Shown: positions 1-63,379 of the stretch, one piece after another
Layout of the letters: every line of letters begins with the position of its first letter
How positions within the stretch are numbered: the stretch's first letter is position 1
Assembly (NCBI GenBank): GCA_045627805.1
Contig: JAZQOJ010000152.1
Coordinates: forward strand, 1-63,379
From: Bacteroidales bacterium
GTDB lineage: Bacteria > Bacteroidota > Bacteroidia > Bacteroidales > WCHB1-69
Length of the DNA: 63,379 nucleotides
Reading direction: 5' to 3'
Made by a program: the position numbers and the translations under genes
The notes under the pieces: model-generated
What the model saw: the letters and a program-made list of their open reading frames with translations, nothing else
Databases searched by the model: none
What the model was told of the DNA's origin: nothing

Positions 1-2
1 CG

Positions 3-674
3 CTGCGCGGGCAGCGCATCACGGCGCTTTCCACCGGTATGGGCACCGACAACTTCGACATCGTGATGAACGAATTAGACGCCTTGGCCAACATCGACCT
101 CAAGACGATGGAAATCAAGAAGGAACACCGCACGCTCAACATTGTGCGCATCGGCACTTGCGGCGCACTGCAGGCCGACATCCCGGTACACAGTTTCATT
201 GCGGCCGAGTACGGTTTCGGTTTCGATGGACTGATGCACTTCTACAAGCACGGCAAGGGCTTCAACGAAGAGGTGGTTGACGCATTCGTGAAACACACGG
301 GCTGGGGCGAGCGTCTGCCTTATCCTTACTGCGTGAAAGGCAGCGACGAATTGATGAAGCGCATCGGCGGCGATATGGTGCACGGCATCACGGCCAGCGC
401 TCCCGGCTTCTTCGGTCCGCAGGGCCGACAGGTGCGCGCCGAACTCGAATTCCCCGATATGAACAGCAAGATCGACAGTTTCCGCCACGGCGATATGCGC
501 ATCACCAACCTTGAGATGGAAACCTCCGCTCTCTACGGCTTCGGCCAGATCTTCGGACACAATATGCTCACCGTCTGCGTGGCCATCGCCAACCGCGTCA
601 CCCACGACTTCTCAAAAGACTACCACCCGGCTGTCGATAAACTGATTCAAACCGTTTTAGATAGAATTTTCTAA
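3..674 (+). CDS. nucleoside phosphorylase (PNP/UDP_1 family), 5' end cut by window edge
   Basis: The frame stays open upstream of the listed Met39 back to nt 3 (..GQRITALSTGMGTDN..). Motifs RIGTCGALQ and NLEMETSALY are typical of uridine/purine nucleoside phosphorylases. Confidence 0.75.
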   Translation: MRGQRITALSTGMGTDNFDIVMNELDALANIDLKTMEIKKEHRTLNIVRIGTCGALQADIPVHSFIAAEYGFGFDGLMHFYKHGKGFNEEVVDAFVKHTGWGERLPYPYCVKGSDELMKRIGGDMVHGITASAPGFFGPQGRQVRAELEFPDMNSKIDSFRHGDMRITNLEMETSALYGFGQIFGHNMLTVCVAIANRVTHDFSKDYHPAVDKLIQTVLDRIF

Positions 675-700
675 CCTTCAATATTTTATTACAACAAAAA

Positions 701-1249
701 ATGAAAAAATCCTGGTACGTCTTGGCTGTCGCAATCCTGATGGGGATGATGACTTCGGCTTGCGACAGCAAAGTAATGGAATTGGTGAAGAAAGAGGAAC
801 CCAAAGTGCTGTCGTTTGATCCCGACGACAGCGTGCAAGTGGACCAGTTGATGCGCTTTTATGTGGAAAAGGAGATCATTCCGAAAGAAGCCCTCAACTG
901 TTCTCCCGGCGAGAACGAATTGTACACTTTCGATTGCATCGGCGATGACTGCTTCATCTCCAACGACTTCATTGACAGTGCGTCAGGAACTTTTTTCGTG
1001 GAAGTTTCCTACGAAACGGGCTCGTCGGGCAACAACAGCATTTACATTTGCCAACGTACCGAAGAAAACTTCGCCATTTTATTTAGTACTGAAGGACAAA
1101 TCAACAGCGACCTCGGTGAAGAGGCGGTCGTGAACGGATACAAAGTGGTTTATGTGGAAACCACCGACCACAAGAATCGTATCGTGTTCAACGGCAGCGA
1201 ATTCACAATGGAAGAGATTCCATCACAAGATTTAGTCACACAAAAGTAA
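701..1249 (+). CDS. hypothetical lipoprotein
   Basis: N-terminal signal peptide with a lipobox-like Cys (LMGMMTSAC). No recognisable domain. Confidence 0.6.
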   Translation: MKKSWYVLAVAILMGMMTSACDSKVMELVKKEEPKVLSFDPDDSVQVDQLMRFYVEKEIIPKEALNCSPGENELYTFDCIGDDCFISNDFIDSASGTFFVEVSYETGSSGNNSIYICQRTEENFAILFSTEGQINSDLGEEAVVNGYKVVYVETTDHKNRIVFNGSEFTMEEIPSQDLVTQK

Positions 1250-1252
1250 GCT

Positions 1253-3301
1253 ATGCATTTCTCGAATCCGCTTTTCCTTTTCGGATATTTCGCCATTCTC
1301 ATTCCCATTCTGATTCATCTTTTCAATTTCAGAAGATATAGGACCTACTATTTCTCGAATGTGAAGATGTTGCAGGACGTGGTGCAGAAGACGAAACGGG
1401 AATCGCAGTTAAAGCATATTATCGTGCTGTGCCTCAGGATTTTGTGTATTTTGGCGCTCGTCACCGCGTTTGCACAGCCCTACATTCCTTCCCACAATGG
1501 GAACACGAAATCAGGGAACCTCGTCTCCATTTACGTTGACAATTCCTTCTCAATGGAAGGCAACACGCCAGAGGGGACTTTGTTTACCGACGCAGTGGAG
1601 AACGCCCGGCAGATTGTGAACAACTTCCAATACACCGACCAGTTTGTGCTGTACAACAACAACTTCTCGGCTCGCCAGCGCTGCAAACTCAACAAGGAGG
1701 AGGCGTTGCAGGAACTCGACAGCTGGGACATCTCCCCCAACTGCCGCTCGTGGGAAGAACTTCTCACTTTTGAACAGAATGCCTGCACTGAAGCCGACGA
1801 ATGTAATCTTTACCATTACTATATTTCTGATTTCCAAAAAAATAGTTTCGACTTCGGGCAGTACGCTCACACCGATGGAAGTGCTTCGTACTTGCTGCAC
1901 AAACCAGCGAAAGAAGTGAACAACGTGTCGATTGACAGCTGCTGGTTTCTGACTCCCGTTTTCCGCAAGGGGCAGCCAGTGACTTTGTGCGTGCGGGTGC
2001 GCAACTGCGCCGACAATGACGTGGTGAAACTGCCTTTGAAACTGCGAGTAAACGGTGAGCAGAAAGCAATGGCTGCCGTTGACATCGCCGCCAACACTTT
2101 CGCCGACTATTCGCTTAACTACACCCTCACCGAGGATGGCGTGCAAGGTGCGGTTCTGGAAATTGAAGACGTTCCCATCACCTTCGACAACCAGCTTTTC
2201 TTCACCTATTTTGTTTCCGATAACACTTGTGTAACAACCATTTATGGGAAAGAACCGAATCGTTACCTCAACGCTTTATACGGCAAGGATTCGGTTTTCA
2301 CCTACCACGCTTATCCGAGCGACCATATCGACTACAGCGAAATGGCGAAAAGCACGGTGATTGTGCTCGACGAGATGGAAGAGATTTCCTCAGGGCTCGC
2401 CGATGAGCTGAAAAAATATATGGAGAAGGGCGGATGCGTGCTTTTGTTGCCTTCGGCACAAATGTCGGCATCGGTCAACAGTTTCCTGTCGGGAGTGGGT
2501 GCCACGCAATACGCCGGCTTGGTAGGAAAAGAGAACAAGGTGGGAAGCGTGAACCTTGAGAGCGACTATTTCAAAGGCAGTTTGGAGAGCGGCAACGAGC
2601 GGCTGGATATGCCAACAGCCACTCAATATTTCACTTTCAGCAATTTCCATTCCGACGAAAACATTATGACGTTTGAGAATCAGGCGCCGCTACTGTTTGC
2701 CAACAAGGTGGGTAACGGTCGGTTGATTCTGTCGGCGGTTGCGATGAACGATGCCTTCGGCAACGTACACAAACACGCGCTCTACTTCATTCCATTGCAC
2801 AACATCGGCATTCGCAGTGTGAAACAGCAGAAACTGTACAATGTGATAGGCGTTGACCATTCGCAGTCGGTGACCAAGGCGGTTACGGGAAGCGAGAACG
2901 TGCTTTCGCTGAAAGCGCGTGGCGGCGATACCGAGTTCATCCCGGAACAGCGCAACCTGGGCAACGAGACAATGCTGTTTTTCAACGAGGCACTGGCGGA
3001 AGCGGGCATCTACGACGTGATGCTCAACGGTGCGGCGGTGGGCGCGGTGGCGTTCAACTTCAACCGCACGGAATCACAGCTGACTTACTATGAGGATGCG
3101 GAAATCGAGGCGATGCTGCCGGATTCCGCCCGCACGCAAGTCATCAGCAGCGATGCGAAAGACGTGACGGGACAAATCACGCAAACCGTACACGGACAGC
3201 CGTTGTGGCGCTGGTTTGTGCTGCTGGCTCTGCTTTGCCTGCTGGCGGAAGTGTTAATTCTCCGACTGTGGGTGCGGTCGGCCGACGCGCCATCCAAATA
3301 G
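1253..3301 (+). CDS. BatA-like protein with N-terminal double-transmembrane domain
   Basis: The N-terminus FSNPLFLFGYFAILIPILIHLFNFRR resembles the aerotolerance BatA N-terminal double-TM signature. There is also a C-terminal TM helix. Confidence 0.6.
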   Translation: MHFSNPLFLFGYFAILIPILIHLFNFRRYRTYYFSNVKMLQDVVQKTKRESQLKHIIVLCLRILCILALVTAFAQPYIPSHNGNTKSGNLVSIYVDNSFSMEGNTPEGTLFTDAVENARQIVNNFQYTDQFVLYNNNFSARQRCKLNKEEALQELDSWDISPNCRSWEELLTFEQNACTEADECNLYHYYISDFQKNSFDFGQYAHTDGSASYLLHKPAKEVNNVSIDSCWFLTPVFRKGQPVTLCVRVRNCADNDVVKLPLKLRVNGEQKAMAAVDIAANTFADYSLNYTLTEDGVQGAVLEIEDVPITFDNQLFFTYFVSDNTCVTTIYGKEPNRYLNALYGKDSVFTYHAYPSDHIDYSEMAKSTVIVLDEMEEISSGLADELKKYMEKGGCVLLLPSAQMSASVNSFLSGVGATQYAGLVGKENKVGSVNLESDYFKGSLESGNERLDMPTATQYFTFSNFHSDENIMTFENQAPLLFANKVGNGRLILSAVAMNDAFGNVHKHALYFIPLHNIGIRSVKQQKLYNVIGVDHSQSVTKAVTGSENVLSLKARGGDTEFIPEQRNLGNETMLFFNEALAEAGIYDVMLNGAAVGAVAFNFNRTESQLTYYEDAEIEAMLPDSARTQVISSDAKDVTGQITQTVHGQPLWRWFVLLALLCLLAEVLILRLWVRSADAPSK

Positions 3302-3327
3302 TGGAATCACGAAAAACATCCGGCTTT

Positions 3328-4104
3328 ATGCGTAAAATCCTATTCGTACTTTTCGCCGCCTTTTTATGCCTCCCCATCCAGCAAGCGCGTGCGTGGGGCC
3401 AAGAAGGGCACCGCATTATCGCACAGATCGCCTACCAACATTTGAGCAAGAAAGCCAAAAAGAATGTTGACAAGATTTTGGGCGAGCAAGGCATCGTGTA
3501 TTGGTCGAACTGGGCCGACGAAATCAAGAGCGACACCATTTATTCCAACTCGTCGCAGTGGCACTACCAGGATCTGGATAGCGGAATGACGCGGGAGGAA
3601 GTGTTGTCCACGCTCACCCGCTATCCGACGGAGGGCGGCGAACTGTGGCGCGCCGTGGACAGTCTGACTGCGGAGCTGCGGCAACACCACGACAACTTCG
3701 ACGCACTGCGTTTCCTCACGCATCTGCTGGGCGACTGCTTCTGCCCAATGCACACCGGACACATCAACGACCTCGGTGGCAACCGCGTGAAAATGAAATG
3801 GTTCGGACAAAACACCAATCTGCACCGCGTCTGGGACTCCGACCTCATCGCCGCGCGCGGCTACAGCTACTCCGAATATGCCGCAATTTTGGAAAGCCAT
3901 TTCAAAAAAGATACTTCCTTCGACTTGGAAAAAGAAGAATTTGTTATTCATAATTATTTATTAACCAATGAAATATATGAATACCAATCCTCTTGGGACG
4001 AAAACACCTATCATTACATTTACCGTTTTGCGCCGCAGATGGAATGGCAATTATATGCTGCTGGCATTTACACAGCGCGCGTATTAAATGAAATTTACGG
4101 ATAA
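3328..4104 (+). CDS. S1/P1 nuclease family protein
   Basis: After a signal peptide comes WGQEGHRIIAQIA, the mature S1/P1 N-terminus. Downstream are WHY and HxGH..D.GGN motifs. Start moved to Met at 3328 (MRKILFVLFAAF), because the listed start 3205 overlaps the previous gene. Confidence 0.8.
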   Translation: MRKILFVLFAAFLCLPIQQARAWGQEGHRIIAQIAYQHLSKKAKKNVDKILGEQGIVYWSNWADEIKSDTIYSNSSQWHYQDLDSGMTREEVLSTLTRYPTEGGELWRAVDSLTAELRQHHDNFDALRFLTHLLGDCFCPMHTGHINDLGGNRVKMKWFGQNTNLHRVWDSDLIAARGYSYSEYAAILESHFKKDTSFDLEKEEFVIHNYLLTNEIYEYQSSWDENTYHYIYRFAPQMEWQLYAAGIYTARVLNEIYG

Positions 4105-4150
4105 CAATTCATTTTCTAAAAGATAGAAAACAGAGAAAGCATTCACAATT

Positions 4151-4525
4151 ATGCAAAGAATCACTCCTGAAAACATCACAGAATTAAAAGAGAACGAAAT
4201 TTTCGTGTTTGGCAGCAACCTTGCGGGCTTGCACGGAGGCGGCGCGGCACGCACTGCAATGAAAAAGTTTGGCGCGGTATGGGGCCAGGGTGTCGGGTTA
4301 CAAGGAAAGAGCTACGGCATTCCCACAATGCACGGCGGCATTCACCGCATTCAGCCCTACGTTGACGAATTCATCATCTTTGCGGAAGATCATCCGGAAA
4401 TGAATTTCCTGGTGACACGCATCGGCTGTGGCATCGCAGGTTTCAAAGACGAGGAGATCGCACCACTGTTCAAACGCGCGCAGGAATTGGAAAACGTTTG
4501 GCTCCCCGCAACCTTCTGGATCTAA
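4151..4525 (+). CDS. small conserved protein with FVFGSN..GxHGGGAA motif (resembles phage-associated A1S_2505-like / macro-like family)
   Basis: The motif string EIFVFGSNLAGLHGGGAARTA..GA.WGQG.GLQGKSYGIPT was recalled from that family. The family assignment is from memory only. Confidence 0.55.
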   Translation: MQRITPENITELKENEIFVFGSNLAGLHGGGAARTAMKKFGAVWGQGVGLQGKSYGIPTMHGGIHRIQPYVDEFIIFAEDHPEMNFLVTRIGCGIAGFKDEEIAPLFKRAQELENVWLPATFWI

Positions 4526-4563
4526 TTACAACAAAACAAATCTTCAAAAACAAAAAATAGTTG

Positions 4564-4571
4564 TATTTTTG
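4564..4571 (+). promoter_or_regulatory. Bacteroidota -7 box TAnnTTTG (tatttttg) upstream of yidC
   Basis: Exact TAnnTTTG match 63 nt upstream of the ATG at 4634. Confidence 0.45.
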
Positions 4572-4633
4572 CAAAGTATTTCATTTGTGAAAATCATACC
4601 ATATATTTATATAAACAAGAAAAACAGACATCA

Positions 4634-6598
4634 ATGGATAAAAATACCATCATCGGACTGCTCCTCATCTTTGGTTTGTTCCTCGGCTACAGCTTTTATT
4701 CCAGCAAACAGACACGCAAGCAGCGCGAAATTCAAATGAAAGAGGCGGAAGCCAAAGCGGAAAAAGCAGCGAAGGAAAACAAGCAAACCACAGTCCAGCT
4801 GGCTGACTCTCTCAAAAAAGAGGCCGCTATCGCACAAAACTCTGTCGCCGCCTCGGCTCCTCGCTCCGCCTTCAGTTATGTTAACAAAGAAAAGAAGAAC
4901 GACTATGTGGTAAAAACCAACAAAGGCGAATACCACTTCTCGCGCATCGGCGGTTATGTTAACTTTGTGAAACTCAATGATGTATATCAATACTCGCCCA
5001 AAGGTCAGCCCAAAGAGGAACTCGTTTTGGTGAACGAAAAGTCATCGGTGATGTCAATGGAACTGATGTGTCAGGACTCTTCGTCCACCCGCATCCAGAC
5101 CCGGAACTGCTATTTCAACTGCGCCACCGACACGCTGCTCGTAAGCAAGGGCGAAAAGCAATTGTGCCTCCGTCTCTATCCCTACCAGAAAGCCGACTCG
5201 GCTGCCGGCTACACGAACCAACTCGACAGCAGCGCCTATTTGGAATACGTTTACACTTTCTCGGCCGACAACTACAAGTTCGACTACACGGTTCATTTTG
5301 TGAATCTCTCGAAATACCTGGCTCGGAAAAGCAACAACCAGTACGTTCTCAACTGGAACGCCGACATCAACAACGTGGAGAAAAACTACGACTACGAGCG
5401 CGACAACACCACGCTTTTCTATATGGATAACCTCGATGAAGTGGACAACCTCGACGAGCGCAAGTCCGACAAGAAAGACTTCTCCACGGGCTTGAAATGG
5501 ATTTCCTTCAAACAGCAGTTCTTCACCTCGACGATAATTGCAAAAGAAAAAGCGTTCAATCGCGGTCATTTGGAAGTGGATGCTCCCAATCTGAATAAGA
5601 AAAAAGGCGAACGCCCGGCCGACCCGCTTCTCAAAAAGATGACCGCCAATATGAATTTCGAGATCCGGGATATGGACAAGGACGCCTTCAATATGAGTCT
5701 GTACTTCGGTCCCAACCAGTACAAGTTGCTGGAGCCCTACGATCTGGGCTTGGAACGCCAGGTTCCGCTGGGATGGGGATTCTTCCTCCTTCATTGGATC
5801 AACCGTGGCGTCATCATTCCCATCTTCAACTGGCTGGAGGCATACGGTTTGAGTTACGGCATCATCATCTTGATTTTGAGTTTCTTCATCAAAATCGTCA
5901 TTATGCCGCTCTCTTACAAAACGTACCTCTCGTCGGCCAAGATGAGGGTGCTGAAACCGCAGATTGAAGAACTCAGCAAGCGCTATCCGAAACAGGAAGA
6001 CGCGATGAAGAAACAGCAGGCCACGATGACACTTTACAAAAAAGCGGGCGTAAGTCCCACTGCGGGTTGCCTCCCGATGCTCATCCAGATGCCGATCCTC
6101 ATCGCAATGTTCCGCTTCTTCCCTGCCGCTTACGAGTTGCGCCAGCAGCCATTCCTTTGGGCAGAAGACCTCTCCACTTACGACTCCATCCTCGACTTCA
6201 GCTTCAATATCCCGTTCTACGGCGATCACGTCAGCTTGTTCACCCTCCTGATGACCGTCGCCACCATCGTTTATACCTGGCTCAACAACAAACTGATGTC
6301 AGCTGGCAACGACGACCAGATGAAGGCAATGCGCGTGATGATGTACATTATGCCTATCCTTTTCCTCGGAATGTTCAACAGCTTCTCATCCGCACTCACC
6401 TATTATTACCTCCTCATCAACCTCATCACATTCCTCCAAATGTGGATTTTCAGAATGGCCATCAATGAGAAAAAACTTCAAGACCAGATGGCTGCCAATA
6501 TGGTGAAACCGGTGAAGAAGTCGAAATGGCAGATGCGAATGGAAGAGATGATGAAGCAGCAGCAGCAATTGCAACAGCAGCAAAAAGGTCGCAAATAA
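4634..6598 (+). CDS. yidC: membrane protein insertase YidC (long Bacteroidota form)
   Basis: 654 aa with an N-terminal TM helix, a large periplasmic domain and a C-terminal 60-kDa insertase core (GCLPMLIQMPILIAMFRFF). Confidence 0.9.
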   Translation: MDKNTIIGLLLIFGLFLGYSFYSSKQTRKQREIQMKEAEAKAEKAAKENKQTTVQLADSLKKEAAIAQNSVAASAPRSAFSYVNKEKKNDYVVKTNKGEYHFSRIGGYVNFVKLNDVYQYSPKGQPKEELVLVNEKSSVMSMELMCQDSSSTRIQTRNCYFNCATDTLLVSKGEKQLCLRLYPYQKADSAAGYTNQLDSSAYLEYVYTFSADNYKFDYTVHFVNLSKYLARKSNNQYVLNWNADINNVEKNYDYERDNTTLFYMDNLDEVDNLDERKSDKKDFSTGLKWISFKQQFFTSTIIAKEKAFNRGHLEVDAPNLNKKKGERPADPLLKKMTANMNFEIRDMDKDAFNMSLYFGPNQYKLLEPYDLGLERQVPLGWGFFLLHWINRGVIIPIFNWLEAYGLSYGIIILILSFFIKIVIMPLSYKTYLSSAKMRVLKPQIEELSKRYPKQEDAMKKQQATMTLYKKAGVSPTAGCLPMLIQMPILIAMFRFFPAAYELRQQPFLWAEDLSTYDSILDFSFNIPFYGDHVSLFTLLMTVATIVYTWLNNKLMSAGNDDQMKAMRVMMYIMPILFLGMFNSFSSALTYYYLLINLITFLQMWIFRMAINEKKLQDQMAANMVKPVKKSKWQMRMEEMMKQQQQLQQQQKGRK

Positions 6599-6606
6599 GC
6601 AACGAT

Positions 6607-7977
6607 ATGTCACTGTTAAAGCATTTTATCAATCAAATTAGCGGTTTGCAATTTGTTTGCGAAAATGTGATGGTTTGCTCTCCACTGGGCAAATCGCTGT
6701 TGCTGAACACTCCTTTTGAAACCGATTCGCGCCGCCTTGCGGAAGAGTTCGACCGCATTGCTCTCTGGGCTGATTTTTTACAAAAATACCCTAAAGAAGA
6801 AAAGCAGTTGGTGCGTTGGCTGCACGACCTGAACGACATTTCGCAGACCGTTGAGAATTTGCGGAAAATGCAGACGCTCGACGACATTGAGCTTTTCGAA
6901 GTCAAGAAATTCGCAATGGCGTCGCAGAAGATTTTGCAACTGCTACAAAACCTGCTTCCCGCCGACACGCTCCCGCAAGATTTGTCGGCTCTCATCCGTT
7001 TACTGGATCCGGAAGAAAGCGGCATCGAACACTTCTACATTTACGCCACATACGACGAGCGGCTGGCTCCTTTGCGCAAACAAATGGAAGTGGCTGCCAG
7101 CATTGAAGAGAAGGAGCGACTATCGTGGGAGTGCGCCCAAGTGGAAGACTTCGTGCGCCGCAAACTCTCTGAAATGCTGCATCCCTATTGGGAAACCTTG
7201 CAGAAAAACCTGCTGCAATTGTCAATTATCGACCTATTGCACGCAAAAGCGCAGTTGGCGGATGCTTGGAATTTGTGCAAGCCCTCGGTAGTCACTGATG
7301 CCACGCAATACCAAGCGATTTTCCACCCGCAAGTGAAGCAGCAGCTGGCCGAACAAAATGGTGATTTTCAAGCAGTTGATATCGAGTTAACCACGGCACC
7401 CTGCCTCATAACGGGAGCCAATATGTCGGGGAAAACGGTATTGCTGAAATCGTTGGCTTTGGCGCAATATATGTTCCAATTCGGCTTTTATGTGCCCGCG
7501 CAATCCGCGCACATCGTGCCGGTTGACAGGGTTTTCTGCGTCATCGACGACCGTCAGAACGAGTTGCACGGCTTGTCGTCGTTTGCTGCGGAGGTGATGA
7601 ACATCAACGAAATCATTGCGAGTATCAAGGCGGGCGAGCGGCCCTTGGTGCTGGTTGACGAGTTGGCGCGCACCACCAATCCCGACGAAGGCAGGCGCAT
7701 TGTGAACGCCTTTGTCAGTATGATGGCAAAATATCGCATAACTTCTTTAATAACAACACATTATAGTGGAATTACGGCCGATTGCCGCCGCTTGCGAGTA
7801 AAAGGTCTGCTCATTGACAAAATCACCGACTCGGTGACACCGCAAAACCTTTACCGCTATATGGACTACTCGCTCACGGAAACCAGCAGCGACGAGGTGC
7901 CGGAGGAGGCGCTCAACATTGCGCGTATCTTCCACGCCGACAGCGAGTTCCTGCGTCTGGCAGAACAAAAATCATAA
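6607..7977 (+). CDS. MutS-family ATPase (domain V type, no mismatch-recognition domain)
   Basis: Walker A TGANMSGKTVLLKS, then VLVDELARTTNPDEG and SLITTHY motifs of the MutS ATPase domain. Start moved to ATG 6607, because the listed start 6526 overlaps the yidC 3' end. Confidence 0.8.
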   Translation: MSLLKHFINQISGLQFVCENVMVCSPLGKSLLLNTPFETDSRRLAEEFDRIALWADFLQKYPKEEKQLVRWLHDLNDISQTVENLRKMQTLDDIELFEVKKFAMASQKILQLLQNLLPADTLPQDLSALIRLLDPEESGIEHFYIYATYDERLAPLRKQMEVAASIEEKERLSWECAQVEDFVRRKLSEMLHPYWETLQKNLLQLSIIDLLHAKAQLADAWNLCKPSVVTDATQYQAIFHPQVKQQLAEQNGDFQAVDIELTTAPCLITGANMSGKTVLLKSLALAQYMFQFGFYVPAQSAHIVPVDRVFCVIDDRQNELHGLSSFAAEVMNINEIIASIKAGERPLVLVDELARTTNPDEGRRIVNAFVSMMAKYRITSLITTHYSGITADCRRLRVKGLLIDKITDSVTPQNLYRYMDYSLTETSSDEVPEEALNIARIFHADSEFLRLAEQKS

Positions 7978-8014
7978 AATTTCATTCGGGCACTTCTAAT
8001 TCAAAAAAAAGTGG

Positions 8015-8022
8015 TATTTTTG
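8015..8022 (+). promoter_or_regulatory. -7 box TAnnTTTG (tatttttg) upstream of tRNA-Ser
   Basis: Exact motif a few nt upstream of the tRNA 5' end. Confidence 0.4.
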
Positions 8023-8026
8023 CCAC

Positions 8027-8113
8027 GGAAAGTTGCCGGAGTGGTCGATCGGGGCAGACTCGAAATCTGTTGAACCCTTCGGGGTTCCGGGGGTTCGAAT
8101 CCCTCACTTTCCG
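8027..8113 (+). tRNA. tRNA-Ser (anticodon CGA)
   Basis: Hand-folded cloverleaf: acceptor GGAAAGT/ACTTTCC, anticodon stem GCAGA/TCTGT with loop CTCGAAA, long variable arm GAACCCTTCGGGGTTC, and T arm GGGGG-TTCGAAT-CCCTC. No encoded CCA. Confidence 0.9.
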
Positions 8114-8117
8114 CACC

Positions 8118-8153
8118 AAAGACTTTGCGCACTTTTTGCAAAGTCTTTTTTTT
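8118..8153 (+). terminator. rho-independent terminator after tRNA-Ser
   Basis: Stem aaagactttgc / gcaaagtcttt followed by a T-run. Confidence 0.7.
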
Positions 8154-8186
8154 ATAATATTTTGAATACAAATAATTTATACATTT

Positions 8187-8642
8187 ATGAAAGCAAAATT
8201 CATCTTCCTCAGTCTCCTCGTAGCAACTTTGTGCGTAAGTTGCAGCAAAGACAAGAAATTATCGAAACAAGCCGAAGAATTTGCGGGCGACTATTACGGA
8301 GTTTTCACCATTCAGCGCAGCGAAGAGAACCTAATGCTTGATACTGCGGCCACCATTCGTTTCACTCAGGCGCAAAACCTTGCCAACCTCGTTGCCGAAT
8401 CCACGTTTGAGCTGGCATTCAGCGAAGACAACCGCTACTACTTCGATGGCAGCAGTAAACTTGACGACCACAGCTGCGACGTGCTTTGCCAAATGTGTGG
8501 CATTGACCACAACTATTTCAATTGCCAGTTGGAAAAGGCGACCATTGAAGCACGCTTTTACAGCAATTCGGTGGCGGTGAAAATACTCTTTTCCAATGTG
8601 AACGGCATTGTGGGCAACGCTACCTTCACGGGAAGCAAGTAA
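8187..8642 (+). CDS. hypothetical lipoprotein
   Basis: Signal peptide plus lipobox (LLVATLCVSCSKD). Confidence 0.6.
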   Translation: MKAKFIFLSLLVATLCVSCSKDKKLSKQAEEFAGDYYGVFTIQRSEENLMLDTAATIRFTQAQNLANLVAESTFELAFSEDNRYYFDGSSKLDDHSCDVLCQMCGIDHNYFNCQLEKATIEARFYSNSVAVKILFSNVNGIVGNATFTGSK

Positions 8643-8669
8643 CGCACGCTTTTTTACAGTTTTTTGCAG

Positions 8670-8677
8670 TAATTTTG
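8670..8677 (+). promoter_or_regulatory. -7 box TAnnTTTG (taattttg) upstream of phoH-like gene
   Basis: Exact motif 18 nt upstream of the ATG at 8695. Confidence 0.45.
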
Positions 8678-8694
8678 CATCATCATTCTGAATT

Positions 8695-9723
8695 ATGGAA
8701 AAAACAATCATCATAGAACCCCATTTGGCTGTCGGCATTTACGGAAAAAACAACCGCAATATTGATATGCTGCGCAACATATACCCCACGCTGAAACTGA
8801 CTGCGCGAGGCAACGAACTCAAGGTGGCTGGCACCGACGAAGAGGTCGCCCTGTTTGAGTCTCGTTTTGAACTGCTTACCGCCTTTTACGACCATTTTGA
8901 AAAATTGACGGAGACCGACATCCTCAACATCACTTCCAACGAGGACGAGCATTTCTTTTTGCTCGACAAGGAGCGAATGGGCAGCAGCGACGTGATTCTG
9001 CACGGAAGGGAAGGAAAAATCATCAAGGCCATCACGCCAAACCAGAAGAAACTGGTGCAAGCGCTGGAGCGCAACGATATGATTTTCGCCATCGGGCCAG
9101 CTGGCACAGGAAAGACTTATACTTCAGTGGCTCTGGCGGTTAGGGCATTGAAGAACAAGCAAATCAAGCGAATCATCCTAACGCGTCCCGCCGTGGAAGC
9201 AGGCGAAAATCTCGGTTTTCTTCCTGGCGATATGCGTGAAAAACTCGACCCCTACCTTCAACCGCTTTACGATGCCCTGCGCGATATGATGCCAATGGCC
9301 AAGCTCGTGGCCTACCTGGAAGACAAAACCATTGAAATTGCACCGCTGGCCTTTATGCGCGGCCGCACACTCGACAACGCTTACGTCATCCTCGACGAAG
9401 CGCAGAATGCGACCGAAAGCCAGTTGAAGATGTTCCTCACCCGAATGGGAAAAAATGCCAAGTTTTTCATCACGGGCGATGTGACACAGGTTGACCTTCC
9501 GCGCCATCAGCACTCCGGACTGATTCAGGCGGGAAAAATCCTCAAAGGAATCAAGGGAATTGAGTTCATCTACCTCGACAACGCCGACGTGGTGCGCCAT
9601 CATCTGGTTACGAAAATCATACAGCGTTACGAAGAATGGGATGCTCGTCCGCAACGAACGGAAGAAAAAAACAATTCATTGGAAAACAAGGAATTACCGC
9701 TCGAACCAACGCAAGATGCCTAA
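8695..9723 (+). CDS. phoH: PhoH-family ATPase
   Basis: Walker A AIGPAGTGKTYTSVA, then ILTRPAVEAGE.LGFLPGD and ILDEAQN motifs. Confidence 0.85.
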   Translation: MEKTIIIEPHLAVGIYGKNNRNIDMLRNIYPTLKLTARGNELKVAGTDEEVALFESRFELLTAFYDHFEKLTETDILNITSNEDEHFFLLDKERMGSSDVILHGREGKIIKAITPNQKKLVQALERNDMIFAIGPAGTGKTYTSVALAVRALKNKQIKRIILTRPAVEAGENLGFLPGDMREKLDPYLQPLYDALRDMMPMAKLVAYLEDKTIEIAPLAFMRGRTLDNAYVILDEAQNATESQLKMFLTRMGKNAKFFITGDVTQVDLPRHQHSGLIQAGKILKGIKGIEFIYLDNADVVRHHLVTKIIQRYEEWDARPQRTEEKNNSLENKELPLEPTQDA

Positions 9724-11109
9724 CTTCTGTTTTTCCGCTTTCCCGCTGTAAGGATGCTCGCGGAGCGACAGGTTGCCACAGGTTTTTCCTGTCAGCACGG
9801 TTTGCGGATGCGTGAATTCCCGGAAGCCCCATTCACCGTGGTAAGCGCCCATTCCCGAATGTCCGGTTCCATTAAATGGCACGCCTTTCACCATCAAGTG
9901 AATGCACACCTCGTTGATGCAGCCGCCACCGAATTGCTGTGTGCGCATTGTGCGGCGCGCCCAACGCTTGTTTTTCGTAAAAAGGTACATTGCCAACGGA
10001 TGTTCCCGCTGCGCAATAATCGACATAACATTTTCAATATCAGCATCTTTATAAAGAACAATCGGCAATAATGGGCAGAAAAGTTCGTGCTGCACGATGG
10101 GTTCGTTAATGTCAACGGGATAGATAATAGTGGGGGAGTAGCGCCGATTTTCGCGATTGCCGTAGCCCCCGAAAATGATACGCTCGCGATACGCGTCTGC
10201 TTCGTTGGCACACTTGTCGAAAGCGGCCTGCGTAATCAGTTTCGGATAATCGGGATTGTCAATGGGATTTTCACCGATTTGGCGAGTGAATTCTGCTTTT
10301 AACGCATCCATAAATTCATCAGCAACTTCCTCAGCCACAGCAATTTGATTGATATTAATGCAGATTTGTCCGGCATTACAGAGTTTGAAGAATGCGATTT
10401 TGCGTGCCGCGTCTTTCAGGTCGGCATCTTTGCGAACAACGCACCAATTGCCCGTTTCACCGCCTAACTCGAGTGCAACGGGCGTGAGGTTCTTGGCTGC
10501 CTCCGCCAGAACGTGTTGGCCCACGGCGGGCGAGCCAGTATAGAAAATCTTGTCAAAACGTTGCGCCAGACAAAAATCCGCCACATCGTGACCGCCATCA
10601 ATTAGCGTAACATATTCAGGGTCAAAAACTTCAGTAATGAATTTTTTCAAAATCGCGGTACACGCCTTTGACTTGGCGCTGGCCTTGATAACGGCGGTAT
10701 TTCCGCCAGCAATGCTTGCGGCGAGCACGCCTAACGTGAGCAAAATCGGGAAATTGAACGGGCTCATAATCAGCGAAACTCCGTAAGGCATTTTATAAAC
10801 GCGTGTGAAAATGCTGGGAAAACACATCAGTCCGCTGAAATGCAGTTCTGGACGGGCCCACTTTTTCAGTCCCGCAATGGTTTCGTTGATTTCCACAATG
10901 ATGGGCCCGATGTCGCAAAGGTAGGCCTCCACCTTGCTGCGGCCAAGGTCTTCGTTGAGTGCGGCCTCGAACTCGGCTTCGTGTGCAATCACTGCGGTGC
11001 GAAGCTTTTTGAGCTGACGGATTCTCCAACTGACGTCTAAAGTTGCGCCCGATAAGAAAAAGTTGCGTTGTGTCTCAACGATATTTTGGATTTGTTTTTC
11101 GGTAAACAT
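9694..11109 (-). CDS. aldehyde dehydrogenase family protein (class 3-like)
   Basis: ELGG(E/K) and CNAGQIC catalytic-Cys context, about 470 aa. Start set at the Met of MFTEKQIQNIV (11109); the listed 11139 is also possible. Confidence 0.8.
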   Translation of the reverse strand: MFTEKQIQNIVETQRNFFLSGATLDVSWRIRQLKKLRTAVIAHEAEFEAALNEDLGRSKVEAYLCDIGPIIVEINETIAGLKKWARPELHFSGLMCFPSIFTRVYKMPYGVSLIMSPFNFPILLTLGVLAASIAGGNTAVIKASAKSKACTAILKKFITEVFDPEYVTLIDGGHDVADFCLAQRFDKIFYTGSPAVGQHVLAEAAKNLTPVALELGGETGNWCVVRKDADLKDAARKIAFFKLCNAGQICININQIAVAEEVADEFMDALKAEFTRQIGENPIDNPDYPKLITQAAFDKCANEADAYRERIIFGGYGNRENRRYSPTIIYPVDINEPIVQHELFCPLLPIVLYKDADIENVMSIIAQREHPLAMYLFTKNKRWARRTMRTQQFGGGCINEVCIHLMVKGVPFNGTGHSGMGAYHGEWGFREFTHPQTVLTGKTCGNLSLREHPYSGKAEKQKLGILRWFER

Positions 11110-11154
11110 AATGAGGGGGGTGAAAGGTTGTGCAAACAATTTTCAGTTTTGAAG

Positions 11155-11583
11155 TTATGAGCGGCGGCGGCGATGTACGTCGGAGGAATCCCACGATTGG
11201 AAGAGCAGAATATCGTGAATGGTTTTGATGATGCGGATGAAGATTTCCAGCTTGTTGTCAACGAACCACTTGATGGCGGCATCGTCTTTGCGGCAGGCGG
11301 CGGCGAATTTCGACAGGAAATCGCAGTGATAACGTTCCAGCCACGCGATGGCCTCGTCTTCGTCGTCGATGGCGTCGCTGAGTACGCCGAATTCGGGGTA
11401 TCCACTTTCAAAGAGCCACTGTAAAGCATCTGTGTCTGAATGAATTGCGTTAGTCAATGCTGCCAGTTCGGGGAAACCATTGGTCATCAGAAAGTCGGTG
11501 AACTTGTGGTCGCCTTTCAAACTTTCGCCCCACGCGATGATGATTTTAGGTTCGTAATCCAATAAAGAATGCAACTCTGCCAT
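11155..11583 (-). CDS. hypothetical acidic protein with internal repeats
   Basis: 142 aa. A repeated unit G(F/Y)PE..(A/V)L..AI..D..A..WL occurs twice, plus a degenerate third copy. No recognisable family. Confidence 0.5.
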   Translation of the reverse strand: MAELHSLLDYEPKIIIAWGESLKGDHKFTDFLMTNGFPELAALTNAIHSDTDALQWLFESGYPEFGVLSDAIDDEDEAIAWLERYHCDFLSKFAAACRKDDAAIKWFVDNKLEIFIRIIKTIHDILLFQSWDSSDVHRRRRS

Positions 11584-11621
11584 AATGCTGAAATTTGCCG
11601 CAAAGGTACAATTTTTTTGCG

Positions 11622-11629
11622 TATCTTTG
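11622..11629 (+). promoter_or_regulatory. -7 box TAnnTTTG (tatctttg) upstream of hutU
   Basis: Exact motif 22 nt upstream of the ATG at 11651. Confidence 0.55.
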
Positions 11630-11650
11630 CAGCGTTAAAAAACAACAATT

Positions 11651-13654
11651 ATGACTTTACAAGAATTTCAAAAAGACTTAATGCAGGGAATTCCAGCAGA
11701 ATTGCCCACTCCAAAACCTTATGATACCTCCATCAACCACGCTCCCAAGCGTAAAGATATCTTGACTCCTGCCGAAAAGCAATTGGCTTTGCGCAACGCA
11801 TTGCGTTATTTTGATCCGAAATTCCACGCTGTGCTGGCACCCGAATTTGCGGAAGAGTTGCATCGTTACGGCCGCATTTATATGTATCGTTTCCGTCCCG
11901 ACTACGAGATGTATGCGCGCCCCATCGAGCAGTATCCGGCCAAATGCAAGCAGGCCGCTGCCATTATGCTGATGATCCAGAACAACCTGGACCCCGCCGT
12001 GGCGCAGCATCCCCACGAACTGATCACTTACGGCGGCAACGGCGCCGTTTTCCAGAACTGGGCGCAGTACCGCCTCGTGATGAAATATCTTTCGGAAATG
12101 ACCGACGAGCAGACCCTCGTGATGTACTCCGGACATCCGCTGGGGCTCTTCCCCTCGCACAAGGACGCTCCCCGCGTGGTGGTGACCAACGGTATGGTGA
12201 TTCCCAATTATTCAAAACCCGACCATTGGGAAAAATTCAATGCGATGGGTGTCAGCCAGTACGGTCAGATGACTGCTGGCTCGTATATGTACATCGGACC
12301 GCAGGGCATCGTTCACGGCACTACTATTACGGTGCTCAACGCTTCCCGCAAGATTGGTGGCGGCGCTGCTGGAAAACTTTTCATCACTGCCGGTTTGGGT
12401 GGTATGTCGGGTGCTCAGCCCAAGGCAGGCGACATCGCTGGCGTGGTCTCCATTACTGCTGAAATCAATCCGAGCGCAACGCAAAAGCGCTTTACTCAGG
12501 GCTGGGTGGATGAGGTCCACGAAAACCTCGACGAACTGTTTGTGGCAGTCAACAAAGCCCGAGAAGCCAAGGTCGCTCGCTCCTTCGCCTATCAGGGCAA
12601 TATCGTTGACTTGTGGGAATATTGCGCCGCAAACAACATTCAGGTTGACCTCGGCTCCGACCAGACCTCTTTGCACAATCCGTGGGCGGGCGGTTATTAT
12701 CCCGTAGGCCACTCGTTTGAGGAATCCAAGGTGATGATGGCAGAGGAACCCGAAAAGTTCAAGGCAGCTGTACAAGAAAGTTTGCGTCGTCAGGTGGCCG
12801 CCATCAACAAGTTGACTGCCAAGGGAATGTATTTCTTTGATTATGGCAATGCCTTCCTTTTGGAATCCAGCCGTGCGGGTGCCGACGTGATGAAGCCCGA
12901 CGGAACTTTCCGCTATCCTTCTTACGTTCAGGATATTATGGGACCTATGTGTTTCGACTACGGTTTCGGGCCTTTCCGCTGGGTTTGCGCCTCTGGAAAA
13001 CCCGAAGACTTGGCCGTTACCGACGAACTGGCATTGGAAGTGCTCCGCAAGCTGAGTGCCGAAGCACCGGCGGAAATCAAGCAGCAGATGCAAGACAATA
13101 TCACTTGGATTGAAGGCGCCCAAGAAAACCATCTCGTGGTGGGTTCGCAGGCCCGAATCCTGTATGCTGACGAGCAGGGCCGTGTGCAAATCGCATTGGC
13201 CTTCAACAAAGCCATCCGCGAGGGCCGTCTGACGGGTCCCGTCGTACTGGGCCGCGACCATCACGATGTGTCGGGCACTGACAGTCCGTTCCGCGAAACC
13301 TCCAACATTTACGACGGTTCGTCGTTCACCGCTGATATGGCCGTGCAAAATGTGATTGGCGACTCCTTCCGTGGTGCCACTTGGGTGAGCATTCACAATG
13401 GCGGCGGAGTTGGCTGGGGCGAAGTAATGAACGGTGGTTTCGGTATGGTTCTCGATGGCAGTGCCGATGCTGACCGCCGTATCCAGTGTATGCTTTACTG
13501 GGACGTGAACAACGGCATCACCCGCCGTGCGTGGGCTCGCAACGATGGCGCCTTGTTTGCCATCAAGCGCGCGATGTCGCTCAATCCCAACCTGAAAGTT
13601 ACTATCCCTAACTTCGCTGATGACGAAATCATCCGCCAAGCATTTGAAAATTAG
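11651..13654 (+). CDS. hutU: urocanate hydratase
   Basis: 667 aa with GLGGMSGAQP NAD-binding region and overall urocanase-like sequence (ITYGGNG, GPFRWVC). Confidence 0.9.
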   Translation: MTLQEFQKDLMQGIPAELPTPKPYDTSINHAPKRKDILTPAEKQLALRNALRYFDPKFHAVLAPEFAEELHRYGRIYMYRFRPDYEMYARPIEQYPAKCKQAAAIMLMIQNNLDPAVAQHPHELITYGGNGAVFQNWAQYRLVMKYLSEMTDEQTLVMYSGHPLGLFPSHKDAPRVVVTNGMVIPNYSKPDHWEKFNAMGVSQYGQMTAGSYMYIGPQGIVHGTTITVLNASRKIGGGAAGKLFITAGLGGMSGAQPKAGDIAGVVSITAEINPSATQKRFTQGWVDEVHENLDELFVAVNKAREAKVARSFAYQGNIVDLWEYCAANNIQVDLGSDQTSLHNPWAGGYYPVGHSFEESKVMMAEEPEKFKAAVQESLRRQVAAINKLTAKGMYFFDYGNAFLLESSRAGADVMKPDGTFRYPSYVQDIMGPMCFDYGFGPFRWVCASGKPEDLAVTDELALEVLRKLSAEAPAEIKQQMQDNITWIEGAQENHLVVGSQARILYADEQGRVQIALAFNKAIREGRLTGPVVLGRDHHDVSGTDSPFRETSNIYDGSSFTADMAVQNVIGDSFRGATWVSIHNGGGVGWGEVMNGGFGMVLDGSADADRRIQCMLYWDVNNGITRRAWARNDGALFAIKRAMSLNPNLKVTIPNFADDEIIRQAFEN

Positions 13655-13707
13655 TTTACAATCGTTGGGATGTGACATTCTGCATCCCAACATTATTTTT
13701 AACAACA

Positions 13708-14286
13708 ATGAAAATCGCCTTATTTGCCGCTGTCCCTGAAGAGGTTGGTCGGCTGTCTGATAAAACAAACTTTATGGGAATTGGCCGTGAGAACGCCACC
13801 CGCGCCTTGTTGCGTTTTATGGAAAAACATTCCAACGAGGATTTCACCATTTTGAACCTGGGCACAGTGGGCTCGCACAATCACGCGGTGGGCTCGTTGC
13901 TGAGCATTCAGGAAGTGGTTTCCTCGGGCGCAATGTTTTTCGACCATCAGATGACGATGAAGCAGTTGGATTGCCCCACGGCGAAGTCAGTGCAACCCGC
14001 CAAACTTTACTCTTCCGACAGTTTCGTTTCGCCTGTGGTGTACACTGCGGGTTTCCTTGACGAGATGAAGGCGAAGGCCGACTGTTTCGATATGGAGTCG
14101 TCGGCGGTATATTCGGTGGCCGAGGCGTTTCATAAGCCCTTCGTTTCGTTTAAGATTGTGAGCGACAATCTTGATGTGACATTAGAGGTGTGGAAGCAGC
14201 GCGTTCACGAACTTTCGGCGCATTTAGCCGATTTCGCCGAGAAATTGTTTGCAGAAATCCCCGACATCGAATTCATTTGCGATTAG
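13708..14286 (+). CDS. nucleosidase/phosphorylase-family protein (MTA/SAH nucleosidase-like)
   Basis: MKIALFAAVPEE start and a C-terminal DMESSAVY..F..FKIVSD motif typical of Pfs-like nucleosidases. Start moved from 13672 to ATG 13708. Confidence 0.65.
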   Translation: MKIALFAAVPEEVGRLSDKTNFMGIGRENATRALLRFMEKHSNEDFTILNLGTVGSHNHAVGSLLSIQEVVSSGAMFFDHQMTMKQLDCPTAKSVQPAKLYSSDSFVSPVVYTAGFLDEMKAKADCFDMESSAVYSVAEAFHKPFVSFKIVSDNLDVTLEVWKQRVHELSAHLADFAEKLFAEIPDIEFICD

Positions 14287-14320
14287 CCATCGCTTCCATT
14301 GTCTTCATTGATTGAAAAAT

Positions 14321-14354
14321 AAAAAGACGGAATCATTTCCGTCTTTTTATTTTG
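14321..14354 (+). terminator. rho-independent terminator
   Basis: Stem aaaaagacgg / ccgtcttttt followed by T-rich tract. Confidence 0.7.
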
Positions 14355-14365
14355 GAAATATTACT

Positions 14366-14422
14366 TTTCATCTTGTAAATGCCGCAATGATTGGAGCGAG
14401 ATGTTCGCATAATGGGAATTAT
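14366..14422. repeat. 57-nt inverted repeat, left arm (partner 20901-20957)
   Basis: tttcatcttgtaaatgccgcaatgatTggagcgagatgttcgcataatgggaattat equals the reverse complement of 20901-20957 with one mismatch (56/57). Confidence 0.95.
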
Positions 14423-14650
14423 GAGACGTGGAAACGGTTAACGTCGGTTAAACGGTTAATGGGATGAAGGGACGAAGGGCTTAATTGTTGAGAAACGAGA
14501 ACAGAAAGTTGAGAACTGAGGTTTTAGATTTTGTTTGAACAGTGAAATGGATGAAGGCCGCCTGCGGCGGAAACAAGAAATGTGCAGGAAATTTCGAGGA
14601 AATGATCAGGAAAATGCGGATGATTTCCCCCTTATCGAAGCCCTAAAATT
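14409..14650 (+). repeat. MITE-like unit 'D': terminal inverted repeats around a purine-rich brick module (M)
   Basis: The left end is ATAATGGGAATT (14409-14420) and the right end is ATTTCCCCCTTAT (14623-35), followed by cgaagccctaaaatt. The interior is homologous to 20388-20525 in the same orientation. Confidence 0.8.
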
Positions 14651-14666
14651 AAACTTATGAATCCGC

Positions 14667-14703
14667 AATAAAAAATCCCGCGGTGAGATTCACTGCGGGA
14701 TTT
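14667..14703 (-). terminator. rho-independent terminator of the giant surface-protein gene
   Basis: On the minus strand: stem aaatcccgc / gcgggattt followed by TTTTTTATT. A second imperfect palindrome (14715-14754) lies directly after the stop codon. Confidence 0.65.
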
Positions 14704-14757
14704 AACTTTATATAATATTGTAGAAACGTTGCATTGCAACGCCTCTACAATATATTG

Positions 14758-17700
14758 TTATCTCTTCACAACTTTTACAGTCGTGGTAGCATTGTTGTTG
14801 GCGATGCGGATCATATAAACGCCAGGAGCAACGTTGCTGAGGTTGAGTTCAGTGCGTTCGCTCTGGATGGTGGTGTTCATAATCACCTTGCCAAACATAT
14901 CGTAAACGCTGAGGTTTGCACCGATGGCGCTGCATTCAACGTTCACAACATTGTGAGCAGGATTCGGATAAACATTGGCAGCGATTGCGTAATTGTGGAT
15001 GCCAATGGTAGTGTCGGCGAAAGTGAATTCAACGGCTTCGCTCCAATCGGAGGTGTTGTCTTCGTCGCAGATGGCTTGAACCATAACGGTAACAACGGTG
15101 CTGTCTTCCAAACCTTCGAAAGTGTAGGTGTTGCCAGCCACCTCAACGGTGGTGGTATCTTCAGCCACGATGTACATCAGGTTGAAGTTTTCAGCTTCGC
15201 TTTCCCAAGTAGCGATGTTGTTTTCAACGGTTACGTTAGCGGGAACTTCGCAAGGTTCAACTACAGGTTCGGTGGTGAAAGTGAATTCAACGGCTTCGCT
15301 CCAATCGGAGGTGTTGTCTTCGCCGCAGATGGCTTGAACCATAACGGTAACAACGGTGCTGTCTTCCAAACCTTCGAAGGTGTAGGTGTTGCCGGCGACT
15401 TCTACGGTGGTGGTGTCTTCAGCAACAACATACATCAGATTGAAGTTTTCAGCTTCGCTTTCCCAAGTAGCGATGTTGTTTTCAACGGTTACGTTGGCGG
15501 GAACTTCGCAAGGTTCATTCGCAAAAATGTTGATGTCATCCAAATAGACGTTGTTGCCATCCATACCTACGCCTCTGAAAGCGATTCGATAAGCGGAAGT
15601 AGGATTGGGCAGCTGATAAGTAGCCACATCATAATCTTCCATCGGGGTGGTGAAAGAAGCGATCAGATTCCAAGTCGTATCTTCCTCAGTTGTATAGTAA
15701 ACATACAGTTGGTCGCAGGTGCCTTCCCAGTTATTGGTCCAATATGCGAAAGAGAGTTCCGGATTTTGCACCTGTGAAAGATCGAAAACGGGAGAAATCA
15801 GCAATCCCTCATTGTTTTCATAGTAGGGGAATCCTACTGCATAGTCGCCTTCATAAGCTGTCTCATTAAATCCCCAGTTGTGGGTGCCTGCAAGTTGCAT
15901 AACTCCCCAGCAAATAATGTCTTCTTCCCAACCTTCGTGGTAAGGTTGGTCGTAGGTTACAACCACCACGTCGGCACATTCGGTAGCGATTTCTGTTCCT
16001 GCGGTCCAGTATGACTGATCTTCATCGGAGCAGTATGCACGAACGGAAACAGTGTAAACGGTGGCGGCCTCCAAGCCAGTGATAGTAAACGGATGAGCCG
16101 ACACGAGGGTGGTGTCGCCATTGCAAGCAACCTGCCACTGTGTTTCGTCGCCGGCAGGAGTCCAGTCAACTACTGCGCTGTTGGCAGTGGTCAGGGAATC
16201 AACGATTACGACATCAGTGGGTTTGAAACAGGTGGGAGTTTCGCCAACCATCACATCATCCAAAAAGATGTAGGAATCATAATAACTACTACCACAATTG
16301 CTGATGCCCTTGAAGATGAACATTACATTGGTAGCATTGGCCAAAGCCGGAACTGCGATTTCTTCGGTGGTCCAATCGGCAGCGCCTTGCAAACCGGTTG
16401 CAATGGGCGTATAGGTAGAACTGTCGGTGGTGTACATATCTTCAAAGCCCTGAGCTGCAGCAGGATTCTTGTGCGTGAAGGTGATCATAGGATTGTTGAT
16501 GACGGTCAAATCCAGAACGGGAGTCTTCAGCAAGCTGTACTGACCAGAACTGGGATTGTAGGAGTTGAATCTTACGCAATGACCGGTCACGCCAGTGGCA
16601 TAATAATTCCATCTGTAAGAAGCATTAGTAACGGTTCCTTCTGCATTATCCCAACAGGAGGGGATGCCGGAAGTGAGGGTATTGAAATCTTCAGCAAATG
16701 GATTGTTTGCAGTTACAACTACAGTTTCACATTCGGTGGTGAAGGAAGCGGTAGTGCTCCAATATGATTCGTCTTCTTCAGAGCAGATAGCTTTCACTTT
16801 TACAGTGTAGCTGGTAGCTGCATCCAAACCAGTGAGGGTGAAAGGATTGTCATTTGCTTCGTATTCGGTACCGTTTGCATCAATGATCCAAGCGTTTTCG
16901 GTGCCACCGTTGGTCCAAGCGATGTCGGCAGTGTGAGCCGTGATGTTGCTAACGGTAACTCCGGTCGGTTTCGGGCAGGTGGGTGTTTCATCAACGATTA
17001 CATTATCCATATAGGTAGGATTTCCGTACTGTGATTCACCTTGGAAGATGATGTAATTCACGCCCGTAGCGGTGATGGGCAATTCGTAGGTGTACCAACC
17101 CGTACTGGTTTCCGCACCCACGATGTTTGAGTTAACGGTAGAGGCAACGGTGCAGTTGCGGCTGATGAATGCCAATTCGGTGGCATTTGCGTTCACTTCA
17201 GGTTCGCTATTGACGAAAATGCGGATGCCTTCATTGGGGGAAGATGTGCCGGAAGTATTTCTATACACGTCAACGGAAAGGAAGTAACCATTTTCGTAAG
17301 TGAAATCCATTGCGCCTGTTACGAGAGCGTGGACACTACCTGCGCGCGTGTCGCGCAATTGTGCCTGTGCGGTACTGTTGTCTCCATTGGTGGAAGTATA
17401 GCGTGCCCAAGCGCCATCAGGATAGTCAATGCCATAGAAATATCCGCTATTGCCTTCGCTTGTTCTCGATTGCGACCAGCAAATGGGTGGGAATGTAGTG
17501 GCTTCAAAATCTTGAACGTAGGGGAAGGTAGTATTGATTTCACATTCAGTGGTGAAGGAAGCGGTAGCGCTCCAGTCTGATTCTTCTTCTTCAGAGCAGA
17601 TAGCTTTCACTTTTACAGTGTAGATGGTAGCTGCATCCAAACCAGAGAGGGTGAAAGGATTGTCATTTGCTTCGTATTCGGTACCGTTTGCATCAATGAT

Positions 17701-20178
17701 CCAAGCGTTTTCGGAGCCACCGTTGGTCCAAGCGATGTCGGCGGAAGTGGTGGTAATGTTGCTAACGGTAACTGCGGTCGGTTTCGGACAAGCGGGCGCC
17801 ATAGTAACCACAAGATTGTCGATACCGCAATCATAGTAGGAATTTGAAGTTTCTTCCCATTGGAAGGCGATTCTTGCGCCAGCGGGAATGGTGCTGGGGA
17901 TGATGATTTCGGCATTTGCTGCAGAAGTACTACTGGTTACACTGCTAGCAGAAACGAAAGAGGCAACATCGTCCAAATCGGTTACATAGCCAACAGACAA
18001 AGTTCCCTGTGTGGCACTTTCCATTCTGTAAGTAAAAGTAACAATAGCATTTTGCGGATTCGTAAATTCCGGAAGATAAGCGATGTTGATGGTACCGCAG
18101 TTTTGACTAGGATTGCCGCCAGAGCGGAAGTTGAGACCTTTGCTGCTTGTGGGAACATACGAAGTAGAGACACGAGGGAGCGTATTGGCATTACTGCCAT
18201 TGGAGATCGTTCCCCAGCAGATGGGAATAACACCATTGGCGTTATTTTGGTAAGTCGCTGTATAGCTGTCGAAGTTTTCGCTATAGGGTTCGGTTTCAGT
18301 AAGCGCGAAAGCTTCACATTCAGTTACGAAAGTCGTGGTGGTGCTCCAAGCGGATTCATCATCGGCATCGCAGTTAGCTTTCACCTTTATGGTGTAGCTC
18401 GTAGAAGGATTCAAACCAGTGAGGTTGAACGGATTGGTAGTAGCAGCGATTTCGGTGCCGTTGTAGTCAATCGTCCAAGCGTTTTCTTCGCCGCCATTGG
18501 TCCAAGCGATGTCGGCGGAAGTGGTGGTAATGTTGCTAACAGTAACTGCGGTCGGAGCCGGGCAGGAAGGAGGCGTGATGAAAGAAGCGGTAGCACTCCA
18601 GTCTGATTCGTCATTAGCCGCGCAATTGGCCTTCACTTTAACAGTATAAGAAGTTTCAGGAGTCAAGCCAGTCAAAGTGAACGGATTGGTAGCAGCGATT
18701 TCGGTGCCGTTGTAGTCAATCGTCCAAGCGTTTTCTTCGCCGCCATTGGTCCAAGCGATGTCGGCGGTATGAGCGGTAATGTTGCTAACGGTAACTTCGG
18801 TCGGTTTCGGGCAGGTGGGAGCTGCGCCAATCATTACATCGTCCAAGTAAATGTAGTCATCACCATAGCCACAGTTGCTGATGCCCTTGAAGATGAACAT
18901 TACGTTGGTAGCATTGGCCAAAGCCGGAACTACGATTTCTTCGGTGGTCCAATTGGCCGCGCCTTGCAAACCGGTTGCAATGGGCGTATAGGTAGAACCG
19001 TCGGTGGTGTACATAACTTCAAATCCCTGAGCTGCAGCAGGATTCTTGTGCGTGAAGGTGATCATAGGATTGTTGATGGCGGTCAAATCCAAAACGGGAG
19101 TCTTCAGCAAGCTGTACTGACCAGAAGCGGGATAGTAGGAGTTGAATCTTACGCAATGACCGGTCACGCCAGTGGCATAATAATTCCATCTGTAAGAAGC
19201 AGTAGTAACGGTTCCTTCTGCATTATCCCAACAGGAGGGGATGCCGGAAGAGATAGAGTTGAAGTCTTCGGTGAAGGGGGTGGATTCGGTAACCACAGTG
19301 CTGCTGCAGAGCGTGGTGAACAAGACACCGGGAGTGGTATATTCGGATTCTTCAGCACCGCCGCAAACGGCTTTAACGCTTGCAACATAATTGGTGTTGG
19401 GGGTCAAACTGGTAACGGTGTAGGAGGGAGTTCCACTTACGGGGTATTCGTCATCGTTGATTTTAACAACCCAGTCGGTTTCGGTATTGCCGGGGGTCCA
19501 GGTAACGGTGGCACCATTGGAAGTGATGTTGGAAACCACCAAATTGGTAGGAGTGAGACAGCCGTGAAGTTCGTCAACGGTAAAGGTGGTCTTCGGGATG
19601 AAGTCTTGAATAACTGTATTCCAAGAATTTATATTAAAAACAATATTTTCTAAGGATTCATCATCGTACCCATAAATTGCAGCATCGTTAATCGTTTGCC
19701 CATAGAAGTATGCACTCTTATAGGTTCCCGGAGTGGTATTGTGAATGGTAACCAGCAAATTACCACCCTGGTAGGTGTAAGGCGTATCGAAAATGATTTC
19801 CATAGTTTCTCCCGTTCCGTTAAGAGAACCTTCATAAACCATTGTCGCGCTGCTCACATCACTAAAAGATGAGATAATTGAGCTCGCAACTTCCTGCAAA
19901 TACACCTTGAAATGAGCAATTCCCCAACCAGCGGCAGCAGGAGTACTCAGATAATAGGTCAATTTTGAAATGTTGCTGCCGTTCATAGCCGTGAGGTGGT
20001 CGGCCGGAATGACATATTCACATTTCAAGTAGTTATCGCAGTAGACTCCATAAACTGGAATATAGCTGCTGGTGCTCGTGCCGTCGTAAACGGTGTAGTT
20101 CACCTGCGCTCCAGCCGTGCCGATACTGCCGACTAACAGCGTCGCAATAAATGCGAACATTAATAAAACTTTTTTCAT
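14758..20178 (-). CDS. giant T9SS-secreted surface protein with multiple FN3-like and MAM/choice-of-anchor-like modules
   Basis: 1806 aa with an N-terminal signal peptide. At least 7 FN3-like units of the form C(P/F)(K/A)PT.VTVSNIT...W... are present. The C-terminal VYPNPAHNVVNV...GVYMIRI...VKVVKR is a typical Por/T9SS sorting domain. Confidence 0.9.
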   Translation of the reverse strand: MKKVLLMFAFIATLLVGSIGTAGAQVNYTVYDGTSTSSYIPVYGVYCDNYLKCEYVIPADHLTAMNGSNISKLTYYLSTPAAAGWGIAHFKVYLQEVASSIISSFSDVSSATMVYEGSLNGTGETMEIIFDTPYTYQGGNLLVTIHNTTPGTYKSAYFYGQTINDAAIYGYDDESLENIVFNINSWNTVIQDFIPKTTFTVDELHGCLTPTNLVVSNITSNGATVTWTPGNTETDWVVKINDDEYPVSGTPSYTVTSLTPNTNYVASVKAVCGGAEESEYTTPGVLFTTLCSSTVVTESTPFTEDFNSISSGIPSCWDNAEGTVTTASYRWNYYATGVTGHCVRFNSYYPASGQYSLLKTPVLDLTAINNPMITFTHKNPAAAQGFEVMYTTDGSTYTPIATGLQGAANWTTEEIVVPALANATNVMFIFKGISNCGYGDDYIYLDDVMIGAAPTCPKPTEVTVSNITAHTADIAWTNGGEENAWTIDYNGTEIAATNPFTLTGLTPETSYTVKVKANCAANDESDWSATASFITPPSCPAPTAVTVSNITTTSADIAWTNGGEENAWTIDYNGTEIAATTNPFNLTGLNPSTSYTIKVKANCDADDESAWSTTTTFVTECEAFALTETEPYSENFDSYTATYQNNANGVIPICWGTISNGSNANTLPRVSTSYVPTSSKGLNFRSGGNPSQNCGTINIAYLPEFTNPQNAIVTFTYRMESATQGTLSVGYVTDLDDVASFVSASSVTSSTSAANAEIIIPSTIPAGARIAFQWEETSNSYYDCGIDNLVVTMAPACPKPTAVTVSNITTTSADIAWTNGGSENAWIIDANGTEYEANDNPFTLSGLDAATIYTVKVKAICSEEEESDWSATASFTTECEINTTFPYVQDFEATTFPPICWSQSRTSEGNSGYFYGIDYPDGAWARYTSTNGDNSTAQAQLRDTRAGSVHALVTGAMDFTYENGYFLSVDVYRNTSGTSSPNEGIRIFVNSEPEVNANATELAFISRNCTVASTVNSNIVGAETSTGWYTYELPITATGVNYIIFQGESQYGNPTYMDNVIVDETPTCPKPTGVTVSNITAHTADIAWTNGGTENAWIIDANGTEYEANDNPFTLTGLDAATSYTVKVKAICSEEDESYWSTTASFTTECETVVVTANNPFAEDFNTLTSGIPSCWDNAEGTVTNASYRWNYYATGVTGHCVRFNSYNPSSGQYSLLKTPVLDLTVINNPMITFTHKNPAAAQGFEDMYTTDSSTYTPIATGLQGAADWTTEEIAVPALANATNVMFIFKGISNCGSSYYDSYIFLDDVMVGETPTCFKPTDVVIVDSLTTANSAVVDWTPAGDETQWQVACNGDTTLVSAHPFTITGLEAATVYTVSVRAYCSDEDQSYWTAGTEIATECADVVVVTYDQPYHEGWEEDIICWGVMQLAGTHNWGFNETAYEGDYAVGFPYYENNEGLLISPVFDLSQVQNPELSFAYWTNNWEGTCDQLYVYYTTEEDTTWNLIASFTTPMEDYDVATYQLPNPTSAYRIAFRGVGMDGNNVYLDDINIFANEPCEVPANVTVENNIATWESEAENFNLMYVVAEDTTTVEVAGNTYTFEGLEDSTVVTVMVQAICGEDNTSDWSEAVEFTFTTEPVVEPCEVPANVTVENNIATWESEAENFNLMYIVAEDTTTVEVAGNTYTFEGLEDSTVVTVMVQAICDEDNTSDWSEAVEFTFADTTIGIHNYAIAANVYPNPAHNVVNVECSAIGANLSVYDMFGKVIMNTTIQSERTELNLSNVAPGVYMIRIANNNATTTVKVVKR
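15019..15516 (-). repeat. intragenic tandem duplication (2 x 240 nt, 258-nt period)
   Basis: 15019-15258 and 15277-15516 are near-identical. Both encode EPCEVPANVTVENNIATWESEAENFNLMY.VAEDTTTVEVAGNTYTFEGLEDSTVVTVMVQAIC.EDNTSDWSEAVEFTF. Confidence 0.9.
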
Positions 20179-20254
20179 AAGAAATTGGTTTTGGTTAATA
20201 AATAGGTTGATTAATAAGTTGTTATAAATTTTCTGAAATTATCTTTTAATTCCG

Positions 20255-20262
20255 CAAAGATA
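20255..20262 (-). promoter_or_regulatory. -7 box TAnnTTTG (tatctttg on minus strand) for the giant gene
   Basis: The plus strand reads caaagata. It sits in a very AT-rich tract about 77 nt upstream of the ATG at 20178. Confidence 0.55.
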
Positions 20263-20374
20263 CTAAAATTTTTTATAAGTATTAAATTTTTTGTAAAAGA
20301 AATATTTAATAATATTTAAAAATTTATCCCTTTTGGTCTTGTTGATTTGTATGCTGAAATTTTAGAATCTTCCG

Positions 20375-20914
20375 ATAAGGGGAATTGTGAGACGTGGAAA
20401 CGGTTAACGTGGTTAAACGGTTAATGGGATGAATGGACGAAGGGACGAATGGTGGAAAGGACGAATGCCGCCTGCGGCGTGATAGAGGAAATTATCAGGA
20501 AATTTCAAGGAAATGATCAGGAAATTCTTCTTTTTCTTGCTGTTTCATAATGAAATAACAATAGTGAAAACGTGCTGGCTGCGGCCATCAATTGTTTTCC
20601 ACAATGAAGTTGTTGCGCCGTAGTCACATCCGGGAAGGATGTGACACCTATAACCCCACATAAGGACGAAGTCCGCGATGTGGGGTGAGCGAGCGTGTGC
20701 CAACACCTGGCATCTCGGAGAGATGCTACTAAAAGGTGTCGCACCTCTCCGAGGTTGTGCTCGCTGCAAGACAAAATGATGCAGCTCCGTTTTCTTTTAA
20801 TGAGCAACTTTCTTTTTCTCAAGAAAAAAAAGAAAGTTGAACAGCTGTGAACTGACAATTCGGGATTTGCGATGTGTTGAGAGGTAATTCCGCAGTGCGG
20901 ATAATTCCCATTAT
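20375..20914 (+). repeat. composite MITE-like unit 'U': TIR + brick module M + structured element R1 + inverted TIR
   Basis: The left end is ATAAGGGGAATT (20375-86), preceded by aaattttagaatcttccg. The right end is ATAATTCCCATTAT (20901-14). The interior is M (20388-20525), a spacer, then R1 (20587-20900). Confidence 0.8.
20587..20900 (+). ncRNA. candidate structured non-coding element R1, copy A (unclassified)
   Basis: A chain of 6 hairpins. It is homologous to the reverse complement of 62990-63379, with one compensatory change and loop-only changes between the copies. No conserved ORF. Confidence 0.5.
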
Positions 20915-20957
20915 GCGAACATCTCGCTCCCATCATTGCGGCATTTACAAGATGAAA
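20901..20957. repeat. 57-nt inverted repeat, right arm (partner 14366-14422)
   Basis: Its reverse complement matches 14366-14422 at 56/57 positions. Confidence 0.95.
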
Positions 20958-21068
20958 GGGGATAATTCCGTTTTTTATTCAGAAAACTTCGGGCAGCTCC
21001 CGATATTGGGAATGGTGGGTGTGTTGAATATAGACAGAAATCGGGTTCATTTTCTCGCAATATTATTG

Positions 21069-21076
21069 TATCTTTG
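21069..21076 (+). promoter_or_regulatory. -7 box TAnnTTTG (tatctttg)
   Basis: Exact motif 40 nt upstream of the ATG at 21116. Confidence 0.55.
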
Positions 21077-21115
21077 CCGAAAATTTTCTATTAAGAATTA
21101 AAAAATAAAAATAAG

Positions 21116-21880
21116 ATGAAAAAAATCTTGACTTTATGTTTATGTGCTTGTGTAGCAGTATTTTTTATGTCTTGTGAAGGAGACAAACTCACCCGCAAAA
21201 GAATCCAGGAAGATATCGCTGGTTCGTGGAAAAAGGTGCAAGAAGACGGCAAATTGGTGCCCACCAATGACAAAGTCGTATGTTCTTTCGATGGAATTGA
21301 CCACGCAGTCATCTCGGCAGTGCAGCAGAACGGCTATTGGTCGGGCCGCACGCCAATGAGTTACTCTGTAAAAGGCACAAAAGTGATTCTGGAAAACCAG
21401 GATGTGCATTACAAGTCGGAATGGGACCTGAGTTCCCTGACGAACGATGTATTCTCTGTGCGCCAAAGTATGACCTACGATGCCAATGGCGAAGTTGCAG
21501 GTCATTCCAATAATGCTGTGTATGAAAAGGTTAGCAACGATTTTACCAATGCTATCATTGGTACGTGGGAAGGCGTTTCTTTCGAGGGCGAAGTATCGCA
21601 CGGCTACATCGATCACCGTTGGGAATTCCGCAACGACCACACCTACACCTATTATATGAAAGAGGGTGACAACTGGGTGGAAGGCACCAACACGCTCAAC
21701 GAATATTTCGTTGACTGCGACTTTCTGGCTTTCCGCTGGAAAGATGCCGATGGCAACGAATTCCGCGAAATGTGGGACATCGAATCCTGCAACTCCACAC
21801 AAATGGTGTGGACCGCTTTGCGCGTAGATGCCAACAAAAACACCTACACCACCAAGTTTGTAATGAACAAGGTTCACTAA
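21116..21880 (+). CDS. hypothetical lipoprotein (lipocalin-like?)
   Basis: Signal peptide plus lipobox (VAVFFMSCEGD). W/Y-rich beta-type sequence. Confidence 0.6.
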   Translation: MKKILTLCLCACVAVFFMSCEGDKLTRKRIQEDIAGSWKKVQEDGKLVPTNDKVVCSFDGIDHAVISAVQQNGYWSGRTPMSYSVKGTKVILENQDVHYKSEWDLSSLTNDVFSVRQSMTYDANGEVAGHSNNAVYEKVSNDFTNAIIGTWEGVSFEGEVSHGYIDHRWEFRNDHTYTYYMKEGDNWVEGTNTLNEYFVDCDFLAFRWKDADGNEFREMWDIESCNSTQMVWTALRVDANKNTYTTKFVMNKVH

Positions 21881-21959
21881 TTCGTTTTTCGCAAACCGAA
21901 GAATTCATTGACTTGCAATGGTGGATTAGTGTTGAAAATGAATTAATTACAAATTGATA

Positions 21960-22646
21960 ATGAAGAAGTTAGTATTCCTTACGGGTGCTGGCGTGAGTGC
22001 GGAAAGCGGAATCAAGACCTTCCGCGACAGCGACGGACTTTGGGAAAATTACAAGGTGGAAGAGGTCGCCACGATTGATGCCTGGTCGTGGAACGCCCGA
22101 GTGATGGTGGACTTTTACAATGCCCGCCGTCGGGAAGTCCGCGACGCACAGCCCAATGCGGCGCACCAAATGATTGGCGAGTTGCAGAAGGATTTCGATG
22201 TTACCGTTATCACCCAGAACATTGACAACCTGCACGAAAGGGGCGGCGCCAACCACGTCATCCACTTGCACGGAGAAATCACGAAAGTGTGCAGTGAGAG
22301 AGGCAAGCGTTATGTGCAAGACATTGGTTACCAGGACCAAATATTCGGAGAGAAGGCAGAAGACGGCCAGTTGCTGCGCCCGTTCATCGTATGGTTTGGG
22401 GAAGACGTTCCGCTGCTTGCGAAAGCCGCCGAGGTGGTGGAGCAGGCCGACATCCTGGTGGTGATTGGCACCTCGCTCAACGTGTATCCCGCTGCGTCGC
22501 TCATCTATTATGCGCCCGCCAATTGCCCCATCTACCTTATTGATCCCAAAGAGGTTGACACACATTCTGCGCGCGTCACCTTCATTCAGAAACCCGCTAC
22601 CGAAGGTATGCGAATGTTGAAAGATATTTTGTTGCAATGCAAATAA
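21960..22646 (+). CDS. cobB: Sir2-family NAD-dependent protein deacylase
   Basis: GAGVSAESGIKTFRD, TQNIDNLHERGG and HG..... motifs. ATG 21960 preferred over the TTG at 21954. Confidence 0.85.
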   Translation: MKKLVFLTGAGVSAESGIKTFRDSDGLWENYKVEEVATIDAWSWNARVMVDFYNARRREVRDAQPNAAHQMIGELQKDFDVTVITQNIDNLHERGGANHVIHLHGEITKVCSERGKRYVQDIGYQDQIFGEKAEDGQLLRPFIVWFGEDVPLLAKAAEVVEQADILVVIGTSLNVYPAASLIYYAPANCPIYLIDPKEVDTHSARVTFIQKPATEGMRMLKDILLQCK

Positions 22647-23401
22647 CCCTCTTAGGCACAGGAACTTCGCAAGGAATTCCCATCATTGGATGCACTTGTC
22701 CCGTGTGTACCAGCACCGACGTGCGCGACCAACGGCTGCGCACCTCCGCGTTAGTGAGCGTGGATGGGCTCAACATTCTCATTGATGCCGGTCCCGACTT
22801 GCGGCAGCAGTTGCTCCGCAGCCACACCACTCGCCTCAATGCCGTGCTGTTCACCCACGAGCACAAAGATCACACCGCCGGACTCGACGACGTGCGGCCC
22901 ATCAATTTCCTGATGAAGGAAACCCTCAACATTTACGCAATGCCCCGCGTGATTCGCGTGCTGCACCGCGACTACGACTACGCCTTCCGCACTGTCAAGT
23001 ATCCTGGGGTGCCCACTCTGGAGCTCAATCCCATTAAGTCGGAGCCGTTTATGGTGCAAAATGTGGAAATCATTCCCATCCGCGTGCGCCATATGTCGCT
23101 CCCCATTTTCGGCTATCGCATCCGCAACTTCGCCTACATTACCGATGCCAGCTTCATTGCTCCATCGGAAATGAAAAAACTGCAAAATCTTGATACATTG
23201 GTGATTAATGCGTTGCGTATGGAAGAACACTATTCTCATTTCAACCTTGCGCAAGCCCTGTCCATCATTGAGCAACTGAAACCGCGGCAGGCCTTTCTCA
23301 CGCACATCAGCCACGATATGGGACTTTACGCCGAAACGGAAAGGAAATTGCCGCAAAATGTCTTTTTAGGCATTGACAATCAAATCATTAACATAGAATA
23401 A
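22637..23401 (+). CDS. MBL-fold metallo-hydrolase (PhnP-like)
   Basis: GTGTSQGIP..GC.CP.C followed by THEHKDHTAGLDD (HxHxDH variant). Confidence 0.8.
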   Translation: MQITLLGTGTSQGIPIIGCTCPVCTSTDVRDQRLRTSALVSVDGLNILIDAGPDLRQQLLRSHTTRLNAVLFTHEHKDHTAGLDDVRPINFLMKETLNIYAMPRVIRVLHRDYDYAFRTVKYPGVPTLELNPIKSEPFMVQNVEIIPIRVRHMSLPIFGYRIRNFAYITDASFIAPSEMKKLQNLDTLVINALRMEEHYSHFNLAQALSIIEQLKPRQAFLTHISHDMGLYAETERKLPQNVFLGIDNQIINIE

Positions 23402-23410
23402 ACGAGATTT

Positions 23411-24562
23411 ATGGTCGATTACGATGCTTATCCGTCGCCGTGCTACATTATGTACGAAGAGGCGCTGGAAGCCAATTTGCAACTTCTTGATTTAGTACAG
23501 CAAAGTGCCAACGTGTCCATCATTTGCGCGCTTAAGGGCTTCGCTTTCTGGAATGCCTTTCCGCTGGTTCGGCAATACTTGAGCGGCGCCACGGCCAGTT
23601 CGCTCAACGAAGCGCGCCTGATTTCGGAGGAAATGGGTTGCGATGCGCACACTTACGCCCCCGTATATTTCGACAACGAATGGCGCGACATTATGCTTTA
23701 CAGCAGCCATATCACGTTCAACTCTCTGTCGCAATGGGACAAGTACCGCCAGTCGATACAAGAATTTCCCAAAAAAATAAGTTGTGGTTTGCGCGTGAAT
23801 CCCGAGTACTCGGAAGTGAAAACGGAGTTGTATAATCCGGCACGTCCCGGCTCCCGATTGGGAATCTTGGCCGCCCATATGCCCGAACATCTTCCACAAG
23901 GTATTGAGGGACTGCATTTTCACGCATTATGTGAAAACAATAGTCACGCTTTGGAGAACTGCTTGCACGCCTTTGAAGAAAGATTCGGCACGCTGATTCG
24001 CGAATGCCGCTGGGTGAATCTGGGTGGGGGACACCTCATCACCGAGAAGAACTACGACATCCCGCACCTGATTCAAATCCTGCAAGATTTCCGGAAACGC
24101 TATCCCAACCTTGAAGAGGTGATTCTGGAACCCGGCGAGGCGGTGGGCTGGCAAACGGGCGTACTGACCTCTACTGTGGAAGATATCGTTGAAAACAAAG
24201 GCATTAAGATTGCAATGCTCAATGTGTCTTTCGCCTGCCATATGCCCGACTGCCTTGAAATGCCCTACAAGCCGACCGTTTTGGGCGCAACCGACCCCAC
24301 CGAGAACAGCCCGTTTGTTTACCGTCTGGGCGGATGCTCCTGCCTCGCCGGCGATTTTATGGGAATGGGCGACTACGCCTTCCCCGAACCGCTGGAAATC
24401 GGCGACAAAATCGTGTTCGACGATATGATCCATTACACAATGGTGAAAACCACTTTCTTCAACGGCATCCAACATCCCTCCATCGGAGTGGTGCGCAAAA
24501 ACGGCGACTTCGAGCTGCTTTCTCAACCCGACTATGCCGCCTATAAATCAAAACTCGGTTAA
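23411..24562 (+). CDS. nspC: carboxynorspermidine decarboxylase
   Basis: 383 aa with alanine-racemase-fold decarboxylase motifs (GLHFH, NLGGGH, CLAGD). Overall similarity to NspC is recalled from memory. Confidence 0.8.
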   Translation: MVDYDAYPSPCYIMYEEALEANLQLLDLVQQSANVSIICALKGFAFWNAFPLVRQYLSGATASSLNEARLISEEMGCDAHTYAPVYFDNEWRDIMLYSSHITFNSLSQWDKYRQSIQEFPKKISCGLRVNPEYSEVKTELYNPARPGSRLGILAAHMPEHLPQGIEGLHFHALCENNSHALENCLHAFEERFGTLIRECRWVNLGGGHLITEKNYDIPHLIQILQDFRKRYPNLEEVILEPGEAVGWQTGVLTSTVEDIVENKGIKIAMLNVSFACHMPDCLEMPYKPTVLGATDPTENSPFVYRLGGCSCLAGDFMGMGDYAFPEPLEIGDKIVFDDMIHYTMVKTTFFNGIQHPSIGVVRKNGDFELLSQPDYAAYKSKLG

Positions 24563-24621
24563 ATGTGAAAACGGTTAAACGTTGAATAGCAATCGCTTAA
24601 CCGAAATTAACCGCTTAACCG
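24556..24621. repeat. CGGTTAA heptamer cluster (2 forward + 3 reverse copies)
   Basis: CGGTTAA occurs at 24556 and 24572. TTAACCG occurs at 24597, 24607 and 24615. The same heptamer is iterated 3x at 14435-14459 and, more loosely, at 20401-20426. Confidence 0.85.
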
Positions 24622-24630
24622 AATAAGAAT

Positions 24631-25524
24631 ATGCAATATCTACACCACGGCGACTGCATCGGCATTGTAGCACCTGCGCGCAAAATCTCAGCCAACGAAT
24701 TGAAACCCGCCATCAACTTTCTGGAACAAAACGGATTCCGGGTGGCTTTGGGTCAACATATTTTCGACAAAGACAATCAGTTTGCGGGCACTGACTCACA
24801 ACGCGCCGCAGATTTCCAATCTATGTTAGACGACGACGAAATCAAGGCAATATGGTGTGCAAGAGGCGGTTATGGATCTGTTCGTATCATTGATTCACTC
24901 GACTTTAGCCGTTTCTGCCAGCATCCGAAATGGATTTGCGGGTACAGCGATGTCACTGTTTTCCATTCTCATCTGCATCAGTTAGGCGTGCCCACGTTGC
25001 ACGCTACTATGCCCATCAATGTGAAACAGGAGGAGTTCGACAACCTGAACAACCGTTCGCTGATACAAGCGCTTACGGGCGGAATGCTGGCCTACACCGT
25101 GCCGGCTTCGGTGCATAACCGGTTGGGAACGGCCACGGCCGAAGTGGTGGGCGGAAACCTGTCGATGCTTTACTCGCTCCTCGCTTCCCATTCCGACATC
25201 CAAACCGATGGTAAGATCCTTTTCATTGAGGATTTGGACGAATACCTGTATCATATCGACCGTATGATGATGGCGCTGAAACGCGCTGGCAAACTGAGCA
25301 AACTGGCCGGACTGATCGTGGGTGGCCTGTCGGATATGCACGACAACACGGTGCCGTTTGGTCGCGATGCGGAGCAGATTGTGGCCGACGCGTGCGCCGA
25401 CTACGCTTATCCCGTATGCTTCCATTTCCCAGCAGGACACACCGACAACAATGTCGCTCTGCGTTTGGGAACGCCCGCCACGTTGTCGGTAAATCCGGGC
25501 GGCTCCACACTGATTTTTTCGTAG
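24631..25524 (+). CDS. ldcA: LD-carboxypeptidase (peptidase S66)
   Basis: GYSDVT nucleophile motif, a C-terminal FP.GH motif, about 297 aa. Confidence 0.85.
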   Translation: MQYLHHGDCIGIVAPARKISANELKPAINFLEQNGFRVALGQHIFDKDNQFAGTDSQRAADFQSMLDDDEIKAIWCARGGYGSVRIIDSLDFSRFCQHPKWICGYSDVTVFHSHLHQLGVPTLHATMPINVKQEEFDNLNNRSLIQALTGGMLAYTVPASVHNRLGTATAEVVGGNLSMLYSLLASHSDIQTDGKILFIEDLDEYLYHIDRMMMALKRAGKLSKLAGLIVGGLSDMHDNTVPFGRDAEQIVADACADYAYPVCFHFPAGHTDNNVALRLGTPATLSVNPGGSTLIFS

Positions 25525-25602
25525 AATCATCACTTTCCCATCTTGATATTTTGCTTGATGAAACTGTAGGCGCAACCTTTCCACTATTCCCCTTATCGGA
25601 AG
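25524..25602 (+). repeat. minimal member of the repeat family (L-like box + inverted terminal motif)
   Basis: gaatcatcactttcccatcttgatatttt resembles the L box ggaattatcccctttcatcttgtaaat. ATTCCCCTTATCGGAAG (25586-25602) is identical to the terminal motif at 20370-20386 (reverse complement). Confidence 0.7.
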
Positions 25603-25673
25603 CTGCCTGGAGTTTTCTAAATAAAAATTGCGAAGAATCTTACTCCGATTGAACTTTTAATCGTAACTTTGCC

Positions 25674-25681
25674 GCCGTTTT
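25674..25681 (+). promoter_or_regulatory. -7 box TAnnTTTG (taactttg)
   Basis: Exact motif 32 nt upstream of the ATG at 25713. Confidence 0.5.
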
Positions 25682-25712
25682 TTGGTAAGTACGAATTATT
25701 TATTTTATTAAT

Positions 25713-27824
25713 ATGAAAAAACTTTTCACACTTCTTATCGGTTTGGCTTTCATTGCCAACAGTATTTTTGCTGCCCCTATTTCCAAAGAATCTGCTGCAA
25801 GAGTTGTCCATAACTTCTTGTTGCAAAAGCAGATGAATAACAAGACCAGCAATACGGACTTTTCCTTTTACAAAACTTTTTACGTTGATAACACTGCGGT
25901 TTACCACGTTTTCACTTTTAATGAAACTGGCTTTATCGCGATCTCTGCCTCCGATCATTTCACGCCGGTACTTTGCTACTCTTTTGAAAGCGACTACCAG
26001 CCCAATGTCGCTTTCGACTTTGCAATGGACAAATACGCCCGCTGGATTGCCTATTGTGAGAAAAACAATCAGGATTTTTCCGCGGACGTGACTTCCGACT
26101 GGGAACATTATGCTGCGCCCGATTTCACGGCGGAACCTCTGCGCGGAATTCCCGTTGTGGGTCCCCTCTTGACCACTTTATGGGATCAGGGACTCTATTT
26201 CAACACCTATTGTCCGTGGGATGCCAGCAGCTATTATGGCGACAGCCGCGTGGTAACGGGCTGCGTGGCCACCGCAATGGGCCAGGTGATGAATTACTAC
26301 GGGCATCCCTCATCCGGCGAGCAGGGTTCTTCGTACATTCCGGAGCCCTATGGCCGTTACACCATTCGTTTTTACGAATATGATTACAATTATGCTTCGA
26401 TGCCCAACAGCCCCAATACTTACTGCAACGAGTTGGCAAAACTGCTTCATCATTGCGGTGTCGCGGTACAGATGGGCTACACGCCTTCTGGCTCTGGCGC
26501 CAACAGCGTGTCAGCCATCGATGCGATGAAACGTCATTTCAAGTACGCTCCTAACGCCCAACTGATGACTCGCCTTTTTTACGACGACAATGATGGTTGG
26601 CACAACGCACTCAAAAGCGAGCTCAACCAGTTGCGCCCGCTCTACTATGCCGCCAATGATGGTCAGGGAGGACACGCCTTTGTGGTGGATGGTTACGACG
26701 AGGACGGAAAGTTCCACGTGAACTGGGGATGGAGCGGCAGCAGCAACGGCTATTTCACCATTTCCGATACCGACAATTCCGATATGCTGGGCTACATCTA
26801 CGGTGCCGAATTTGGCCGCTTCACTTACCCGCGCGAGCAAGATGCTCCGGCTCCGTGTGCCGGTTTCCAACGCAATGATGCCGCTATAGGCAAAATCACC
26901 ACGGGAATGCCCACCTCCCTCTACAGCGCCAACGCCGACTGCCAGTGGATGCTCGCTGCTCCCGAAGCATCGCGTTATACCTTGAAATTCGACCGGCTGG
27001 AAACGGAACAAGATGTGGACATCGTTACCATTTACAATGGCCCCACTCCCGATGCGGGTGTGGCAGGCACTTTCAGCGGTACCAGCTTGCCTACCAGCTC
27101 CATCACTGTGAATGCCGACAGTGTGCTCGTTACCTTCACTTCCAACGCCGAAAACCAACTGCACGGATTTCAAATCAGCTATCAGGCCGTTACCGCTGCT
27201 CAATACTGCGACGACGCTGCCAGCATCACCGGAACCGAAACCGTTACCATCACCGACGGCAGCGGCAACAACCCATACCGCAATAATAGCAATTGCACTT
27301 GGAATATCACGACTCCGAATATGAGCAAATGCTATTTCAGCTTCCCGCAACTCGAATTGGGCGAGGGCGATTTCATTGAAATTTACAACTCCTCAACCAC
27401 TCCCGCCACCCTCCTTTATCGCTTCGACAATCGCAATTATCCGCAGAACGATGTTATCACTTGTGAAAACAGAAAACTGAAAGTTCGCTTTATCGCCGAT
27501 AACTGGAATGTTGGTAACGGTTTCTCTATGACGGTGCAGCCCGTTACAGCCGTGAATGATTATGCCAACATCCTCGACCTGAAAGTTTATCCGAATCCGG
27601 TAAAAGACGTGCTCAATCTCAATTTTGTAACCGAAGAGACGGGCGTTATTGTCTGCGAGATTGTGGATATGAACGGCAAATTGCTTCGCAAGATTGAGCA
27701 ACCGCACCAGGGCGGACTGTTTGAACATCAATTCGGCATTGACGACCTTTCAGAAGGTATTTACTTCTTGCGCATTCGCACGAACGAAGGCAGCACGATG
27801 GAAAAATTTGTGAAAACGAAGTAG
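25713..27824 (+). CDS. C10-family cysteine peptidase with CUB-like domains and T9SS C-terminal sorting domain
   Basis: Catalytic-Cys context VVTGCVATAMGQVMNYY and His context GGHAFVVDGYD...HVNWGW. Two CUB-like C..W modules. C-terminal KVYPNPVKDVLNLNF...GIYFLRIRT. Confidence 0.85.
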   Translation: MKKLFTLLIGLAFIANSIFAAPISKESAARVVHNFLLQKQMNNKTSNTDFSFYKTFYVDNTAVYHVFTFNETGFIAISASDHFTPVLCYSFESDYQPNVAFDFAMDKYARWIAYCEKNNQDFSADVTSDWEHYAAPDFTAEPLRGIPVVGPLLTTLWDQGLYFNTYCPWDASSYYGDSRVVTGCVATAMGQVMNYYGHPSSGEQGSSYIPEPYGRYTIRFYEYDYNYASMPNSPNTYCNELAKLLHHCGVAVQMGYTPSGSGANSVSAIDAMKRHFKYAPNAQLMTRLFYDDNDGWHNALKSELNQLRPLYYAANDGQGGHAFVVDGYDEDGKFHVNWGWSGSSNGYFTISDTDNSDMLGYIYGAEFGRFTYPREQDAPAPCAGFQRNDAAIGKITTGMPTSLYSANADCQWMLAAPEASRYTLKFDRLETEQDVDIVTIYNGPTPDAGVAGTFSGTSLPTSSITVNADSVLVTFTSNAENQLHGFQISYQAVTAAQYCDDAASITGTETVTITDGSGNNPYRNNSNCTWNITTPNMSKCYFSFPQLELGEGDFIEIYNSSTTPATLLYRFDNRNYPQNDVITCENRKLKVRFIADNWNVGNGFSMTVQPVTAVNDYANILDLKVYPNPVKDVLNLNFVTEETGVIVCEIVDMNGKLLRKIEQPHQGGLFEHQFGIDDLSEGIYFLRIRTNEGSTMEKFVKTK

Positions 27825-27826
27825 CG

Positions 27827-28978
27827 CTACCATTTGCCGCCACCGCCGCCTCCACCGAAGCGGCCTCCACCGAAGCCACCAAAACTGCCGCCGCCCATCG
27901 ACGAGCGGCCGCCACCGAAACCTCCCAGTCCGCCATTGCGCGGAAAGGCGGAGGTTGTGGAGTCGCGCAATGCGGCCATTGCGGCTTTTCGAGCTCTCTC
28001 AATCGCCAGTACGCTCAATCCCAGCAAGATCGCCAGTTCCGCCGCATCGGTGATCGCTGTCTCACTGCCCGCAGTGGAAATATTGTTCAATGCGTGTTTG
28101 GAAGCATTCGTTTTTGCATTGTTGATCTCCTCTTCCGACAAGCCCAACTCACGGGCGGTATCCATTGCGACTTCCAGTTGAGAGACACTTTTCGCATACT
28201 CAATGTTATTCAGAGCTTGCGTCCAACAAGCAATTTGTGCCGCAGCCAATTCCCCTTCGCTCGCGCCTGCCGCCTTCGCCGCACAACAGGCCTTATGGAA
28301 AGCCGCTGCTGAACAGGCGTTTTTGGCATTTTTCAGTGCCGCCTTCCGCCGCATACGTTTGGTCGGGTGCTTTTTGAAAAAGCTGTTAATTCCCAAAAAA
28401 GACAGTAGCGCCAGCAGCACTCCGCCAAATCCTCTGGCAGCATCCAACATCTCCTCCTTTTCTTGCTCCCGTTCCCGTTTTTTCAAATCCTCGTAACTGA
28501 ATTCCTTGGCAGCCAGCGGGCAAACGACTTCTATTCCGGCGCAAATTCCTTCGTAGTAGTCGTCGTTTTCAAAATGTGGAATCATATAATCCTCCACGAT
28601 GTGGTGGCAGGTAATGTCGGGCAAAACGCCCTCCAGCCCGTATCCTGTTGCGATGAACGCCTCGCCCGATGTGTTGTTCTTCGGTTTGATAACGATGACA
28701 ATGCCATTGTTTTGGCCTTTCATACCCACTTTCCACGCATCACCGATGCGCTGCGCGTAATCCGCTATTTCATAGCCGTTTAAATCGGGTGTAAGGATGA
28801 GCAGAACAGTATTGTGCGTGGTGTCGTAATAAGCACGCAGCTGGTTTTCCAATGCCGACTCCTCTTTCGATGAGAGCACGTCCGCATAATCGTTCACCAA
28901 ATGTCCCGTAGGTTTGGGAATCTGGGCAAAACAAGCTAACTGACAGAAAGTCAGTAGGAAGAAGATGATTTTTTTCAT
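27827..28978 (-). CDS. TPM-domain (YgcG-like) membrane protein with Gly-rich tail
   Basis: An N-terminal signal is followed by LVNDYADVLS..E...L...L. (TPM phosphatase-like domain). There is a TM segment, and the C-terminal tail is GGFGGGRSSMGGGSFGGFGGGRFGGGGGGG. Confidence 0.8.
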   Translation of the reverse strand: MKKIIFFLLTFCQLACFAQIPKPTGHLVNDYADVLSSKEESALENQLRAYYDTTHNTVLLILTPDLNGYEIADYAQRIGDAWKVGMKGQNNGIVIVIKPKNNTSGEAFIATGYGLEGVLPDITCHHIVEDYMIPHFENDDYYEGICAGIEVVCPLAAKEFSYEDLKKREREQEKEEMLDAARGFGGVLLALLSFLGINSFFKKHPTKRMRRKAALKNAKNACSAAAFHKACCAAKAAGASEGELAAAQIACWTQALNNIEYAKSVSQLEVAMDTARELGLSEEEINNAKTNASKHALNNISTAGSETAITDAAELAILLGLSVLAIERARKAAMAALRDSTTSAFPRNGGLGGFGGGRSSMGGGSFGGFGGGRFGGGGGGGKW

Positions 28979-28996
28979 AAAAATCAGTCGGAATGG

Positions 28997-29581
28997 TTAT
29001 TCGAAACTGACTTCCGGCGCTTGGTCGCTGCCTTCTTTGGCTTTGAAATAAGCTTTTTTGTCGAAATTGAAGATGGAAGCGATGATGTTTTTAGGAAATT
29101 TTCGGATATAGGAATTATAGTTTTGCGCAGATTCGTTGAAATTGCGTCGTGCTACGGCGATGCGGTTTTCCGTTCCCTCCAATTGCGCTTGCAGATCGCG
29201 GAATTGCTCGCTGGCTTTCAGGTCAGGGTATGCTTCTGCGGTGGCGATCAGGCGGCTCAGCGAAGAGCCCAGCGCATCTTGTGCTTGCTGAAACTTCGCC
29301 AGATTCTCTTCAGAAAGGTCTTCCACGGAAAGGTTCAGTGACGTGGCTTCGGCGCGCGCCTTCACCACGGCTTCAAAAGTTGCTTTTTCGTGGGCAGCGT
29401 ATCCTTTCACGGTATTAACGAGATTGGGAACCAAGTCGGCGCGGCGTTGGTACTGGTTCTCAACTTCAGCCCAGGCGCTTTCCGTCGCCTCATCCAAAGT
29501 GGTCATTTTGTTGTAAGAAGAGCAGCTCGAAAAAGTGAGCAGAGCACACGCAATGCCAATCAGAAAAAACAATTTTTTCAT
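28997..29581 (-). CDS. lemA: LemA family protein
   Basis: 194 aa with a lipoprotein-like N-terminus. W..V.NQYQRR.DL.PNLV..VKGY..HE. is the LemA signature. Confidence 0.85.
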   Translation of the reverse strand: MKKLFFLIGIACALLTFSSCSSYNKMTTLDEATESAWAEVENQYQRRADLVPNLVNTVKGYAAHEKATFEAVVKARAEATSLNLSVEDLSEENLAKFQQAQDALGSSLSRLIATAEAYPDLKASEQFRDLQAQLEGTENRIAVARRNFNESAQNYNSYIRKFPKNIIASIFNFDKKAYFKAKEGSDQAPEVSFE

Positions 29582-29627
29582 AAAGATTTTTTATAAGAAT
29601 TGATGAAATGATATGATTTGCAAGTAA

Positions 29628-30209
29628 TTAGCACATTGCCACATTCTTTTCTTTGATAATTTTTCTCAAATTAATCAGGGCATAGCGCATACGTCCCAGC
29701 GCGGTGTTGATGCTTACGTTGGTCTGTTCTGCGATGTCCTTGAAACTGATATCTTGGTAAATGCGCATTTCCAGCACTTCGCGTTGTTCATCGGGGAGAA
29801 GTTTCACCAGTTCGGTGATTTCTGCGTAAACTTGCTCCGTTATCATCTTCTGCTCAATTGATGGGTCGGTTCCGTTGATGAGGTCGAATATGTCAAATTC
29901 GCCATTGGTTTCCACCACGGGCATCCGTTGCATTTTGCGGAAGTAGTCGATTTTCAGATTGTTGGCGATACGCATAACCCATTGCACGAATTTGCCTTCC
30001 TCTTTATAATTTCCGCTGCGCAAAGTATTGATTACCTTGATAAAGGTATCCTGAAAAATGTCTTCCGCCAGTTCGCGATTTTTGACAGACAAAAGAATAT
30101 AAGAGAAAACCTTTTTCTCGTGCCGCTGAATCAAAGTCTTTAAAGCTGCTTCATCACCAGACACATAGCGAGCAATAAGCTCATTATCTGTTAACGCTAT
30201 CTTTTTCAT
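29628..30209 (-). CDS. RNA polymerase sigma-70 family (ECF-type) sigma factor
   Basis: Region 2 (DIFQDTFIKV, WVMRIANN..IDYFR) and region 4 (REVLEMRIYQDISFKDIAEQTNVSINTALGRMRYA). Confidence 0.85.
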   Translation of the reverse strand: MKKIALTDNELIARYVSGDEAALKTLIQRHEKKVFSYILLSVKNRELAEDIFQDTFIKVINTLRSGNYKEEGKFVQWVMRIANNLKIDYFRKMQRMPVVETNGEFDIFDLINGTDPSIEQKMITEQVYAEITELVKLLPDEQREVLEMRIYQDISFKDIAEQTNVSINTALGRMRYALINLRKIIKEKNVAMC

Positions 30210-30308
30210 AATGCTCTCCTTTCTTTTGTCAATAAATTAAAAGATAGAATTTTATCGATAGCGTCCCTCCTATTAATTTTGGTTCGTGATTGTTAATTAT
30301 TGAAGTTG

Positions 30309-30316
30309 CAAAAATA
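30309..30316 (-). promoter_or_regulatory. -7 box TAnnTTTG (tatttttg on minus strand) upstream of sigma factor gene
   Basis: The plus strand reads caaaaata, about 100 nt upstream of the ATG at 30209. Confidence 0.35.
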
Positions 30317-30358
30317 CTACATTTTTTTAAACAACGTTCATTTTGACCAAAATATTTT

Positions 30359-30823
30359 TCACTGGTTTAAATGAAAGCAATCAACAAGAAAATGGGAAGT
30401 TTTTTCCACGTATTCATACATAACGGAATCCTGCATTGTTTCCGATTTCAGAATGTAGCCCTTCGGGTCGGCGGCTTGTATTAGGTACAGCAGCACACCG
30501 CAAATCATAATGACTTTCAGGAAGCCGAAGCAGATGCCCAGAAGCCGGTCAATGAAGTCGGGAACTACGATTTTGACGACGTGGCTCACAAAACGGCTGA
30601 CGAGGAAGGTAATCACAATTGCGGCCAAAAAGATGACGACGAAGGCAATGAGGGTTGAAACGGGGGCTTCAATTTTTTGCGCCAGCAGCGGAGTGAACCG
30701 CACGCTCCATATCGCGACAATGAATGCGAGCAACGAAAAAAGTTCTCTAATCAACCCGTTTTGAAAACCGCGCACGCAAGCCCACAAAGCCGGAATTAGA
30801 ATCAAAATGTCGAGCGTGTTCAT
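30359..30823 (-). CDS. cvpA: CvpA family membrane protein
   Basis: 4-TM small protein. MNTLDILILI..W...RGF.NGLIRE matches the N-terminal pattern of colicin V production proteins. Confidence 0.7.
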   Translation of the reverse strand: MNTLDILILIPALWACVRGFQNGLIRELFSLLAFIVAIWSVRFTPLLAQKIEAPVSTLIAFVVIFLAAIVITFLVSRFVSHVVKIVVPDFIDRLLGICFGFLKVIMICGVLLYLIQAADPKGYILKSETMQDSVMYEYVEKTSHFLVDCFHLNQ

Positions 30824-30824
30824 A

Positions 30825-31577
30825 CTAACTCAGGTCGCGGATGCGCTGTGTGAGCGGCTGGGCGAAAATAAAGTCGTTTAACTTCTCATTGTTGGAAGTC
30901 AGTACGTTGTCTTTGCTGCCACGCCACTCCAAGTCGCCCTGGTAAATGTAGGAAATCGTTTCGCCGATGGTAATCACGGAGTTGATATCGTGAGTGTTCA
31001 CTACAGTGGTGATGCCGAACTCGTGCGTGATGTCAATGAGCAATTCGTCGATGAGCAAAGAGGTTTTCGGGTCAAGGCCCGAGTTGGGTTCATCGCAGAA
31101 CAGGTATTTCGGGTTGCACGCGATGGCACGGGCGATGGCCGCGCGCTTTTTCATACCGCCACTCAACTCCGCTGGGTACAGATAATTGGAATTGACCAGG
31201 TCAACGCGCTGCAAGCAGAAGTTCACGCGTTCCAATTTCTCCTCGTAACTTTGCGAGGTCAGCATCGTGAGCGGAAACATCACGTTGTCTTGAATGGTCA
31301 TAGAATCAAACAAGGCCGCTCCTTGAAACACCATTCCCATTTCCGTTCGTATTGCCTGCTTCTCCTTGGTAGTGAACAAGTTGAAGTTGCGATCGTTGTA
31401 CAAAATCTCGCCCTCTTCCGGCGTGAGCAAGCCAATCAGACATTTCATCATCACGGTCTTTCCCGAACCGGAACGGCCGATGATCAGGTTCACTTTCCCT
31501 TGTTCAAACTGCGTGTTAATGCCCTTCAGCACTTGCCGCTCGCCGAAATATTTTGATACGTTTTTGATTTCAATCAT
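30825..31577 (-). CDS. ABC transporter ATP-binding protein (MlaF-like)
   Basis: Walker A GRSGSGKT, signature LSGGMKKR, Walker B LFCDEP. Adjacent to an MlaE-like permease. Confidence 0.85.
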   Translation of the reverse strand: MIEIKNVSKYFGERQVLKGINTQFEQGKVNLIIGRSGSGKTVMMKCLIGLLTPEEGEILYNDRNFNLFTTKEKQAIRTEMGMVFQGAALFDSMTIQDNVMFPLTMLTSQSYEEKLERVNFCLQRVDLVNSNYLYPAELSGGMKKRAAIARAIACNPKYLFCDEPNSGLDPKTSLLIDELLIDITHEFGITTVVNTHDINSVITIGETISYIYQGDLEWRGSKDNVLTSNNEKLNDFIFAQPLTQRIRDLS

Positions 31578-31631
31578 AATCTAAGATGCTCGTTTCTCCA
31601 ATTTCTCTTTTCTCGAATAGGGTCAAATCTA

Positions 31632-32375
31632 TTACAACATCACCGAAGTAATCACAAGATTCAATACAAGGATGATGAACGATGACACTACAATCCCGTT
31701 CACATTGGCCTTGCCCAATTCCAATGCACCGCCATCAATTCTGTAACCGAAAAATGATGATACTGAGGATAATACGAATGCAAAAATCGTTGTTTTTGTC
31801 AAAACGTAAACCAAATCGTACATTCGGAAAAAGGAGGTAAGCCCATCGATGAACTCGTAGGGCGAGGAAACGTGCGTGACGATGACGGTGATATAGCCGC
31901 CCACGAGGGCGAAAAAGATGGCAATGATAATCAGAATGGGTATGACAATCAGGGCGGCGACCAATTTGGGAAGCACGAGATAAGATGCCGAATTGATACC
32001 CATAACTTCCAGTGCATCAATTTGTTCTGTCACGCGCATACTGCCGATTTCAGATGTAATGCGCGAACCGAGGTTGCCTACCAATAGCAAAGTGATAATG
32101 GTGGGACACAATTCCATCACAACGGAAGTTCTGACCGTGAAACCGAGTGTCCACTTGGGAATCCACGGACTCTCAATCTGGAGCGCGGTTTGCGTCGTGA
32201 TAACGCTTCCCATACAAACTGCCACGATGCACACAATCAGCAGCGATCCCACTCCCATTGAGTTCATCTCGTCAATTAGTTTCCTAAAGAATTCGGAAGT
32301 CTTGGCGGGTTTTGAGAACACTTTCTTCAAAAAAAGAAAGTACTCACCAATAATTTCTAAAAAATTCTTGATCAT
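31632..32375 (-). CDS. MlaE-family ABC transporter permease
   Basis: 247-aa multi-TM protein with the EIGSMRVTEQIDALEVMG motif typical of MlaE/Ttg2B permeases. Confidence 0.85.
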   Translation of the reverse strand: MIKNFLEIIGEYFLFLKKVFSKPAKTSEFFRKLIDEMNSMGVGSLLIVCIVAVCMGSVITTQTALQIESPWIPKWTLGFTVRTSVVMELCPTIITLLLVGNLGSRITSEIGSMRVTEQIDALEVMGINSASYLVLPKLVAALIVIPILIIIAIFFALVGGYITVIVTHVSSPYEFIDGLTSFFRMYDLVYVLTKTTIFAFVLSSVSSFFGYRIDGGALELGKANVNGIVVSSFIILVLNLVITSVML

Positions 32376-32399
32376 TACGATTCGGATTATATCATCATA

Positions 32400-33431
32400 T
32401 TAATTGTCAAACAAGTCGGGCTGCTGGCTCACGAGGCGATATTTCCCGAGGTGCTTGTATGCGAGGTCGGTGACTTCGCGTCCGCGGGGAGTGCGCATCA
32501 AGTAGCCCTGCTGAATGAGGAAGGGCTCGTAAACCTCTTCAATGGTGCCTGCATCTTCGCCCACGGAAGTGGCAATGGTGGTAAGTCCCACCGGGCCGCC
32601 CTTGAATTTGTCAATGATGGCTGACAAAATGCGGTTGTCCATTTCGTCGAGTCCGTGTTTGTCCACATTCAGAGCGGCGAGGGCGATTTGCGTGATTTCG
32701 AAATCAATGGCGCCGTTTCCTTTGATTTGAGCGAAGTCGCGCACGCGGCGCAAAAGCAGGTTCGCGATACGCGGAGTGCCTCGGCTGCGGCTTGCGATTT
32801 CCAATGCAGCGTCATCGTAAAGTTCTATTTTTAAGATAGATGCGGCTCTCTTCAAAATCTTCGCCAGCGTTGGAGCATCATAATATTGGAGTCTCAAATT
32901 GATTCCGAAACGGGAGCGGAGCGGAGCGGTGAGCAACCCAGAACGAGTGGTAGCGCCTACCAGGGTGAACGGGTTGAGTGCGATTTGCACGCTGCGGGCA
33001 CTGGGCCCCGACTCAATCATTATGTCAATCTTGTAATCCTCCATCGCGGAATACAAATACTCTTCCACAACAGGCGAGAGACGGTGAATCTCGTCGATGA
33101 AAAGCACATCGTTGGGTTCCAGATTGGTGAGCAGTCCGGCCAATTCACCGGGCTTGTCGATGACGGGTCCGGAAGTGACGCGCACGTTCACGCCCATTTC
33201 GTTGGCGATGATGTGCGACAGCGTGGTTTTCCCCAATCCGGGAGGACCGTGCAGCAGCACGTGGTCGAGCGCTTCCTTGCGGGCGCGTGCGGCCTGCACG
33301 AAGACGATGATGTTCTCAATCACCTTTTCCTGACCGTAGAAATTGTGGAAATCGGCAGGGCGGATCGCCTTTTCGAATTCCTTTTCCGCAGCGGAAAGCC
33401 GTTTCTGAGAAGGATCAAGATTGTTATTCAT
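32400..33431 (-). CDS. ruvB: Holliday junction branch migration DNA helicase RuvB
   Basis: [19 protein letters not shown] and [17 protein letters not shown]-type motifs, 343 aa. Confidence 0.95.
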
Positions 33432-33484
33432 AATGTTATAGTATTATCAAATGTAGTTCTGCCGGGCTGAAATCGCATCTTGGC

Positions 33485-34297
33485 TTATTTGCTTTGACTT
33501 TCTTGATTGTCAACCTCGTCAACATCATTCACGAAGATGTCGTTCAGAGTTTTTTCCAGCACGAGGGGCGAGATGCCGTGCGTGATATCTCCATCGCGGC
33601 ACAGGGAAATGCTGCCCGTTTGTTCCGAAACGACCACTACGACGGCATCAGTGAGCGTGGTGACCCCGATGGCTGAGCGGTGCCGCAATCCGAGATCGGG
33701 CGAAATGTCTTCGCGGTTCGATACGGGCAGAATGCATCTTGCGGCCATAATGCGGCGGTTCTTGATAATCAAGGCCCCGTCGTGTAAAGGGCTGTTTTTG
33801 AAGAAGATATTCTCAATCAGTTCTCTGGATACGATAGCGTCGAGTCGTTCACCCGTGGCGATGAACTCGTCGAGAGGAGTCTCTTTCTCAAAAACGATTA
33901 GCGCACCCGTCTTGGAGTCTGACATACGGCGGCAGGCGCGTACCACCGAGTTGAGCACGGGCTTGAAAACCTCGTTGCGCTGATGGCGGTGCAGGCGGCC
34001 GCTGAACAGTTTCACGATGCGGGTATTGCCTAAAAGCAACAAGAATTTCCGGATTTCCGGCTGGAAAACCACGATTAATGCAATCACACCCACACTGATA
34101 ACCTCGCCTAACACGGCGCTTACCAATGTGAGGTGCGCCGCACTCAGCAATTTCCACAACAAGAAGAGGATCACAATGGTCCAGAAAATACGGATGGCCG
34201 CCGTGCCCCGCAACAATTTGTACAGCTGATACAAAATCAGGGAGAACAGGAAAATGTCAATTGCATCCGCAATTCCGAAACTGAGAAATTCTGGCAT
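33485..34297 (-). CDS. cdaA: diadenylate cyclase CdaA
   Basis: Three N-terminal TM helices plus a DisA_N domain (GALIV, DGA.II.., RHRSA.G.T). Confidence 0.85.
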   Translation of the reverse strand: MPEFLSFGIADAIDIFLFSLILYQLYKLLRGTAAIRIFWTIVILFLLWKLLSAAHLTLVSAVLGEVISVGVIALIVVFQPEIRKFLLLLGNTRIVKLFSGRLHRHQRNEVFKPVLNSVVRACRRMSDSKTGALIVFEKETPLDEFIATGERLDAIVSRELIENIFFKNSPLHDGALIIKNRRIMAARCILPVSNREDISPDLGLRHRSAIGVTTLTDAVVVVVSEQTGSISLCRDGDITHGISPLVLEKTLNDIFVNDVDEVDNQESQSK

Positions 34298-34311
34298 CTT
34301 TTACAATATTA

Positions 34312-34782
34312 TTATCTTAAACGGTCGGCGGCGCGCACTTTTTTCTCATCACGCTTGATGGCCTTATTGGCAAAAAACAGACATACGGCGGGCACCAGCG
34401 ACAGGCAAACCCACGGACTGAAATGCACAAAATCAGCGTTGAACCCTTCCAAATATTTCGGAAATATAAAATTGGGATAGATGTAAAGCATAGCCACCAA
34501 AGCCGCCAGCATCACCAACATATTGATTCCGTTGAACTTGACTTGGCGCATCCGGTTTTTGTACAGAAAAATAGTCACCATTGAAATGATGGCCGAAATC
34601 AGCCAAAGCCCTCCAACGTAAAATGTGCTCAGCGATTGTCCGGTCGTGACATTGGTGAGTTTGAAAGCCGTGTATTCAAAGCCCATTTCATTCAAAGAAA
34701 AATCGCCAATAGTGATGAAACATACGGAAACGGAGAGGGCGGCTGCGACAAAGAGTAATATGGATTGGATTCTTTGTATCAT
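34312..34782 (-). CDS. DUF4293-like membrane protein
   Basis: MIQRIQSILLF start and a 4-5 TM topology characteristic of this Bacteroidota family (from memory). Confidence 0.65.
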   Translation of the reverse strand: MIQRIQSILLFVAAALSVSVCFITIGDFSLNEMGFEYTAFKLTNVTTGQSLSTFYVGGLWLISAIISMVTIFLYKNRMRQVKFNGINMLVMLAALVAMLYIYPNFIFPKYLEGFNADFVHFSPWVCLSLVPAVCLFFANKAIKRDEKKVRAADRLR

Positions 34783-34826
34783 ATTGGATTTCTATTGATA
34801 ATTATCTGATTACTAATTATTTGTAT

Positions 34827-35372
34827 TTATAATTTGCTTCCAACAAAATAATCGTTTTTGTCATCAAACAGGATGTTGAACGAGGTCATTGATCCGTAAA
34901 TACGGGTTATGTATTGTTGGAGATTGACCTTTTCCTCATCCGAGAGGCCGGGATGGCTGTTGATGTTTTGCTCCAGCACGCGCAAACGGTCGCGCATCAT
35001 AACGATTTTGTGGAAAAAAGTCTCGATAGGAATTTCTTTCGGCTTCAGGTCTGGGTTTGCGGGTTGCAGAATGAGCGTGCCTCCTTCCCATTTCTTGCCG
35101 AGTTCGGCCTTGTGCTCAATTGCGTTGTAGCGATTGAGGATAAAGGTGAGCATCCGTTCAAAGTCTTTCACGCTGATGCGTGGCTGCCCGTCGTTGTAGG
35201 GTTCGTCGCAAGCCCGGATGACCGTGAAGGCAGCACTTGTTTTGGCGAACTCCATTTCTCCACCATTGACGAAGATAGCTTTGAATGTCATCGTATCATT
35301 CTGACTGATAATTCCTTCGCCATATTTTTCGTGGTCAATACGGGTGCCTACGCGATAATCTTTTTCTTCCAT
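34827..35372 (-). CDS. hypothetical protein
   Basis: 181-aa ORF in an otherwise unoccupied interval and co-directional with its neighbours. No recognised domain. Confidence 0.55.
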   Translation of the reverse strand: MEEKDYRVGTRIDHEKYGEGIISQNDTMTFKAIFVNGGEMEFAKTSAAFTVIRACDEPYNDGQPRISVKDFERMLTFILNRYNAIEHKAELGKKWEGGTLILQPANPDLKPKEIPIETFFHKIVMMRDRLRVLEQNINSHPGLSDEEKVNLQQYITRIYGSMTSFNILFDDKNDYFVGSKL

Positions 35373-35399
35373 ATAATAATATTGTATGTTTAAGAATTA

Positions 35400-36338
35400 C
35401 TAACGGACGATGCGAGTGCCGCAAGCCGGATTTCCCAGTTGCCCCGCTTCGGTGATGATACATTCGTGACCGCCGTTTTCAACGAAATAGATGGCAGCAC
35501 GGACTTTCGGAGCCATTGAGCCCTCGGTAAAATGACCTTCTTCGAGATATTGTTTGGCTTCAGCGATTGTGATTGTGTCGAGCGCTTTTTCGTTGGGCTT
35601 CTTGAAATTAAGGTAAACTTTCGGGACATCGGTGAGGATGTAGAATTCGTCGGCTCCGATTTCCACGGCGGTCAATGCGGAAGCGAGGTCCTTGTCGATG
35701 ACGGCTTCAACGCCATAGGTGTAACCCTCTTTTACGATAACGGGGATGCCGCCGCCGCCAACCGTGATGACGATGTTTCCGGCATCAGCCAGCTGTTTAA
35801 CGATTTCAATGTTAGCAACTTTCAAAGGTTTTGGGGAAGCGACCACTTTGCGCCAGCCGTTGCCTTTCGGGTCTTCGCGGAAAATGGCGCCGGTAGCAGC
35901 TGCGTATTGGTCGGCTTCTTCCTTCGTGTAGTACGGGCCAACGGGCTTCGTGGGATTCTTGAACATCGGGTCCTCGCCATTGACTTCCACTTGGGTGACG
36001 ATGGTCACAACATTCTTTTTCAGATTTTCCTTTACAAAAATGTTACGGAAACCCTGTTCAATCAAATAGCCAATCGAGCCCTGGGTCTCGGAAACACAGA
36101 AATCCATCGGCATCGACTGCAGACCGAAAGTCTTGTTACCTGCTTCGTGTTGCAGCATCACATTGCCGACTTGTGGTCCGTTGCCGTGTCCGATAACGAT
36201 ATTATAGTCTTGTTTGAGCAAGCCGAGCAACGACTCGCAAGTTTGTGTAACGTTTTGAATTTGTTCCTGATAAGTTCCTTTCTGTCCACTGCGAAGGAGT
36301 GCATTGCCTCCGAACGCCACTACTGCCAATTTTGCCAT
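35400..36338 (-). CDS. arcC: carbamate kinase
   Basis: VVAFGGNAL, ITHGNGPQVG-type (IGHGNGPQVG) and GGGGIP motifs, 312 aa. Confidence 0.9.
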   Translation of the reverse strand: MAKLAVVAFGGNALLRSGQKGTYQEQIQNVTQTCESLLGLLKQDYNIVIGHGNGPQVGNVMLQHEAGNKTFGLQSMPMDFCVSETQGSIGYLIEQGFRNIFVKENLKKNVVTIVTQVEVNGEDPMFKNPTKPVGPYYTKEEADQYAAATGAIFREDPKGNGWRKVVASPKPLKVANIEIVKQLADAGNIVITVGGGGIPVIVKEGYTYGVEAVIDKDLASALTAVEIGADEFYILTDVPKVYLNFKKPNEKALDTITIAEAKQYLEEGHFTEGSMAPKVRAAIYFVENGGHECIITEAGQLGNPACGTRIVR

Positions 36339-36392
36339 AGTTCTAATTTTGCTTTAATATTCGTGTTGATAAATTTAGAATTTTTGAAACTG

Positions 36393-36400
36393 CAAAGATA
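36393..36400 (-). promoter_or_regulatory. -7 box TAnnTTTG (tatctttg on minus strand) for arcC
   Basis: The plus strand reads caaagata, 55 nt upstream of the ATG at 36338. Divergent from the nusB promoter. Confidence 0.5.
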
Positions 36401-36468
36401 CGAAAATAAAAGAAATTTGGCGGAAGGTTACAAAAATTAAAATTGATTCGTAATTCAATAATTTGATG

Positions 36469-36476
36469 TAACTTTG
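36469..36476 (+). promoter_or_regulatory. -7 box TAnnTTTG (taactttg) for nusB
   Basis: Exact motif 22 nt upstream of ATG 36498. The listed ORF start (TTG 36474) lies inside this box. Confidence 0.5.
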
Positions 36477-36497
36477 CACCGCAATTTTTATGAAAAG

Positions 36498-37454
36498 ATG
36501 ATAAGCAGAAGATACTTGAGAATCAAGGTGATGCAGGCTATTTATGCCAAGCAAGCCAACGCAAAAGAAGACCTTGTTACGGGGGAAAAGAATTTGAATG
36601 CCTCCATTCAAAATTGTGAGGTACTGAGTTACCACTTTTTTTCTGTCTTCCCAGAGATAAAACGCTATTTGGAGGACAAATTTGAAGAATGCAAGGCCAA
36701 AAACTACCCCACTTACGAGGATTTGCATCCCAACACGAAATTTGCTGACAATCTGGTTATCAAGCAGATGGAGGAAAGCAGTTATTTCCGTACCAAATGG
36801 GAATCCTTGAAAGTGGATTGGAGTATGTATCCTGAACTGATTTCTCAACTTTTTCAGAAAATTTCTGAACTTCCTGAATATCAGGAATATATGAATACGC
36901 CTGAACGTGATTACCGCTCCGATAAAGACCTCGTTCTTCTGATTATTGAAAAGGTATTTGCTGAAAGCGAACTTCTCCACTGGTGTTTTGAGGAAAAGTT
37001 CGTACACTGGTTTGATGATTATAACGATGCATTACTGCAAGTGTATCAGACTATTACATTCTGGAGAGAGTCTGCTGCGAATGTTGAAGGCATTAAGCTG
37101 TTCAAGGACCCTGTGGAAGACAAGGAATTTTACCAGAACTTATATCGCAAAACCATTCTGAACGACGGCAAATATCATCAACTTATTGAAGAAAAACTCC
37201 ATAACTGGGAATCCGAACGTATTATTGAAACCGATATGATTTTAATGAAAATGGCGGTTTGCGAGTTGCTGGAGTTCCCTAATATTCCTACGAAAGTCAC
37301 TATTAACGAATACATTGAAATCGCCAAGGTTTATGGCTCCGACAAGAGTGCGACCTTTATCAATGGAATGATTGACAGAATCGCGGCTGACTTGCGTGAA
37401 GATGGTGCACTGAACAAATCAGGTCGTGGCTTGTTAGATCGGTCGTGTAAATAA
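36498..37454 (+). CDS. nusB: transcription antitermination factor NusB (long Bacteroidota form)
   Basis: ISRRYLRIKVMQAIYA N-terminus and a C-terminal NusB fold region (ETDMILMKMAVCELLEF..IP.KV.INEYIEIAK.Y). Confidence 0.8.
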   Translation: MISRRYLRIKVMQAIYAKQANAKEDLVTGEKNLNASIQNCEVLSYHFFSVFPEIKRYLEDKFEECKAKNYPTYEDLHPNTKFADNLVIKQMEESSYFRTKWESLKVDWSMYPELISQLFQKISELPEYQEYMNTPERDYRSDKDLVLLIIEKVFAESELLHWCFEEKFVHWFDDYNDALLQVYQTITFWRESAANVEGIKLFKDPVEDKEFYQNLYRKTILNDGKYHQLIEEKLHNWESERIIETDMILMKMAVCELLEFPNIPTKVTINEYIEIAKVYGSDKSATFINGMIDRIAADLREDGALNKSGRGLLDRSCK

Positions 37455-37464
37455 TTTACTAAAA

Positions 37465-37917
37465 ATGAAGAAGTTATATATTATTCTTTCGTTAGTTGTT
37501 TTGTGCTTTCTTACTACGGACTGCACGAAAAAAACGAAAATCATTGTCCACAATCCCGTCACGGCTGAGGGAGGGCGTGTTTCTAAGGCAGATCCGAATG
37601 GGCCGAAAATCCAGTTCGACGAGACTACTTACGATTTCGGAACCGTGATGCAGGGAGAGCGCCTGAGCCATACTTTCACGTTTACCAATACGGGCAAGTC
37701 GGACTTGTTAATCAGTTCTGCCACAGCGTCTTGTGGATGCACAACCTCGCAACCGCCTCGCACGCCCATCCGCCCTGGTGAAAAGGGAGAACTGAAAGTA
37801 CAATTCGATTCCAAAACCAAGCAGGGACCTGTTGAGAATACCATTCGTGTGGCGGCTAACACCTATCCCACACGCACGGTATTGACCATCAAGGCAGATG
37901 TGAAAGTTGTTGAATAA
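37465..37917 (+). CDS. DUF1573 domain-containing protein
   Basis: Lipoprotein signal. F.F.N.G...L.I....SCGCT motif. Confidence 0.8.
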   Translation: MKKLYIILSLVVLCFLTTDCTKKTKIIVHNPVTAEGGRVSKADPNGPKIQFDETTYDFGTVMQGERLSHTFTFTNTGKSDLLISSATASCGCTTSQPPRTPIRPGEKGELKVQFDSKTKQGPVENTIRVAANTYPTRTVLTIKADVKVVE

Positions 37918-37948
37918 CAATTAATTATTAATATTAAAACTATTTTTT

Positions 37949-38281
37949 ATGAACAATCTTATTTTATTAATGCAGCCCGCTGCAAATGGTCAGCAGAGTA
38001 GTAGTGGTGGTTGGAGTATGCTTATTTTCTTCTTGGCTATCATCCTCATTTTCTGGTTGTTTATGATTCGTCCGCAGCAGAAAAGACAAAGACGGATTGA
38101 AGAAGCTCGTCAAGCTTTGCAAAAGGGTGACCAGATCATTACTATTGGTGGCATTCACGGAAAAATCGTGGATGTTAGAGAAAAAACTTTTGTTATTTCT
38201 GTTGAAGACAATAACAAACTGGAAATTGAAAAGGCAGCCGTTGCTATTGACGAAAACAACCTCAAGTCAGAGAATAAATAA
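37949..38281 (+). CDS. yajC: preprotein translocase subunit YajC
   Basis: 110 aa, one TM helix, then RPQQKRQ...L.KGD.I.T.GG..G.I motif. Confidence 0.85.
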   Translation: MNNLILLMQPAANGQQSSSGGWSMLIFFLAIILIFWLFMIRPQQKRQRRIEEARQALQKGDQIITIGGIHGKIVDVREKTFVISVEDNNKLEIEKAAVAIDENNLKSENK

Positions 38282-38721
38282 TGTCATTGAAGCGCCGCAA
38301 TTCAACTTATAGATCACAAGGTGGGCACGTGAAAATGCCCTCCTTGGCTTTTTTTATTTGCTTAGGAATTAGCTTGTTGCTGTGGATATTTATGAAATTG
38401 TCGCGCGAATACACACTTTCTTACGAGTACACGGTAACCAGTTGCGATGTTCCTAAGGGGAAATCGGTTGACCAGCTATCTTCCAACACATTATCATTGA
38501 CATTCAAAGGAAGGGGTTTCTATTTTCTAAATCCGAAATTCTTAGAAAAAAATAGACATATTGATTTGTCTATCAATAATTTGTATAAGGACAAGGGCTC
38601 TGTGGAAACCACGCAGTTTACGCAGAATGAGTTGGCCGACTATATTAAGCAATACGAAGACCTCGGTTCAGAATTTGTTTCTGTGACCGATCCGAATGTG
38701 CTTTTCGTGTACGTGAAGTAA
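38281..38721 (+). CDS. hypothetical membrane-anchored protein (possibly short YbbR-like)
   Basis: The ATG overlaps the yajC stop (TAATG). One TM helix. The position after yajC matches where YbbR-like genes sit in other Bacteroidota, but that is recalled from memory and not verifiable here. Confidence 0.45.
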   Translation: MSLKRRNSTYRSQGGHVKMPSLAFFICLGISLLLWIFMKLSREYTLSYEYTVTSCDVPKGKSVDQLSSNTLSLTFKGRGFYFLNPKFLEKNRHIDLSINNLYKDKGSVETTQFTQNELADYIKQYEDLGSEFVSVTDPNVLFVYVK

Positions 38722-38907
38722 AAAACTTCCAAAATTTTCTTTGTTTTGTTATACGGATGCGCAAGTTTTGCACTTCGCATTGGTCGTTGTTTGTTGATTT
38801 TTGAAAGTAATATCTTGTTTTTTAGATAGTTGTGATTTCGCAAAAAGCAGACCTTAAAAAATGTTAAAAGTCGTTTCCCCCTCTTGAAATCGCCTCCCTG
38901 TTTATCA

Positions 38908-38915
38908 TATCTTTG
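38908..38915 (+). promoter_or_regulatory. -7 box TAnnTTTG (tatctttg)
   Basis: Exact motif 43 nt upstream of the ATG at 38958. Confidence 0.55.
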
Positions 38916-38957
38916 CAGCGTTCTCATTTCACTAACAAAACTAAAAAATGATGGCTT

Positions 38958-41900
38958 ATGAAGAATCTTATTCTCACACTGCTTTCCGTGATTGCGTTCA
39001 CGGGTGCGATTGCACAAACCGATTCGCTTTCCTTTTCCCATTCATTTGCTTCTGAGATTGATAGGTCTATCGTCCAGGATTACAATGTATTACGACCTTA
39101 TTTTGATGAAGCGTATTCGCTGTATCCTTCCATCCCACGTGGAATGTTGGAGGCGGTCTCGTATAATTACACTCGTTTTCATCATTTGAAGCCCGACTTG
39201 TCGCAGCTTGACTCTAATGACATTCCAGCTACTTACGGCGTGATGGGGCTCACGTTGGATGGGAAGGGCTATTTTCGGGAAAATCTGCGCAAAGTGTCGG
39301 ATTTGTCTGGATATTCAGCGGCCGACATTATTGCGTCCCCGAGAATCAGCATTATCGCTTATGCCGCGGCGTATGCTCAATTGCAAAAATCAATGAATGT
39401 ATTCAGCGCCCAATTGGCAGATCACGCTCCCATCTTGCTCGAATTGGGTGAACTCCCGCTCTCTCAACAGCGGCAGCAGCAGTTTGCTGTCAACAGCAAC
39501 TTGTATGCCATTCTTTCATTCTTTGACAACGCAGACTATTGTTCCGCGATAGGAATTGACTTGCCGAGCATCCATTACGAGCGTTGTTTTGGGGAAATGT
39601 TTCCGTTGTTGCAAGCCAAGAACGTGAGTTTAGGTGTGGATGGCGAAGTATATTCCGACGGCGAGGTTAGCACGTTGCGCGGAGCCGACCACGAGAATGC
39701 TATTTGGAATTCTGCGGCGACGTGTAACTACTCGTCGCGGAATGGACGCACGGTATCGGCCATCACCATTCATTACACGCAAGGTACTTATGCAAGTGCT
39801 ATTTCTTGGTTCCAGAATTGCTCATCGCAGGTTTCGGCGCATTACGTTGTGCGCTCCTCCGATGGCCAGATTACACAGATGGTAAGAGAAGCAGACAAGG
39901 CCTGGCACGTGGGAAATTGTAATGGATATACTGTTGGAATTGAACACGAAGCTTACGGTAACATATACAGTTATTTCACTCCAATTATGTACGAAAAGTC
40001 GGCGGCACTCACTCGTGATATCTGTGATAGGAATGGAATTTCGCCGCTCCGAATGTTTTATCGCGACACTTTGGACGATGGAACTGTGCTCAACAGCGGT
40101 ATCCACGACTTGGGTGGGGAGAGTGCGTGTACCAAAATCAGAGGACACCAGCATTTTCCAGGGCAATCGCATACCGATCCGGGCCAATATTGGAATTGGA
40201 ATTACTATTTCAAACTTGTTAACCACGATACGCCTGTGACCACATACACCAGTGTAACGGGAATCTTGACCGATGCGGGTGGAGCGAGTGGAAACTATGG
40301 GAATGACGTGCGGGAACTCTATCTCATTCAGGTGGATGGTGCTGAAAACATTACCCTCGCATTTTCAGAGTTCGCATTGGAAGCCGGCTATGATTTCCTA
40401 TGGATTTATGATGGAAATTCAGTGTATGCCCCACTTATTGGGCGTTGGAATACTACCTCACCGGGGACGATAACTTCTTCAGGAAATGCACTTTTAGTGG
40501 AATTCCGTTCCGACTGCGCAACCACGGATGCTGGCTGGATTGCACAATGGACGGCTCATCTTCCCGTCGTTGACTTGCAACCCACTACAGAAATCGTTTG
40601 GAATGAAGAACTGTGGGCGACGGAGAACTTTTTTGTGCAATTCCAGGATGCTGATGACAATGGCATCGCCTACCGTTTCTTCCAAGTGATGGGTAACGAT
40701 GGACACCGCTGGACTGCTAACCCGCAACAAGGTTTTTACTGCGACAATTTTGATAACTTCAACACCTCTCTTTGGACTTCCTTTTCTGGGAATTGGCGAG
40801 TGGAGTCAAACCAATTGAAACAAGATATGCAAGGAAATGCCACTGTGAGCTCACCGCTTCATACGGACACGAGTAACGTGTATTTGTATGATTTTTATGC
40901 TGGTGCGCGAAGTCTTGGAATGAGTGGCGGAACATTCGGTATATTCTTTCACAGTGATCAAGTGAATCAGGGGATGGCCCGCAATGGTTATTTGTTGCAG
41001 ATTTCACCATCTACCAGCGAGATTCTGCTTTGCCGAATGGTATCAGGTAACAAACAATATTTGACAACGGCGCACGGATTTACTTCCACAACCGATACAC
41101 TTTTTTATAGAATCATTCATAATGCGAGCAATGGAGAAATCAAAGTTTTCAGGAATGGGAATTTACTTCTTGAGTTCACAGATGCGACACCGCTTGCAAT
41201 CCAAGGAGAAGTTTTCGGATTCGTCACGCAAAATGAGGGGGTAGTGGTTGACAACCTTCGGGTGTATCGGTCACGGGGCAATGAAGTGGAGATCATAACA
41301 GGTGATGGTGAATGTTGTGAAGCTTGCTTTCAAGCGAACCAGCAGGCGGCTCGTACCAAAATCAAGTCGGTAATTGTGGACAATGCGGGGAATTTCTCGA
41401 CACTGAAAGAAAAACTTGTGAAGGTGGATTTTTCACAGCCACGGTTCCAGGGCATCGTGAAGCAAAGATTGGTTAGTCCATTGTCTGTTAACGCAGCGAA
41501 AACGAATCTGACGATCACTTGCGAAAGTGCAACCGACGAACAATCCGATATACAGGGTTATGAGTTCGTTGTTGAGAACACATCTATGAACAATAGGACC
41601 AAAGAGTATCGCGTTTTCTCTGAATCCCCAACATTTACCTATCAATTCACCAATTTGGGTGCTGATTCGTATTCCGTAAGAGCGCGAGCGCTTAACAATG
41701 CGGGACTGTATTCTCCCTATATCGCAATTCGTGATAAAGGGACTTCAAAACCGATGATTGCTACAACACGAAGTTTGGAGTTGACGGTTTTGCCCAATCC
41801 TGCCTCCGATTATGTTGAGATTAGTCTTTTACCTTCTCCGCTGGAAGAATCATTTGGCTATGACAACAATTCTTGCAAGATGCTTTTCAACTATGGAGAT

Positions 41901-42080
41901 GTAGAAAATGCTGACTATCAAATTCGTGCATATAATTTATTGGGCCAGCTTATGTTAGAGCGGACTCTTGGACAGCTGACAGAACGAATTCCTATTGGTG
42001 ATTGGGCTCCTGGAATGTACATTTTCCAGGTCCTTTTACAAAACCAGATTGTCGGATGGCAAAAAGTTATTAAGCAATAA
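38958..42080 (+). CDS. T9SS-secreted multidomain N-acetylmuramoyl-L-alanine amidase (amidase_2/PGRP type)
   Basis: Signal peptide. Amidase_2 core ITIHYTQG......VSAHYVV..DG.I.QMV...DKAWHVG..N..T.GIEHE. A CUB-like module (YDFLWIYDG) and FN3-like region. C-terminal LTVLPNPASDYVEISL...GMYIFQV T9SS sorting domain. Confidence 0.8.
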   Translation: MKNLILTLLSVIAFTGAIAQTDSLSFSHSFASEIDRSIVQDYNVLRPYFDEAYSLYPSIPRGMLEAVSYNYTRFHHLKPDLSQLDSNDIPATYGVMGLTLDGKGYFRENLRKVSDLSGYSAADIIASPRISIIAYAAAYAQLQKSMNVFSAQLADHAPILLELGELPLSQQRQQQFAVNSNLYAILSFFDNADYCSAIGIDLPSIHYERCFGEMFPLLQAKNVSLGVDGEVYSDGEVSTLRGADHENAIWNSAATCNYSSRNGRTVSAITIHYTQGTYASAISWFQNCSSQVSAHYVVRSSDGQITQMVREADKAWHVGNCNGYTVGIEHEAYGNIYSYFTPIMYEKSAALTRDICDRNGISPLRMFYRDTLDDGTVLNSGIHDLGGESACTKIRGHQHFPGQSHTDPGQYWNWNYYFKLVNHDTPVTTYTSVTGILTDAGGASGNYGNDVRELYLIQVDGAENITLAFSEFALEAGYDFLWIYDGNSVYAPLIGRWNTTSPGTITSSGNALLVEFRSDCATTDAGWIAQWTAHLPVVDLQPTTEIVWNEELWATENFFVQFQDADDNGIAYRFFQVMGNDGHRWTANPQQGFYCDNFDNFNTSLWTSFSGNWRVESNQLKQDMQGNATVSSPLHTDTSNVYLYDFYAGARSLGMSGGTFGIFFHSDQVNQGMARNGYLLQISPSTSEILLCRMVSGNKQYLTTAHGFTSTTDTLFYRIIHNASNGEIKVFRNGNLLLEFTDATPLAIQGEVFGFVTQNEGVVVDNLRVYRSRGNEVEIITGDGECCEACFQANQQAARTKIKSVIVDNAGNFSTLKEKLVKVDFSQPRFQGIVKQRLVSPLSVNAAKTNLTITCESATDEQSDIQGYEFVVENTSMNNRTKEYRVFSESPTFTYQFTNLGADSYSVRARALNNAGLYSPYIAIRDKGTSKPMIATTRSLELTVLPNPASDYVEISLLPSPLEESFGYDNNSCKMLFNYGDVENADYQIRAYNLLGQLMLERTLGQLTERIPIGDWAPGMYIFQVLLQNQIVGWQKVIKQ

Positions 42081-42175
42081 TGTTCAACAAAGGTTTGTTT
42101 TCCCTTTGTCATTCATTTTCATTAATTTAGTTGGTTTAGGGCTGCTCCTTTTGAGTGGCCCTAATTCTTTTAGGT

Positions 42176-44026
42176 TTAGGAAAGCAATTTTTCTAAAGAT
42201 TCGGCCTCTCTTTTTTCAAAAATCTTTTTCCCGGAAGGTGTTATCGTAGGAAGGATGCAAGAGAACAGCATTCTCAGGAAATTGTTGACCTCGTCTAACG
42301 AAGAGAGAGGTTTCATAATGGAGCGTTTTTGTCGTGCCATACTGAGTGCCAGATTCTTATCACGATTTTCGCGGGAATTCATCATATTGGCAGTATAATT
42401 GTCTAAGAGATTCTCCATTAATTCTTGAATATTGGATGCGTCTTCATCGCAGGGGGTTCCGTTCACGGCAAACTGGAACTGAGTCATTGGCTCAATGTCA
42501 TATCCCAGGTTGTGAATATCTTCGCGAATTTCCGTTAGCATTTCGGCCCGAGCCGCTGTCAGCGTAATGGTTTCTGGAAATAAGAGCTGCTGCACCACAA
42601 TCGGTTTTTCTCGCAAGGCCTGCAAATAGGATTCGTAAATAATTCTCTCATTGGCTCTTATCACATCAATAACGGTCAGCACATTGTGCAGTTTGACGAT
42701 TAAATATCTTTTATAGACCAGCAAATAGGATTCCACAGAAATCTCCTCAGTAGCGGCGTCATCTTGAAAAATCATTCCAGAAGGAGCGGGTTCGGGAGAA
42801 ACTTCCACATTGGTTTGTTTGATTTCGCGCAGGAAACTATCCCAATCTTGGGAGTTGTCTTTCGGATGCCCTGTGTAAGGTGTGTAAGCAGGTCTCGAAG
42901 TTGAACCAGAAGTGTTGAACGGATTGTAATTCGGATTCAGGTTTAGCGAAGGCATCCTCACCTCCTTGCTTTCAGGAATGTTGTCCAAATCCATCTCCGT
43001 ATCGTACTCGAAATTCAATTGCGGAACGAGGGCGAATTCGCCGAGCGATTTTTTGACAGCCGCATTGAGAAAGCCAAATACCAAACGGTCGTCTTGCAAT
43101 TTGACTTCGATCTTGGTGGGACTGATGTTGACATCCACGGTGGCAGGATCAATTTCTATGCAGAGAAAATAGGGCGGGTGCTGACCTTCCGGAATCACTT
43201 GGCTATACGCAGATTCAATGGCGAAATTGAGCGAATTGTTTTTTACAAATCGTTGATTCAGAAAAAGATACTGCTCACTTTTCCTTTTTTTTGCATTTTC
43301 AGGTTTCCCTAAAAGGCCAAACACTTTGATGAAATTTGTTTCGTGCTCAATCGGGAAAACCTTATCGTTGAAATGCGTGCCGAAAATTCCCACGACGCGC
43401 TGCTTGAGGTTTCCCGACTTGAGTTGCATCACCAAATTCCCATTATGGTACAAATCGAAAGCGATGTCGTGGTGAATGATGGCAACGCGATTGAATTCTT
43501 CTTCGATATTGCTGAATTCAGTAGCATCCGATTTCAAGAAATTGCGTCGAGCGGGAACATTGTAGAACAGATTTTTCACAGAAATGCTCGTCCCGTCATT
43601 GGTGGCGATAGGGCTGTGTTCTTTGATGTTAGAACCTTCGATGATCACCTGAGTCCCCATTTCATCAGTGGGGCGTTTGGTTTTCAACTCGACTTGAGCG
43701 ATGGCGGCAATGGAAGCGAGGGCTTCGCCACGGAATCCCTTTGTGCGAATGGTGAACAAGTCGTCGGCCTTGGTGATTTTGGAAGTCGCGTGGCGTTCAA
43801 AGCAGAGGCGCGCATCCTGAAAACTCATTCCTTTCCCATTGTCAATCACCTGGATGAGTGTGCGCCCGGCATCTTTCAAAACCAATTGTATGTGGGTAGC
43901 GCCAGCATCTATTGCATTTTCTAACAATTCTTTAACCGCAGAAGCTGGGCGCTGCACAACTTCACCGGCAGCAATCTGATTGGCTACCGCATCTGAAAGC
44001 AAGTGTATGATATCGTCCATTTGCAT
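42176..44026 (-). CDS. mutL: DNA mismatch repair protein MutL
   Basis: IIHLLSDAVANQIAAGEVVQRPASAVKELLENAIDAG and GFRGEAL motifs. Start set to Met at 44026 (or 44020), downstream of the -7 box at 44041-44048. Confidence 0.9.
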   Translation of the reverse strand: MQMDDIIHLLSDAVANQIAAGEVVQRPASAVKELLENAIDAGATHIQLVLKDAGRTLIQVIDNGKGMSFQDARLCFERHATSKITKADDLFTIRTKGFRGEALASIAAIAQVELKTKRPTDEMGTQVIIEGSNIKEHSPIATNDGTSISVKNLFYNVPARRNFLKSDATEFSNIEEEFNRVAIIHHDIAFDLYHNGNLVMQLKSGNLKQRVVGIFGTHFNDKVFPIEHETNFIKVFGLLGKPENAKKRKSEQYLFLNQRFVKNNSLNFAIESAYSQVIPEGQHPPYFLCIEIDPATVDVNISPTKIEVKLQDDRLVFGFLNAAVKKSLGEFALVPQLNFEYDTEMDLDNIPESKEVRMPSLNLNPNYNPFNTSGSTSRPAYTPYTGHPKDNSQDWDSFLREIKQTNVEVSPEPAPSGMIFQDDAATEEISVESYLLVYKRYLIVKLHNVLTVIDVIRANERIIYESYLQALREKPIVVQQLLFPETITLTAARAEMLTEIREDIHNLGYDIEPMTQFQFAVNGTPCDEDASNIQELMENLLDNYTANMMNSRENRDKNLALSMARQKRSIMKPLSSLDEVNNFLRMLFSCILPTITPSGKKIFEKREAESLEKLLS

Positions 44027-44040
44027 TTTTTTTGGGAATG

Positions 44041-44048
44041 CAAAGTTA
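44041..44048 (-). promoter_or_regulatory. -7 box TAnnTTTG (taactttg on minus strand) for mutL
   Basis: The plus strand reads caaagtta. It lies inside the listed long ORF, which argues for the shorter start. Confidence 0.45.
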
Positions 44049-44076
44049 CGCAATTCCTTTCACAATTCGTACTGAA

Positions 44077-44529
44077 CTATGAAAAAAGATTAAGCAAAGC
44101 GGCGCAACCTTCGGTGACATCCTTCCAAGTCGCATCAAAATTCCCCGTGTACCAGGGGTCTGCCACATCGTGCGGCGACGAAGTGTGGTCCATCAGCAAA
44201 GAAACCTTGTGCGCGTCGTCGGTGCCGATGATGCGCTGAATGCCGCGTAAGTTGCTGTGGTCCATTGCGATGATGGCATCGTAATAGTCGTAGTCGGCGC
44301 GTGTCATCTGGCGGGCGGTTTTCCCCTGGCAAGAGATGCCGTTCTCGTTGAGCTTGCGTCGAGCGGGCGGATAAACCGGATTTCCAATTTCATCGGTAGA
44401 GGTGGCCGCGGACGCGATTTCAAATTCAGTTTCGCGCCCCGCCTCTTTTACCATTTTTTTCATCACGAACTCGGCCATCGGGCTGCGGCAGATGTTGCCC
44501 AGACAAACGAAAAGTATTTTGTGAGCCAT
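44077..44529 (-). CDS. low-molecular-weight protein-tyrosine phosphatase
   Basis: ILFVCLGNICRSPMAE (CX5R P-loop) and a DP motif near the C-terminus. Start moved to Met at 44529. Confidence 0.85.
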   Translation of the reverse strand: MAHKILFVCLGNICRSPMAEFVMKKMVKEAGRETEFEIASAATSTDEIGNPVYPPARRKLNENGISCQGKTARQMTRADYDYYDAIIAMDHSNLRGIQRIIGTDDAHKVSLLMDHTSSPHDVADPWYTGNFDATWKDVTEGCAALLNLFS

Positions 44530-44531
44530 TT

Positions 44532-45563
44532 TTACGGGATTTCCAAAACCGCCATCACTTCGCTGGAATGGAATGCGCCACCTGGGTAATTGGCCGTGTA
44601 ATCCATATTCAGCCAAATGCTTCCATCGTCGCCAACGTGGTAATTGATCCGGTTTTTCTTTTTTATATTCTTCTTAAATAATTCATTACGAATAAGATAG
44701 CAAACGTTGTCGAAGTCGGTGCGGTTGCTGAATTTCAATTCGGGATAGATGTGGTCGTTGTTGCGTACCAGTCGAACCGTTCCGCCAACTGCATTCAGGC
44801 ACGCCGCCATCATTACAGCGTAGTCGTCGCAGTCGCCGGCAAACGATTCCAGCGTTTCATCCGCAGATGCAAAGTAGTCCCACTTGTGCGGGTCGTTTAC
44901 ATATTGCCAACGTCCTTTTACTTCTTTGAAAACAGAGAAACATTGGATGTACATTCGGTATTGTGGATGTTTCTTGAGTGATTTTTTGAAATTGGTGTTG
45001 GCTGCCTTGTTGGCGTACTGCTTGACTTTCGGCGTGATGCGGGCAGCATTGAGAATCTGCTTCTGTTTCGGGAAGGGTTTTGTGGTGAAAATGTCCTTCA
45101 CGGAGCGGTCTTCGTCGGCCAAGCTGTAAATCACGCCACGGTAGTCAGTTGCCAGGTCTTTAAAACTGTATTTTCCAATCAAAGAGGCCACCAGCATTCC
45201 AGCTAAGAATACCACTAAAATCGAGAGCATCACGTATTTAATCTTTCGGAAAAGATAGTAAAGACACGCCGCGACTGCTATGAACAGTACGATTCGGTCA
45301 ACGGGGACACGCCAGTCGGGGTAGGGGAGCAGGCGGTGCAGCAATATGAACAGCGGCAGCGTGATCACCAGCGCCAAAATGAACGACAGCAGTCGGCTGA
45401 GCCATTTTTTTTGTAAAACGAGGGATGATAACCACGTTTTTTCTTTCTTGGGTTGATTTTCATCCGGGTTTTTCACCATACCATCTTCATTCGTTGGCTT
45501 ATCTTCCGTTGATTTTCCCGCCGAAGAATGGCTGTCTTGCTTCTTGAATTTGAAAAATTTCAT
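44532..45563 (-). CDS. transglutaminase-like domain membrane protein
   Basis: TM helices, then GDCDDYAVMMAACLNAVGG (transglutaminase-core Cys context). Confidence 0.7.
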   Translation of the reverse strand: MKFFKFKKQDSHSSAGKSTEDKPTNEDGMVKNPDENQPKKEKTWLSSLVLQKKWLSRLLSFILALVITLPLFILLHRLLPYPDWRVPVDRIVLFIAVAACLYYLFRKIKYVMLSILVVFLAGMLVASLIGKYSFKDLATDYRGVIYSLADEDRSVKDIFTTKPFPKQKQILNAARITPKVKQYANKAANTNFKKSLKKHPQYRMYIQCFSVFKEVKGRWQYVNDPHKWDYFASADETLESFAGDCDDYAVMMAACLNAVGGTVRLVRNNDHIYPELKFSNRTDFDNVCYLIRNELFKKNIKKKNRINYHVGDDGSIWLNMDYTANYPGGAFHSSEVMAVLEIP

Positions 45564-45575
45564 TCCTTAGAAATT

Positions 45576-47288
45576 TTAACCGAGTTGTTGAATATTTTGA
45601 GCCAAGAATTCGCCACATTCTTCAAAAGTCTTGAAAGTGTGATTCTCTGGCACTACATTGGGGATGACTTTCATCGTATTCAGCATATACAAAGGTTGGG
45701 GCTGAATGATGGTCATCAGTACCGTAACTCCTTTATCTTGAAGGTCTTTGATGGCTGTTTCCATTGCATAAAGTCCTGACTGGTCCATAAAGGATACGAG
45801 TCGCATTCTGATGATTACGATTTTTGTTCCGTCGGGGATGTCGTGCATAACTTCCTGAAAACGCGTGATGGTGCCAAAAAAGATGGGACCGTTCAAACGC
45901 TGAATGTAGATTTTGCTGCGGATTTCGTCGGTCAGCACTTTCTCATCTTCCCACGGGATTTCTTTGTCGAAAACGGTGATTTGGTCGGAGTGATAAGCTC
46001 CTTCCACAAGGTCGCTGGCGCGTTTCATAAACAGCACGCAAGCGATAACCATTCCAATGCCGACGGCAATTAATAAATCAACAAACACAGTGAGTATCAG
46101 CACCGTGACCAAAACAACGGCATCGGCTTTGGGAATTTTGAACAGGTCTTTGAATCCTTTGAAATCAATGATTCCCACCCCTACGGTGATCAGGATGCCC
46201 GCCAAAACGGAGAGCGGTACGTAGCGCACCAGCTTGCCGAGTCCCAGCAGCACGGCCAACAGGAAAACACCGTGAACCATACCCGAAAGCTTGTTGCGGC
46301 CGCCACTTTTAATGTTGACAATGGTACGCATTGTGGCGCCAGCTCCCGGAAGACCACCGAACAAACCGACCGCCAAATTGCCGATACCTTGTCCGATAAG
46401 TTCTTGATTACTATTGTGTTTTACTTTCGTCGTGTTGTCAGCGACAACCGAAGTGAGCAAAGTGTCGATGGAGCCCAACCCCGCCAAGGTCAAAGCAGGA
46501 ATCACCGACATTTTAGCGACTGCTAACCAATCAACGCCTGCAACGCTATGGGCGGCAAAGAAAGGAAGGGGAAATCCTGACGGGATTTCACCAATTGTGA
46601 GTTTGCTGTCGAAAGGTACGCAGACCGCCACAACCGTCATTACAACCAAAGCCACCAAGGTGGCAGGTATCTTCTTGGAAATCAATGGAAAAAGATAAAT
46701 AATGGCTACGGTTCCCAAGCCGAGCAGCAGTGCGGTAAGGTTGAAGCCCGCGATTTTAGCAGGCAGTTGGGTGATCATATCCACAATCAGCACTGGCGAT
46801 TTCAATCCTAACAAAGGATAAATCTGCTGCACAATGATGATGATGCCGATACCGCTCATAAAGCCCGATAAAACGGGATATGGGATGTAACGAATGTATT
46901 TGCCGATTTTGAGAATCCCGAAAATAATTTGAAACACGCCACACAGCATTGCCGCCAGCGCCATACTAATGATCACTGTCTCAATGCTATGGCTGCCCGA
47001 TGCGGCCCAAACGGAAGAGATGAGCGTGGCGGAAATCACCGTCATCGGTCCTGTGGGACCACTGATTTGAGAGGGAGTTCCTCCAAACAGAGAGGCGAAA
47101 AAGCCCAACATCATTGCGCCTGTCAATCCAGCCAGCGCACCAATCGCCCCAATATTGCCGACCTCTTCCACACTGATCACGCCAAACGCTTGAATACCAA
47201 AGGCCAAAGCCAATGGCAATGCCACAATTCCGGCTGTGATTCCTCCAAAAATATCGCCCCGCAAGTTCGTTTTGTCAAATATTTTCAT
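45576..47288 (-). CDS. SulP-family anion transporter with C-terminal STAS domain
   Basis: GDIFGGITAGIVALP.ALAFG start, multi-TM core, and a STAS-like tail (VIIRMRLVSFMDQSGLYA). Confidence 0.85.
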   Translation of the reverse strand: MKIFDKTNLRGDIFGGITAGIVALPLALAFGIQAFGVISVEEVGNIGAIGALAGLTGAMMLGFFASLFGGTPSQISGPTGPMTVISATLISSVWAASGSHSIETVIISMALAAMLCGVFQIIFGILKIGKYIRYIPYPVLSGFMSGIGIIIIVQQIYPLLGLKSPVLIVDMITQLPAKIAGFNLTALLLGLGTVAIIYLFPLISKKIPATLVALVVMTVVAVCVPFDSKLTIGEIPSGFPLPFFAAHSVAGVDWLAVAKMSVIPALTLAGLGSIDTLLTSVVADNTTKVKHNSNQELIGQGIGNLAVGLFGGLPGAGATMRTIVNIKSGGRNKLSGMVHGVFLLAVLLGLGKLVRYVPLSVLAGILITVGVGIIDFKGFKDLFKIPKADAVVLVTVLILTVFVDLLIAVGIGMVIACVLFMKRASDLVEGAYHSDQITVFDKEIPWEDEKVLTDEIRSKIYIQRLNGPIFFGTITRFQEVMHDIPDGTKIVIIRMRLVSFMDQSGLYAMETAIKDLQDKGVTVLMTIIQPQPLYMLNTMKVIPNVVPENHTFKTFEECGEFLAQNIQQLG

Positions 47289-47335
47289 TTTCTGTTTCCC
47301 TAAATTAATAAGTTAAGATGTTTATTATCAATATG

Positions 47336-48427
47336 TTAAATAAATTTATCGCCAAAATCAATCTGTACATCATTGACATATTGGCGAATCTGCTGTTCGT
47401 TTTCTTTCTTGCAGATTAACAGCACGTTGTCGTTATCCACGATGATGTAGTCGTCAAGGCCTTGCAGCACTACGGCTTTGTTTTTGGGCACATTCACGAT
47501 GCAGCCCTCCGAACCGTAAGTTTTCACTTTGTTGCCCACGACCACATTGTTGTGTCTGTCTTTTTCACTGATTTCGTAGAGCGCGCCCCACGTTCCAAGG
47601 TCCGACCAGCCGAAGTCGGCGGCGTAAACACACACATTATCAGCGTGTTCCATTACGCCGTAGTCGATGGAGATGTTTTTGCAAACCAAATAAGTGGCTT
47701 TGATGAAAGCATCTTCGGCGGGCGTGTTGTACAATCCTTCGCCTTGTTTGAACAGGTCGTTCACTTCGGGGAGATGCTGTTCGAAAGCGGCCTCGATTTC
47801 GCGCAGCGACCACATAAAAATTCCCGCATTCCACAGGAACTCACCACTTTCCACAAATTGCTTGGCGACTTCCAGTGCTGGTTTTTCAGTGAAAATCTTC
47901 ACATCGTAAATGGAGGGGTTCTCTTTTGAAGCGGTGTCTTCGTTGTACTGAATGTAGCCGTAGCCCGTGTTGGGGCAGGAGGGACGGATGCCAATGGTAA
48001 GGAGTTTTGGATTTTTCTGAACGAAATCCAATCCTTTGGTAATCACTTCCTTAAATACATCTTCTTTCAGAATGACGTGGTCGGAAGGCGCTACTACCAC
48101 CACTGCGTTAGGGTTTTTGGCCTTGATTTTGAAATTGGCGTATGCGATGCACGGCGCTGTATTGCGGCGAGCGGGTTCCAAAACGATTTGCTCATCCAAA
48201 AGTCCGGGCAACTGTTCTTTTACCAAGTCTGCATATAACTTATTGGTAATGATATAGATATTCTCTTTAGGACAGATTTCCGTAAAGCGGCGGAAGGTTT
48301 TTTGAATCAGCGACTCGCCGTCATCAAGGATGTCGATAAACTGTTTGGGTGTGTGTGTGCGGCTCATCGGCCAAAAACGGGCACCGATGCCGCCAGCCAT
48401 AATGACACAATAGAAATTTGGGTTCAT
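47336..48427 (-). CDS. mannose-1-phosphate guanylyltransferase
   Basis: VIMAGGIGARFWPMSR..PKQF N-terminal nucleotidyltransferase motif, 363 aa. Confidence 0.85.
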   Translation of the reverse strand: MNPNFYCVIMAGGIGARFWPMSRTHTPKQFIDILDDGESLIQKTFRRFTEICPKENIYIITNKLYADLVKEQLPGLLDEQIVLEPARRNTAPCIAYANFKIKAKNPNAVVVVAPSDHVILKEDVFKEVITKGLDFVQKNPKLLTIGIRPSCPNTGYGYIQYNEDTASKENPSIYDVKIFTEKPALEVAKQFVESGEFLWNAGIFMWSLREIEAAFEQHLPEVNDLFKQGEGLYNTPAEDAFIKATYLVCKNISIDYGVMEHADNVCVYAADFGWSDLGTWGALYEISEKDRHNNVVVGNKVKTYGSEGCIVNVPKNKAVVLQGLDDYIIVDNDNVLLICKKENEQQIRQYVNDVQIDFGDKFI

Positions 48428-48497
48428 TTTATATTAAAATATGTAAGATGTGCGAACGATGGCGCACAGTTATTTTGATTGATTGGGTATGATGCTA

Positions 48498-50225
48498 TTA
48501 ATCTTCCGGAGTGAGGGCGGCCGTCATTTCAGCGATTTTGGCCTTTACTGCGTCCACCACTTCTTCGGGTTTCAGATCTTGAGCGAAAGACTTGTCGCGG
48601 GCGGCGAATTCCACGGCGCCGCGCTCAAGCGTGCGCGGGCTGATGACCAGACGCAACGGAACGCCCAGCAGGTCGGCATCGGAGAACATCACGCCGGCGC
48701 TGATGCTGCGGTCGTCGAAGATGACTTCCACGCCTGCCTTTTTCAAATTGGCGTAAAGTTCATCGGAAATGCGTCTAACCTCTTCATTGTCAGAGCGCAA
48801 TGCGCAAATGTGAACTTGCCACGGCGCAATAGTGATAGGCCAGATGGGACCGAACTTGTCGTGCGAGACCTCGCAAATGGACGCCATCATACGGCCCACG
48901 CCGATTCCGTAGCAGCCCATAATCGGGTACTGCAACTTGTTGTCCTGATCGAGGTACTGCATATTCATTGATTCGGTGTATTTGGTGCCCAGTTGGAAGA
49001 TGTTGCCGACTTCGATGCCGCGGCTGATGGTGATGGAGTGCTTGCCGCAGACAGGGCAGATGCCGCCTTCGACGGCTTTCGCCAGACTCACGAACTCGAT
49101 TTCGCCGAGGTCGCGGGCGATATTCATTCCCACATAGTGATAGTCGGTCTTGTTGGCTCCGGCCACGAACGAGTTCATCGTCTTCAAAGACTCGTCGAAC
49201 ACGACGGTCACATTTTCGGGCAGGCCTTTCGGACCGATGAAGCCCGGACAAAGTCCCATATCGTCGGTGATGACGGCGGCGTGAACTTCGGCTTTGAGGT
49301 GATTGCGCAACTTGGTTTCGTTCACTTCCAAGTCGCCACGCAGGAAGACGATGACCACGGAGTCGTCGGCATTGCGCTGATACATAACGGCTTTGCACGA
49401 ATTAACGGGATCGGTATGCAGGAAATTGCAAACTTCCTCAATGGTTTTGTAACCGGGGGTGTGTACCTCTTCGAGGGGACGCACTTCGGTGGGCTCGTTG
49501 TGAACGATGCTGTCGGCGGCCTCGCTATTGGAGCGGTAGCCGCATTCGGGGCAGATCACGATGGTGTCTTCGCCGATGTCGGTGAGGAGCATAAACTCGT
49601 GCGACACGCGGCCGCCCATCATACCGGAATCAGACTTCACGGCGACCACCTGCGGGATGCCGCAGCGGGTGAAGATGCGTTCGTAGGAGCGGTAGGCGAT
49701 TTTGTAGTAGCGTTCCAGGTCTTCCTGCGAAGTGTGGAAAGAGTAGGCGTCCTTCATTGTGAACTCGCGGGTGCGGATGAGGCCACCGCGGGAACGCGGC
49801 TCGTCGCGGAACTTGGTCTGAATCTGATAAATCATAAACGGATACTGCGTGTAGGTGGATGCCGCATTGCGGGCCAATTGCACGGCCGCCTCTTCGTGCG
49901 TCATTCCCAGCACCATATCCATTCCGTTGCGGTCTTTGAAACGAAGAAGCTCTGAACCGATGCTGCTGAAACGTCCCGACTCCTGCCAAAGCGAACCCGG
50001 CATTACAACGGGGAACATAACTTCCTGACCGTCAATTCGGTCCATCTCTTCGCGCAAAATATTCTCGATTTTCTTCGTGATTCTTTTCGCTGGTTGGAAC
50101 AAAGAAAAAACTCCAGTTCCCACTGACTTGATGTAACCTCCGCGCACCATAAAAGCGTGACTGTCAATCGTACAGTCTCCAGGTGCCTTCTTGAATCTTT
50201 CTCCTAATAATGTTGAAACTTTCAT
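48498..50225 (-). CDS. proS: proline--tRNA ligase, bacterial type with insertion (editing) domain
   Basis: 575 aa. The N-terminus is collinear with E. coli-type ProRS (..SH.F.VRGGYI...G.G.....P...R...KIE.I.REEM). Class II motifs and a large insertion between motifs 2 and 3. Confidence 0.9.
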   Translation of the reverse strand: MKVSTLLGERFKKAPGDCTIDSHAFMVRGGYIKSVGTGVFSLFQPAKRITKKIENILREEMDRIDGQEVMFPVVMPGSLWQESGRFSSIGSELLRFKDRNGMDMVLGMTHEEAAVQLARNAASTYTQYPFMIYQIQTKFRDEPRSRGGLIRTREFTMKDAYSFHTSQEDLERYYKIAYRSYERIFTRCGIPQVVAVKSDSGMMGGRVSHEFMLLTDIGEDTIVICPECGYRSNSEAADSIVHNEPTEVRPLEEVHTPGYKTIEEVCNFLHTDPVNSCKAVMYQRNADDSVVIVFLRGDLEVNETKLRNHLKAEVHAAVITDDMGLCPGFIGPKGLPENVTVVFDESLKTMNSFVAGANKTDYHYVGMNIARDLGEIEFVSLAKAVEGGICPVCGKHSITISRGIEVGNIFQLGTKYTESMNMQYLDQDNKLQYPIMGCYGIGVGRMMASICEVSHDKFGPIWPITIAPWQVHICALRSDNEEVRRISDELYANLKKAGVEVIFDDRSISAGVMFSDADLLGVPLRLVISPRTLERGAVEFAARDKSFAQDLKPEEVVDAVKAKIAEMTAALTPED

Positions 50226-50303
50226 TATGATTTTATATTTGTTTTGTTATATTATTTAGTATCAATTAGTTAAATATGCTCTTGTTATCCAACAAAAAGC
50301 GTG

Positions 50304-50311
50304 CAAAGTTA
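50304..50311 (-). promoter_or_regulatory. -7 box TAnnTTTG (taactttg on minus strand) for proS
   Basis: The plus strand reads caaagtta, about 80 nt upstream of the ATG at 50225. Confidence 0.4.
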
Positions 50312-50439
50312 AGCAATTTTAGTGGGTTTTCAAGCTACTTTTTAATATATATAATTTTATTTTTAAATAATTTTTCGGTTCAAAATAAAACTTCAAAAAT
50401 TGCGTTACAAATAAGTTTATTTTGTCTAAAAATATCATA

Positions 50440-52182
50440 ATGAAAAGAATTGCTACAACATTACTGCTCCTTGCGGGCATCATTTTCCCCTCATTGCAAG
50501 CACAAGACCAGGACATCCTGGTTACGATTGGAGACGAAAACATTACGGCAGGAGAATTCATCCGGGCATATAGCAAGAACAATAATTGGGCGACAGCCAG
50601 CGAGGCCGAGTTGCGCGATTACCTCAATCTGTTCATCAATTTCAAGATGAAGGTGAAGGAAGGCGTTGAGATGCAGCTGGACACTTCCCGCAAGTTCCAG
50701 ATGGAACTGAAGTCGTATCAGAAGCAGTCGTCGCAGCAGTTCCTGATTGACAAGGAGGTGACCGACGCATTGCTGAACGAGGCCTGTGAGCGTGCCCGCT
50801 GGAACATCCGCGCCTCGCACATCCTGATCAACTGCGTGGATGGCGCGGCTCCGAAAGACACCGCCGCCGCCTACAGCAAGGCGTTGTCGATTCGCGAGGA
50901 GATTCTGAGCGGCGCGATTACTTTCGCCGATGCCGCCGTGAAATATTCCGACGACCCGTCGGCACGCGATATGGTGAACCCGCAAACCAATCGCCTCCAT
51001 CCTGGCAACAAGGGCGACCTCGGCTATTTCACCGTTTTCGACCTGATTTATCCTTTTGAGTGCGCTGCTTACCAGACCTCGGTAGGCCAACTTTCAATGC
51101 CCGTGCGCACCCGCTTCGGCTACCATCTCATCTACGTCATCGATAGAATCCCGGCGTTGGAAGAGATTCAGATCGCTCAAATCTTTATTGCTGACTCGCT
51201 CGCCAAAGAGGGTCAAAAGCTTCCTTCCACGCAAACGAAACTGCAAGAGGCGATGCAACTTTTGCAAAGCGGCACCGACTTCGCTGAGGTGGTGGCACAG
51301 TATTCGGAGGAGAAAGACGCCGCAAAGAACGGCGGCGTGCAGGAACCTTTCAGCCCCAACACTCGTAAGGGCGACTTCATCAAGGCCATCATTTCTCTCA
51401 AGGAAAACGAAGTCTCGGAACCCATCGCCACGCAGAACGGTTGGCACATTGTGAAACTGCTGAAAACCACTCCGGTTGTGGTGGACGAAAACCTGACTTA
51501 CGGCTTGAAAAATCGAATTTCCCGCGACAGCCGCTCTTATAAGAGCAAGGAATCTTTTGTAGCCAAACTGAAAAAAGAATACCATTACGACGAATCGGGC
51601 CGCAAAAAGGCCGTCAAGTTCTTATTGAAGAATATGCCCGCCGAATTTTTCCAGACCAAGAACTCGGAACTTCATAAAACACCTGGCATTGAGAAATTGA
51701 AACCGATGGCCACCTTCGCCAATGTGGAGATTTCGGCTGCTGATTTCGCTCTGCATATTGGAAGATACCGCGGGCTGAGCATTGAGAAAAACGAATTCGA
51801 GAAATTCCTGGATGAGAAATTCGAAACTTTTGTCGCCGACAAGATTATCCGTTATGAAAACGACCATCTGTTGGAAAAGCACGCCGAGTTGCGCGACCTC
51901 GTGACCGAATTTCACGACGGAATGGTGCTTTTTGAGGTCAACACGCTGAAAGTGTGGGGACAAGCCGTGCAGGATTCCACCGGACTCGTTGATTTCTATA
52001 ACGCAAACAAGCAAAAGTATCTTGACGAAACAACGAAGGAGCCGAAACCTTTGCAGGACATCCGCGCCACTGTCATCACCGACTATCAGGAACAATTGGA
52101 CGAACAGTGGATTAACGAGCTTCGCCAAAAATATCAACCCGTTATCAAAAAAGAGGTTTTCGACAAAATCATAAAGAAATAA
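50440..52182 (+). CDS. peptidylprolyl isomerase (parvulin-type, SurA/PpiD-like)
   Basis: Signal peptide MKRIATTLLLLAG. Parvulin motifs ASHILI and GDLGYF......FE.A......G..S.PV.T.FGYHLIYV. ATG 50440 preferred over TTG 50422. Confidence 0.8.
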   Translation: MKRIATTLLLLAGIIFPSLQAQDQDILVTIGDENITAGEFIRAYSKNNNWATASEAELRDYLNLFINFKMKVKEGVEMQLDTSRKFQMELKSYQKQSSQQFLIDKEVTDALLNEACERARWNIRASHILINCVDGAAPKDTAAAYSKALSIREEILSGAITFADAAVKYSDDPSARDMVNPQTNRLHPGNKGDLGYFTVFDLIYPFECAAYQTSVGQLSMPVRTRFGYHLIYVIDRIPALEEIQIAQIFIADSLAKEGQKLPSTQTKLQEAMQLLQSGTDFAEVVAQYSEEKDAAKNGGVQEPFSPNTRKGDFIKAIISLKENEVSEPIATQNGWHIVKLLKTTPVVVDENLTYGLKNRISRDSRSYKSKESFVAKLKKEYHYDESGRKKAVKFLLKNMPAEFFQTKNSELHKTPGIEKLKPMATFANVEISAADFALHIGRYRGLSIEKNEFEKFLDEKFETFVADKIIRYENDHLLEKHAELRDLVTEFHDGMVLFEVNTLKVWGQAVQDSTGLVDFYNANKQKYLDETTKEPKPLQDIRATVITDYQEQLDEQWINELRQKYQPVIKKEVFDKIIKK

Positions 52183-52183
52183 C

Positions 52184-52999
52184 GTGAAAAAAATCGTCTT
52201 TTTTGCTTTGTGCCTGCTGTGCCTTTGTGCCAGTTGCAAAAAGAAAGACAAGTCGGTGGCTGAGTACAACCACCATCGGCTTTATCTTTCCGAATTGCGC
52301 GCTATGCTGCCAGAAGGACTATCCGTGGAAGACAGTCTGCAATTTTGTCAGCACATCATCGACAGTTGGCTCACCGATCAGATTATTTTAGAGGAAGCCC
52401 AAAAGAGTCTTTCTTTGAAAGACAAGAACTTCGACCGGCAGCTTGCGGAATATCGGGCTTCGTTGCTGAAACAGAAATATTTTGAACAAATCACATCCGA
52501 TCCGAAACTTTTCGCGGTGAGCGATGCGGAAGTGCGGAAAGCCATCTCGCAGAGTCAGGGCAAGTTATTGGTTGATAGGGAGATCGTTCAATTAAATTAT
52601 GTGAAAGTGTCACAAAAATCCGCACCGTATGCCGAACTGAAGTCAATACTTTTTGATGAAAGCCGGCGGGGTGTTGAGAAAGCCACCATAGAGAAATTGT
52701 GTGGCGACTCGCTGGAATATTTCATTGAGGACGACCAATGGCTTTATTGGAGCGACGTTCAGCAGGAGATCCCCATTACTTTGGAGAGTAGCAAAAATTA
52801 CGATTTCCCTCTTTATTTTGAAAAGAAAGTGGATGATGCGGGCTATCTGGTTGTGGTGTTGGATTACCGCTCCGGACAAACGGGCGAGGAGTCGGACGAA
52901 TATTTCGAGAGTATGCGCACAATGCTCATCCAGCAGAAAAAGAATGATTATATCAATAAGAAAATCAAAGAATTAACCTCTAAACATAAAAAAATATGA
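52184..52999 (+). CDS. hypothetical lipoprotein (SurA-N-like chaperone?)
   Basis: GTG start. Signal plus lipobox (LLCLCASCKKK). Co-directional and 4-nt overlapped with lepB. Confidence 0.55.
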   Translation: MKKIVFFALCLLCLCASCKKKDKSVAEYNHHRLYLSELRAMLPEGLSVEDSLQFCQHIIDSWLTDQIILEEAQKSLSLKDKNFDRQLAEYRASLLKQKYFEQITSDPKLFAVSDAEVRKAISQSQGKLLVDREIVQLNYVKVSQKSAPYAELKSILFDESRRGVEKATIEKLCGDSLEYFIEDDQWLYWSDVQQEIPITLESSKNYDFPLYFEKKVDDAGYLVVVLDYRSGQTGEESDEYFESMRTMLIQQKKNDYINKKIKELTSKHKKI

Positions 53000-54609
53000 C
53001 GCTTTCGGTAACTGCTTGTTATGTTATTTTCGGGCTTGCTTATTTGGGATTTCAAATAGGTTTATGGACCATTTTCAACAAGGCGGGACTGGCTGGATGG
53101 AAGTCTGTTGTTCCGGTTTACCGTACCTGGATTTGGCTTCGCAAGGTGATTGAACGGCCTGCCTGGTGGATGATTCTGATGTTCGTTCCGTTCATCAATA
53201 TTTTTATGGGCTACCTGATGATTTGGAAAACCATCCGACTGTTTGGCAAAACCAGTTATTTGTCGCTGGTGCCGGGCACCTTTTTCAACTGCATTTACCT
53301 TCCCTATTTGGGATTTTCGAAAAAGGAGACCTTTACGCCGCGGGCGCAGTTGAAGAAATTCGAGAAAAGTTCCGCCCGCGAGTGGGGCGACGCCATCATT
53401 TTCGCAGTGGCGGCGGCCTATCTTTTCCGTTCCTTCCTTTTCGAACTCTATGCCATCCCGACTTCCTCTATGGAAAGCTCGCTGATGGTGGGCGACTATC
53501 TGGCGGTCAGTAAGTTTCATTTTGGAGGAAGAATCCCGCAGACGGTTTTCACCATCCCGTTTATGCATCACACGGTGGCACTCACGAAAGACACGCCCAA
53601 CTATCTGAGCTGGCTGCAACTTCCTTATATGCGTTTTCCCGCAACCTCTCCCGTGAAAAACAACGATCCCATCGTGTTCAACTATCCCGATGGCGATACC
53701 GTGGCCATTGAGCGCCAGAACGAGAGCTATTATGAAATCGTGCGGCAGTACGAGGCCATTTTGAACCCGGATGCTACGTTTTACGAGAAAAATATGATTT
53801 CGCATCGTTACTCGCCCGAAGAAATTATGAGAATCAAATCCACGTACGGCACAACGCCTTACCACGTTGGCGCGGGCCGTGAGGCGGTGGCGCAGGAATA
53901 CACCATCCGCGTGCGCCCCGTTGACAAGCGCGAGAATTATGTGAAAAGGTGCGTGGCGCTGCCTGGCGACAAACTTGAAATCATCAACGGACAACTCTAC
54001 ATCAATGGCAAGGCGGCCCAAAATCCGGAGAGAATGCAGTTCTGCTACACCGTGACGCCTCCGCTCAGCCCGAAGTTCGTGAAGAAACTCCGTTTGAACG
54101 AGGAAGATATGTATCCCGAATACGGCGTTTACACACTCAACAACGAACAGCGCAAGCAGATTGAAAAGGCAGGTCACACGGTAACCCCGACCATTGAAAC
54201 GCCTGGCTTCGACTACGCCATCTTCCCGCACGACCCGCGCTTTAGTTGGAACAAAGACAATTTCGGTCCGCTCGTGATGCCCAAGGCAGGCACCACCGTG
54301 GAACTCAACGACTCCACTATTGTATTGTATGATAAGATTATACGAAACTACGAACTCAACACATTGGAACAAAGAGACGGCAAGATTTTCATCAACGGGA
54401 AAGAGGCGAAGAGTTACACTTTCCAGCAGAATTACTACTTTATGATGGGCGACAACCGTCACAATTCCGCTGACTCGCGCTACTGGGGCTTCGTGCCCGA
54501 AGACCACATCGTGGGAAAACCCGTGCTGGTATGGCTGTCGCTCGACAAATACCGCGAGTGGGGCGATGGGAAAATCCGCTGGAGCCGTATGTTCCGCCAC
54601 ATCAAATAA
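52996..54609 (+). CDS. lepB: signal peptidase I with N-terminal DUF5684-like membrane domain
   Basis: S26 motifs IPTSSMESSLMVGDYL and GDNRHNSADSRYWGFVPEDHIVGK. The N-terminal W.IF.KAG..GW...VP.Y segment is DUF5684-like. Confidence 0.85.
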   Translation: MTLSVTACYVIFGLAYLGFQIGLWTIFNKAGLAGWKSVVPVYRTWIWLRKVIERPAWWMILMFVPFINIFMGYLMIWKTIRLFGKTSYLSLVPGTFFNCIYLPYLGFSKKETFTPRAQLKKFEKSSAREWGDAIIFAVAAAYLFRSFLFELYAIPTSSMESSLMVGDYLAVSKFHFGGRIPQTVFTIPFMHHTVALTKDTPNYLSWLQLPYMRFPATSPVKNNDPIVFNYPDGDTVAIERQNESYYEIVRQYEAILNPDATFYEKNMISHRYSPEEIMRIKSTYGTTPYHVGAGREAVAQEYTIRVRPVDKRENYVKRCVALPGDKLEIINGQLYINGKAAQNPERMQFCYTVTPPLSPKFVKKLRLNEEDMYPEYGVYTLNNEQRKQIEKAGHTVTPTIETPGFDYAIFPHDPRFSWNKDNFGPLVMPKAGTTVELNDSTIVLYDKIIRNYELNTLEQRDGKIFINGKEAKSYTFQQNYYFMMGDNRHNSADSRYWGFVPEDHIVGKPVLVWLSLDKYREWGDGKIRWSRMFRHIK

Positions 54610-54642
54610 GCCAATCTGATAAGAAACAACACACCGCATTTT

Positions 54643-56220
54643 ATGAAACACAATTGGAAAATTCCGCACACTTTCACGATTGTTTTTTTAATCGTAATTG
54701 CTTGTGCCATACTTACTTGGATTGTTCCTGGCGGTGAGTTTGCACGCGACGAGGCGGGCAATGTCATTGCCAATTCCTATCACACGGTAAGCAGTCAGCC
54801 GCAAACGTGGCAGGTGTTCACCGCCTTCTTCGCAGGTTTTCAGAAAAGTGCCGCTATCATCGTTTTCATTTTAATGATTGGCGGTGCGTTTTGGATTCTC
54901 AACAAGACCAATGCCATCAATGTCGGTATTTACTCGTTTCTGAACTTCACGCGCCGGTTGCAAGGAAAAAACAAAAGTAGCGACTGGGTTAACAATCTGG
55001 TTATCATACTGATAATGCTCTTATTCAGTTCTTTTGGTGCTATTTTCGGGATGAGCGAGGAGACATTGGCTTTCATTGTGATTTTCGTGCCGCTGGCGAT
55101 TTCGATGGGTTACGACTCTGTGACGGGCTTGCTGATGTGCTATGTGGCAGCGCACGTTGGGTTCGCTGGCGCCATTTTCAACCCCTTCACCATTGGAATT
55201 GCGCAAGGGCTTTCGGGGTTGCAGCCGTTTTCCGGTATGGAATACCGTTTTGTGTGCTGGCTCATTCTCACGGCCATCGTCATCACGTTCACGTTGTTGT
55301 ACGCGCGCCGGGTGAAACGCAATCCGCAGAAGTCATTTATGTATGAATTAGACAGTTACTGGCGCGACAAGGCGGAAACGCAGGAGGCGGATGAGCAGCG
55401 TGGTTCAAAATGGAGCACTTGGACTGTTTTCATCGTCATTTTAGGCGTGCTCGTTTATTTGGCTATTCGCTATCCGCACACGCAAATTTCCATTGGCAAT
55501 GGCACGCACAATGCCATCATATTTCCCATTGTAGCAGTTTGTTACGCTTTATTGGGCGGCTATTCTGCCAGGAAATCGGTACACGGATTCATCCTCACAT
55601 TGCTTTTGCTCACCATTGTCACGCTTATTGTGGGCGTGCTGGGTTACGGGTGGTACGTTGGCGAAATTGCGGGGCTTTTCTTTGCGATGGGTTTGGCGGC
55701 GGGTTTCGCTTACAGTATGCGTTTCGACCAGTTGATTCGAGAATTCTTGGAGGGATGTAAGGATATGCTGACTGCGGCGCTGGTGGTGGGCATCGCGGGT
55801 GGCATTATCGTCATTTTGCAGGAAGGAAAAATCATCGACACCATTCTTTACGGGGCCTCCAACCTGATGGCCGACAGCGGGAAACCCGGTGCGGTGGGCG
55901 GTATGTATGTGATACAGAACTTGTTGAATCTTATCATACCTTCCGGCTCCGCCAAAGCGGCGCTTACCATCCCGATGATGGCCGAGTTTTCCGACCTGGT
56001 TGGAATCTCACGTCAGATTAATGTGATGGCTTTCCAATTCGGCGATGGCTTCACCAATATGATCACTCCGACTTCAGGCGTGCTCATAGGCGCACTGGGA
56101 ATTGCACGCATCCCGTATGCGAAATGGGCTAAATTTATTTTTCCTTTCATCTTGTTCCTTATTATTGTAGGATTTTTATTACTTTTGCCGACCATTTATT
56201 TACCTTTAAACGGATTCTAA
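54643..56220 (+). CDS. YfcC-family (DcuC-like) transporter
   Basis: 525 aa with about 12 TM helices. N-terminal IPHTFTIVFLIVIACAILTWIVPGGEF is typical of YfcC proteins. Confidence 0.75.
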   Translation: MKHNWKIPHTFTIVFLIVIACAILTWIVPGGEFARDEAGNVIANSYHTVSSQPQTWQVFTAFFAGFQKSAAIIVFILMIGGAFWILNKTNAINVGIYSFLNFTRRLQGKNKSSDWVNNLVIILIMLLFSSFGAIFGMSEETLAFIVIFVPLAISMGYDSVTGLLMCYVAAHVGFAGAIFNPFTIGIAQGLSGLQPFSGMEYRFVCWLILTAIVITFTLLYARRVKRNPQKSFMYELDSYWRDKAETQEADEQRGSKWSTWTVFIVILGVLVYLAIRYPHTQISIGNGTHNAIIFPIVAVCYALLGGYSARKSVHGFILTLLLLTIVTLIVGVLGYGWYVGEIAGLFFAMGLAAGFAYSMRFDQLIREFLEGCKDMLTAALVVGIAGGIIVILQEGKIIDTILYGASNLMADSGKPGAVGGMYVIQNLLNLIIPSGSAKAALTIPMMAEFSDLVGISRQINVMAFQFGDGFTNMITPTSGVLIGALGIARIPYAKWAKFIFPFILFLIIVGFLLLLPTIYLPLNGF

Positions 56221-56223
56221 AAA

Positions 56224-57093
56224 ATGAAAAAAGGATTGAAGTTTTTTGTGGCACTTTTGTTGTTCGTGCCCGTCTTCTCGCTTTATTCTCAACAGGATAA
56301 CTACCATTTTTATCACGATTATGAAGCGTGGGAAGGTGGCCTCAATTTTGGCGTGAACTCTTTTTATGGTGATGTGAACGACAACACCAACAAGATATTT
56401 CCGGCGACGCCGTTTCAGGCATCGTTTTACAAGGACCGTCACTTTGTGGTGGGCGGTTATTTTGGCAAGCGTATGACGCCGTTCTGGACACTGGCGATTG
56501 ACTTCAAGTTCGGGCGCGTGTCGGGGCGCGACAAGTACGAGAATCTTGCTTTCCGCACTTCGTGGAATACGGAGGTGGTCCTTTCCAACTCTTTGGACAT
56601 TTTGTCGATGTGCAATCTGAACACCATTTGGTCGCTGTACCCCAAGATTGGTGTTGGCGTTTACGCATTCCGTTCTCATTTGTGGAACATTCGCACTGGC
56701 GAGACGATTGCCGCCTATCCTTACAGCACGGTAGGGGAGGGGTATCGTGCGGCCTTTGCTTTGCCTGTGGCGCTGGGTGTGGGCGTGCGGCCGCTTCCGG
56801 AGCTGCGCGTGTTTTTTGAAACCGGCATCACTTGGGTGAACAACGATGGCCTTGACTCGTACGTTTCGCACGCTCGCGGCTTTGAGGGCGTGTGGAACAC
56901 GGTGGTGGGCGTCAGCTATCAATTCAACTTTGTGCCGCGTCGTGGAGCGAATCCCAGAAACGCAACGGCCAACGACGCATTGAAGGATGATGGCATTACA
57001 AAAAAATACAAAAAAATGCGCTACAAGTCCAATTTGGGCAATGGCGGTCACCCGAGATACAGCAAGACAAGTGCGATGAAGCGTCATAAATAA
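56224..57093 (+). CDS. outer-membrane beta-barrel protein (hypothetical)
   Basis: Signal peptide, then an alternating aromatic/Gly beta-strand pattern. Basic C-terminal tail. Confidence 0.5.
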   Translation: MKKGLKFFVALLLFVPVFSLYSQQDNYHFYHDYEAWEGGLNFGVNSFYGDVNDNTNKIFPATPFQASFYKDRHFVVGGYFGKRMTPFWTLAIDFKFGRVSGRDKYENLAFRTSWNTEVVLSNSLDILSMCNLNTIWSLYPKIGVGVYAFRSHLWNIRTGETIAAYPYSTVGEGYRAAFALPVALGVGVRPLPELRVFFETGITWVNNDGLDSYVSHARGFEGVWNTVVGVSYQFNFVPRRGANPRNATANDALKDDGITKKYKKMRYKSNLGNGGHPRYSKTSAMKRHK

Positions 57094-57161
57094 TTGATAA
57101 TTAATTATTTATGAGTAATAAAAAAAGTATTTAAAATCTTTTTCAAATAAAAAAAATATTG

Positions 57162-57169
57162 TATCTTTG
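57162..57169 (+). promoter_or_regulatory. -7 box TAnnTTTG (tatctttg) upstream of tRNA-Gln/nusA
   Basis: Exact motif 14 nt upstream of the tRNA 5' end. Confidence 0.55.
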
Positions 57170-57182
57170 CGTTCTCAAAGAT

Positions 57183-57253
57183 TGTCCAATGGTGTAATGG
57201 TAGCACTACAGTTTTTGGTACTGTCTGTCTTGGTTCGAATCCAGGTTGGACAA
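57183..57253 (+). tRNA. tRNA-Gln (anticodon TTG)
   Basis: Hand-folded: acceptor TGTCCAA/TTGGACA, anticodon stem ACAGT/ACTGT with loop TTTTGGT, and T arm CTTGG-TTCGAAT-CCAGG. Confidence 0.85.
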
Positions 57254-57326
57254 CAGACAAAAGATGAACTCTCGCCTACTTGGTGGGGGTTTTTTTTATG
57301 AAAGTTATAAACAAAGAAATAAAAAA

Positions 57327-58571
57327 ATGGAAGAACACGCAAATTTGATTGAAACCTTTGCAGAGTTTAAGGAGTTCAAGAATATCGAAAAAGAGATGCT
57401 CCAGCGTATTTTGGAGGACATTTTCCGCTCGGTACTGGCCAAGAAATACGGTCCGGATGCGAACTTCGACGTGGTGGTGAACGTAGCGCGCGGGGATGTG
57501 GAAATCCAGCGCACGCGCGAAATCGTCGCCGACGGGGAAGTGGAGAACGAAAACACGCAGATCGCGTTCTCGGAAGTCGTGAAGATCGAGCCCGACAGCG
57601 AAGTGGGCGAGGAGTTTTTTGAAGAAATCAGCTTGAAGGATTTCCAGCGCCGCGAGATTCTCTCTTTGCGCCAAAACCTCATCTCCAAGATTATGGAGTA
57701 CGAAAAGGATTTGATCTATAAGAAATATGAAGGAAGAATTGGCGAACTGGTCAACGGCGAGGTGTCGCAGGCCTGGCGCAAGGAAATCATCGTGACCGAT
57801 GAGGACGGCGTTGACCTGGTGCTGCCGAAATCGGAACAGATTCCCGCCGACCATTTCAAAAAAGGCGACAGCATTCTGGCCGTTGTGGAACGCGTGGAAA
57901 TCGTCTCCTCGTCACCCCGCATCACCATCTCCAGAACCTCACCCCGCTTCCTGGAACGCCTGTTGGAAGCCGAGATTCCGGAAATCGACGATTGCACCAT
58001 CTTCATTAAGAATGTGGTCCGTTCTCCTGGTGAAAGAGCCAAGGTTCTGGTAGAGTCAACCGATGAGCGCATTGATCCCGTTGGCGCTTGCGTTGGCGTG
58101 AAGGGTGCTCGTATTCACGGCATCACCCGCGAACTGAGAGGCGAAAATATTGACATTATCAATTATACCGAAAATCCGAAACTTTTGATTACCAGAGCGT
58201 TGAGCCCTGCCAAGATTTCCAATATCGAATTGGACGAGGCCTCGAAAACCGCTTCCGTCTATATGAAACCCGACCAGGTGTCACTCGCTATTGGCAAGGG
58301 CGGCTACAACATCAAACTGGCAGGCCGTCTCTCGGGCTACGAAATCGACGTGTTCCGCGATGATATCGTGGAGGAAGATGACGTTGACTTGCAGGAATTC
58401 AACGATGTTTTCGACCAGTGGGTAATCGATGCCTTCAAGCACATTGGCTGCGACACTGCCAAGAGTGTGCTCAAGATCTCGCGCGACGAACTGGTTCAGC
58501 GTACCGACCTTGAGGAGGAAACCGTTGACGAAGTGATTGCTGCCGTTAGGGAAGAATTGGAAGTTGAATAA
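57327..58571 (+). CDS. nusA: transcription termination/antitermination factor NusA
   Basis: S1 and KH domain motifs (ISRT.P.FL..L...EIPEI, GACVG.KG.RI, AIGKGG.N..LA..L.G). Start moved to ATG 57327, because the listed 57246 overlaps the tRNA. Confidence 0.9.
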   Translation: MEEHANLIETFAEFKEFKNIEKEMLQRILEDIFRSVLAKKYGPDANFDVVVNVARGDVEIQRTREIVADGEVENENTQIAFSEVVKIEPDSEVGEEFFEEISLKDFQRREILSLRQNLISKIMEYEKDLIYKKYEGRIGELVNGEVSQAWRKEIIVTDEDGVDLVLPKSEQIPADHFKKGDSILAVVERVEIVSSSPRITISRTSPRFLERLLEAEIPEIDDCTIFIKNVVRSPGERAKVLVESTDERIDPVGACVGVKGARIHGITRELRGENIDIINYTENPKLLITRALSPAKISNIELDEASKTASVYMKPDQVSLAIGKGGYNIKLAGRLSGYEIDVFRDDIVEEDDVDLQEFNDVFDQWVIDAFKHIGCDTAKSVLKISRDELVQRTDLEEETVDEVIAAVREELEVE

Positions 58572-58643
58572 CAGTTCTTCAAAAAAAACTCATCACAACT
58601 CATCTTACTCAAAATTAATTAATTAGAAATTTAAAATTGAATA

Positions 58644-61484
58644 ATGGGCGAAGAAAAGAAAACACCAAAATTAGGCGCGGCTGCCAAAGAATTCAATGTC
58701 TCCACCAATACCATTGTGGAGGTTTTGAAAAAACATTCCATTGAAATTGAAGACAATCGTAACCTAAGACTTTCAGCCGAAATGTACGAAGTTTTGCTGA
58801 AGGCCTTGAGTAGCGATAAAAAGGCGAAGGAAGAGTCGGAGAAACTGGATATGGACTTTTCTTACAACAAGAACAATCCGTCAAAATCCGAGCCCGAGGC
58901 CAGAGTAGAAGTGGAAGAAGAGCCGGCCGAGGTCATCCTCATCAAGGACAACACGGCGACAATAGAAAAGGAAACCATCAAAGTGGAAATCAGCCGTCCC
59001 AAGGTTGTGGGCCATATTGACTTGGAACCCAAGAAGCCAGCGAAGGCCGAGCCGGAGCCGGAAGTTCAGGAAACGAAGGTTGAAAGCGCTCCCGTTGTGG
59101 AGCCGGAAGCGCAGGCGGAGATTGCGAAGCCCATCGCAGAACCGGTTGCCGAAACCGAGCCCGTCGAGGTCAAGGATGAGCCAGCGGAACAGCCCAAAGA
59201 GGTGAAGAAGCCGGAACACGAACACATTGGCATCACCGTGGAAAAAGCGGCTGGTCCCAAAGTGGTAGGCCAAATCGACCTGAACGCGCCGCTGAAGAAA
59301 GCACAGCCCGAAAAGACTGTTGCGACTCCCGACTCTGAAGAACCCGCCACCCCCGAACCGAGCACTACGCCCATGCCCGAAAAGGTGGAAATCGCGGTTG
59401 AAAAGCTCAAGGCACCCAAGGTCGTTGGCACGATTGACCTGTCGGCCATTAAGGAAGCGCCTAAGAAATCGGAAAATTCCAGCGTGAAGCAGAAGCGTAA
59501 GCGCATCAAGCAGAAAGTGAACGTGAAATCGGGAGGCGATGGCAACAAGCCCAAGAAGGTGGAACCGAAAATCGAGATTTCAGCCGAAGATATCGACCGC
59601 CAGATCCGCGCCACCAAACAGCGTATGGAACCCGTTGGCAAGACCAAGGCGGCCAAGCGCAGAAGAGAAAAACGCCAGCAGATTCACGAGGAAATTCTGC
59701 AACAGGAACAGCAAGAATTGGCACAGCAGAAGATTCTGAAGGTTACGGAATTCATCACCGCCAACGAGTTGGCTACGATGATGAACATTCCTGTCACCCA
59801 GATTATTTCCACTTGTATGAGTGTGGGCCAATTCGTGTCAATCAACCAGCGTCTGGATGCCGAAATCATTTCACTGCTGGCCGATGAGTTTGGTTATGAA
59901 TACGAATTTGTGGGAGTTGACGACGATGAGGAACACAAGGACGACGCCGAGCAAGACGCACCGGAAGACCTGTCGCCCCGCCATCCCATCATTACCGTTA
60001 TGGGTCACGTTGACCACGGTAAGACCTCACTGCTTGACTACATCCGTAAGTCGAATGTGATTGCGGGTGAAGCAGGCGGTATTACGCAACATATTGGTGC
60101 ATACGAGGTTACGCTTGCCGATGGTAGAAAAATCACATTCCTTGATACGCCGGGTCACGAAGCGTTTACCGCTATGCGTGCGCGTGGTGCCAAAATCACC
60201 GACCTTTGTATCATCGTGATTGCTGCCGATGACTCCATTATGCCGCAGACCGTGGAAGCTATCAATCACGCGCAGGCGGCTGGCGTTCCGATGGTGTTCG
60301 CCATTACGAAAATCGATAAACCGCAGGCCGACCCTGAAAAGATTAAGGGCGAACTGGCAAATATGAACCTGTTGGTGGAAGACTGGGGTGGCAAATACCA
60401 GTGCCAGGAAATCGATGCCAAGCACGGTACCAATGTTAACGAATTGTTGGAGAAAGTGCTTTTGGAAGCCGAGATGCTGGAGCTGAAGGCCAATCCGAAC
60501 CGACTGGGTGTGGGAACCGTCATCGAGTCTTCTTTGGACAAGGGGATGGGCTATGTGGCGAAATTGCTGGTGCAAAACGGCACGCTGAGCGTGGGCGATC
60601 CGATTTATGCGGGAAGCTGCTACGGCAAAGTGAAAGCGCTGTACAACGAGCGTCGCCAGAAAGTGAAATCAGTGGGTCCCGCCTCTCCTGTGTTGCTGTT
60701 GGGATTGGATGGCGCTCCGCAGGCAGGCGACACCTTCAAGGTTTGTGAAACCGAGCAGGAAGCTCGTTCCGTGGCTTCCAAACGCGCCCGCCTGATTCGC
60801 GAGCAGGGTCTCCGCACGCAGAAGCACATCACCCTCGACGAAATCGGCCGCCGCATTGCTATTGGCGACTTCAAGGAGTTGAACGTGATTGTGAAGGGCG
60901 ACGTGGATGGCTCCGTGGAAGCACTCTCCGACTCCTTGATGAAATTGTCAACCGAGCAAATCCAGGTCAACGTTATTCACAAGTCGGTGGGCCAGGTTAC
61001 CGAAAGCGACGTGTTGCTGGCTTCCGCCTCCAATGCGCTCATCGTGGCCTTCCAGGTGCGTCCGTCGTTGGGCGCCCGCCGATTGGCCGAAAAGGAACAG
61101 ATCGACCTCCGCACCTACTCCATCATCTATGACGCGATTGAGGAAATCAAGTCGGCAATGGAGTGTATGTTGGCACCGAAAATCAGAGAGAAAATCGTGT
61201 GCAACATCGAGATCAAGGAAGTTTTCAAAATCACGAAGGTGGGCAATGTGGCTGGATGTATCGTGCTGGACGGCAAGTTGCAGCGCAACACCAAAATACG
61301 CCTCATTCGCGATGGTATCGTAATTTATACTGGCAAACTCGGCTCTCTGCGCCGTTTCAAAGACGATGTGAAGGAAGTCGTTTCCGGCCAGGATTGCGGT
61401 TTGAACATCGAAAACTTCAACGATATCAAGGTGGGCGACATCGTGGAAGGTTATGAGGAATACGAAGAGAAAGCCACTCTGTAA
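58644..61484 (+). CDS. infB: translation initiation factor IF-2
   Basis: GTPase motifs [22 protein letters not shown] and TKIDK. Acidic/Pro-Glu-rich N-terminal region. 946 aa. Confidence 0.95.
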
Positions 61485-61501
61485 CAATTGATTATCAACG
61501 C

Positions 61502-61536
61502 GCCGAGGTGTTCTTGCAATGCCTCGGCTTATTTTA
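61502..61536 (+). terminator. rho-independent terminator after infB
   Basis: Stem gccgagg / cctcggc followed by ttatttta. Confidence 0.55.
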
Positions 61537-61541
61537 TAAAA

Positions 61542-61919
61542 ATGGAATTCTCATTTTTTCATCATCCGAAACCCAAGCAGTTTGAGTATAAACCCCGTTT
61601 TTACAAAGGCGACGACACTGCTGACGGCAAGAAGGAGCAGACCGACAGCGAGCGTTTTGAGAGCCATCTGCACGAGTCGCTGAACCGGCACCGCAATGCG
61701 AAGCCCGCCAGTTCGCCCTGGCGCACCATCATCGGGGCGGTGGCCTGCCTGGCTTTCGTGCTCTATTTTTTGTGCTCCGACACGTTAGACCGCTTAGCGA
61801 TGTTTTTCGCACCGCAAACCACCTCCCAACAGGATTTCGATCCGCAGGCCGGCTTCGCCGAGGAGTTTGATGCGGCCGACACCCTCCAAGCCGACACTAC
61901 GACTGGAATTTACCTTTAA
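61542..61919 (+). CDS. hypothetical membrane protein
   Basis: MEFSFFHHPKPKQFEYKPRFY start and one TM helix (IIGAVACLAFVLYFL). Start moved to ATG 61542, downstream of the infB terminator. Confidence 0.45.
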   Translation: MEFSFFHHPKPKQFEYKPRFYKGDDTADGKKEQTDSERFESHLHESLNRHRNAKPASSPWRTIIGAVACLAFVLYFLCSDTLDRLAMFFAPQTTSQQDFDPQAGFAEEFDAADTLQADTTTGIYL

Positions 61920-61981
61920 TTGAAAATGATTGTTTCATTTCGTATTAAGAAATTATCGACGTGGAAGAAAACGAGAAAACG

Positions 61982-62137
61982 ATGAGCAATGCAAGCAACG
62001 AAGCCCGCGAGTACGGACGGCACATCAATCGTTCGTGGGCGCGGCAGCGGAAGCATTCAAAGAAAAGATTGCCCAATTGGGCCTTAATAGTTCTCCTTGT
62101 TATTCTGATTGTGGTGGCAGGAATCCTGATTTGGTAG
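61982..62137 (+). CDS. possible 51-aa tail-anchored small membrane protein
   Basis: My own translation is MSNASNEAREYGRHINRSWARQRKHSKKRLPNWALIVLLVILIVVAGILIW*. It is below the ORF-track length cutoff. A basic N-terminal half is followed by a single C-terminal TM helix. Confidence 0.3.
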   Translation: MSNASNEAREYGRHINRSWARQRKHSKKRLPNWALIVLLVILIVVAGILIW

Positions 62138-62308
62138 TTTTTTTGAGAAAAGAAAACGTGCTTGTGGCTTTCGAACAAGAGCGGATTTATGGAAATATGT
62201 CCACAAAATGAGTATGAACCGCTCAAAAAGTGGCCACCAAAATCAGGGAAAAGTCAGGCAAGCCGAAAAGGGATGTTTTTGAAATTTTCTGCGAATTTTT
62301 GGTTAGAA

Positions 62309-62773
62309 TCAGCGCTGTTCCCGTTGAAATTCCATTGTGGTCACAATATCGGTTCCGTTTTCAATGACAAGATTTTGCGCGGTAAGAGTGCGCACCGTAT
62401 AAATCACGGGCTCCATTCCGGGGGCTTGGATGAAACTCAGTTGGTCGCCCTCCATCGTCCACTGCATCGGCGTTTCGCTCACTCCGTTGGTGGTGATCAG
62501 CGTGCCATCTTCCTCAAAAATGAGTTGGAAGTCCTGCGTATAAAAATTGGTTATATCGATAACATTGCCGCTCACTACTTGTGTGGCTTGGACCATCCGC
62601 CAATGTCCTAAAATTGAGAAAGTCTCATCGGAATCGTCAGTATCGGATTCATCGGAAATTTCCTCAGTGGGGGTTTCGGCATCGGGGAGCGGCTCCTTTT
62701 CGCAAGAAGAAAACAGAAATGCGCTTCCCATAAAAAGGGCCAGGATTGTGATAAAGGCGTATTTTTTCATCAT
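62309..62773 (-). CDS. hypothetical lipoprotein (lipocalin-like?)
   Basis: Start moved to MMKKYAFITILALFMGSAFLFSSCEKE (signal plus lipobox). A -7 box lies at 62807-62814. Confidence 0.6.
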   Translation of the reverse strand: MMKKYAFITILALFMGSAFLFSSCEKEPLPDAETPTEEISDESDTDDSDETFSILGHWRMVQATQVVSGNVIDITNFYTQDFQLIFEEDGTLITTNGVSETPMQWTMEGDQLSFIQAPGMEPVIYTVRTLTAQNLVIENGTDIVTTMEFQREQR

Positions 62774-62806
62774 TTGGGAATTAAATTGGGTATTGTTTTT
62801 CGTTGG

Positions 62807-62814
62807 CAAAAATA
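62807..62814 (-). promoter_or_regulatory. -7 box TAnnTTTG (tatttttg on minus strand)
   Basis: The plus strand reads caaaaata, 34 nt upstream of the ATG at 62773. Confidence 0.5.
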
Positions 62815-62851
62815 AAAAAAATCCTGGAATTCGGTTTTCTCTCCATTCCAT

Positions 62852-62989
62852 AACGGAATTATTTCCTTTCATCTTGTAAATGATATTAGTGAACAGTGAT
62901 CAGTGAACAGTGATTTGATTAAGGGGAAGTCGCAAGTCTTGTTGATTGATACGCCGAGAATTTTAGGAACTTCAGATAAGGGGAACTAT
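62852..62989 (+). repeat. repeat-family flank: L box + variant spacer (with 14-nt tandem) + terminal motif
   Basis: aacggaattatttcctttcatcttgtaaatg (62852-62882) matches the reverse complement of 20942-20972. There is a tandem agtgaacagtgatc/agtgaacagtgatt at 62888-62915. The segment ends with gagaattttaggaacttcagATAAGGGGAACTat. Confidence 0.85.
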
Positions 62990-63379
62990 CCGCACTGCGG
63001 AATTCCCGCTCAACACATCGCAAATCCCGAATTGCTAGATCGCGGCTGTTCAACTTTCTTTTTTTCTTGAGAAAAAGAAAGCTACTTATTGAAAGAAAAC
63101 GGAGTCGCATCATTTTGTCTTGCAGCGATAACAACCTCGGAGAGGTTGGATTCCTATAACCCCAGATAAGTGTAGCGCAATCTGGGGAGGAGAGCGCCAC
63201 TGGAGAAAGGCACCTCGGAGAGGTGCGACACCGCTTAGTAGCATCTCTACGAGATGCCGGATGTCGGCACGCGTTCGCCCACCCCACATCGCGGACTTCG
63301 TCCTTATGTGGGGTTATAGGTGTCACATCCTTCCTGGATGTGACGGTGGCGCCACATCTTGATTGTGGAAAACAATGAT
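62990..63379 (-). ncRNA. candidate structured non-coding element R1, copy B (inverted relative to copy A; runs into window edge)
   Basis: Its reverse complement aligns with 20587-20900. It carries an extra 78-nt module bounded by the 12-nt direct repeat cctcggagaggt (63135-46 and 63213-24). Confidence 0.5.

What the first reader, a model, noticed from the sequence alone, without database searches (positions are those of the whole stretch)
14409..14650. Shared terminal sequence (CTTCG)ATAAKGGGAAYT bounds alternative cargo modules: a MITE-like family with no transposase in view
Seen: the same terminal motif occurs at 14409-20 (ataatgggaatt), 14623-40 (inverted, atttcccccttatcgaag), 20369-86 (cttccgataaggggaatt), 20901-14 (inverted, ataattcccattat), 25586-602 (inverted) and 62973-87 (cagataaggggaact). 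Directly inside the motif the sequence is either module M (gagacgtggaaacgg..., at 14423 and 20389) or element R1 (ccgcactgcggaatt..., at 62990 and the reverse complement of 20900). All four combinations of motif variant (ATAATGGG or ATAAGGGG) and cargo (M or R1) are present. Unit D (14409-14650) is TIR-M-TIR, about 230 nt. Unit U (20375-20914) is TIR-M-spacer-R1-TIR, 540 nt. Outside the motif a further conserved tail (..gaagNNtctaaaatt) is seen at three ends. I see no clean target-site duplications. Inference: these are non-autonomous, modular mobile or recombinogenic elements whose enzyme (a transposase or site-specific recombinase acting at the GGGAAYTRT junction) is encoded elsewhere. The build from iterated short units is reminiscent of the 'BrickBuilt' MITEs reported in Porphyromonas gingivalis. 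That comparison is from memory only and no sequence relationship is claimed.
Basis: partly seen in the sequence, partly recalled or inferred. Interest (0 to 1): 0.65.

Follow-up and report, generated by a model that had tools for sequence, protein, structure and literature searches.

The report
Modular MITE-like repeat family, Bacteroidales
The motif is real, but it lies about 55 bases inside the true ends of a high-copy, gene-less, modular repeat family in an uncultured gut Bacteroidales bacterium; this looks like a new but fairly ordinary miniature transposon-like (MITE-like) element whose mobilising enzyme was not found.

Summary
It is followed by module M or module R1 in all four combinations. 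It is not the terminus. It is the inner edge of a ~68-nt end module whose outer edge, (A)CRGAATTATCCCYTTTCRTCTTGT, is the real boundary.

Contig depth from gut metagenomes steps from 4-9 in the flanks to 100-5900 inside. The steps fall at 14353/4, about 20320, 20974/5 and 62853/4.

The recurrent full-length form is End>M-linker-R1<End, about 650 nt. It is seen at window 20319-20970 and again in an independent contig, L201. Unit D, a compact 228-nt element in a related strain and a 136-nt form at the D locus in another strain are shorter derivatives.

D's right "TIR" (14623-40) is not supported. Elements are intergenic, non-coding and carry variable microsatellites. The D locus is polymorphic between strains.

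No transposase or recombinase is encoded in the window. I saw no target-site duplication and no clean empty site, and I have no RNA data.

Best reading: a non-autonomous MITE-like family (confidence 0.55). It is not BrickBuilt, whose TIR differs. Interest is modest.

The parts
14354..14420 (+). Unit D, left end module (type A).
   Evidence: 93% inverted match to 20901-20969. nhmmer E=2e-19. Depth steps from 9 to 54 to 320 at 14354.
14421..14615 (+). Unit D, module M. Purine-rich (67% A+G). Contains arrays (AAACGGTT)~3, (GGGACGAA)~2.4 and (GAAATGTTCAG)~3.4 (same 11-nt array type as (AGGAAATNATC) in unit U), plus the GC hairpin GCCGCCTGCGGCG.
   Evidence: Matches 20387-20524 at 84-91%. Depth up to 5900 against 9 in the flank.
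14616..14650 (-). Unit D, right edge. Gapped, weak inverted copy of the inner motif (atttcccccttatcgaag) plus ctaaaatt. Not a recognisable end module; may be partly flank.
   Evidence: Gapped ~20-nt alignment only. No profile hit. Single-copy depth from 14626. An AAAATTA-like flank is also present in the X14 strain.
20319..20386 (+). Unit U, left end module (type B). Degenerate outer TIR AAAATTTATCCCTTTTGGTCTTGT; motif ATAAGGGGAATT at 20375-86.
   Evidence: arms 20324-42 and 20947-65, 84%; E=5e-14. Depth rises at 20324. Aligns with the L201 end CAGAATTATCCCTTTTCGTCTTG.
20387..20530 (+). Unit U, module M, with arrays (AAACGGTT)3, (GGGACGAA)5 and (AGGAAATNATC)3.7 and the GC hairpin.
   Evidence: Depth 450-1830 against 4-9.
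20531..20590 (+). Unit U, linker between M and R1: T-rich stretch and small hairpin TTTCATAATGAAA. Also present in L196 and L201.
20560..20900 (-). Unit U, module R1. Hairpin-rich, read on the minus strand; the 5' limit is approximate and overlaps the linker. About 90% identical to 62988-63379 and to L201. Lacks a 78-nt hairpin module that the other two carry.
   Evidence: Fold z=-7.4. 4 of 108 pairs show compensatory changes in 3 copies. ORFs are not conserved between copies.
20901..20970 (-). Unit U, right end module (type A, inverted). Outer TIR CGGAATTATCCCCTTTCATCTTGTAAATG; motif at 20903-14.
   Evidence: E=2e-21. Depth drops from 630-700 to 15 at 20975.
62852..62882 (+). Unit E, outer part of a type A end module (AACGGAATTATTTCCTTTCATCTTGTAAATG).
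   Evidence: Depth steps from 7-10 to 260-290 at 62854.
62883..62935 (+). Unit E, 7/14-nt microsatellite (GTGAACA GTGATCA)n plus GATTAAGGGGAAGTCGCAA. Length-polymorphic between strains (an extra CAGTGAT at 62893).
62936..62987 (+). Unit E, inner part of a type B end module (it lacks its outer TIR). Motif ATAAGGGGAACT at 62976-87.
   Evidence: E=2e-8. Other copies carry ACAGAATGATCCCTTTTC in front of 62936 (loose ends).
62988..63379 (+). Unit E, module R1. It runs off the end of the window, which is itself a whole contig that ends inside the repeat.
   Evidence: (the longest contig carrying P0001 is 63379 nt).
25581..25627 (-). 47-nt low-copy repeat, 85% identical to 20972-21018. It carries a motif-like CTTCCGATAAGGGGAATA next to a small GC hairpin. 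Possibly a relic of an end module.
   Evidence: nhmmer E=0.023. Depth about single-copy.

Best explanation
The finding is part of a family of non-autonomous, MITE-like interspersed elements in an uncultured gut Bacteroidales bacterium.

Anatomy. A full-length copy is about 650-730 nt and has the form End>M-linker-R1<End.
- The two ~68-nt end modules are inverted with respect to each other. They come in two sequence subtypes, A and B.
- Their outer 20-30 nt, (A)CRGAATTATCCCYTTTCRTCTTGT, form the imperfect terminal inverted repeat.
GGAATTAYC recurs at the outer terminus, at the inner edge and again 17 nt into R1.
- One arm carries M, a purine-rich stretch made of three short tandem arrays and a GC hairpin.
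- The other arm carries R1, about 340-420 nt of stacked hairpins.
- Shorter copies (unit D, the 228-nt element in L196, the 136-nt form in the X14 strain) are internal-deletion or rearranged derivatives.

Inferred, not shown. A transposase encoded elsewhere in the genome binds the outer repeat, and perhaps the inner one, and moves the elements into AT-rich intergenic DNA next to terminators and promoters. After insertion the arrays expand and contract by slippage, and copies recombine with each other, which gives the mosaic of subtypes and cargos.
For: Multi-copy with sharp boundaries:
- Logan contig depth is 4-9 in flanking genes and 100-5900 in the modules. It steps at 14353/4, about 20320, 20974/5 and 62853/4.
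- In run X14 the flanks are at about 23 and the modules at 300-1000.
- Short-read contigs break at the repeat edges, and the window contig itself ends inside R1.

Inverted ends:
- U: 20324-42 against 20947-65 is 84% complementary, and 20367-86 against 20903-22 is 80%. The whole end modules align in inverted orientation.
- L196 element: GGGATTATTCCCTTTAATC on the left and GATGAAGGCGGATAATTCCG on the right.
- The outer terminus is far above chance: 2 hits against 0.03 expected.

Other points:
- The same composite recurs in the independent contig L201: B end, R1, linker, reverse-complement M.
- All copies are intergenic. R1 reading frames are not conserved between copies.
- No transposase or recombinase is present among about 50 ORFs.
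- Strain polymorphism at the D locus: between the same two terminators the window has A end + M, while the X14 strain has a 136-nt member in the opposite orientation.
- Module-level indels of 77-91 and 280-310 nt occur among copies.
- Flanks of many copies are unrelated and AT-rich (loose ends).
Against: - No target-site duplication is visible at the two elements with both ends (U and L196), and there is no consistent flank motif beyond AT-richness.
- No clean empty site was found, and no autonomous element with the same ends.
- Scans of plasmids, phages and viral contigs found nothing, and the species-representative genomes gave only scattered singletons.
- The TIRs are imperfect (74-84%).
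- The copy number comes from summed contig k-mer depth in mixed communities. Related species may contribute to it, and the tandem arrays inflate it.
- The D-locus difference could come from recombination between resident copies rather than from new insertions.
Confidence: 0.55

Rival explanations
1. A BIME/BOX-type mosaic intergenic repeat that is no longer, or never was, moved by a transposase. The modules spread and are reshuffled by homologous recombination, gene conversion and slippage. They persist because they serve the host, for example as protein-binding arrays with 8-nt and 11-nt phasing, as terminator or mRNA-stabilising hairpins, or as nucleoid-organising sites.
For: - The build is mosaic, with interchangeable subtypes and cargos.
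- No TSD and no partner enzyme were found.
- The AGGAAAT array has an 11-nt period and the other two arrays an 8-nt period.
- A separate CGGTTAA palindromic array sits at a gene's 3' end, outside any element.
- Elements lie next to terminators and promoters.
- R1 hairpins show compensatory changes.
Against: - The boundaries are sharp, lie at inverted ~20-30-nt termini and are flanked by unrelated DNA.
- A compact 228-nt copy keeps both termini while losing most of its interior. That pattern is expected of elements selected for their ends.
- Reaching tens to hundreds of dispersed copies is hard without a dispersal mechanism.
Confidence: 0.25
2. A family of small-RNA genes or cis-regulatory units. 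The end module supplies a promoter, the motif lies at or near the transcript's 5' end, and M (GGA-rich) and R1 (hairpin-rich) are alternative RNA bodies.
For: - In type B ends, TTGTTGA, a 17-nt spacer and TAGAAT lie just upstream of the motif (read by eye).
- R1 folds with z=-7.4.
- Pair 298/304 runs A-U, G-C and G-U across the three copies, which favours RNA on the E(+) strand.
- M is 67% purine, with repeated AGGAAAT and GGACGAA.
- Known MITEs such as Correia and BrickBuilt carry promoters (PMC10969869, PMC4596501).
Against: - No RNA run holds the sequence, so transcription is untested.
- The promoter-like hexamers are absent from type A ends.
- I found no Bacteroidetes-type TAnnTTTG box conserved in the module. 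Neighbouring genes keep their own TAnnTTTG boxes in the flank.
- There is no Rfam match.
- M and the end modules are not significantly structured (z from -1.7 to +0.6).
- R1 folds equally well on both strands.
- This reading does not explain the inverted termini. It is compatible with the elements also being mobile.
Confidence: 0.12
3. A local duplication or a regulatory site confined to the few loci in this window.
For: Only three loci are visible in the 63 kb window. The species-representative genome scan gave only chance singletons.
Against: - Depth is 15-700 times the flanks in eight independent metagenome runs.
- Copies with unrelated flanks exist in L196 and L201 and in many loose ends.
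Confidence: 0.02

Closest known systems
BrickBuilt MITE of Porphyromonas gingivalis (Klein et al. 2015, PMC4596501)
   Same: - Host in the order Bacteroidales.
- Strictly intergenic, with no transposase.
- Unique leader and tail segments enclose short tandem repeats whose number varies.
- Located close to neighbouring genes.
   Different: - BrickBuilt's TIR is GAGACCTTTGCA (IS5-type, matching ISPg1/ISPg9). Here it is CRGAATTATCCCYTTTC.
- BrickBuilt carries one 23-nt repeat. Here there are three different 8-11-nt arrays plus a ~400-nt hairpin module.
- No sequence similarity.
- Copy number here appears much higher.
BOX elements of Streptococcus pneumoniae (boxA-boxB(n)-boxC) and E. coli BIMEs
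   Same: - Modular mosaic of a few sequence modules in variable number and combination.
- About 100 or more intergenic copies.
- Predicted stable secondary structure.
- No known dedicated enzyme.
   Different: - Unrelated hosts and sequences.
- BOX and BIME have no ~68-nt inverted end modules of this kind.
- REP units are 35-40-nt GC-rich palindromes associated with RAYT transposases, and none is seen here.
Correia (CREE/NEMIS) elements of Neisseria and ERIC elements
   Same: - TIR-bounded, 100-250-nt, high-copy intergenic elements.
- They lie close to promoters and terminators, have full-length and internally deleted forms, and are transcribed into structured RNA.
   Different: - Correia has 26-nt near-perfect TIRs and a TA duplication, and it is about 150 nt long.
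- Here the TIRs are imperfect, no TSD is seen, full-length copies are about 650 nt, and the two arms carry different cargo.

Membership tests
MITE (prokaryotic miniature inverted-repeat transposable element; criteria as in PMC10969869 and PMC4596501) | Small size (about 50-1000 bp) with no transposase coding capacity | tested here: met
   Copies are 136-656 nt. ORFs inside R1 are not conserved between copies.
MITE (prokaryotic miniature inverted-repeat transposable element; criteria as in PMC10969869 and PMC4596501) | Terminal inverted repeats | tested here: met
   U has 19-nt arms at 84%, and its whole end modules align inverted. L196 has ~19-nt arms at 74%. The repeats are imperfect. Unit D has only one end.
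MITE (prokaryotic miniature inverted-repeat transposable element; criteria as in PMC10969869 and PMC4596501) | Target-site duplication flanking the element | tested here: not met
   No direct repeat flanks U (…taatattta | … | tttttattc) or the L196 element (…attttttct | … | taaataaaa). Only two complete copies were available, so this is weak negative evidence.
MITE (prokaryotic miniature inverted-repeat transposable element; criteria as in PMC10969869 and PMC4596501) | Multiple dispersed copies per genome, mostly intergenic | tested here: met
   Depth ratios of about 15-700 over the flanks. Three intergenic loci in the window plus L196 and L201. Caveat: these are metagenomic depths, not a closed genome.
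MITE (prokaryotic miniature inverted-repeat transposable element; criteria as in PMC10969869 and PMC4596501) | Ends shared with an autonomous IS that supplies the transposase | tested here: inconclusive
   None in the window. No match in plasmids, phages or viral contigs. The genome of origin could not be searched: it is not among the species representatives.
MITE (prokaryotic miniature inverted-repeat transposable element; criteria as in PMC10969869 and PMC4596501) | Insertion polymorphism (occupied against empty sites) | tested here: inconclusive
   The D locus carries different family members in the window and in the X14 strain. No empty site was recovered.
BrickBuilt (P. gingivalis) | TIR GAGACCTTTGCA / TGCAAAGGTCTC and a 23-nt tandem repeat core | tested here: not met
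   The termini here are CRGAATTATCCC..., and the arrays have 8-nt and 11-nt units. BrickBuilt features are taken from PMC4596501.
REP/BIME (RAYT-associated) | 35-40-nt GC-rich imperfect palindromes with a conserved 5' GTAG-type tetranucleotide, and a RAYT gene in the genome | tested here: not met
   End modules show no significant hairpin (z from -0.5 to +0.6). There is no Y1 transposase in the window. The defining features are from my own knowledge of the family.
Any described RNA family (Rfam 15) | Covariance-model match at or near the gathering score | tested here: not met
   Only two tRNAs pass in the whole window. The best hits in 20150-21150 are 13-17 bits with E above 1.

The most novel reading that the evidence does not exclude
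R1 is not filler. It would be a functional, structured RNA of about 340-420 nt carried by the mobile element, for example a guide or scaffold RNA for a trans-encoded RNA-guided recombinase or nuclease, in the manner of IS110 bridge RNAs or IscB/TnpB omega RNAs. The conserved motif GGGAAYTATCCGCACTGCGGAATT would mark its 5' end. The family would then be a non-autonomous carrier of such an RNA, present in tens of copies per genome.
Probability: 0.06. Interest if true: 0.8.

Novelty: new member of a known kind. Interest (0 to 1): 0.35.

Why it matters
If the reading is right, this is an undescribed high-copy MITE-like family in an uncultured herbivore-gut Bacteroidales lineage. Practical and biological consequences:
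- It breaks short-read assemblies. Contigs stop at its edges, and the window contig itself ends in R1.
- It places inverted 69-nt repeats (93% identical) on either side of a 6.5-kb stretch that holds a large T9SS surface-protein gene. That could permit inversion of the stretch.
- It inserts hairpin-rich and protein-site-like arrays next to promoters and terminators.
- It provides strain-level markers through length-variable arrays.

It does not open a long-standing question. Its asymmetric two-cargo build, and the possibility that R1 is a functional RNA, are the only unusual points.

Tried and rejected
- Scan of 185,579 species-representative genomes with CTTCNGATAAGGGGAAYT. It returned 73 singletons in unrelated taxa. 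No genome had two hits, and the window's own two sites were not returned, so the source genome is not in that set.
- Scan of metagenome contigs with the outer terminus CTTTCATCTTGTAAATG. In hindsight the pattern was too short.
- Viral-contig scans with M, both terminus types and the R1 core: 0 hits.
- Distant blastn against plasmids and phages: no match.
- Fishing for other copies through spurious ORFs. The R1 ORF gave one extra copy (P0002/P0003, giving L201). P0002's own 15-kb contig could not be fetched. A 1054-aa chimeric query of all open frames found nothing.
- Three guesses at the start of the lipoprotein gene next to unit E found no recorded gene.
- RNA evidence: no RNA run holds the sequence.
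- End module as a hairpin (IS200/IS605-like or REP-like): not supported by folding.
- End module as a promoter: sigma-70-like hexamers occur only in subtype B, and no conserved Bacteroidetes TAnnTTTG box was seen by eye. Left as a minor rival.
- Rfam, at gathering and at permissive thresholds: nothing.
- Search for insertion polymorphisms in 21100-41000: none. That stretch has no high-copy repeat.

Full report
**1. What is at the coordinates**

The motif ATAAKGGGAAYT is present at 14409-20 (+), 20375-86 (+), 20903-14 (-) and 62976-87 (+), and with one mismatch at 25585-96 (-). In total there are 8 matches at up to one mismatch, against 1.07 expected, and none of 100 shuffles reaches 8. The other three matches (22675, 31182, 43435) lie inside the ORFs at 22637-23401, 30825-31577 and 42176-44053 (mutL) and look like chance.

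Immediately inside the motif the sequence is either GAGACGTGGAAACGG... (module M, at 14423 and 20389) or CCGCACTGCGGAATT... (module R1, at 62990 and on the reverse complement of 20900). Both motif variants occur with both cargos. A fifth instance in another contig has ATAATGGG with R1 behind a type B end.

**2. The motif is not the end of the repeat**

Similarity continues about 55 nt outside the motif:
- 14354-14422 is 93% complementary to 20901-20969.
- 14354-81 recurs at 62855-82.
- 20336-84 matches 62936-85.

A multiple alignment shows that these are two subtypes, A and B, of one ~68-nt "end module".

I laid Logan contigs from gut and horse metagenome runs on the window to locate the boundaries.
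- Flanking genes have depth 4-9.
- Depth jumps at 14353/4, about 20320, 20974/5 and 62853/4.
- Inside, it reaches 100-5900.
- In run X14 the flanks are at about 23 and the modules at 300-1000.
- Short-read contigs stop at these edges. The window, which is itself a whole 63,379-nt contig, ends inside R1.

A profile of the end module finds 14353-14421 (+), 20320-20387 (+), 20902-20970 (-), the outer half at 62853-93 and the inner half at 62936-88. It gives a marginal hit at 25586-606.

It lies where depth has already fallen to single-copy level.

**3. Anatomy of the family**

Unit U (20319-20970, 652 nt) reads as follows:
- End(B), then M.
- A linker with a T-rich stretch and the hairpin TTTCATAATGAAA.
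- R1 and End(A), both in inverted orientation.

Its end modules are inverted repeats: outer arms 84%, inner arms 80%.

The same composite appears in the independent 624-nt ENA contig L201. That contig reads unrelated flank, CAGAATTATCCCTTTTCGTCTTGTTGA...GATAATGGGAATT, R1, linker and reverse-complement M, and then it ends. End>M-linker-R1<End is therefore a recurrent full-length form, not a chance juxtaposition.

M is 67% purine. It consists of (AAACGGTT)~3, (GGGACGAA)2.4-5, a GC hairpin and (AGGAAATNATC)~3.5. Other copies differ in unit number and carry other arrays, such as ACGAGAAC (loose ends) and GAGAATT/GAAAATT.

R1 is a stack of hairpins.
- Fold z is -7.4, and -6.6 on the other strand.
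- The copies in unit E and in L201 carry an extra 78-nt hairpin module.
- Contigs from other copies show 77-91-nt and about 280-310-nt module indels.
- In an RNAalifold consensus of the three copies, 4 of 108 pairs keep pairing through changes on both sides. One of them runs A-U, G-C and G-U. With three sequences this is only suggestive.
- Reading frames through R1 are not conserved between copies, so R1 is non-coding.
- There is no Rfam match.

Shorter members exist:
- A related strain (lipocalin-like neighbour 85% identical) carries a compact element of about 228 nt in L196 (249-476). It has a left end module, a 7-nt array, the GC hairpin, two AGGAAAT units, the linker and a right terminus GATGAAGGCGGATAATTCCG.
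- Unit D (14354 to about 14643) has End(A)+M and then a poor right edge.
- Unit E starts with the outer half of an A end, followed by a 7/14-nt microsatellite, then the inner half of a B end and R1.

The depth profile agrees with the existence of many partial members. End modules, the M start and the first ~50 nt of R1 are several-fold more abundant than the R1 body.

**4. Context and mobility**

All copies are intergenic.
- D lies between two convergent terminators.
- U lies between the divergent starts of a 1806-aa FN3/MAM/T9SS protein gene and a lipocalin-like gene.
- E lies 79 nt upstream of a putative lipoprotein gene.

Neighbouring genes keep their own TAnnTTTG boxes in the flank (read by eye). 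T9SS sorting domains and a homologue named from a Bacteroidales MAG place the host in Bacteroidales.

About 50 ORFs in the window are housekeeping genes or have no Pfam match, and none is a transposase or recombinase.

One locus differs between strains. In run X14 a 2388-nt contig joins the upstream terminator (up to 14335) to the following, in order:
- CTATTCTTTT.
- GATAAGCCTTCAC.
- The first ~50 nt of R1 plus an A end, in the orientation opposite to D and ending ...GATAATTCCG.
- 23 nt of flank.
- The downstream terminator at 14670.

The same intergenic site therefore holds different family members in two strains. This fits either independent insertion or recombination between copies.

I found no empty site and no target-site duplication at the two copies with both ends. 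Flanks are simply AT-rich. The stretch 21100-41000 has no high-copy repeat and no insertion polymorphism in four runs.

**5. Searches elsewhere**

- The species-representative genome scan returned only chance singletons and not the window itself.
- Viral contigs, plasmids and phages gave nothing.
- No RNA run holds the sequence.

**6. Interpretation**

The best-supported reading is a non-autonomous, MITE-like transposable element family with imperfect 20-30-nt TIRs. GGAATTAYC recurs at the outer terminus, at the inner edge and 17 nt into R1. That pattern is what one expects of repeated transposase-binding sites, but this is inference.

Of the usual MITE criteria (PMC10969869, PMC4596501):
- Met: size, lack of coding capacity, TIRs, copy number and intergenic location.
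- Not met: a TSD, on only two complete copies.
- Undecided: a partner IS and empty sites.

The rivals are a BIME/BOX-like mosaic repeat kept for host functions and reshuffled by recombination, and a family of sRNA or regulatory units. Neither excludes mobility. A purely local duplication is excluded.

The element is not BrickBuilt. That MITE has GAGACCTTTGCA IS5-type TIRs and a single 23-nt repeat. The likeness is architectural only.

**7. Verdict**

This is a new member of a known kind, of modest interest (0.35). The one reading that would raise it, R1 as a functional RNA carried by the element, is not excluded but has little support (about 6%).

Noticed in passing
window 14354-14422 and 20901-20969, flanking 14758-20178 (-): Two end modules, 69 nt long and 93% complementary, sit in inverted orientation on either side of a 1806-aa FN3/MAM/T9SS surface-protein gene. 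Recombination between them would invert the 6.5-kb segment. In run X14 a joint '14409 to 20942, opposite strands' was listed, but it may come from another copy of the repeat.
   Followed up: partly
window 24563-24625: An intergenic imperfect palindrome is built from the same CGGTTAA(A)CG unit as the first array of module M (CTCGGTTAAATGTGAAAACGGTTAAACG ... CGCTTAACCGAAATTAACCGCTTAACCG). It lies outside any element, at the 3' end of the ORF at 23411-24562. Run X5 has an 18-nt insertion (CGCTTAACCGAAATTAAC) at 24593, so its length varies between strains.
   Followed up: partly
window 20972-21018 and 25581-25627: A 47-nt repeat, 85% identical and in inverted orientation, carries a motif-like CTYCCGATAWKGGGAAT next to a small GC hairpin (TCGGGCAGCTCCCGA). 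Its depth is about single-copy. It may be a relic of an end module or a separate small repeat.
   Followed up: partly
window 62883-62915: A 7-nt-unit microsatellite (GTGAACA/GTGATCA) lies inside unit E. Contigs in runs X2, X5 and X14 carry one more unit (CAGTGAT inserted at 62893).
   Followed up: no
window 14758-20178 (-): The 1806-aa gene contains long internal direct repeats (about 774-813-nt spacing at 88-95% identity, and a 300-nt pair 2577 nt apart at 96%). Metagenome contigs show joints between the repeats, which suggests repeat-number variation in this surface protein.
   Followed up: no
window 13653-13706: In runs X2 and X14, contigs replace 52 nt of the urocanase/PNP-like intergenic region, which holds a hairpin at 13664-91. 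The replacement is 152 nt in X2 (length not known for X14).
   Followed up: no
window 63379 (end) and loci L074/L075: The window is a complete contig that ends inside R1. Short-read contigs of other samples begin or end at 14395, 14584, 20378 and 20947. The repeat family is therefore a systematic cause of assembly breaks in this lineage.
   Followed up: yes

Follow-up and report, generated by a model that had tools for sequence, protein, structure and literature searches.

R1, a palindrome-rich sequence in a Bacteroidales contig, is probably the internal module of a non-coding mosaic MITE-like element

Introduction

The Correia/NEMIS elements of Neisseria, the ERIC sequences of enterobacteria and the RUP elements of Streptococcus pneumoniae are 100–160 bp long and consist mostly of one hairpin formed from their termini. 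The BIME/REP units of E. coli are 20–40 bp long, occur in hundreds of copies and are linked to the REP-associated Y1 transposase. The IS200/IS605-derived PATEs lack terminal inverted repeats, and attC sites carry defined R''/R' core sites.

BrickBuilt, a MITE of Porphyromonas gingivalis, is intergenic, non-coding and modular, with a leader, tandem repeats and a tail (Klein et al. 2015, PMC4596501). It has small inverted-repeat ends, partial forms that miss modules and a limited host range, and it gives rise to spurious hypothetical genes; at its centre is a 23-nt minisatellite with as many as ~23 units, and promoter activity has been reported for its segments (PMC4596501).

In this study, we analyzed R1, a hairpin-rich sequence in a contig of 63,379 nt, which was taken in full and is called the window hereafter. 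The host is an uncultured member of the Bacteroidota with a type IX secretion system, which occurs in the samples ERZ27247231/2, SRR21150965, SRR35169701 and ERR6929725. Our results indicate that R1 probably forms the palindrome-rich interior of a mosaic MITE-like element of ~650 bp, which is non-coding, lineage-specific and located between genes.

Results

Repetition and Extent of R1

The initial annotation reported R1 as an inverted duplicate, and the duplication is real. A repeat search of the window found three collinear pairs of arms, 20591–20755/63212–63376 (90% identity), 20734–20830/63059–63155 (88%) and 20825–20919/62971–63065 (88%), and the pairwise alignment of 20591–20919 with the reverse complement of 62971–63376 showed 88–90% identity with the single 78-nt indel that had been described. 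Of the extent proposed for R1 (20587–20900), the repetition stood and the left edge did not, as the homology continues to ~20313 on the left and to ~20974 on the right. The edge at 20587 is an artefact because the window is the whole contig and ends inside copy B. R1 is an inner module of a ~650-bp non-coding repeat, not a free-standing unit, and the window contains two R1 copies (A and B), one derivative without R1 (X) and a solo fragment (Table 1).

Further copies emerged when translations of the element were used as protein queries. P0002 and P0003 led to L003 and P0007 to L006 (a contig of assembly ERZ27247232), both of which are DNA copies from ENA metagenomes; P0008 was also retrieved, and the spurious ORFs P0002 and P0008 point to two more copies on other NCBI contigs (15,388 and 56,594 nt). 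A chimeric query of 2272 aa that combined six frames found no match. In P0008, the left arm is joined to H5 at a common TTCTTTTTCT stretch. All R1 pairs among the four DNA copies are 87–90% identical, and the divergence is star-like (38 singleton sites vs. 9 informative ones). Substitutions of every type are present (28 transitions and 19 transversions), and the split defined by the 78-nt indel (A and L006 vs. B and L003) clashes with the substitutions, being supported by 1 site vs. 4 and 4. A diversity-generating retroelement TR/VR pair was considered and rejected, as the differences are not confined to adenines and the window ORFs that were scanned include no reverse transcriptase.

Exact scans with the R1 24-mer ACATAAGGACGAAGTCCGCGATGT gave 0 matches in IMG/VR, GTDB representative genomes and JGI metagenomes, and a 28-mer of H5 gave 0 matches in IMG/VR. 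The left-arm 21-mer GAGACGTGGAAACGGTTAACG gave 0 matches in GTDB genomes, the source genome not being among the representatives, and a single match in JGI metagenomes (L007), which was judged to be due to chance because it lies in coding sequence of high GC content that shows no further similarity. Neither the 24-nt nor the 21-nt probe had a related match in GTDB representative genomes. The blastn search of 20300–21115 in distant mode against PLSDB plasmids and INPHARED phages found no match, and literature on the sample accessions and terminal motifs yielded nothing relevant. Judged by these scans, the repeat family appears to be lineage-specific, being absent from GTDB representatives, JGI metagenomes, IMG/VR, plasmids and phages.

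Table 1. Coordinates of the repeat copies, their modules and the R1 hairpins in the window.
Feature	Position	Strand	Evidence or remark
Copy A, whole element (~660 bp)	20313..20974	+	nhmmer, 5-sequence element alignment
Outer left terminal inverted repeat, copy A, TTATCCCTTTTGGTCTTGT	20324..20342	+	Partner 20947-20965; 19 nt, 84% complementary
Inner left inverted repeat, copy A	20367..20386	+	Partner 20903-20922; 20 nt, 80%
19-nt motif TTCSNATAAKGGGAAYTAT in inner left repeat region	20370-20388		Motif search
Left arm, micro-tandem arrays (AAACGGTT)x3.2, (GGGACGAA)x5, (AGGAAATTATC)x3.7	20398..20526	+	Tandem Repeats Finder
R1, short form, without the 78-nt segment	20587..20925	+	
H1	20623-45		
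H2	20654-85		
H3	20699-711		
H4	20711-25		
H5	20805-39		
H6	20889-901		
Right terminal region, copy A	20898..20969	+	Inner repeat 20903-20922, outer repeat 20947-20965
19-nt motif, right terminal region of copy A	20901-20919	-	
GGGATAATTCC, end of the copy A right terminal region	20959-20969		
Copy B, left part cut by contig end	62842..63379	-	nhmmer match 63378-62842; R1 full form 62965-63379 and right terminal region
78-nt segment	63134..63211	-	In copy B and L003 but not in copy A or L006
Imperfect palindrome of ~190 nt, full-length R1 core	63143..63331		blastn self-hit 63331-63143, 67% over 200 columns, E = 7.6e-13
Terminal 19-nt motif, right end of copy B	62971..62989	+	Inverted relative to left-end copies
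Short derivative X	14346..14650	+	Left terminal region, micro-repeat arm, degenerate right end; no R1
Solo fragment	25581..25639	-	Copy of module 20961-21018 that follows copy A; one TTCCGATAAGGGGAAT motif

Layout of the Element

In the alignment, copy A consists of a left terminal region, a micro-repeat arm, a linker, the short form of R1 and a right terminal region. The terminal inverted repeats are two nested pairs that contain a GGAATTATC-type motif, which the array unit AGGAAATTATC of the left arm resembles. The left-arm arrays recur at 14432–14613 in X, and the right terminal region of copy A is 93% complementary to 14354–14422. In L006, an inverted repeat pairs 203–226 with 722–745 (24 nt, 79%). 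Furthermore, the window has 5 occurrences of the motif TTCSNATAAKGGGAAYTAT (0.03 expected), four at element ends in inverted orientation and the fifth in the solo fragment (25583–25601). The ends are tentatively GGAATTATCCC...ATAAKGGGAATTAT; since there are two sequence variants of the terminal regions and the complementarity of the outer inverted repeats is just 79–84%, the true termini are uncertain. As a result, the finding that no common direct repeat, as expected for a target-site duplication, lies beside the GGAATTATCCC / GGGATAATTCC termini compared in A, X, L003, L006 and B applies to uncertain ends.

The 78-nt segment is bounded by a 13-nt direct repeat, ACCTCTCCGAGGT (63212–63224 and 63134–63146), and carries a hairpin, H2' (CCCCAGAT...ATCTGGGG). 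In the full-length form, which is represented by copy B and L003, H2–H4 lie inside the imperfect palindrome of ~190 nt, and this palindrome is formed in the minimum free energy (MFE) structures of both strands of copy B.

Genomic Context

The copies occupy intergenic regions whose contexts are unrelated: copy A lies between divergent genes, X between two convergent terminators, and the L006 copy adjoins a terminator. Copies A and B are both located 150–220 bp upstream of a small lipoprotein gene and in the same orientation. The two downstream genes show no homology to each other (E = 0.59), and both have a TAnnTTTG promoter of their own that lies beyond the element. Segmental duplication of a gene together with its upstream region was therefore rejected, as the lipoproteins are unrelated and the homology ends before the promoters.

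Short-read contigs break at or just beside the repeat modules. Besides the window itself, which ends inside copy B, sister-strain contigs start at 20947, inside the right terminal region of copy A, and at 21064/5, ~90 bp past the element and beyond the module 20961–21018. The left end of the window is coding sequence, not repeat, and the protein at 39–674, which was used to extend beyond this end, returned nothing on record. No transposase was found among the window ORFs scanned, and neither an autonomous partner with the same termini nor an empty site was found in the window or in the sister-strain contigs, which break at the repeat.

Coding Potential

The ORFs at 20517–20936(−) and 62919–63326(−) read opposite strands of the homologous sequence, as had been noted, and the TGA/TGG difference that places a stop in copy A within the copy-B frame is present. 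The same frame is also interrupted by TGA in L003 and L006. The absence of an ORF common to the copies, which was claimed from A and B, held as further copies emerged. No element ORF matched Pfam at E ≤ 0.1. A search of 5.8 billion proteins returned just other spurious ORFs of the same element, and a profile of the +frame ORFs, run against 1.84 billion representative proteins, retrieved just P0007, P0008 and P0009, the last of which is a repetitive protein unrelated to the element.

Folding and Stem Conservation

All six proposed hairpins are present (Table 1), save that H4 ends at 20725 and not at 20726. H4 competes with a longer hairpin whose arms are 20714–29 and 20738–53, and an 11-bp helix, ATCTCGGAGAG/CTCTCCGAGGT, is a further proposed helix. 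The sequences fold far more stably than their shuffles (z = −5.6 to −6.3), and they do so on both strands, the MFE values of the + and − strands being −123.5 and −124.3 kcal/mol for A, −158.8 and −156.2 for B, −178.4 and −170.8 for L003, and −121.6 and −120.6 for L006.

The stems vary less than the rest of the sequence. Among the four copies, 7 of 99 stem columns are variable, compared with 54 of 216 elsewhere (p = 1e-4), and the two copies that were not used to define the stems give 3/99 vs. 26/207 (p = 0.006). The H1–H2 block is the most conserved part (5 of 72 columns variable). These results indicate that, unlike plain junk DNA, the palindromes are likely under some constraint.

The pattern of changes is a different matter. 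The differences between A and B respect the stems, as originally described, but the compensatory double change reported in H3 fails once L003 and L006 are added, since both have an A.C mismatch at this pair. Of the 48 proposed pairs, 44 are invariant and three show double changes, a count that was reached in 99 of 500 shuffles. RNAalifold gives the two strands covariation terms of +0.5 and −0.56, for four copies that at 87–90% identity afford too little power, and the strand preferences conflict, with H3 favouring the − strand and H5 the + strand.

Transcription signals were sought on both strands. No TAnnTTTG promoter is present inside any copy (the initial annotation had seen none upstream on either strand), sigma-70-like matches are at the shuffle level, and terminator-like sites were found neither in R1 nor adjoining any copy. 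In the whole window, Rfam 15 at the gathering score gave two tRNAs and nothing else, and at E ≤ 10, copies A, B, X, L003 and L006 gave just weak microRNA-hairpin noise on both strands. The sequence thus matches no Rfam family; the initial annotation, made without such a search, had been unable to match it to several named RNAs.

Discussion

R1 lies inside a non-coding repeat that is bounded by inverted repeats; therefore, a small non-autonomous mobile element, rather than an RNA gene, is the most likely explanation. The element is small and free of ORFs (~660 bp, with no conserved ORF, Pfam match or protein family), and it has terminal inverted repeats, although these are imperfect and of two variants. 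Several dispersed copies are present in one genome (A, B, X and the solo fragment), and others are on ENA contigs and, judging from the spurious ORFs, on further NCBI contigs. The derivative X, the fusion seen in P0008 and the 78-nt indel are typical of decaying non-autonomous elements.

How might such an element have spread? Its copying would have depended on an enzyme from another locus of the genome, a transposase or recombinase that recognised the repeated GGAATTATC-type sites, of which there are two per end, in direct orientation within an end and inverted between ends; degenerate copies of these sites may make up the 11-bp array of the left arm. A burst of copying would have been followed by a divergence of ~5–6% per copy and by decay through deletions between short direct repeats. 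The 78-nt loss would be one such deletion, which removed one arm of the 190-nt palindrome. The hairpins would then be DNA palindromes, which may bind a protein or may arise as structures in the course of replication or transposition, and would not have been shaped by selection on a transcript. The repetition, the inverted termini, the modular and deleted forms, the intergenic setting, the strand symmetry and the lack of coding or transcription signals are observed, whereas movement by transposition, an enzyme acting in trans and a role for the palindromes are inferred.

Could the hairpins instead be the helices of an RNA? R1 might be cargo of the element, either the gene of a structured non-coding RNA or an RNA of the guide or bridge type that serves a recombinase encoded elsewhere. 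The very stable folds (z about −6), the lower variability of the stems and the nearly invariant H1–H2 block are consistent with this, as are the outer pairs of H5, which are AU, GU, CG and UA across the copies, and the C-G to G-C swap between H2 and its inverted paralogue H2', which keeps each local hairpin. However, both strands fold equally well with a covariation term of about 0 on both, most pairs are invariant and the double changes are matched by shuffles, and neither strand is consistently paired, given that the H3 pair is A.C on the + strand in two copies and the H5 wobbles become C.A on the − strand. The 1-nt loop of H6 is unfeasible as an RNA hairpin loop, and some copies persist without 78 nt of the core or with no core at all. 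The lack of an Rfam match, of a promoter and of a terminator in any copy on either strand also argues against a transcript, and because copy A is located between divergent genes, read-through cannot supply one. We therefore consider an RNA gene unlikely. Of the two readings first proposed, the one that took R1 for the structured, single-stranded end of a mobile element stood in modified form, as to the repeat element; the other, a structured RNA, is unsupported rather than refuted, as four DNA copies at 87–90% identity are too few for a proper test of covariation. R1 is the interior of the element and not its end, and an action as single-stranded DNA is unsupported. Even so, R1 might be a cis-acting site of folded single-stranded DNA, such as an origin, a priming site or a recombination site used via a single-stranded or circular intermediate, of which a 661-bp loop in L006 would be the trace. 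The very short loops of the palindromes (1–5 nt), the strand-symmetric fold and the inner C-GAA-G turn of H2, which we take to be a mini-hairpin of the d(GCGAAGC) type that is very stable in DNA, fit this idea. Recurrent deletion between direct repeats at one palindrome arm suggests folding in vivo, and L006, which comes from a k=141 assembly, has ends with an overlap of exactly 141 nt. On the other hand, the L006 loop holds 140 nt that are absent from the other copies and may represent collapsed neighbours or a tandem duplication. Furthermore, no rolling-circle, Y1 or integron-type enzyme is nearby among the window ORFs scanned, the terminal inverted repeats led us to reject an IS200/605-type element, which would have subterminal hairpins and no inverted termini, and an attC site was rejected because the palindrome ends CCTATAACCCC and GGGGTTATAGG do not fit the RYYYAAC / GTTRRRY core-site consensus. 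A folded-DNA site of this kind is quite unlikely.

It is also conceivable that the element is immobile, being a BIME-like cluster of binding sites that spread by recombination and influences its neighbours, for example the lipoprotein genes downstream of A and B. A DNA-binding protein of the host would then bind the palindromes and the iterated GGAATTATC-like sites. The palindromes centred on 1–5 nt and the phased 8-/11-bp arrays look protein-binding, the modules recur in different combinations, and A and B share their position and orientation upstream of a lipoprotein gene. However, two of two in one orientation is weak evidence, the lipoproteins are unrelated and have their own promoters, and the placement of X between convergent terminators and of L006 beside a terminator shows no consistent relation to genes. 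The star-like divergence at 87–90% identity fits a burst of copying better than ancient regulatory sites, which makes this explanation quite improbable. A more far-reaching possibility is that R1 is a functional folded RNA or single-stranded DNA required in cis for the propagation of a new kind of non-autonomous element, either as a guide- or bridge-like RNA that a recombinase from another locus reads or as the replication or recombination signal of a ~661-bp circular or tandem unit, with L006 as its trace. Such a folded, functional nucleic acid would explain why the stems and the H1–H2 block are more conserved than the rest, but we regard it as very unlikely. Finally, the ORFs of 135–139 aa that are open across single copies would be expected of a decayed fragment of a protein-coding gene. 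The opposite strands of the ORFs in A and B, the TGA stops in the other three copies and the lack of any Pfam match or protein family among the billions of proteins searched led to the rejection of a pseudogene, and a coding fragment is effectively refuted.

The repeat matters mainly for annotation and assembly. It interrupts short-read contigs and yields spurious "hypothetical proteins" in public databases (P0001, P0002, P0003, P0007 and P0008). Elements of this kind can relocate promoters or terminators and cause rearrangements, as has been reported for BrickBuilt in P. gingivalis. Its interest would rise if the conservation of the palindromes reflected a cis-acting function of RNA or single-stranded DNA, if the L006 loop were a real circle, or if the partner enzyme for the doubled GGAATTATC sites were unusual.

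Among the described systems, PATEs and attC sites resemble R1 in that conserved imperfect hairpins would matter as folded DNA rather than as RNA or protein, but the element has the feature set of neither. Like BIMEs, it combines short palindromic and non-palindromic modules into mosaics between genes, often by terminators, although its modules are longer, its known copies are few and no associated enzyme was found. It shares with Correia/NEMIS, ERIC and RUP a small, non-coding, intergenic, inverted-repeat-bounded form with size variants and a stable fold on both strands. It differs from them in its length of ~650 bp, its several internal palindromes, its arrays and doubled terminal sites, and in having no recognised target-site duplication. 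With BrickBuilt it shares the phylum Bacteroidota, the intergenic, non-coding and modular organization, the inverted-repeat ends, the partial forms, the limited host range and the spurious annotations. The two are set apart by description: in place of a 23-nt tandem core between leader and tail and of reported promoter activity, the element described here has 8- and 11-nt units repeated 3–5 times, a palindrome-rich core of 340–415 nt and no evident promoter activity in the sequence that contains R1.

Extent and Architecture of the Element

The repeat search recovered the inverted repeat of the initial annotation as three collinear inverted arm pairs, and pairwise alignment placed one indel, of 78 nt, between copies A and B, the two occurrences of the hairpin-rich ~314-nt sequence R1. 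The extra DNA of copy B (63134-63211) is flanked by a 13-nt direct repeat, ACCTCTCCGAGGT. As had been reported, the ORFs 20517-20936(-) and 62919-63326(-) lie on opposite strands of homologous sequence, the frame open in copy B is stopped by a TGA in copy A, and all six hairpins (H1-H6) lie where they had been placed; the folds of both copies give z = -5.6 to -6.3 against shuffled sequence. The left edge assigned to the repeat, at 20587, did not hold. The window is an entire NCBI contig of 63,379 nt that stops inside copy B, and it is this truncation that produced the apparent limit.

Further copies were sought using as protein queries the spurious ORFs called on the element. These queries led to two more DNA copies in ENA metagenome assemblies (L003 and L006), and two copies on other NCBI contigs are known as "proteins" alone (P0002 and P0008). 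P0002, 96% identical to the ORF of L003, probably represents that locus in a sister strain. With a profile from the alignment of all copies, three elements were found in the window: A, B and a derivative lacking R1, designated X.

Features of the element copies and their surroundings
Feature	Position	Partner	Identity	Remark
Copy A, whole element	20313-20974			profile search
Copy B	62842-63379			profile search; cut by contig end
X, derivative without R1	~14346-14650			profile search
Solo fragment	25581-25639			
Left terminal region, copy A	20323-20390			outer and inner inverted repeats
Outer inverted repeat, copy A	20324-42	20947-65	84%	
Inner inverted repeat, copy A	20367-86	20903-22	80%	
Left arm, copy A	20398-20526			micro-tandem arrays (AAACGGTT)x3, (GGGACGAA)x5, (AGGAAATTATC)x3.7
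Arm pair 1	20591-20755	63212-63376	90%	inverted
Arm pair 2	20734-20830	63059-63155	88%	inverted
Arm pair 3	20825-20919	62971-63065	88%	inverted
T9SS gene	14758-20178(-)			
Small lipoprotein genes after R1 copies	21116-21880(+), 62312-62773(-)			same orientation, 150-220 bp away

In copy A, the outer left end is GGAATTATCCC and the outer right end GGGATAATTCC, and the sequences of the outer and inner repeats indicate that each end carries two direct GGAATTAT-type sites, ~55 nt apart. A 19-nt motif within the inner repeats, TTCSNATAAKGGGAAYTAT, occurs five times in the window versus 0.03 times expected; four of the five mark element ends, where they are inverted, and the remaining one belongs to the solo fragment. 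The unit of the third left-arm array, AGGAAATTATC, is itself a degenerate terminal site. A variable linker and then R1 follow the left arm, and the right terminal region overlaps H6. The terminal regions come in two sequence variants, which are combined differently across A, X, B, L003 and L006.

Just outside the right end of copy A lies a small repeat module (20961-21018). It recurs inverted, at ~80% identity, at 25581-25639(-), upstream of a C10 peptidase gene (25713-27824), and there it carries a solo TTCCGATAAGGGGAAT motif.

Full and Deleted Forms

R1 exists in two forms: a 78-80-nt segment is present in copy B and L003 and is absent, with an identical junction, from copy A and L006. The core of the full form is a ~190-nt imperfect palindrome (blastn self-inverted match 63143-63331, E = 7.6e-13), and the minimum-energy folds of copy B form this long hairpin, on both strands, instead of H2-H4. 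Within the extra segment, H2' (CCCCAGAT...ATCTGGGG) is an inverted paralogue of H2 (CCCCACAT...ATGTGGGG). A longer helix, ATCTCGGAGAG/CTCTCCGAGGT, competes with H4.

The substitution pattern is nearly star-like, with 38 singleton sites, and the grouping of A with L006 that the indel implies has one supporting site versus four for each of the other two groupings. This conflict indicates that the segment was deleted twice between the 13-nt direct repeats or that the copies recombined. P0008 represents another deletion, in which the left arm is joined to H5 at a common TTCTTTTTCT stretch, and X has lost R1 entirely.

Tests for Coding Potential and for a Structured RNA

The element has no coding potential. 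Pfam gave nothing at E <= 0.1, and 5.8 billion clustered plus 1.84 billion representative proteins returned only spurious ORFs of the same element and one unrelated repetitive protein. P0007 (L006:245-769) is an ENA gene call on a short contig in which TGA is read as a sense codon; the wrong genetic code has turned a non-coding element into a 174-aa public-database "protein".

Could the hairpins instead belong to a structured RNA, as initially proposed? Rfam gave no match at the gathering score or at E <= 10 for any copy on either strand. The Bacteroidota -7 motif TAnnTTTG, already reported as not visible upstream, is absent from both strands of all five element sequences; it matches only at 21069-21076 and 62814-62807, beyond the element, in the promoters of the two downstream genes. 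R1 contains no terminator-like site, and its sigma-70-like matches are at shuffle level. Copy A lies between the T9SS gene and a lipoprotein gene, and since the former is on the minus strand and the latter on the plus strand, no neighbouring transcript can read through it.

Folding energy is equal on both strands in 4/4 copies, and RNAalifold gave consensus energies of -97.0 and -95.5 kcal/mol for the two strands; the covariation terms were +0.5 and -0.56. In the hairpins, 44 of 48 pairs are invariant; double changes occur in 3 pairs, and 99 of 500 shuffles had at least as many. The H3 pair described as compensatory is AU in copy A and GC in copy B, but both L003 and L006 have A.C there. The outer H5 pairs are of G.U type in B and disrupted in L006, and a further uncompensated change in outer H5 is implied by P0002. 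On the opposite strand, the H3 and H5 verdicts are reversed, so neither strand is paired consistently. Each of these changes is a single transition affecting one arm of a DNA palindrome, the pattern expected from neutral drift.

Genomic Context and Distribution

The window encodes yidC, mutL, proS, nusA-infB, urocanase and several Por_Secre_tail proteins, and no transposase was found in it; it is ordinary chromosomal sequence from a member of the Bacteroidota that possesses a type IX secretion system. Each of the two lipoprotein genes has its own TAnnTTTG promoter; one product has a Lipocalin_4 domain, the other a weak DUF5004 match, and no homology between them is detectable (E = 0.59). The A/B homology ends before these promoters, X sits between two convergent terminators, and L006 adjoins a terminator. 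On these observations, the element is not consistently associated with any gene. In assemblies from this or a sister strain, contigs start at 20947, inside the right terminal region of copy A, and others from sister strains at 21064/5, ~45 nt past the module 20961-21018.

The T9SS gene encodes a 1806-aa type IX secretion cargo (six fn3, MAM, Por_Secre_tail) with internal DNA repeats: 258 nt x1.9 (15019-15517), ~800-nt units (16725-18598) and a 300-nt pair (16292/18869, 96% identity). Sub-threshold Rfam matches at 14664-14801(-), to the trpB motif (37 bits vs 59 needed) and to His and Thr leaders, are two hairpins downstream of this gene, one being its intrinsic terminator, with no leader peptide context. 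Elsewhere, tRNA-Gln(TTG), at 57183-57254(+), is directly upstream of nusA-infB (57246-58571, 58644-61484); because the start of the listed nusA ORF overlaps it, the true start is probably further downstream.

The element family had no match in plasmids, phages, IMG/VR, GTDB representative genomes or JGI metagenomes. The sole metagenome match of the 21-mer GAGACGTGGAAACGGTTAACG, at L007:2488-2508 (JGI/ENA contig, Hainich groundwater), falls inside high-GC coding sequence that otherwise shows no similarity to the element and was rejected as chance, 21-mers being able to match by chance in a collection of such size. In L006:1-802 (ENA ERZ27247232 k141_1488484), a k=141 assembly, the first 141 nt equal the last 141 nt. 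It is a closed 661-bp loop that consists of one short-form element and a further 140 nt from outside the element, which contain a terminator-like hairpin; the loop could represent a tandem array, the collapse of two adjacent copies or a small DNA circle.

Interpretation

The palindromes are probably constrained. Variable columns make up 7/99 of the stems versus 54/216 of the rest (p = 1e-4), and 3/99 versus 26/207 between L003 and L006, which were not used in defining the stems (p = 0.006). Conservation is highest in the H1-H2 block (5/72 columns variable versus 52/239 elsewhere), and the local stems of H2 and H2' are each kept through a C-G/G-C swap. Constraint on double-stranded binding sites, on folded DNA or on RNA would each be compatible with these data. 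A structured RNA borne by the element would account for the constraint, but we consider it unlikely given the strand-symmetric folding and the inconsistent pairing. A cis-acting single-stranded-DNA signal, possibly tied to the closed L006 loop, would also suit conserved palindromes, as would a non-mobile, BIME-like cluster of protein-binding sites; we regard each of these two as quite improbable. A decayed gene is hardly credible in view of the Pfam and protein searches.

We consider it probable that R1 forms the palindrome-rich interior of a MITE-type repeat element that is lineage-specific, mosaic and non-autonomous. The element's size, non-coding sequence, inverted termini and multiple copies are those of a MITE; neither a target-site duplication nor an empty site or a partner IS could be demonstrated for it. 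On this reading, an enzyme encoded elsewhere would bind the doubled GGAATTATC-type terminal sites and copy the element, which would then decay through deletions between short direct repeats. We infer transposition as such, this enzyme and what the palindromes do.

The closest described counterpart, BrickBuilt of Porphyromonas gingivalis, is likewise a Bacteroidota element: a modular MITE of intergenic DNA, composed of a leader, tandem repeats and a tail, whose inverted ends are small and which occurs in many partial forms (PMC4596501). The present element differs in having short 8- and 11-nt arrays where BrickBuilt has a 23-nt minisatellite, as well as in its large palindromic core and its doubled terminal sites.
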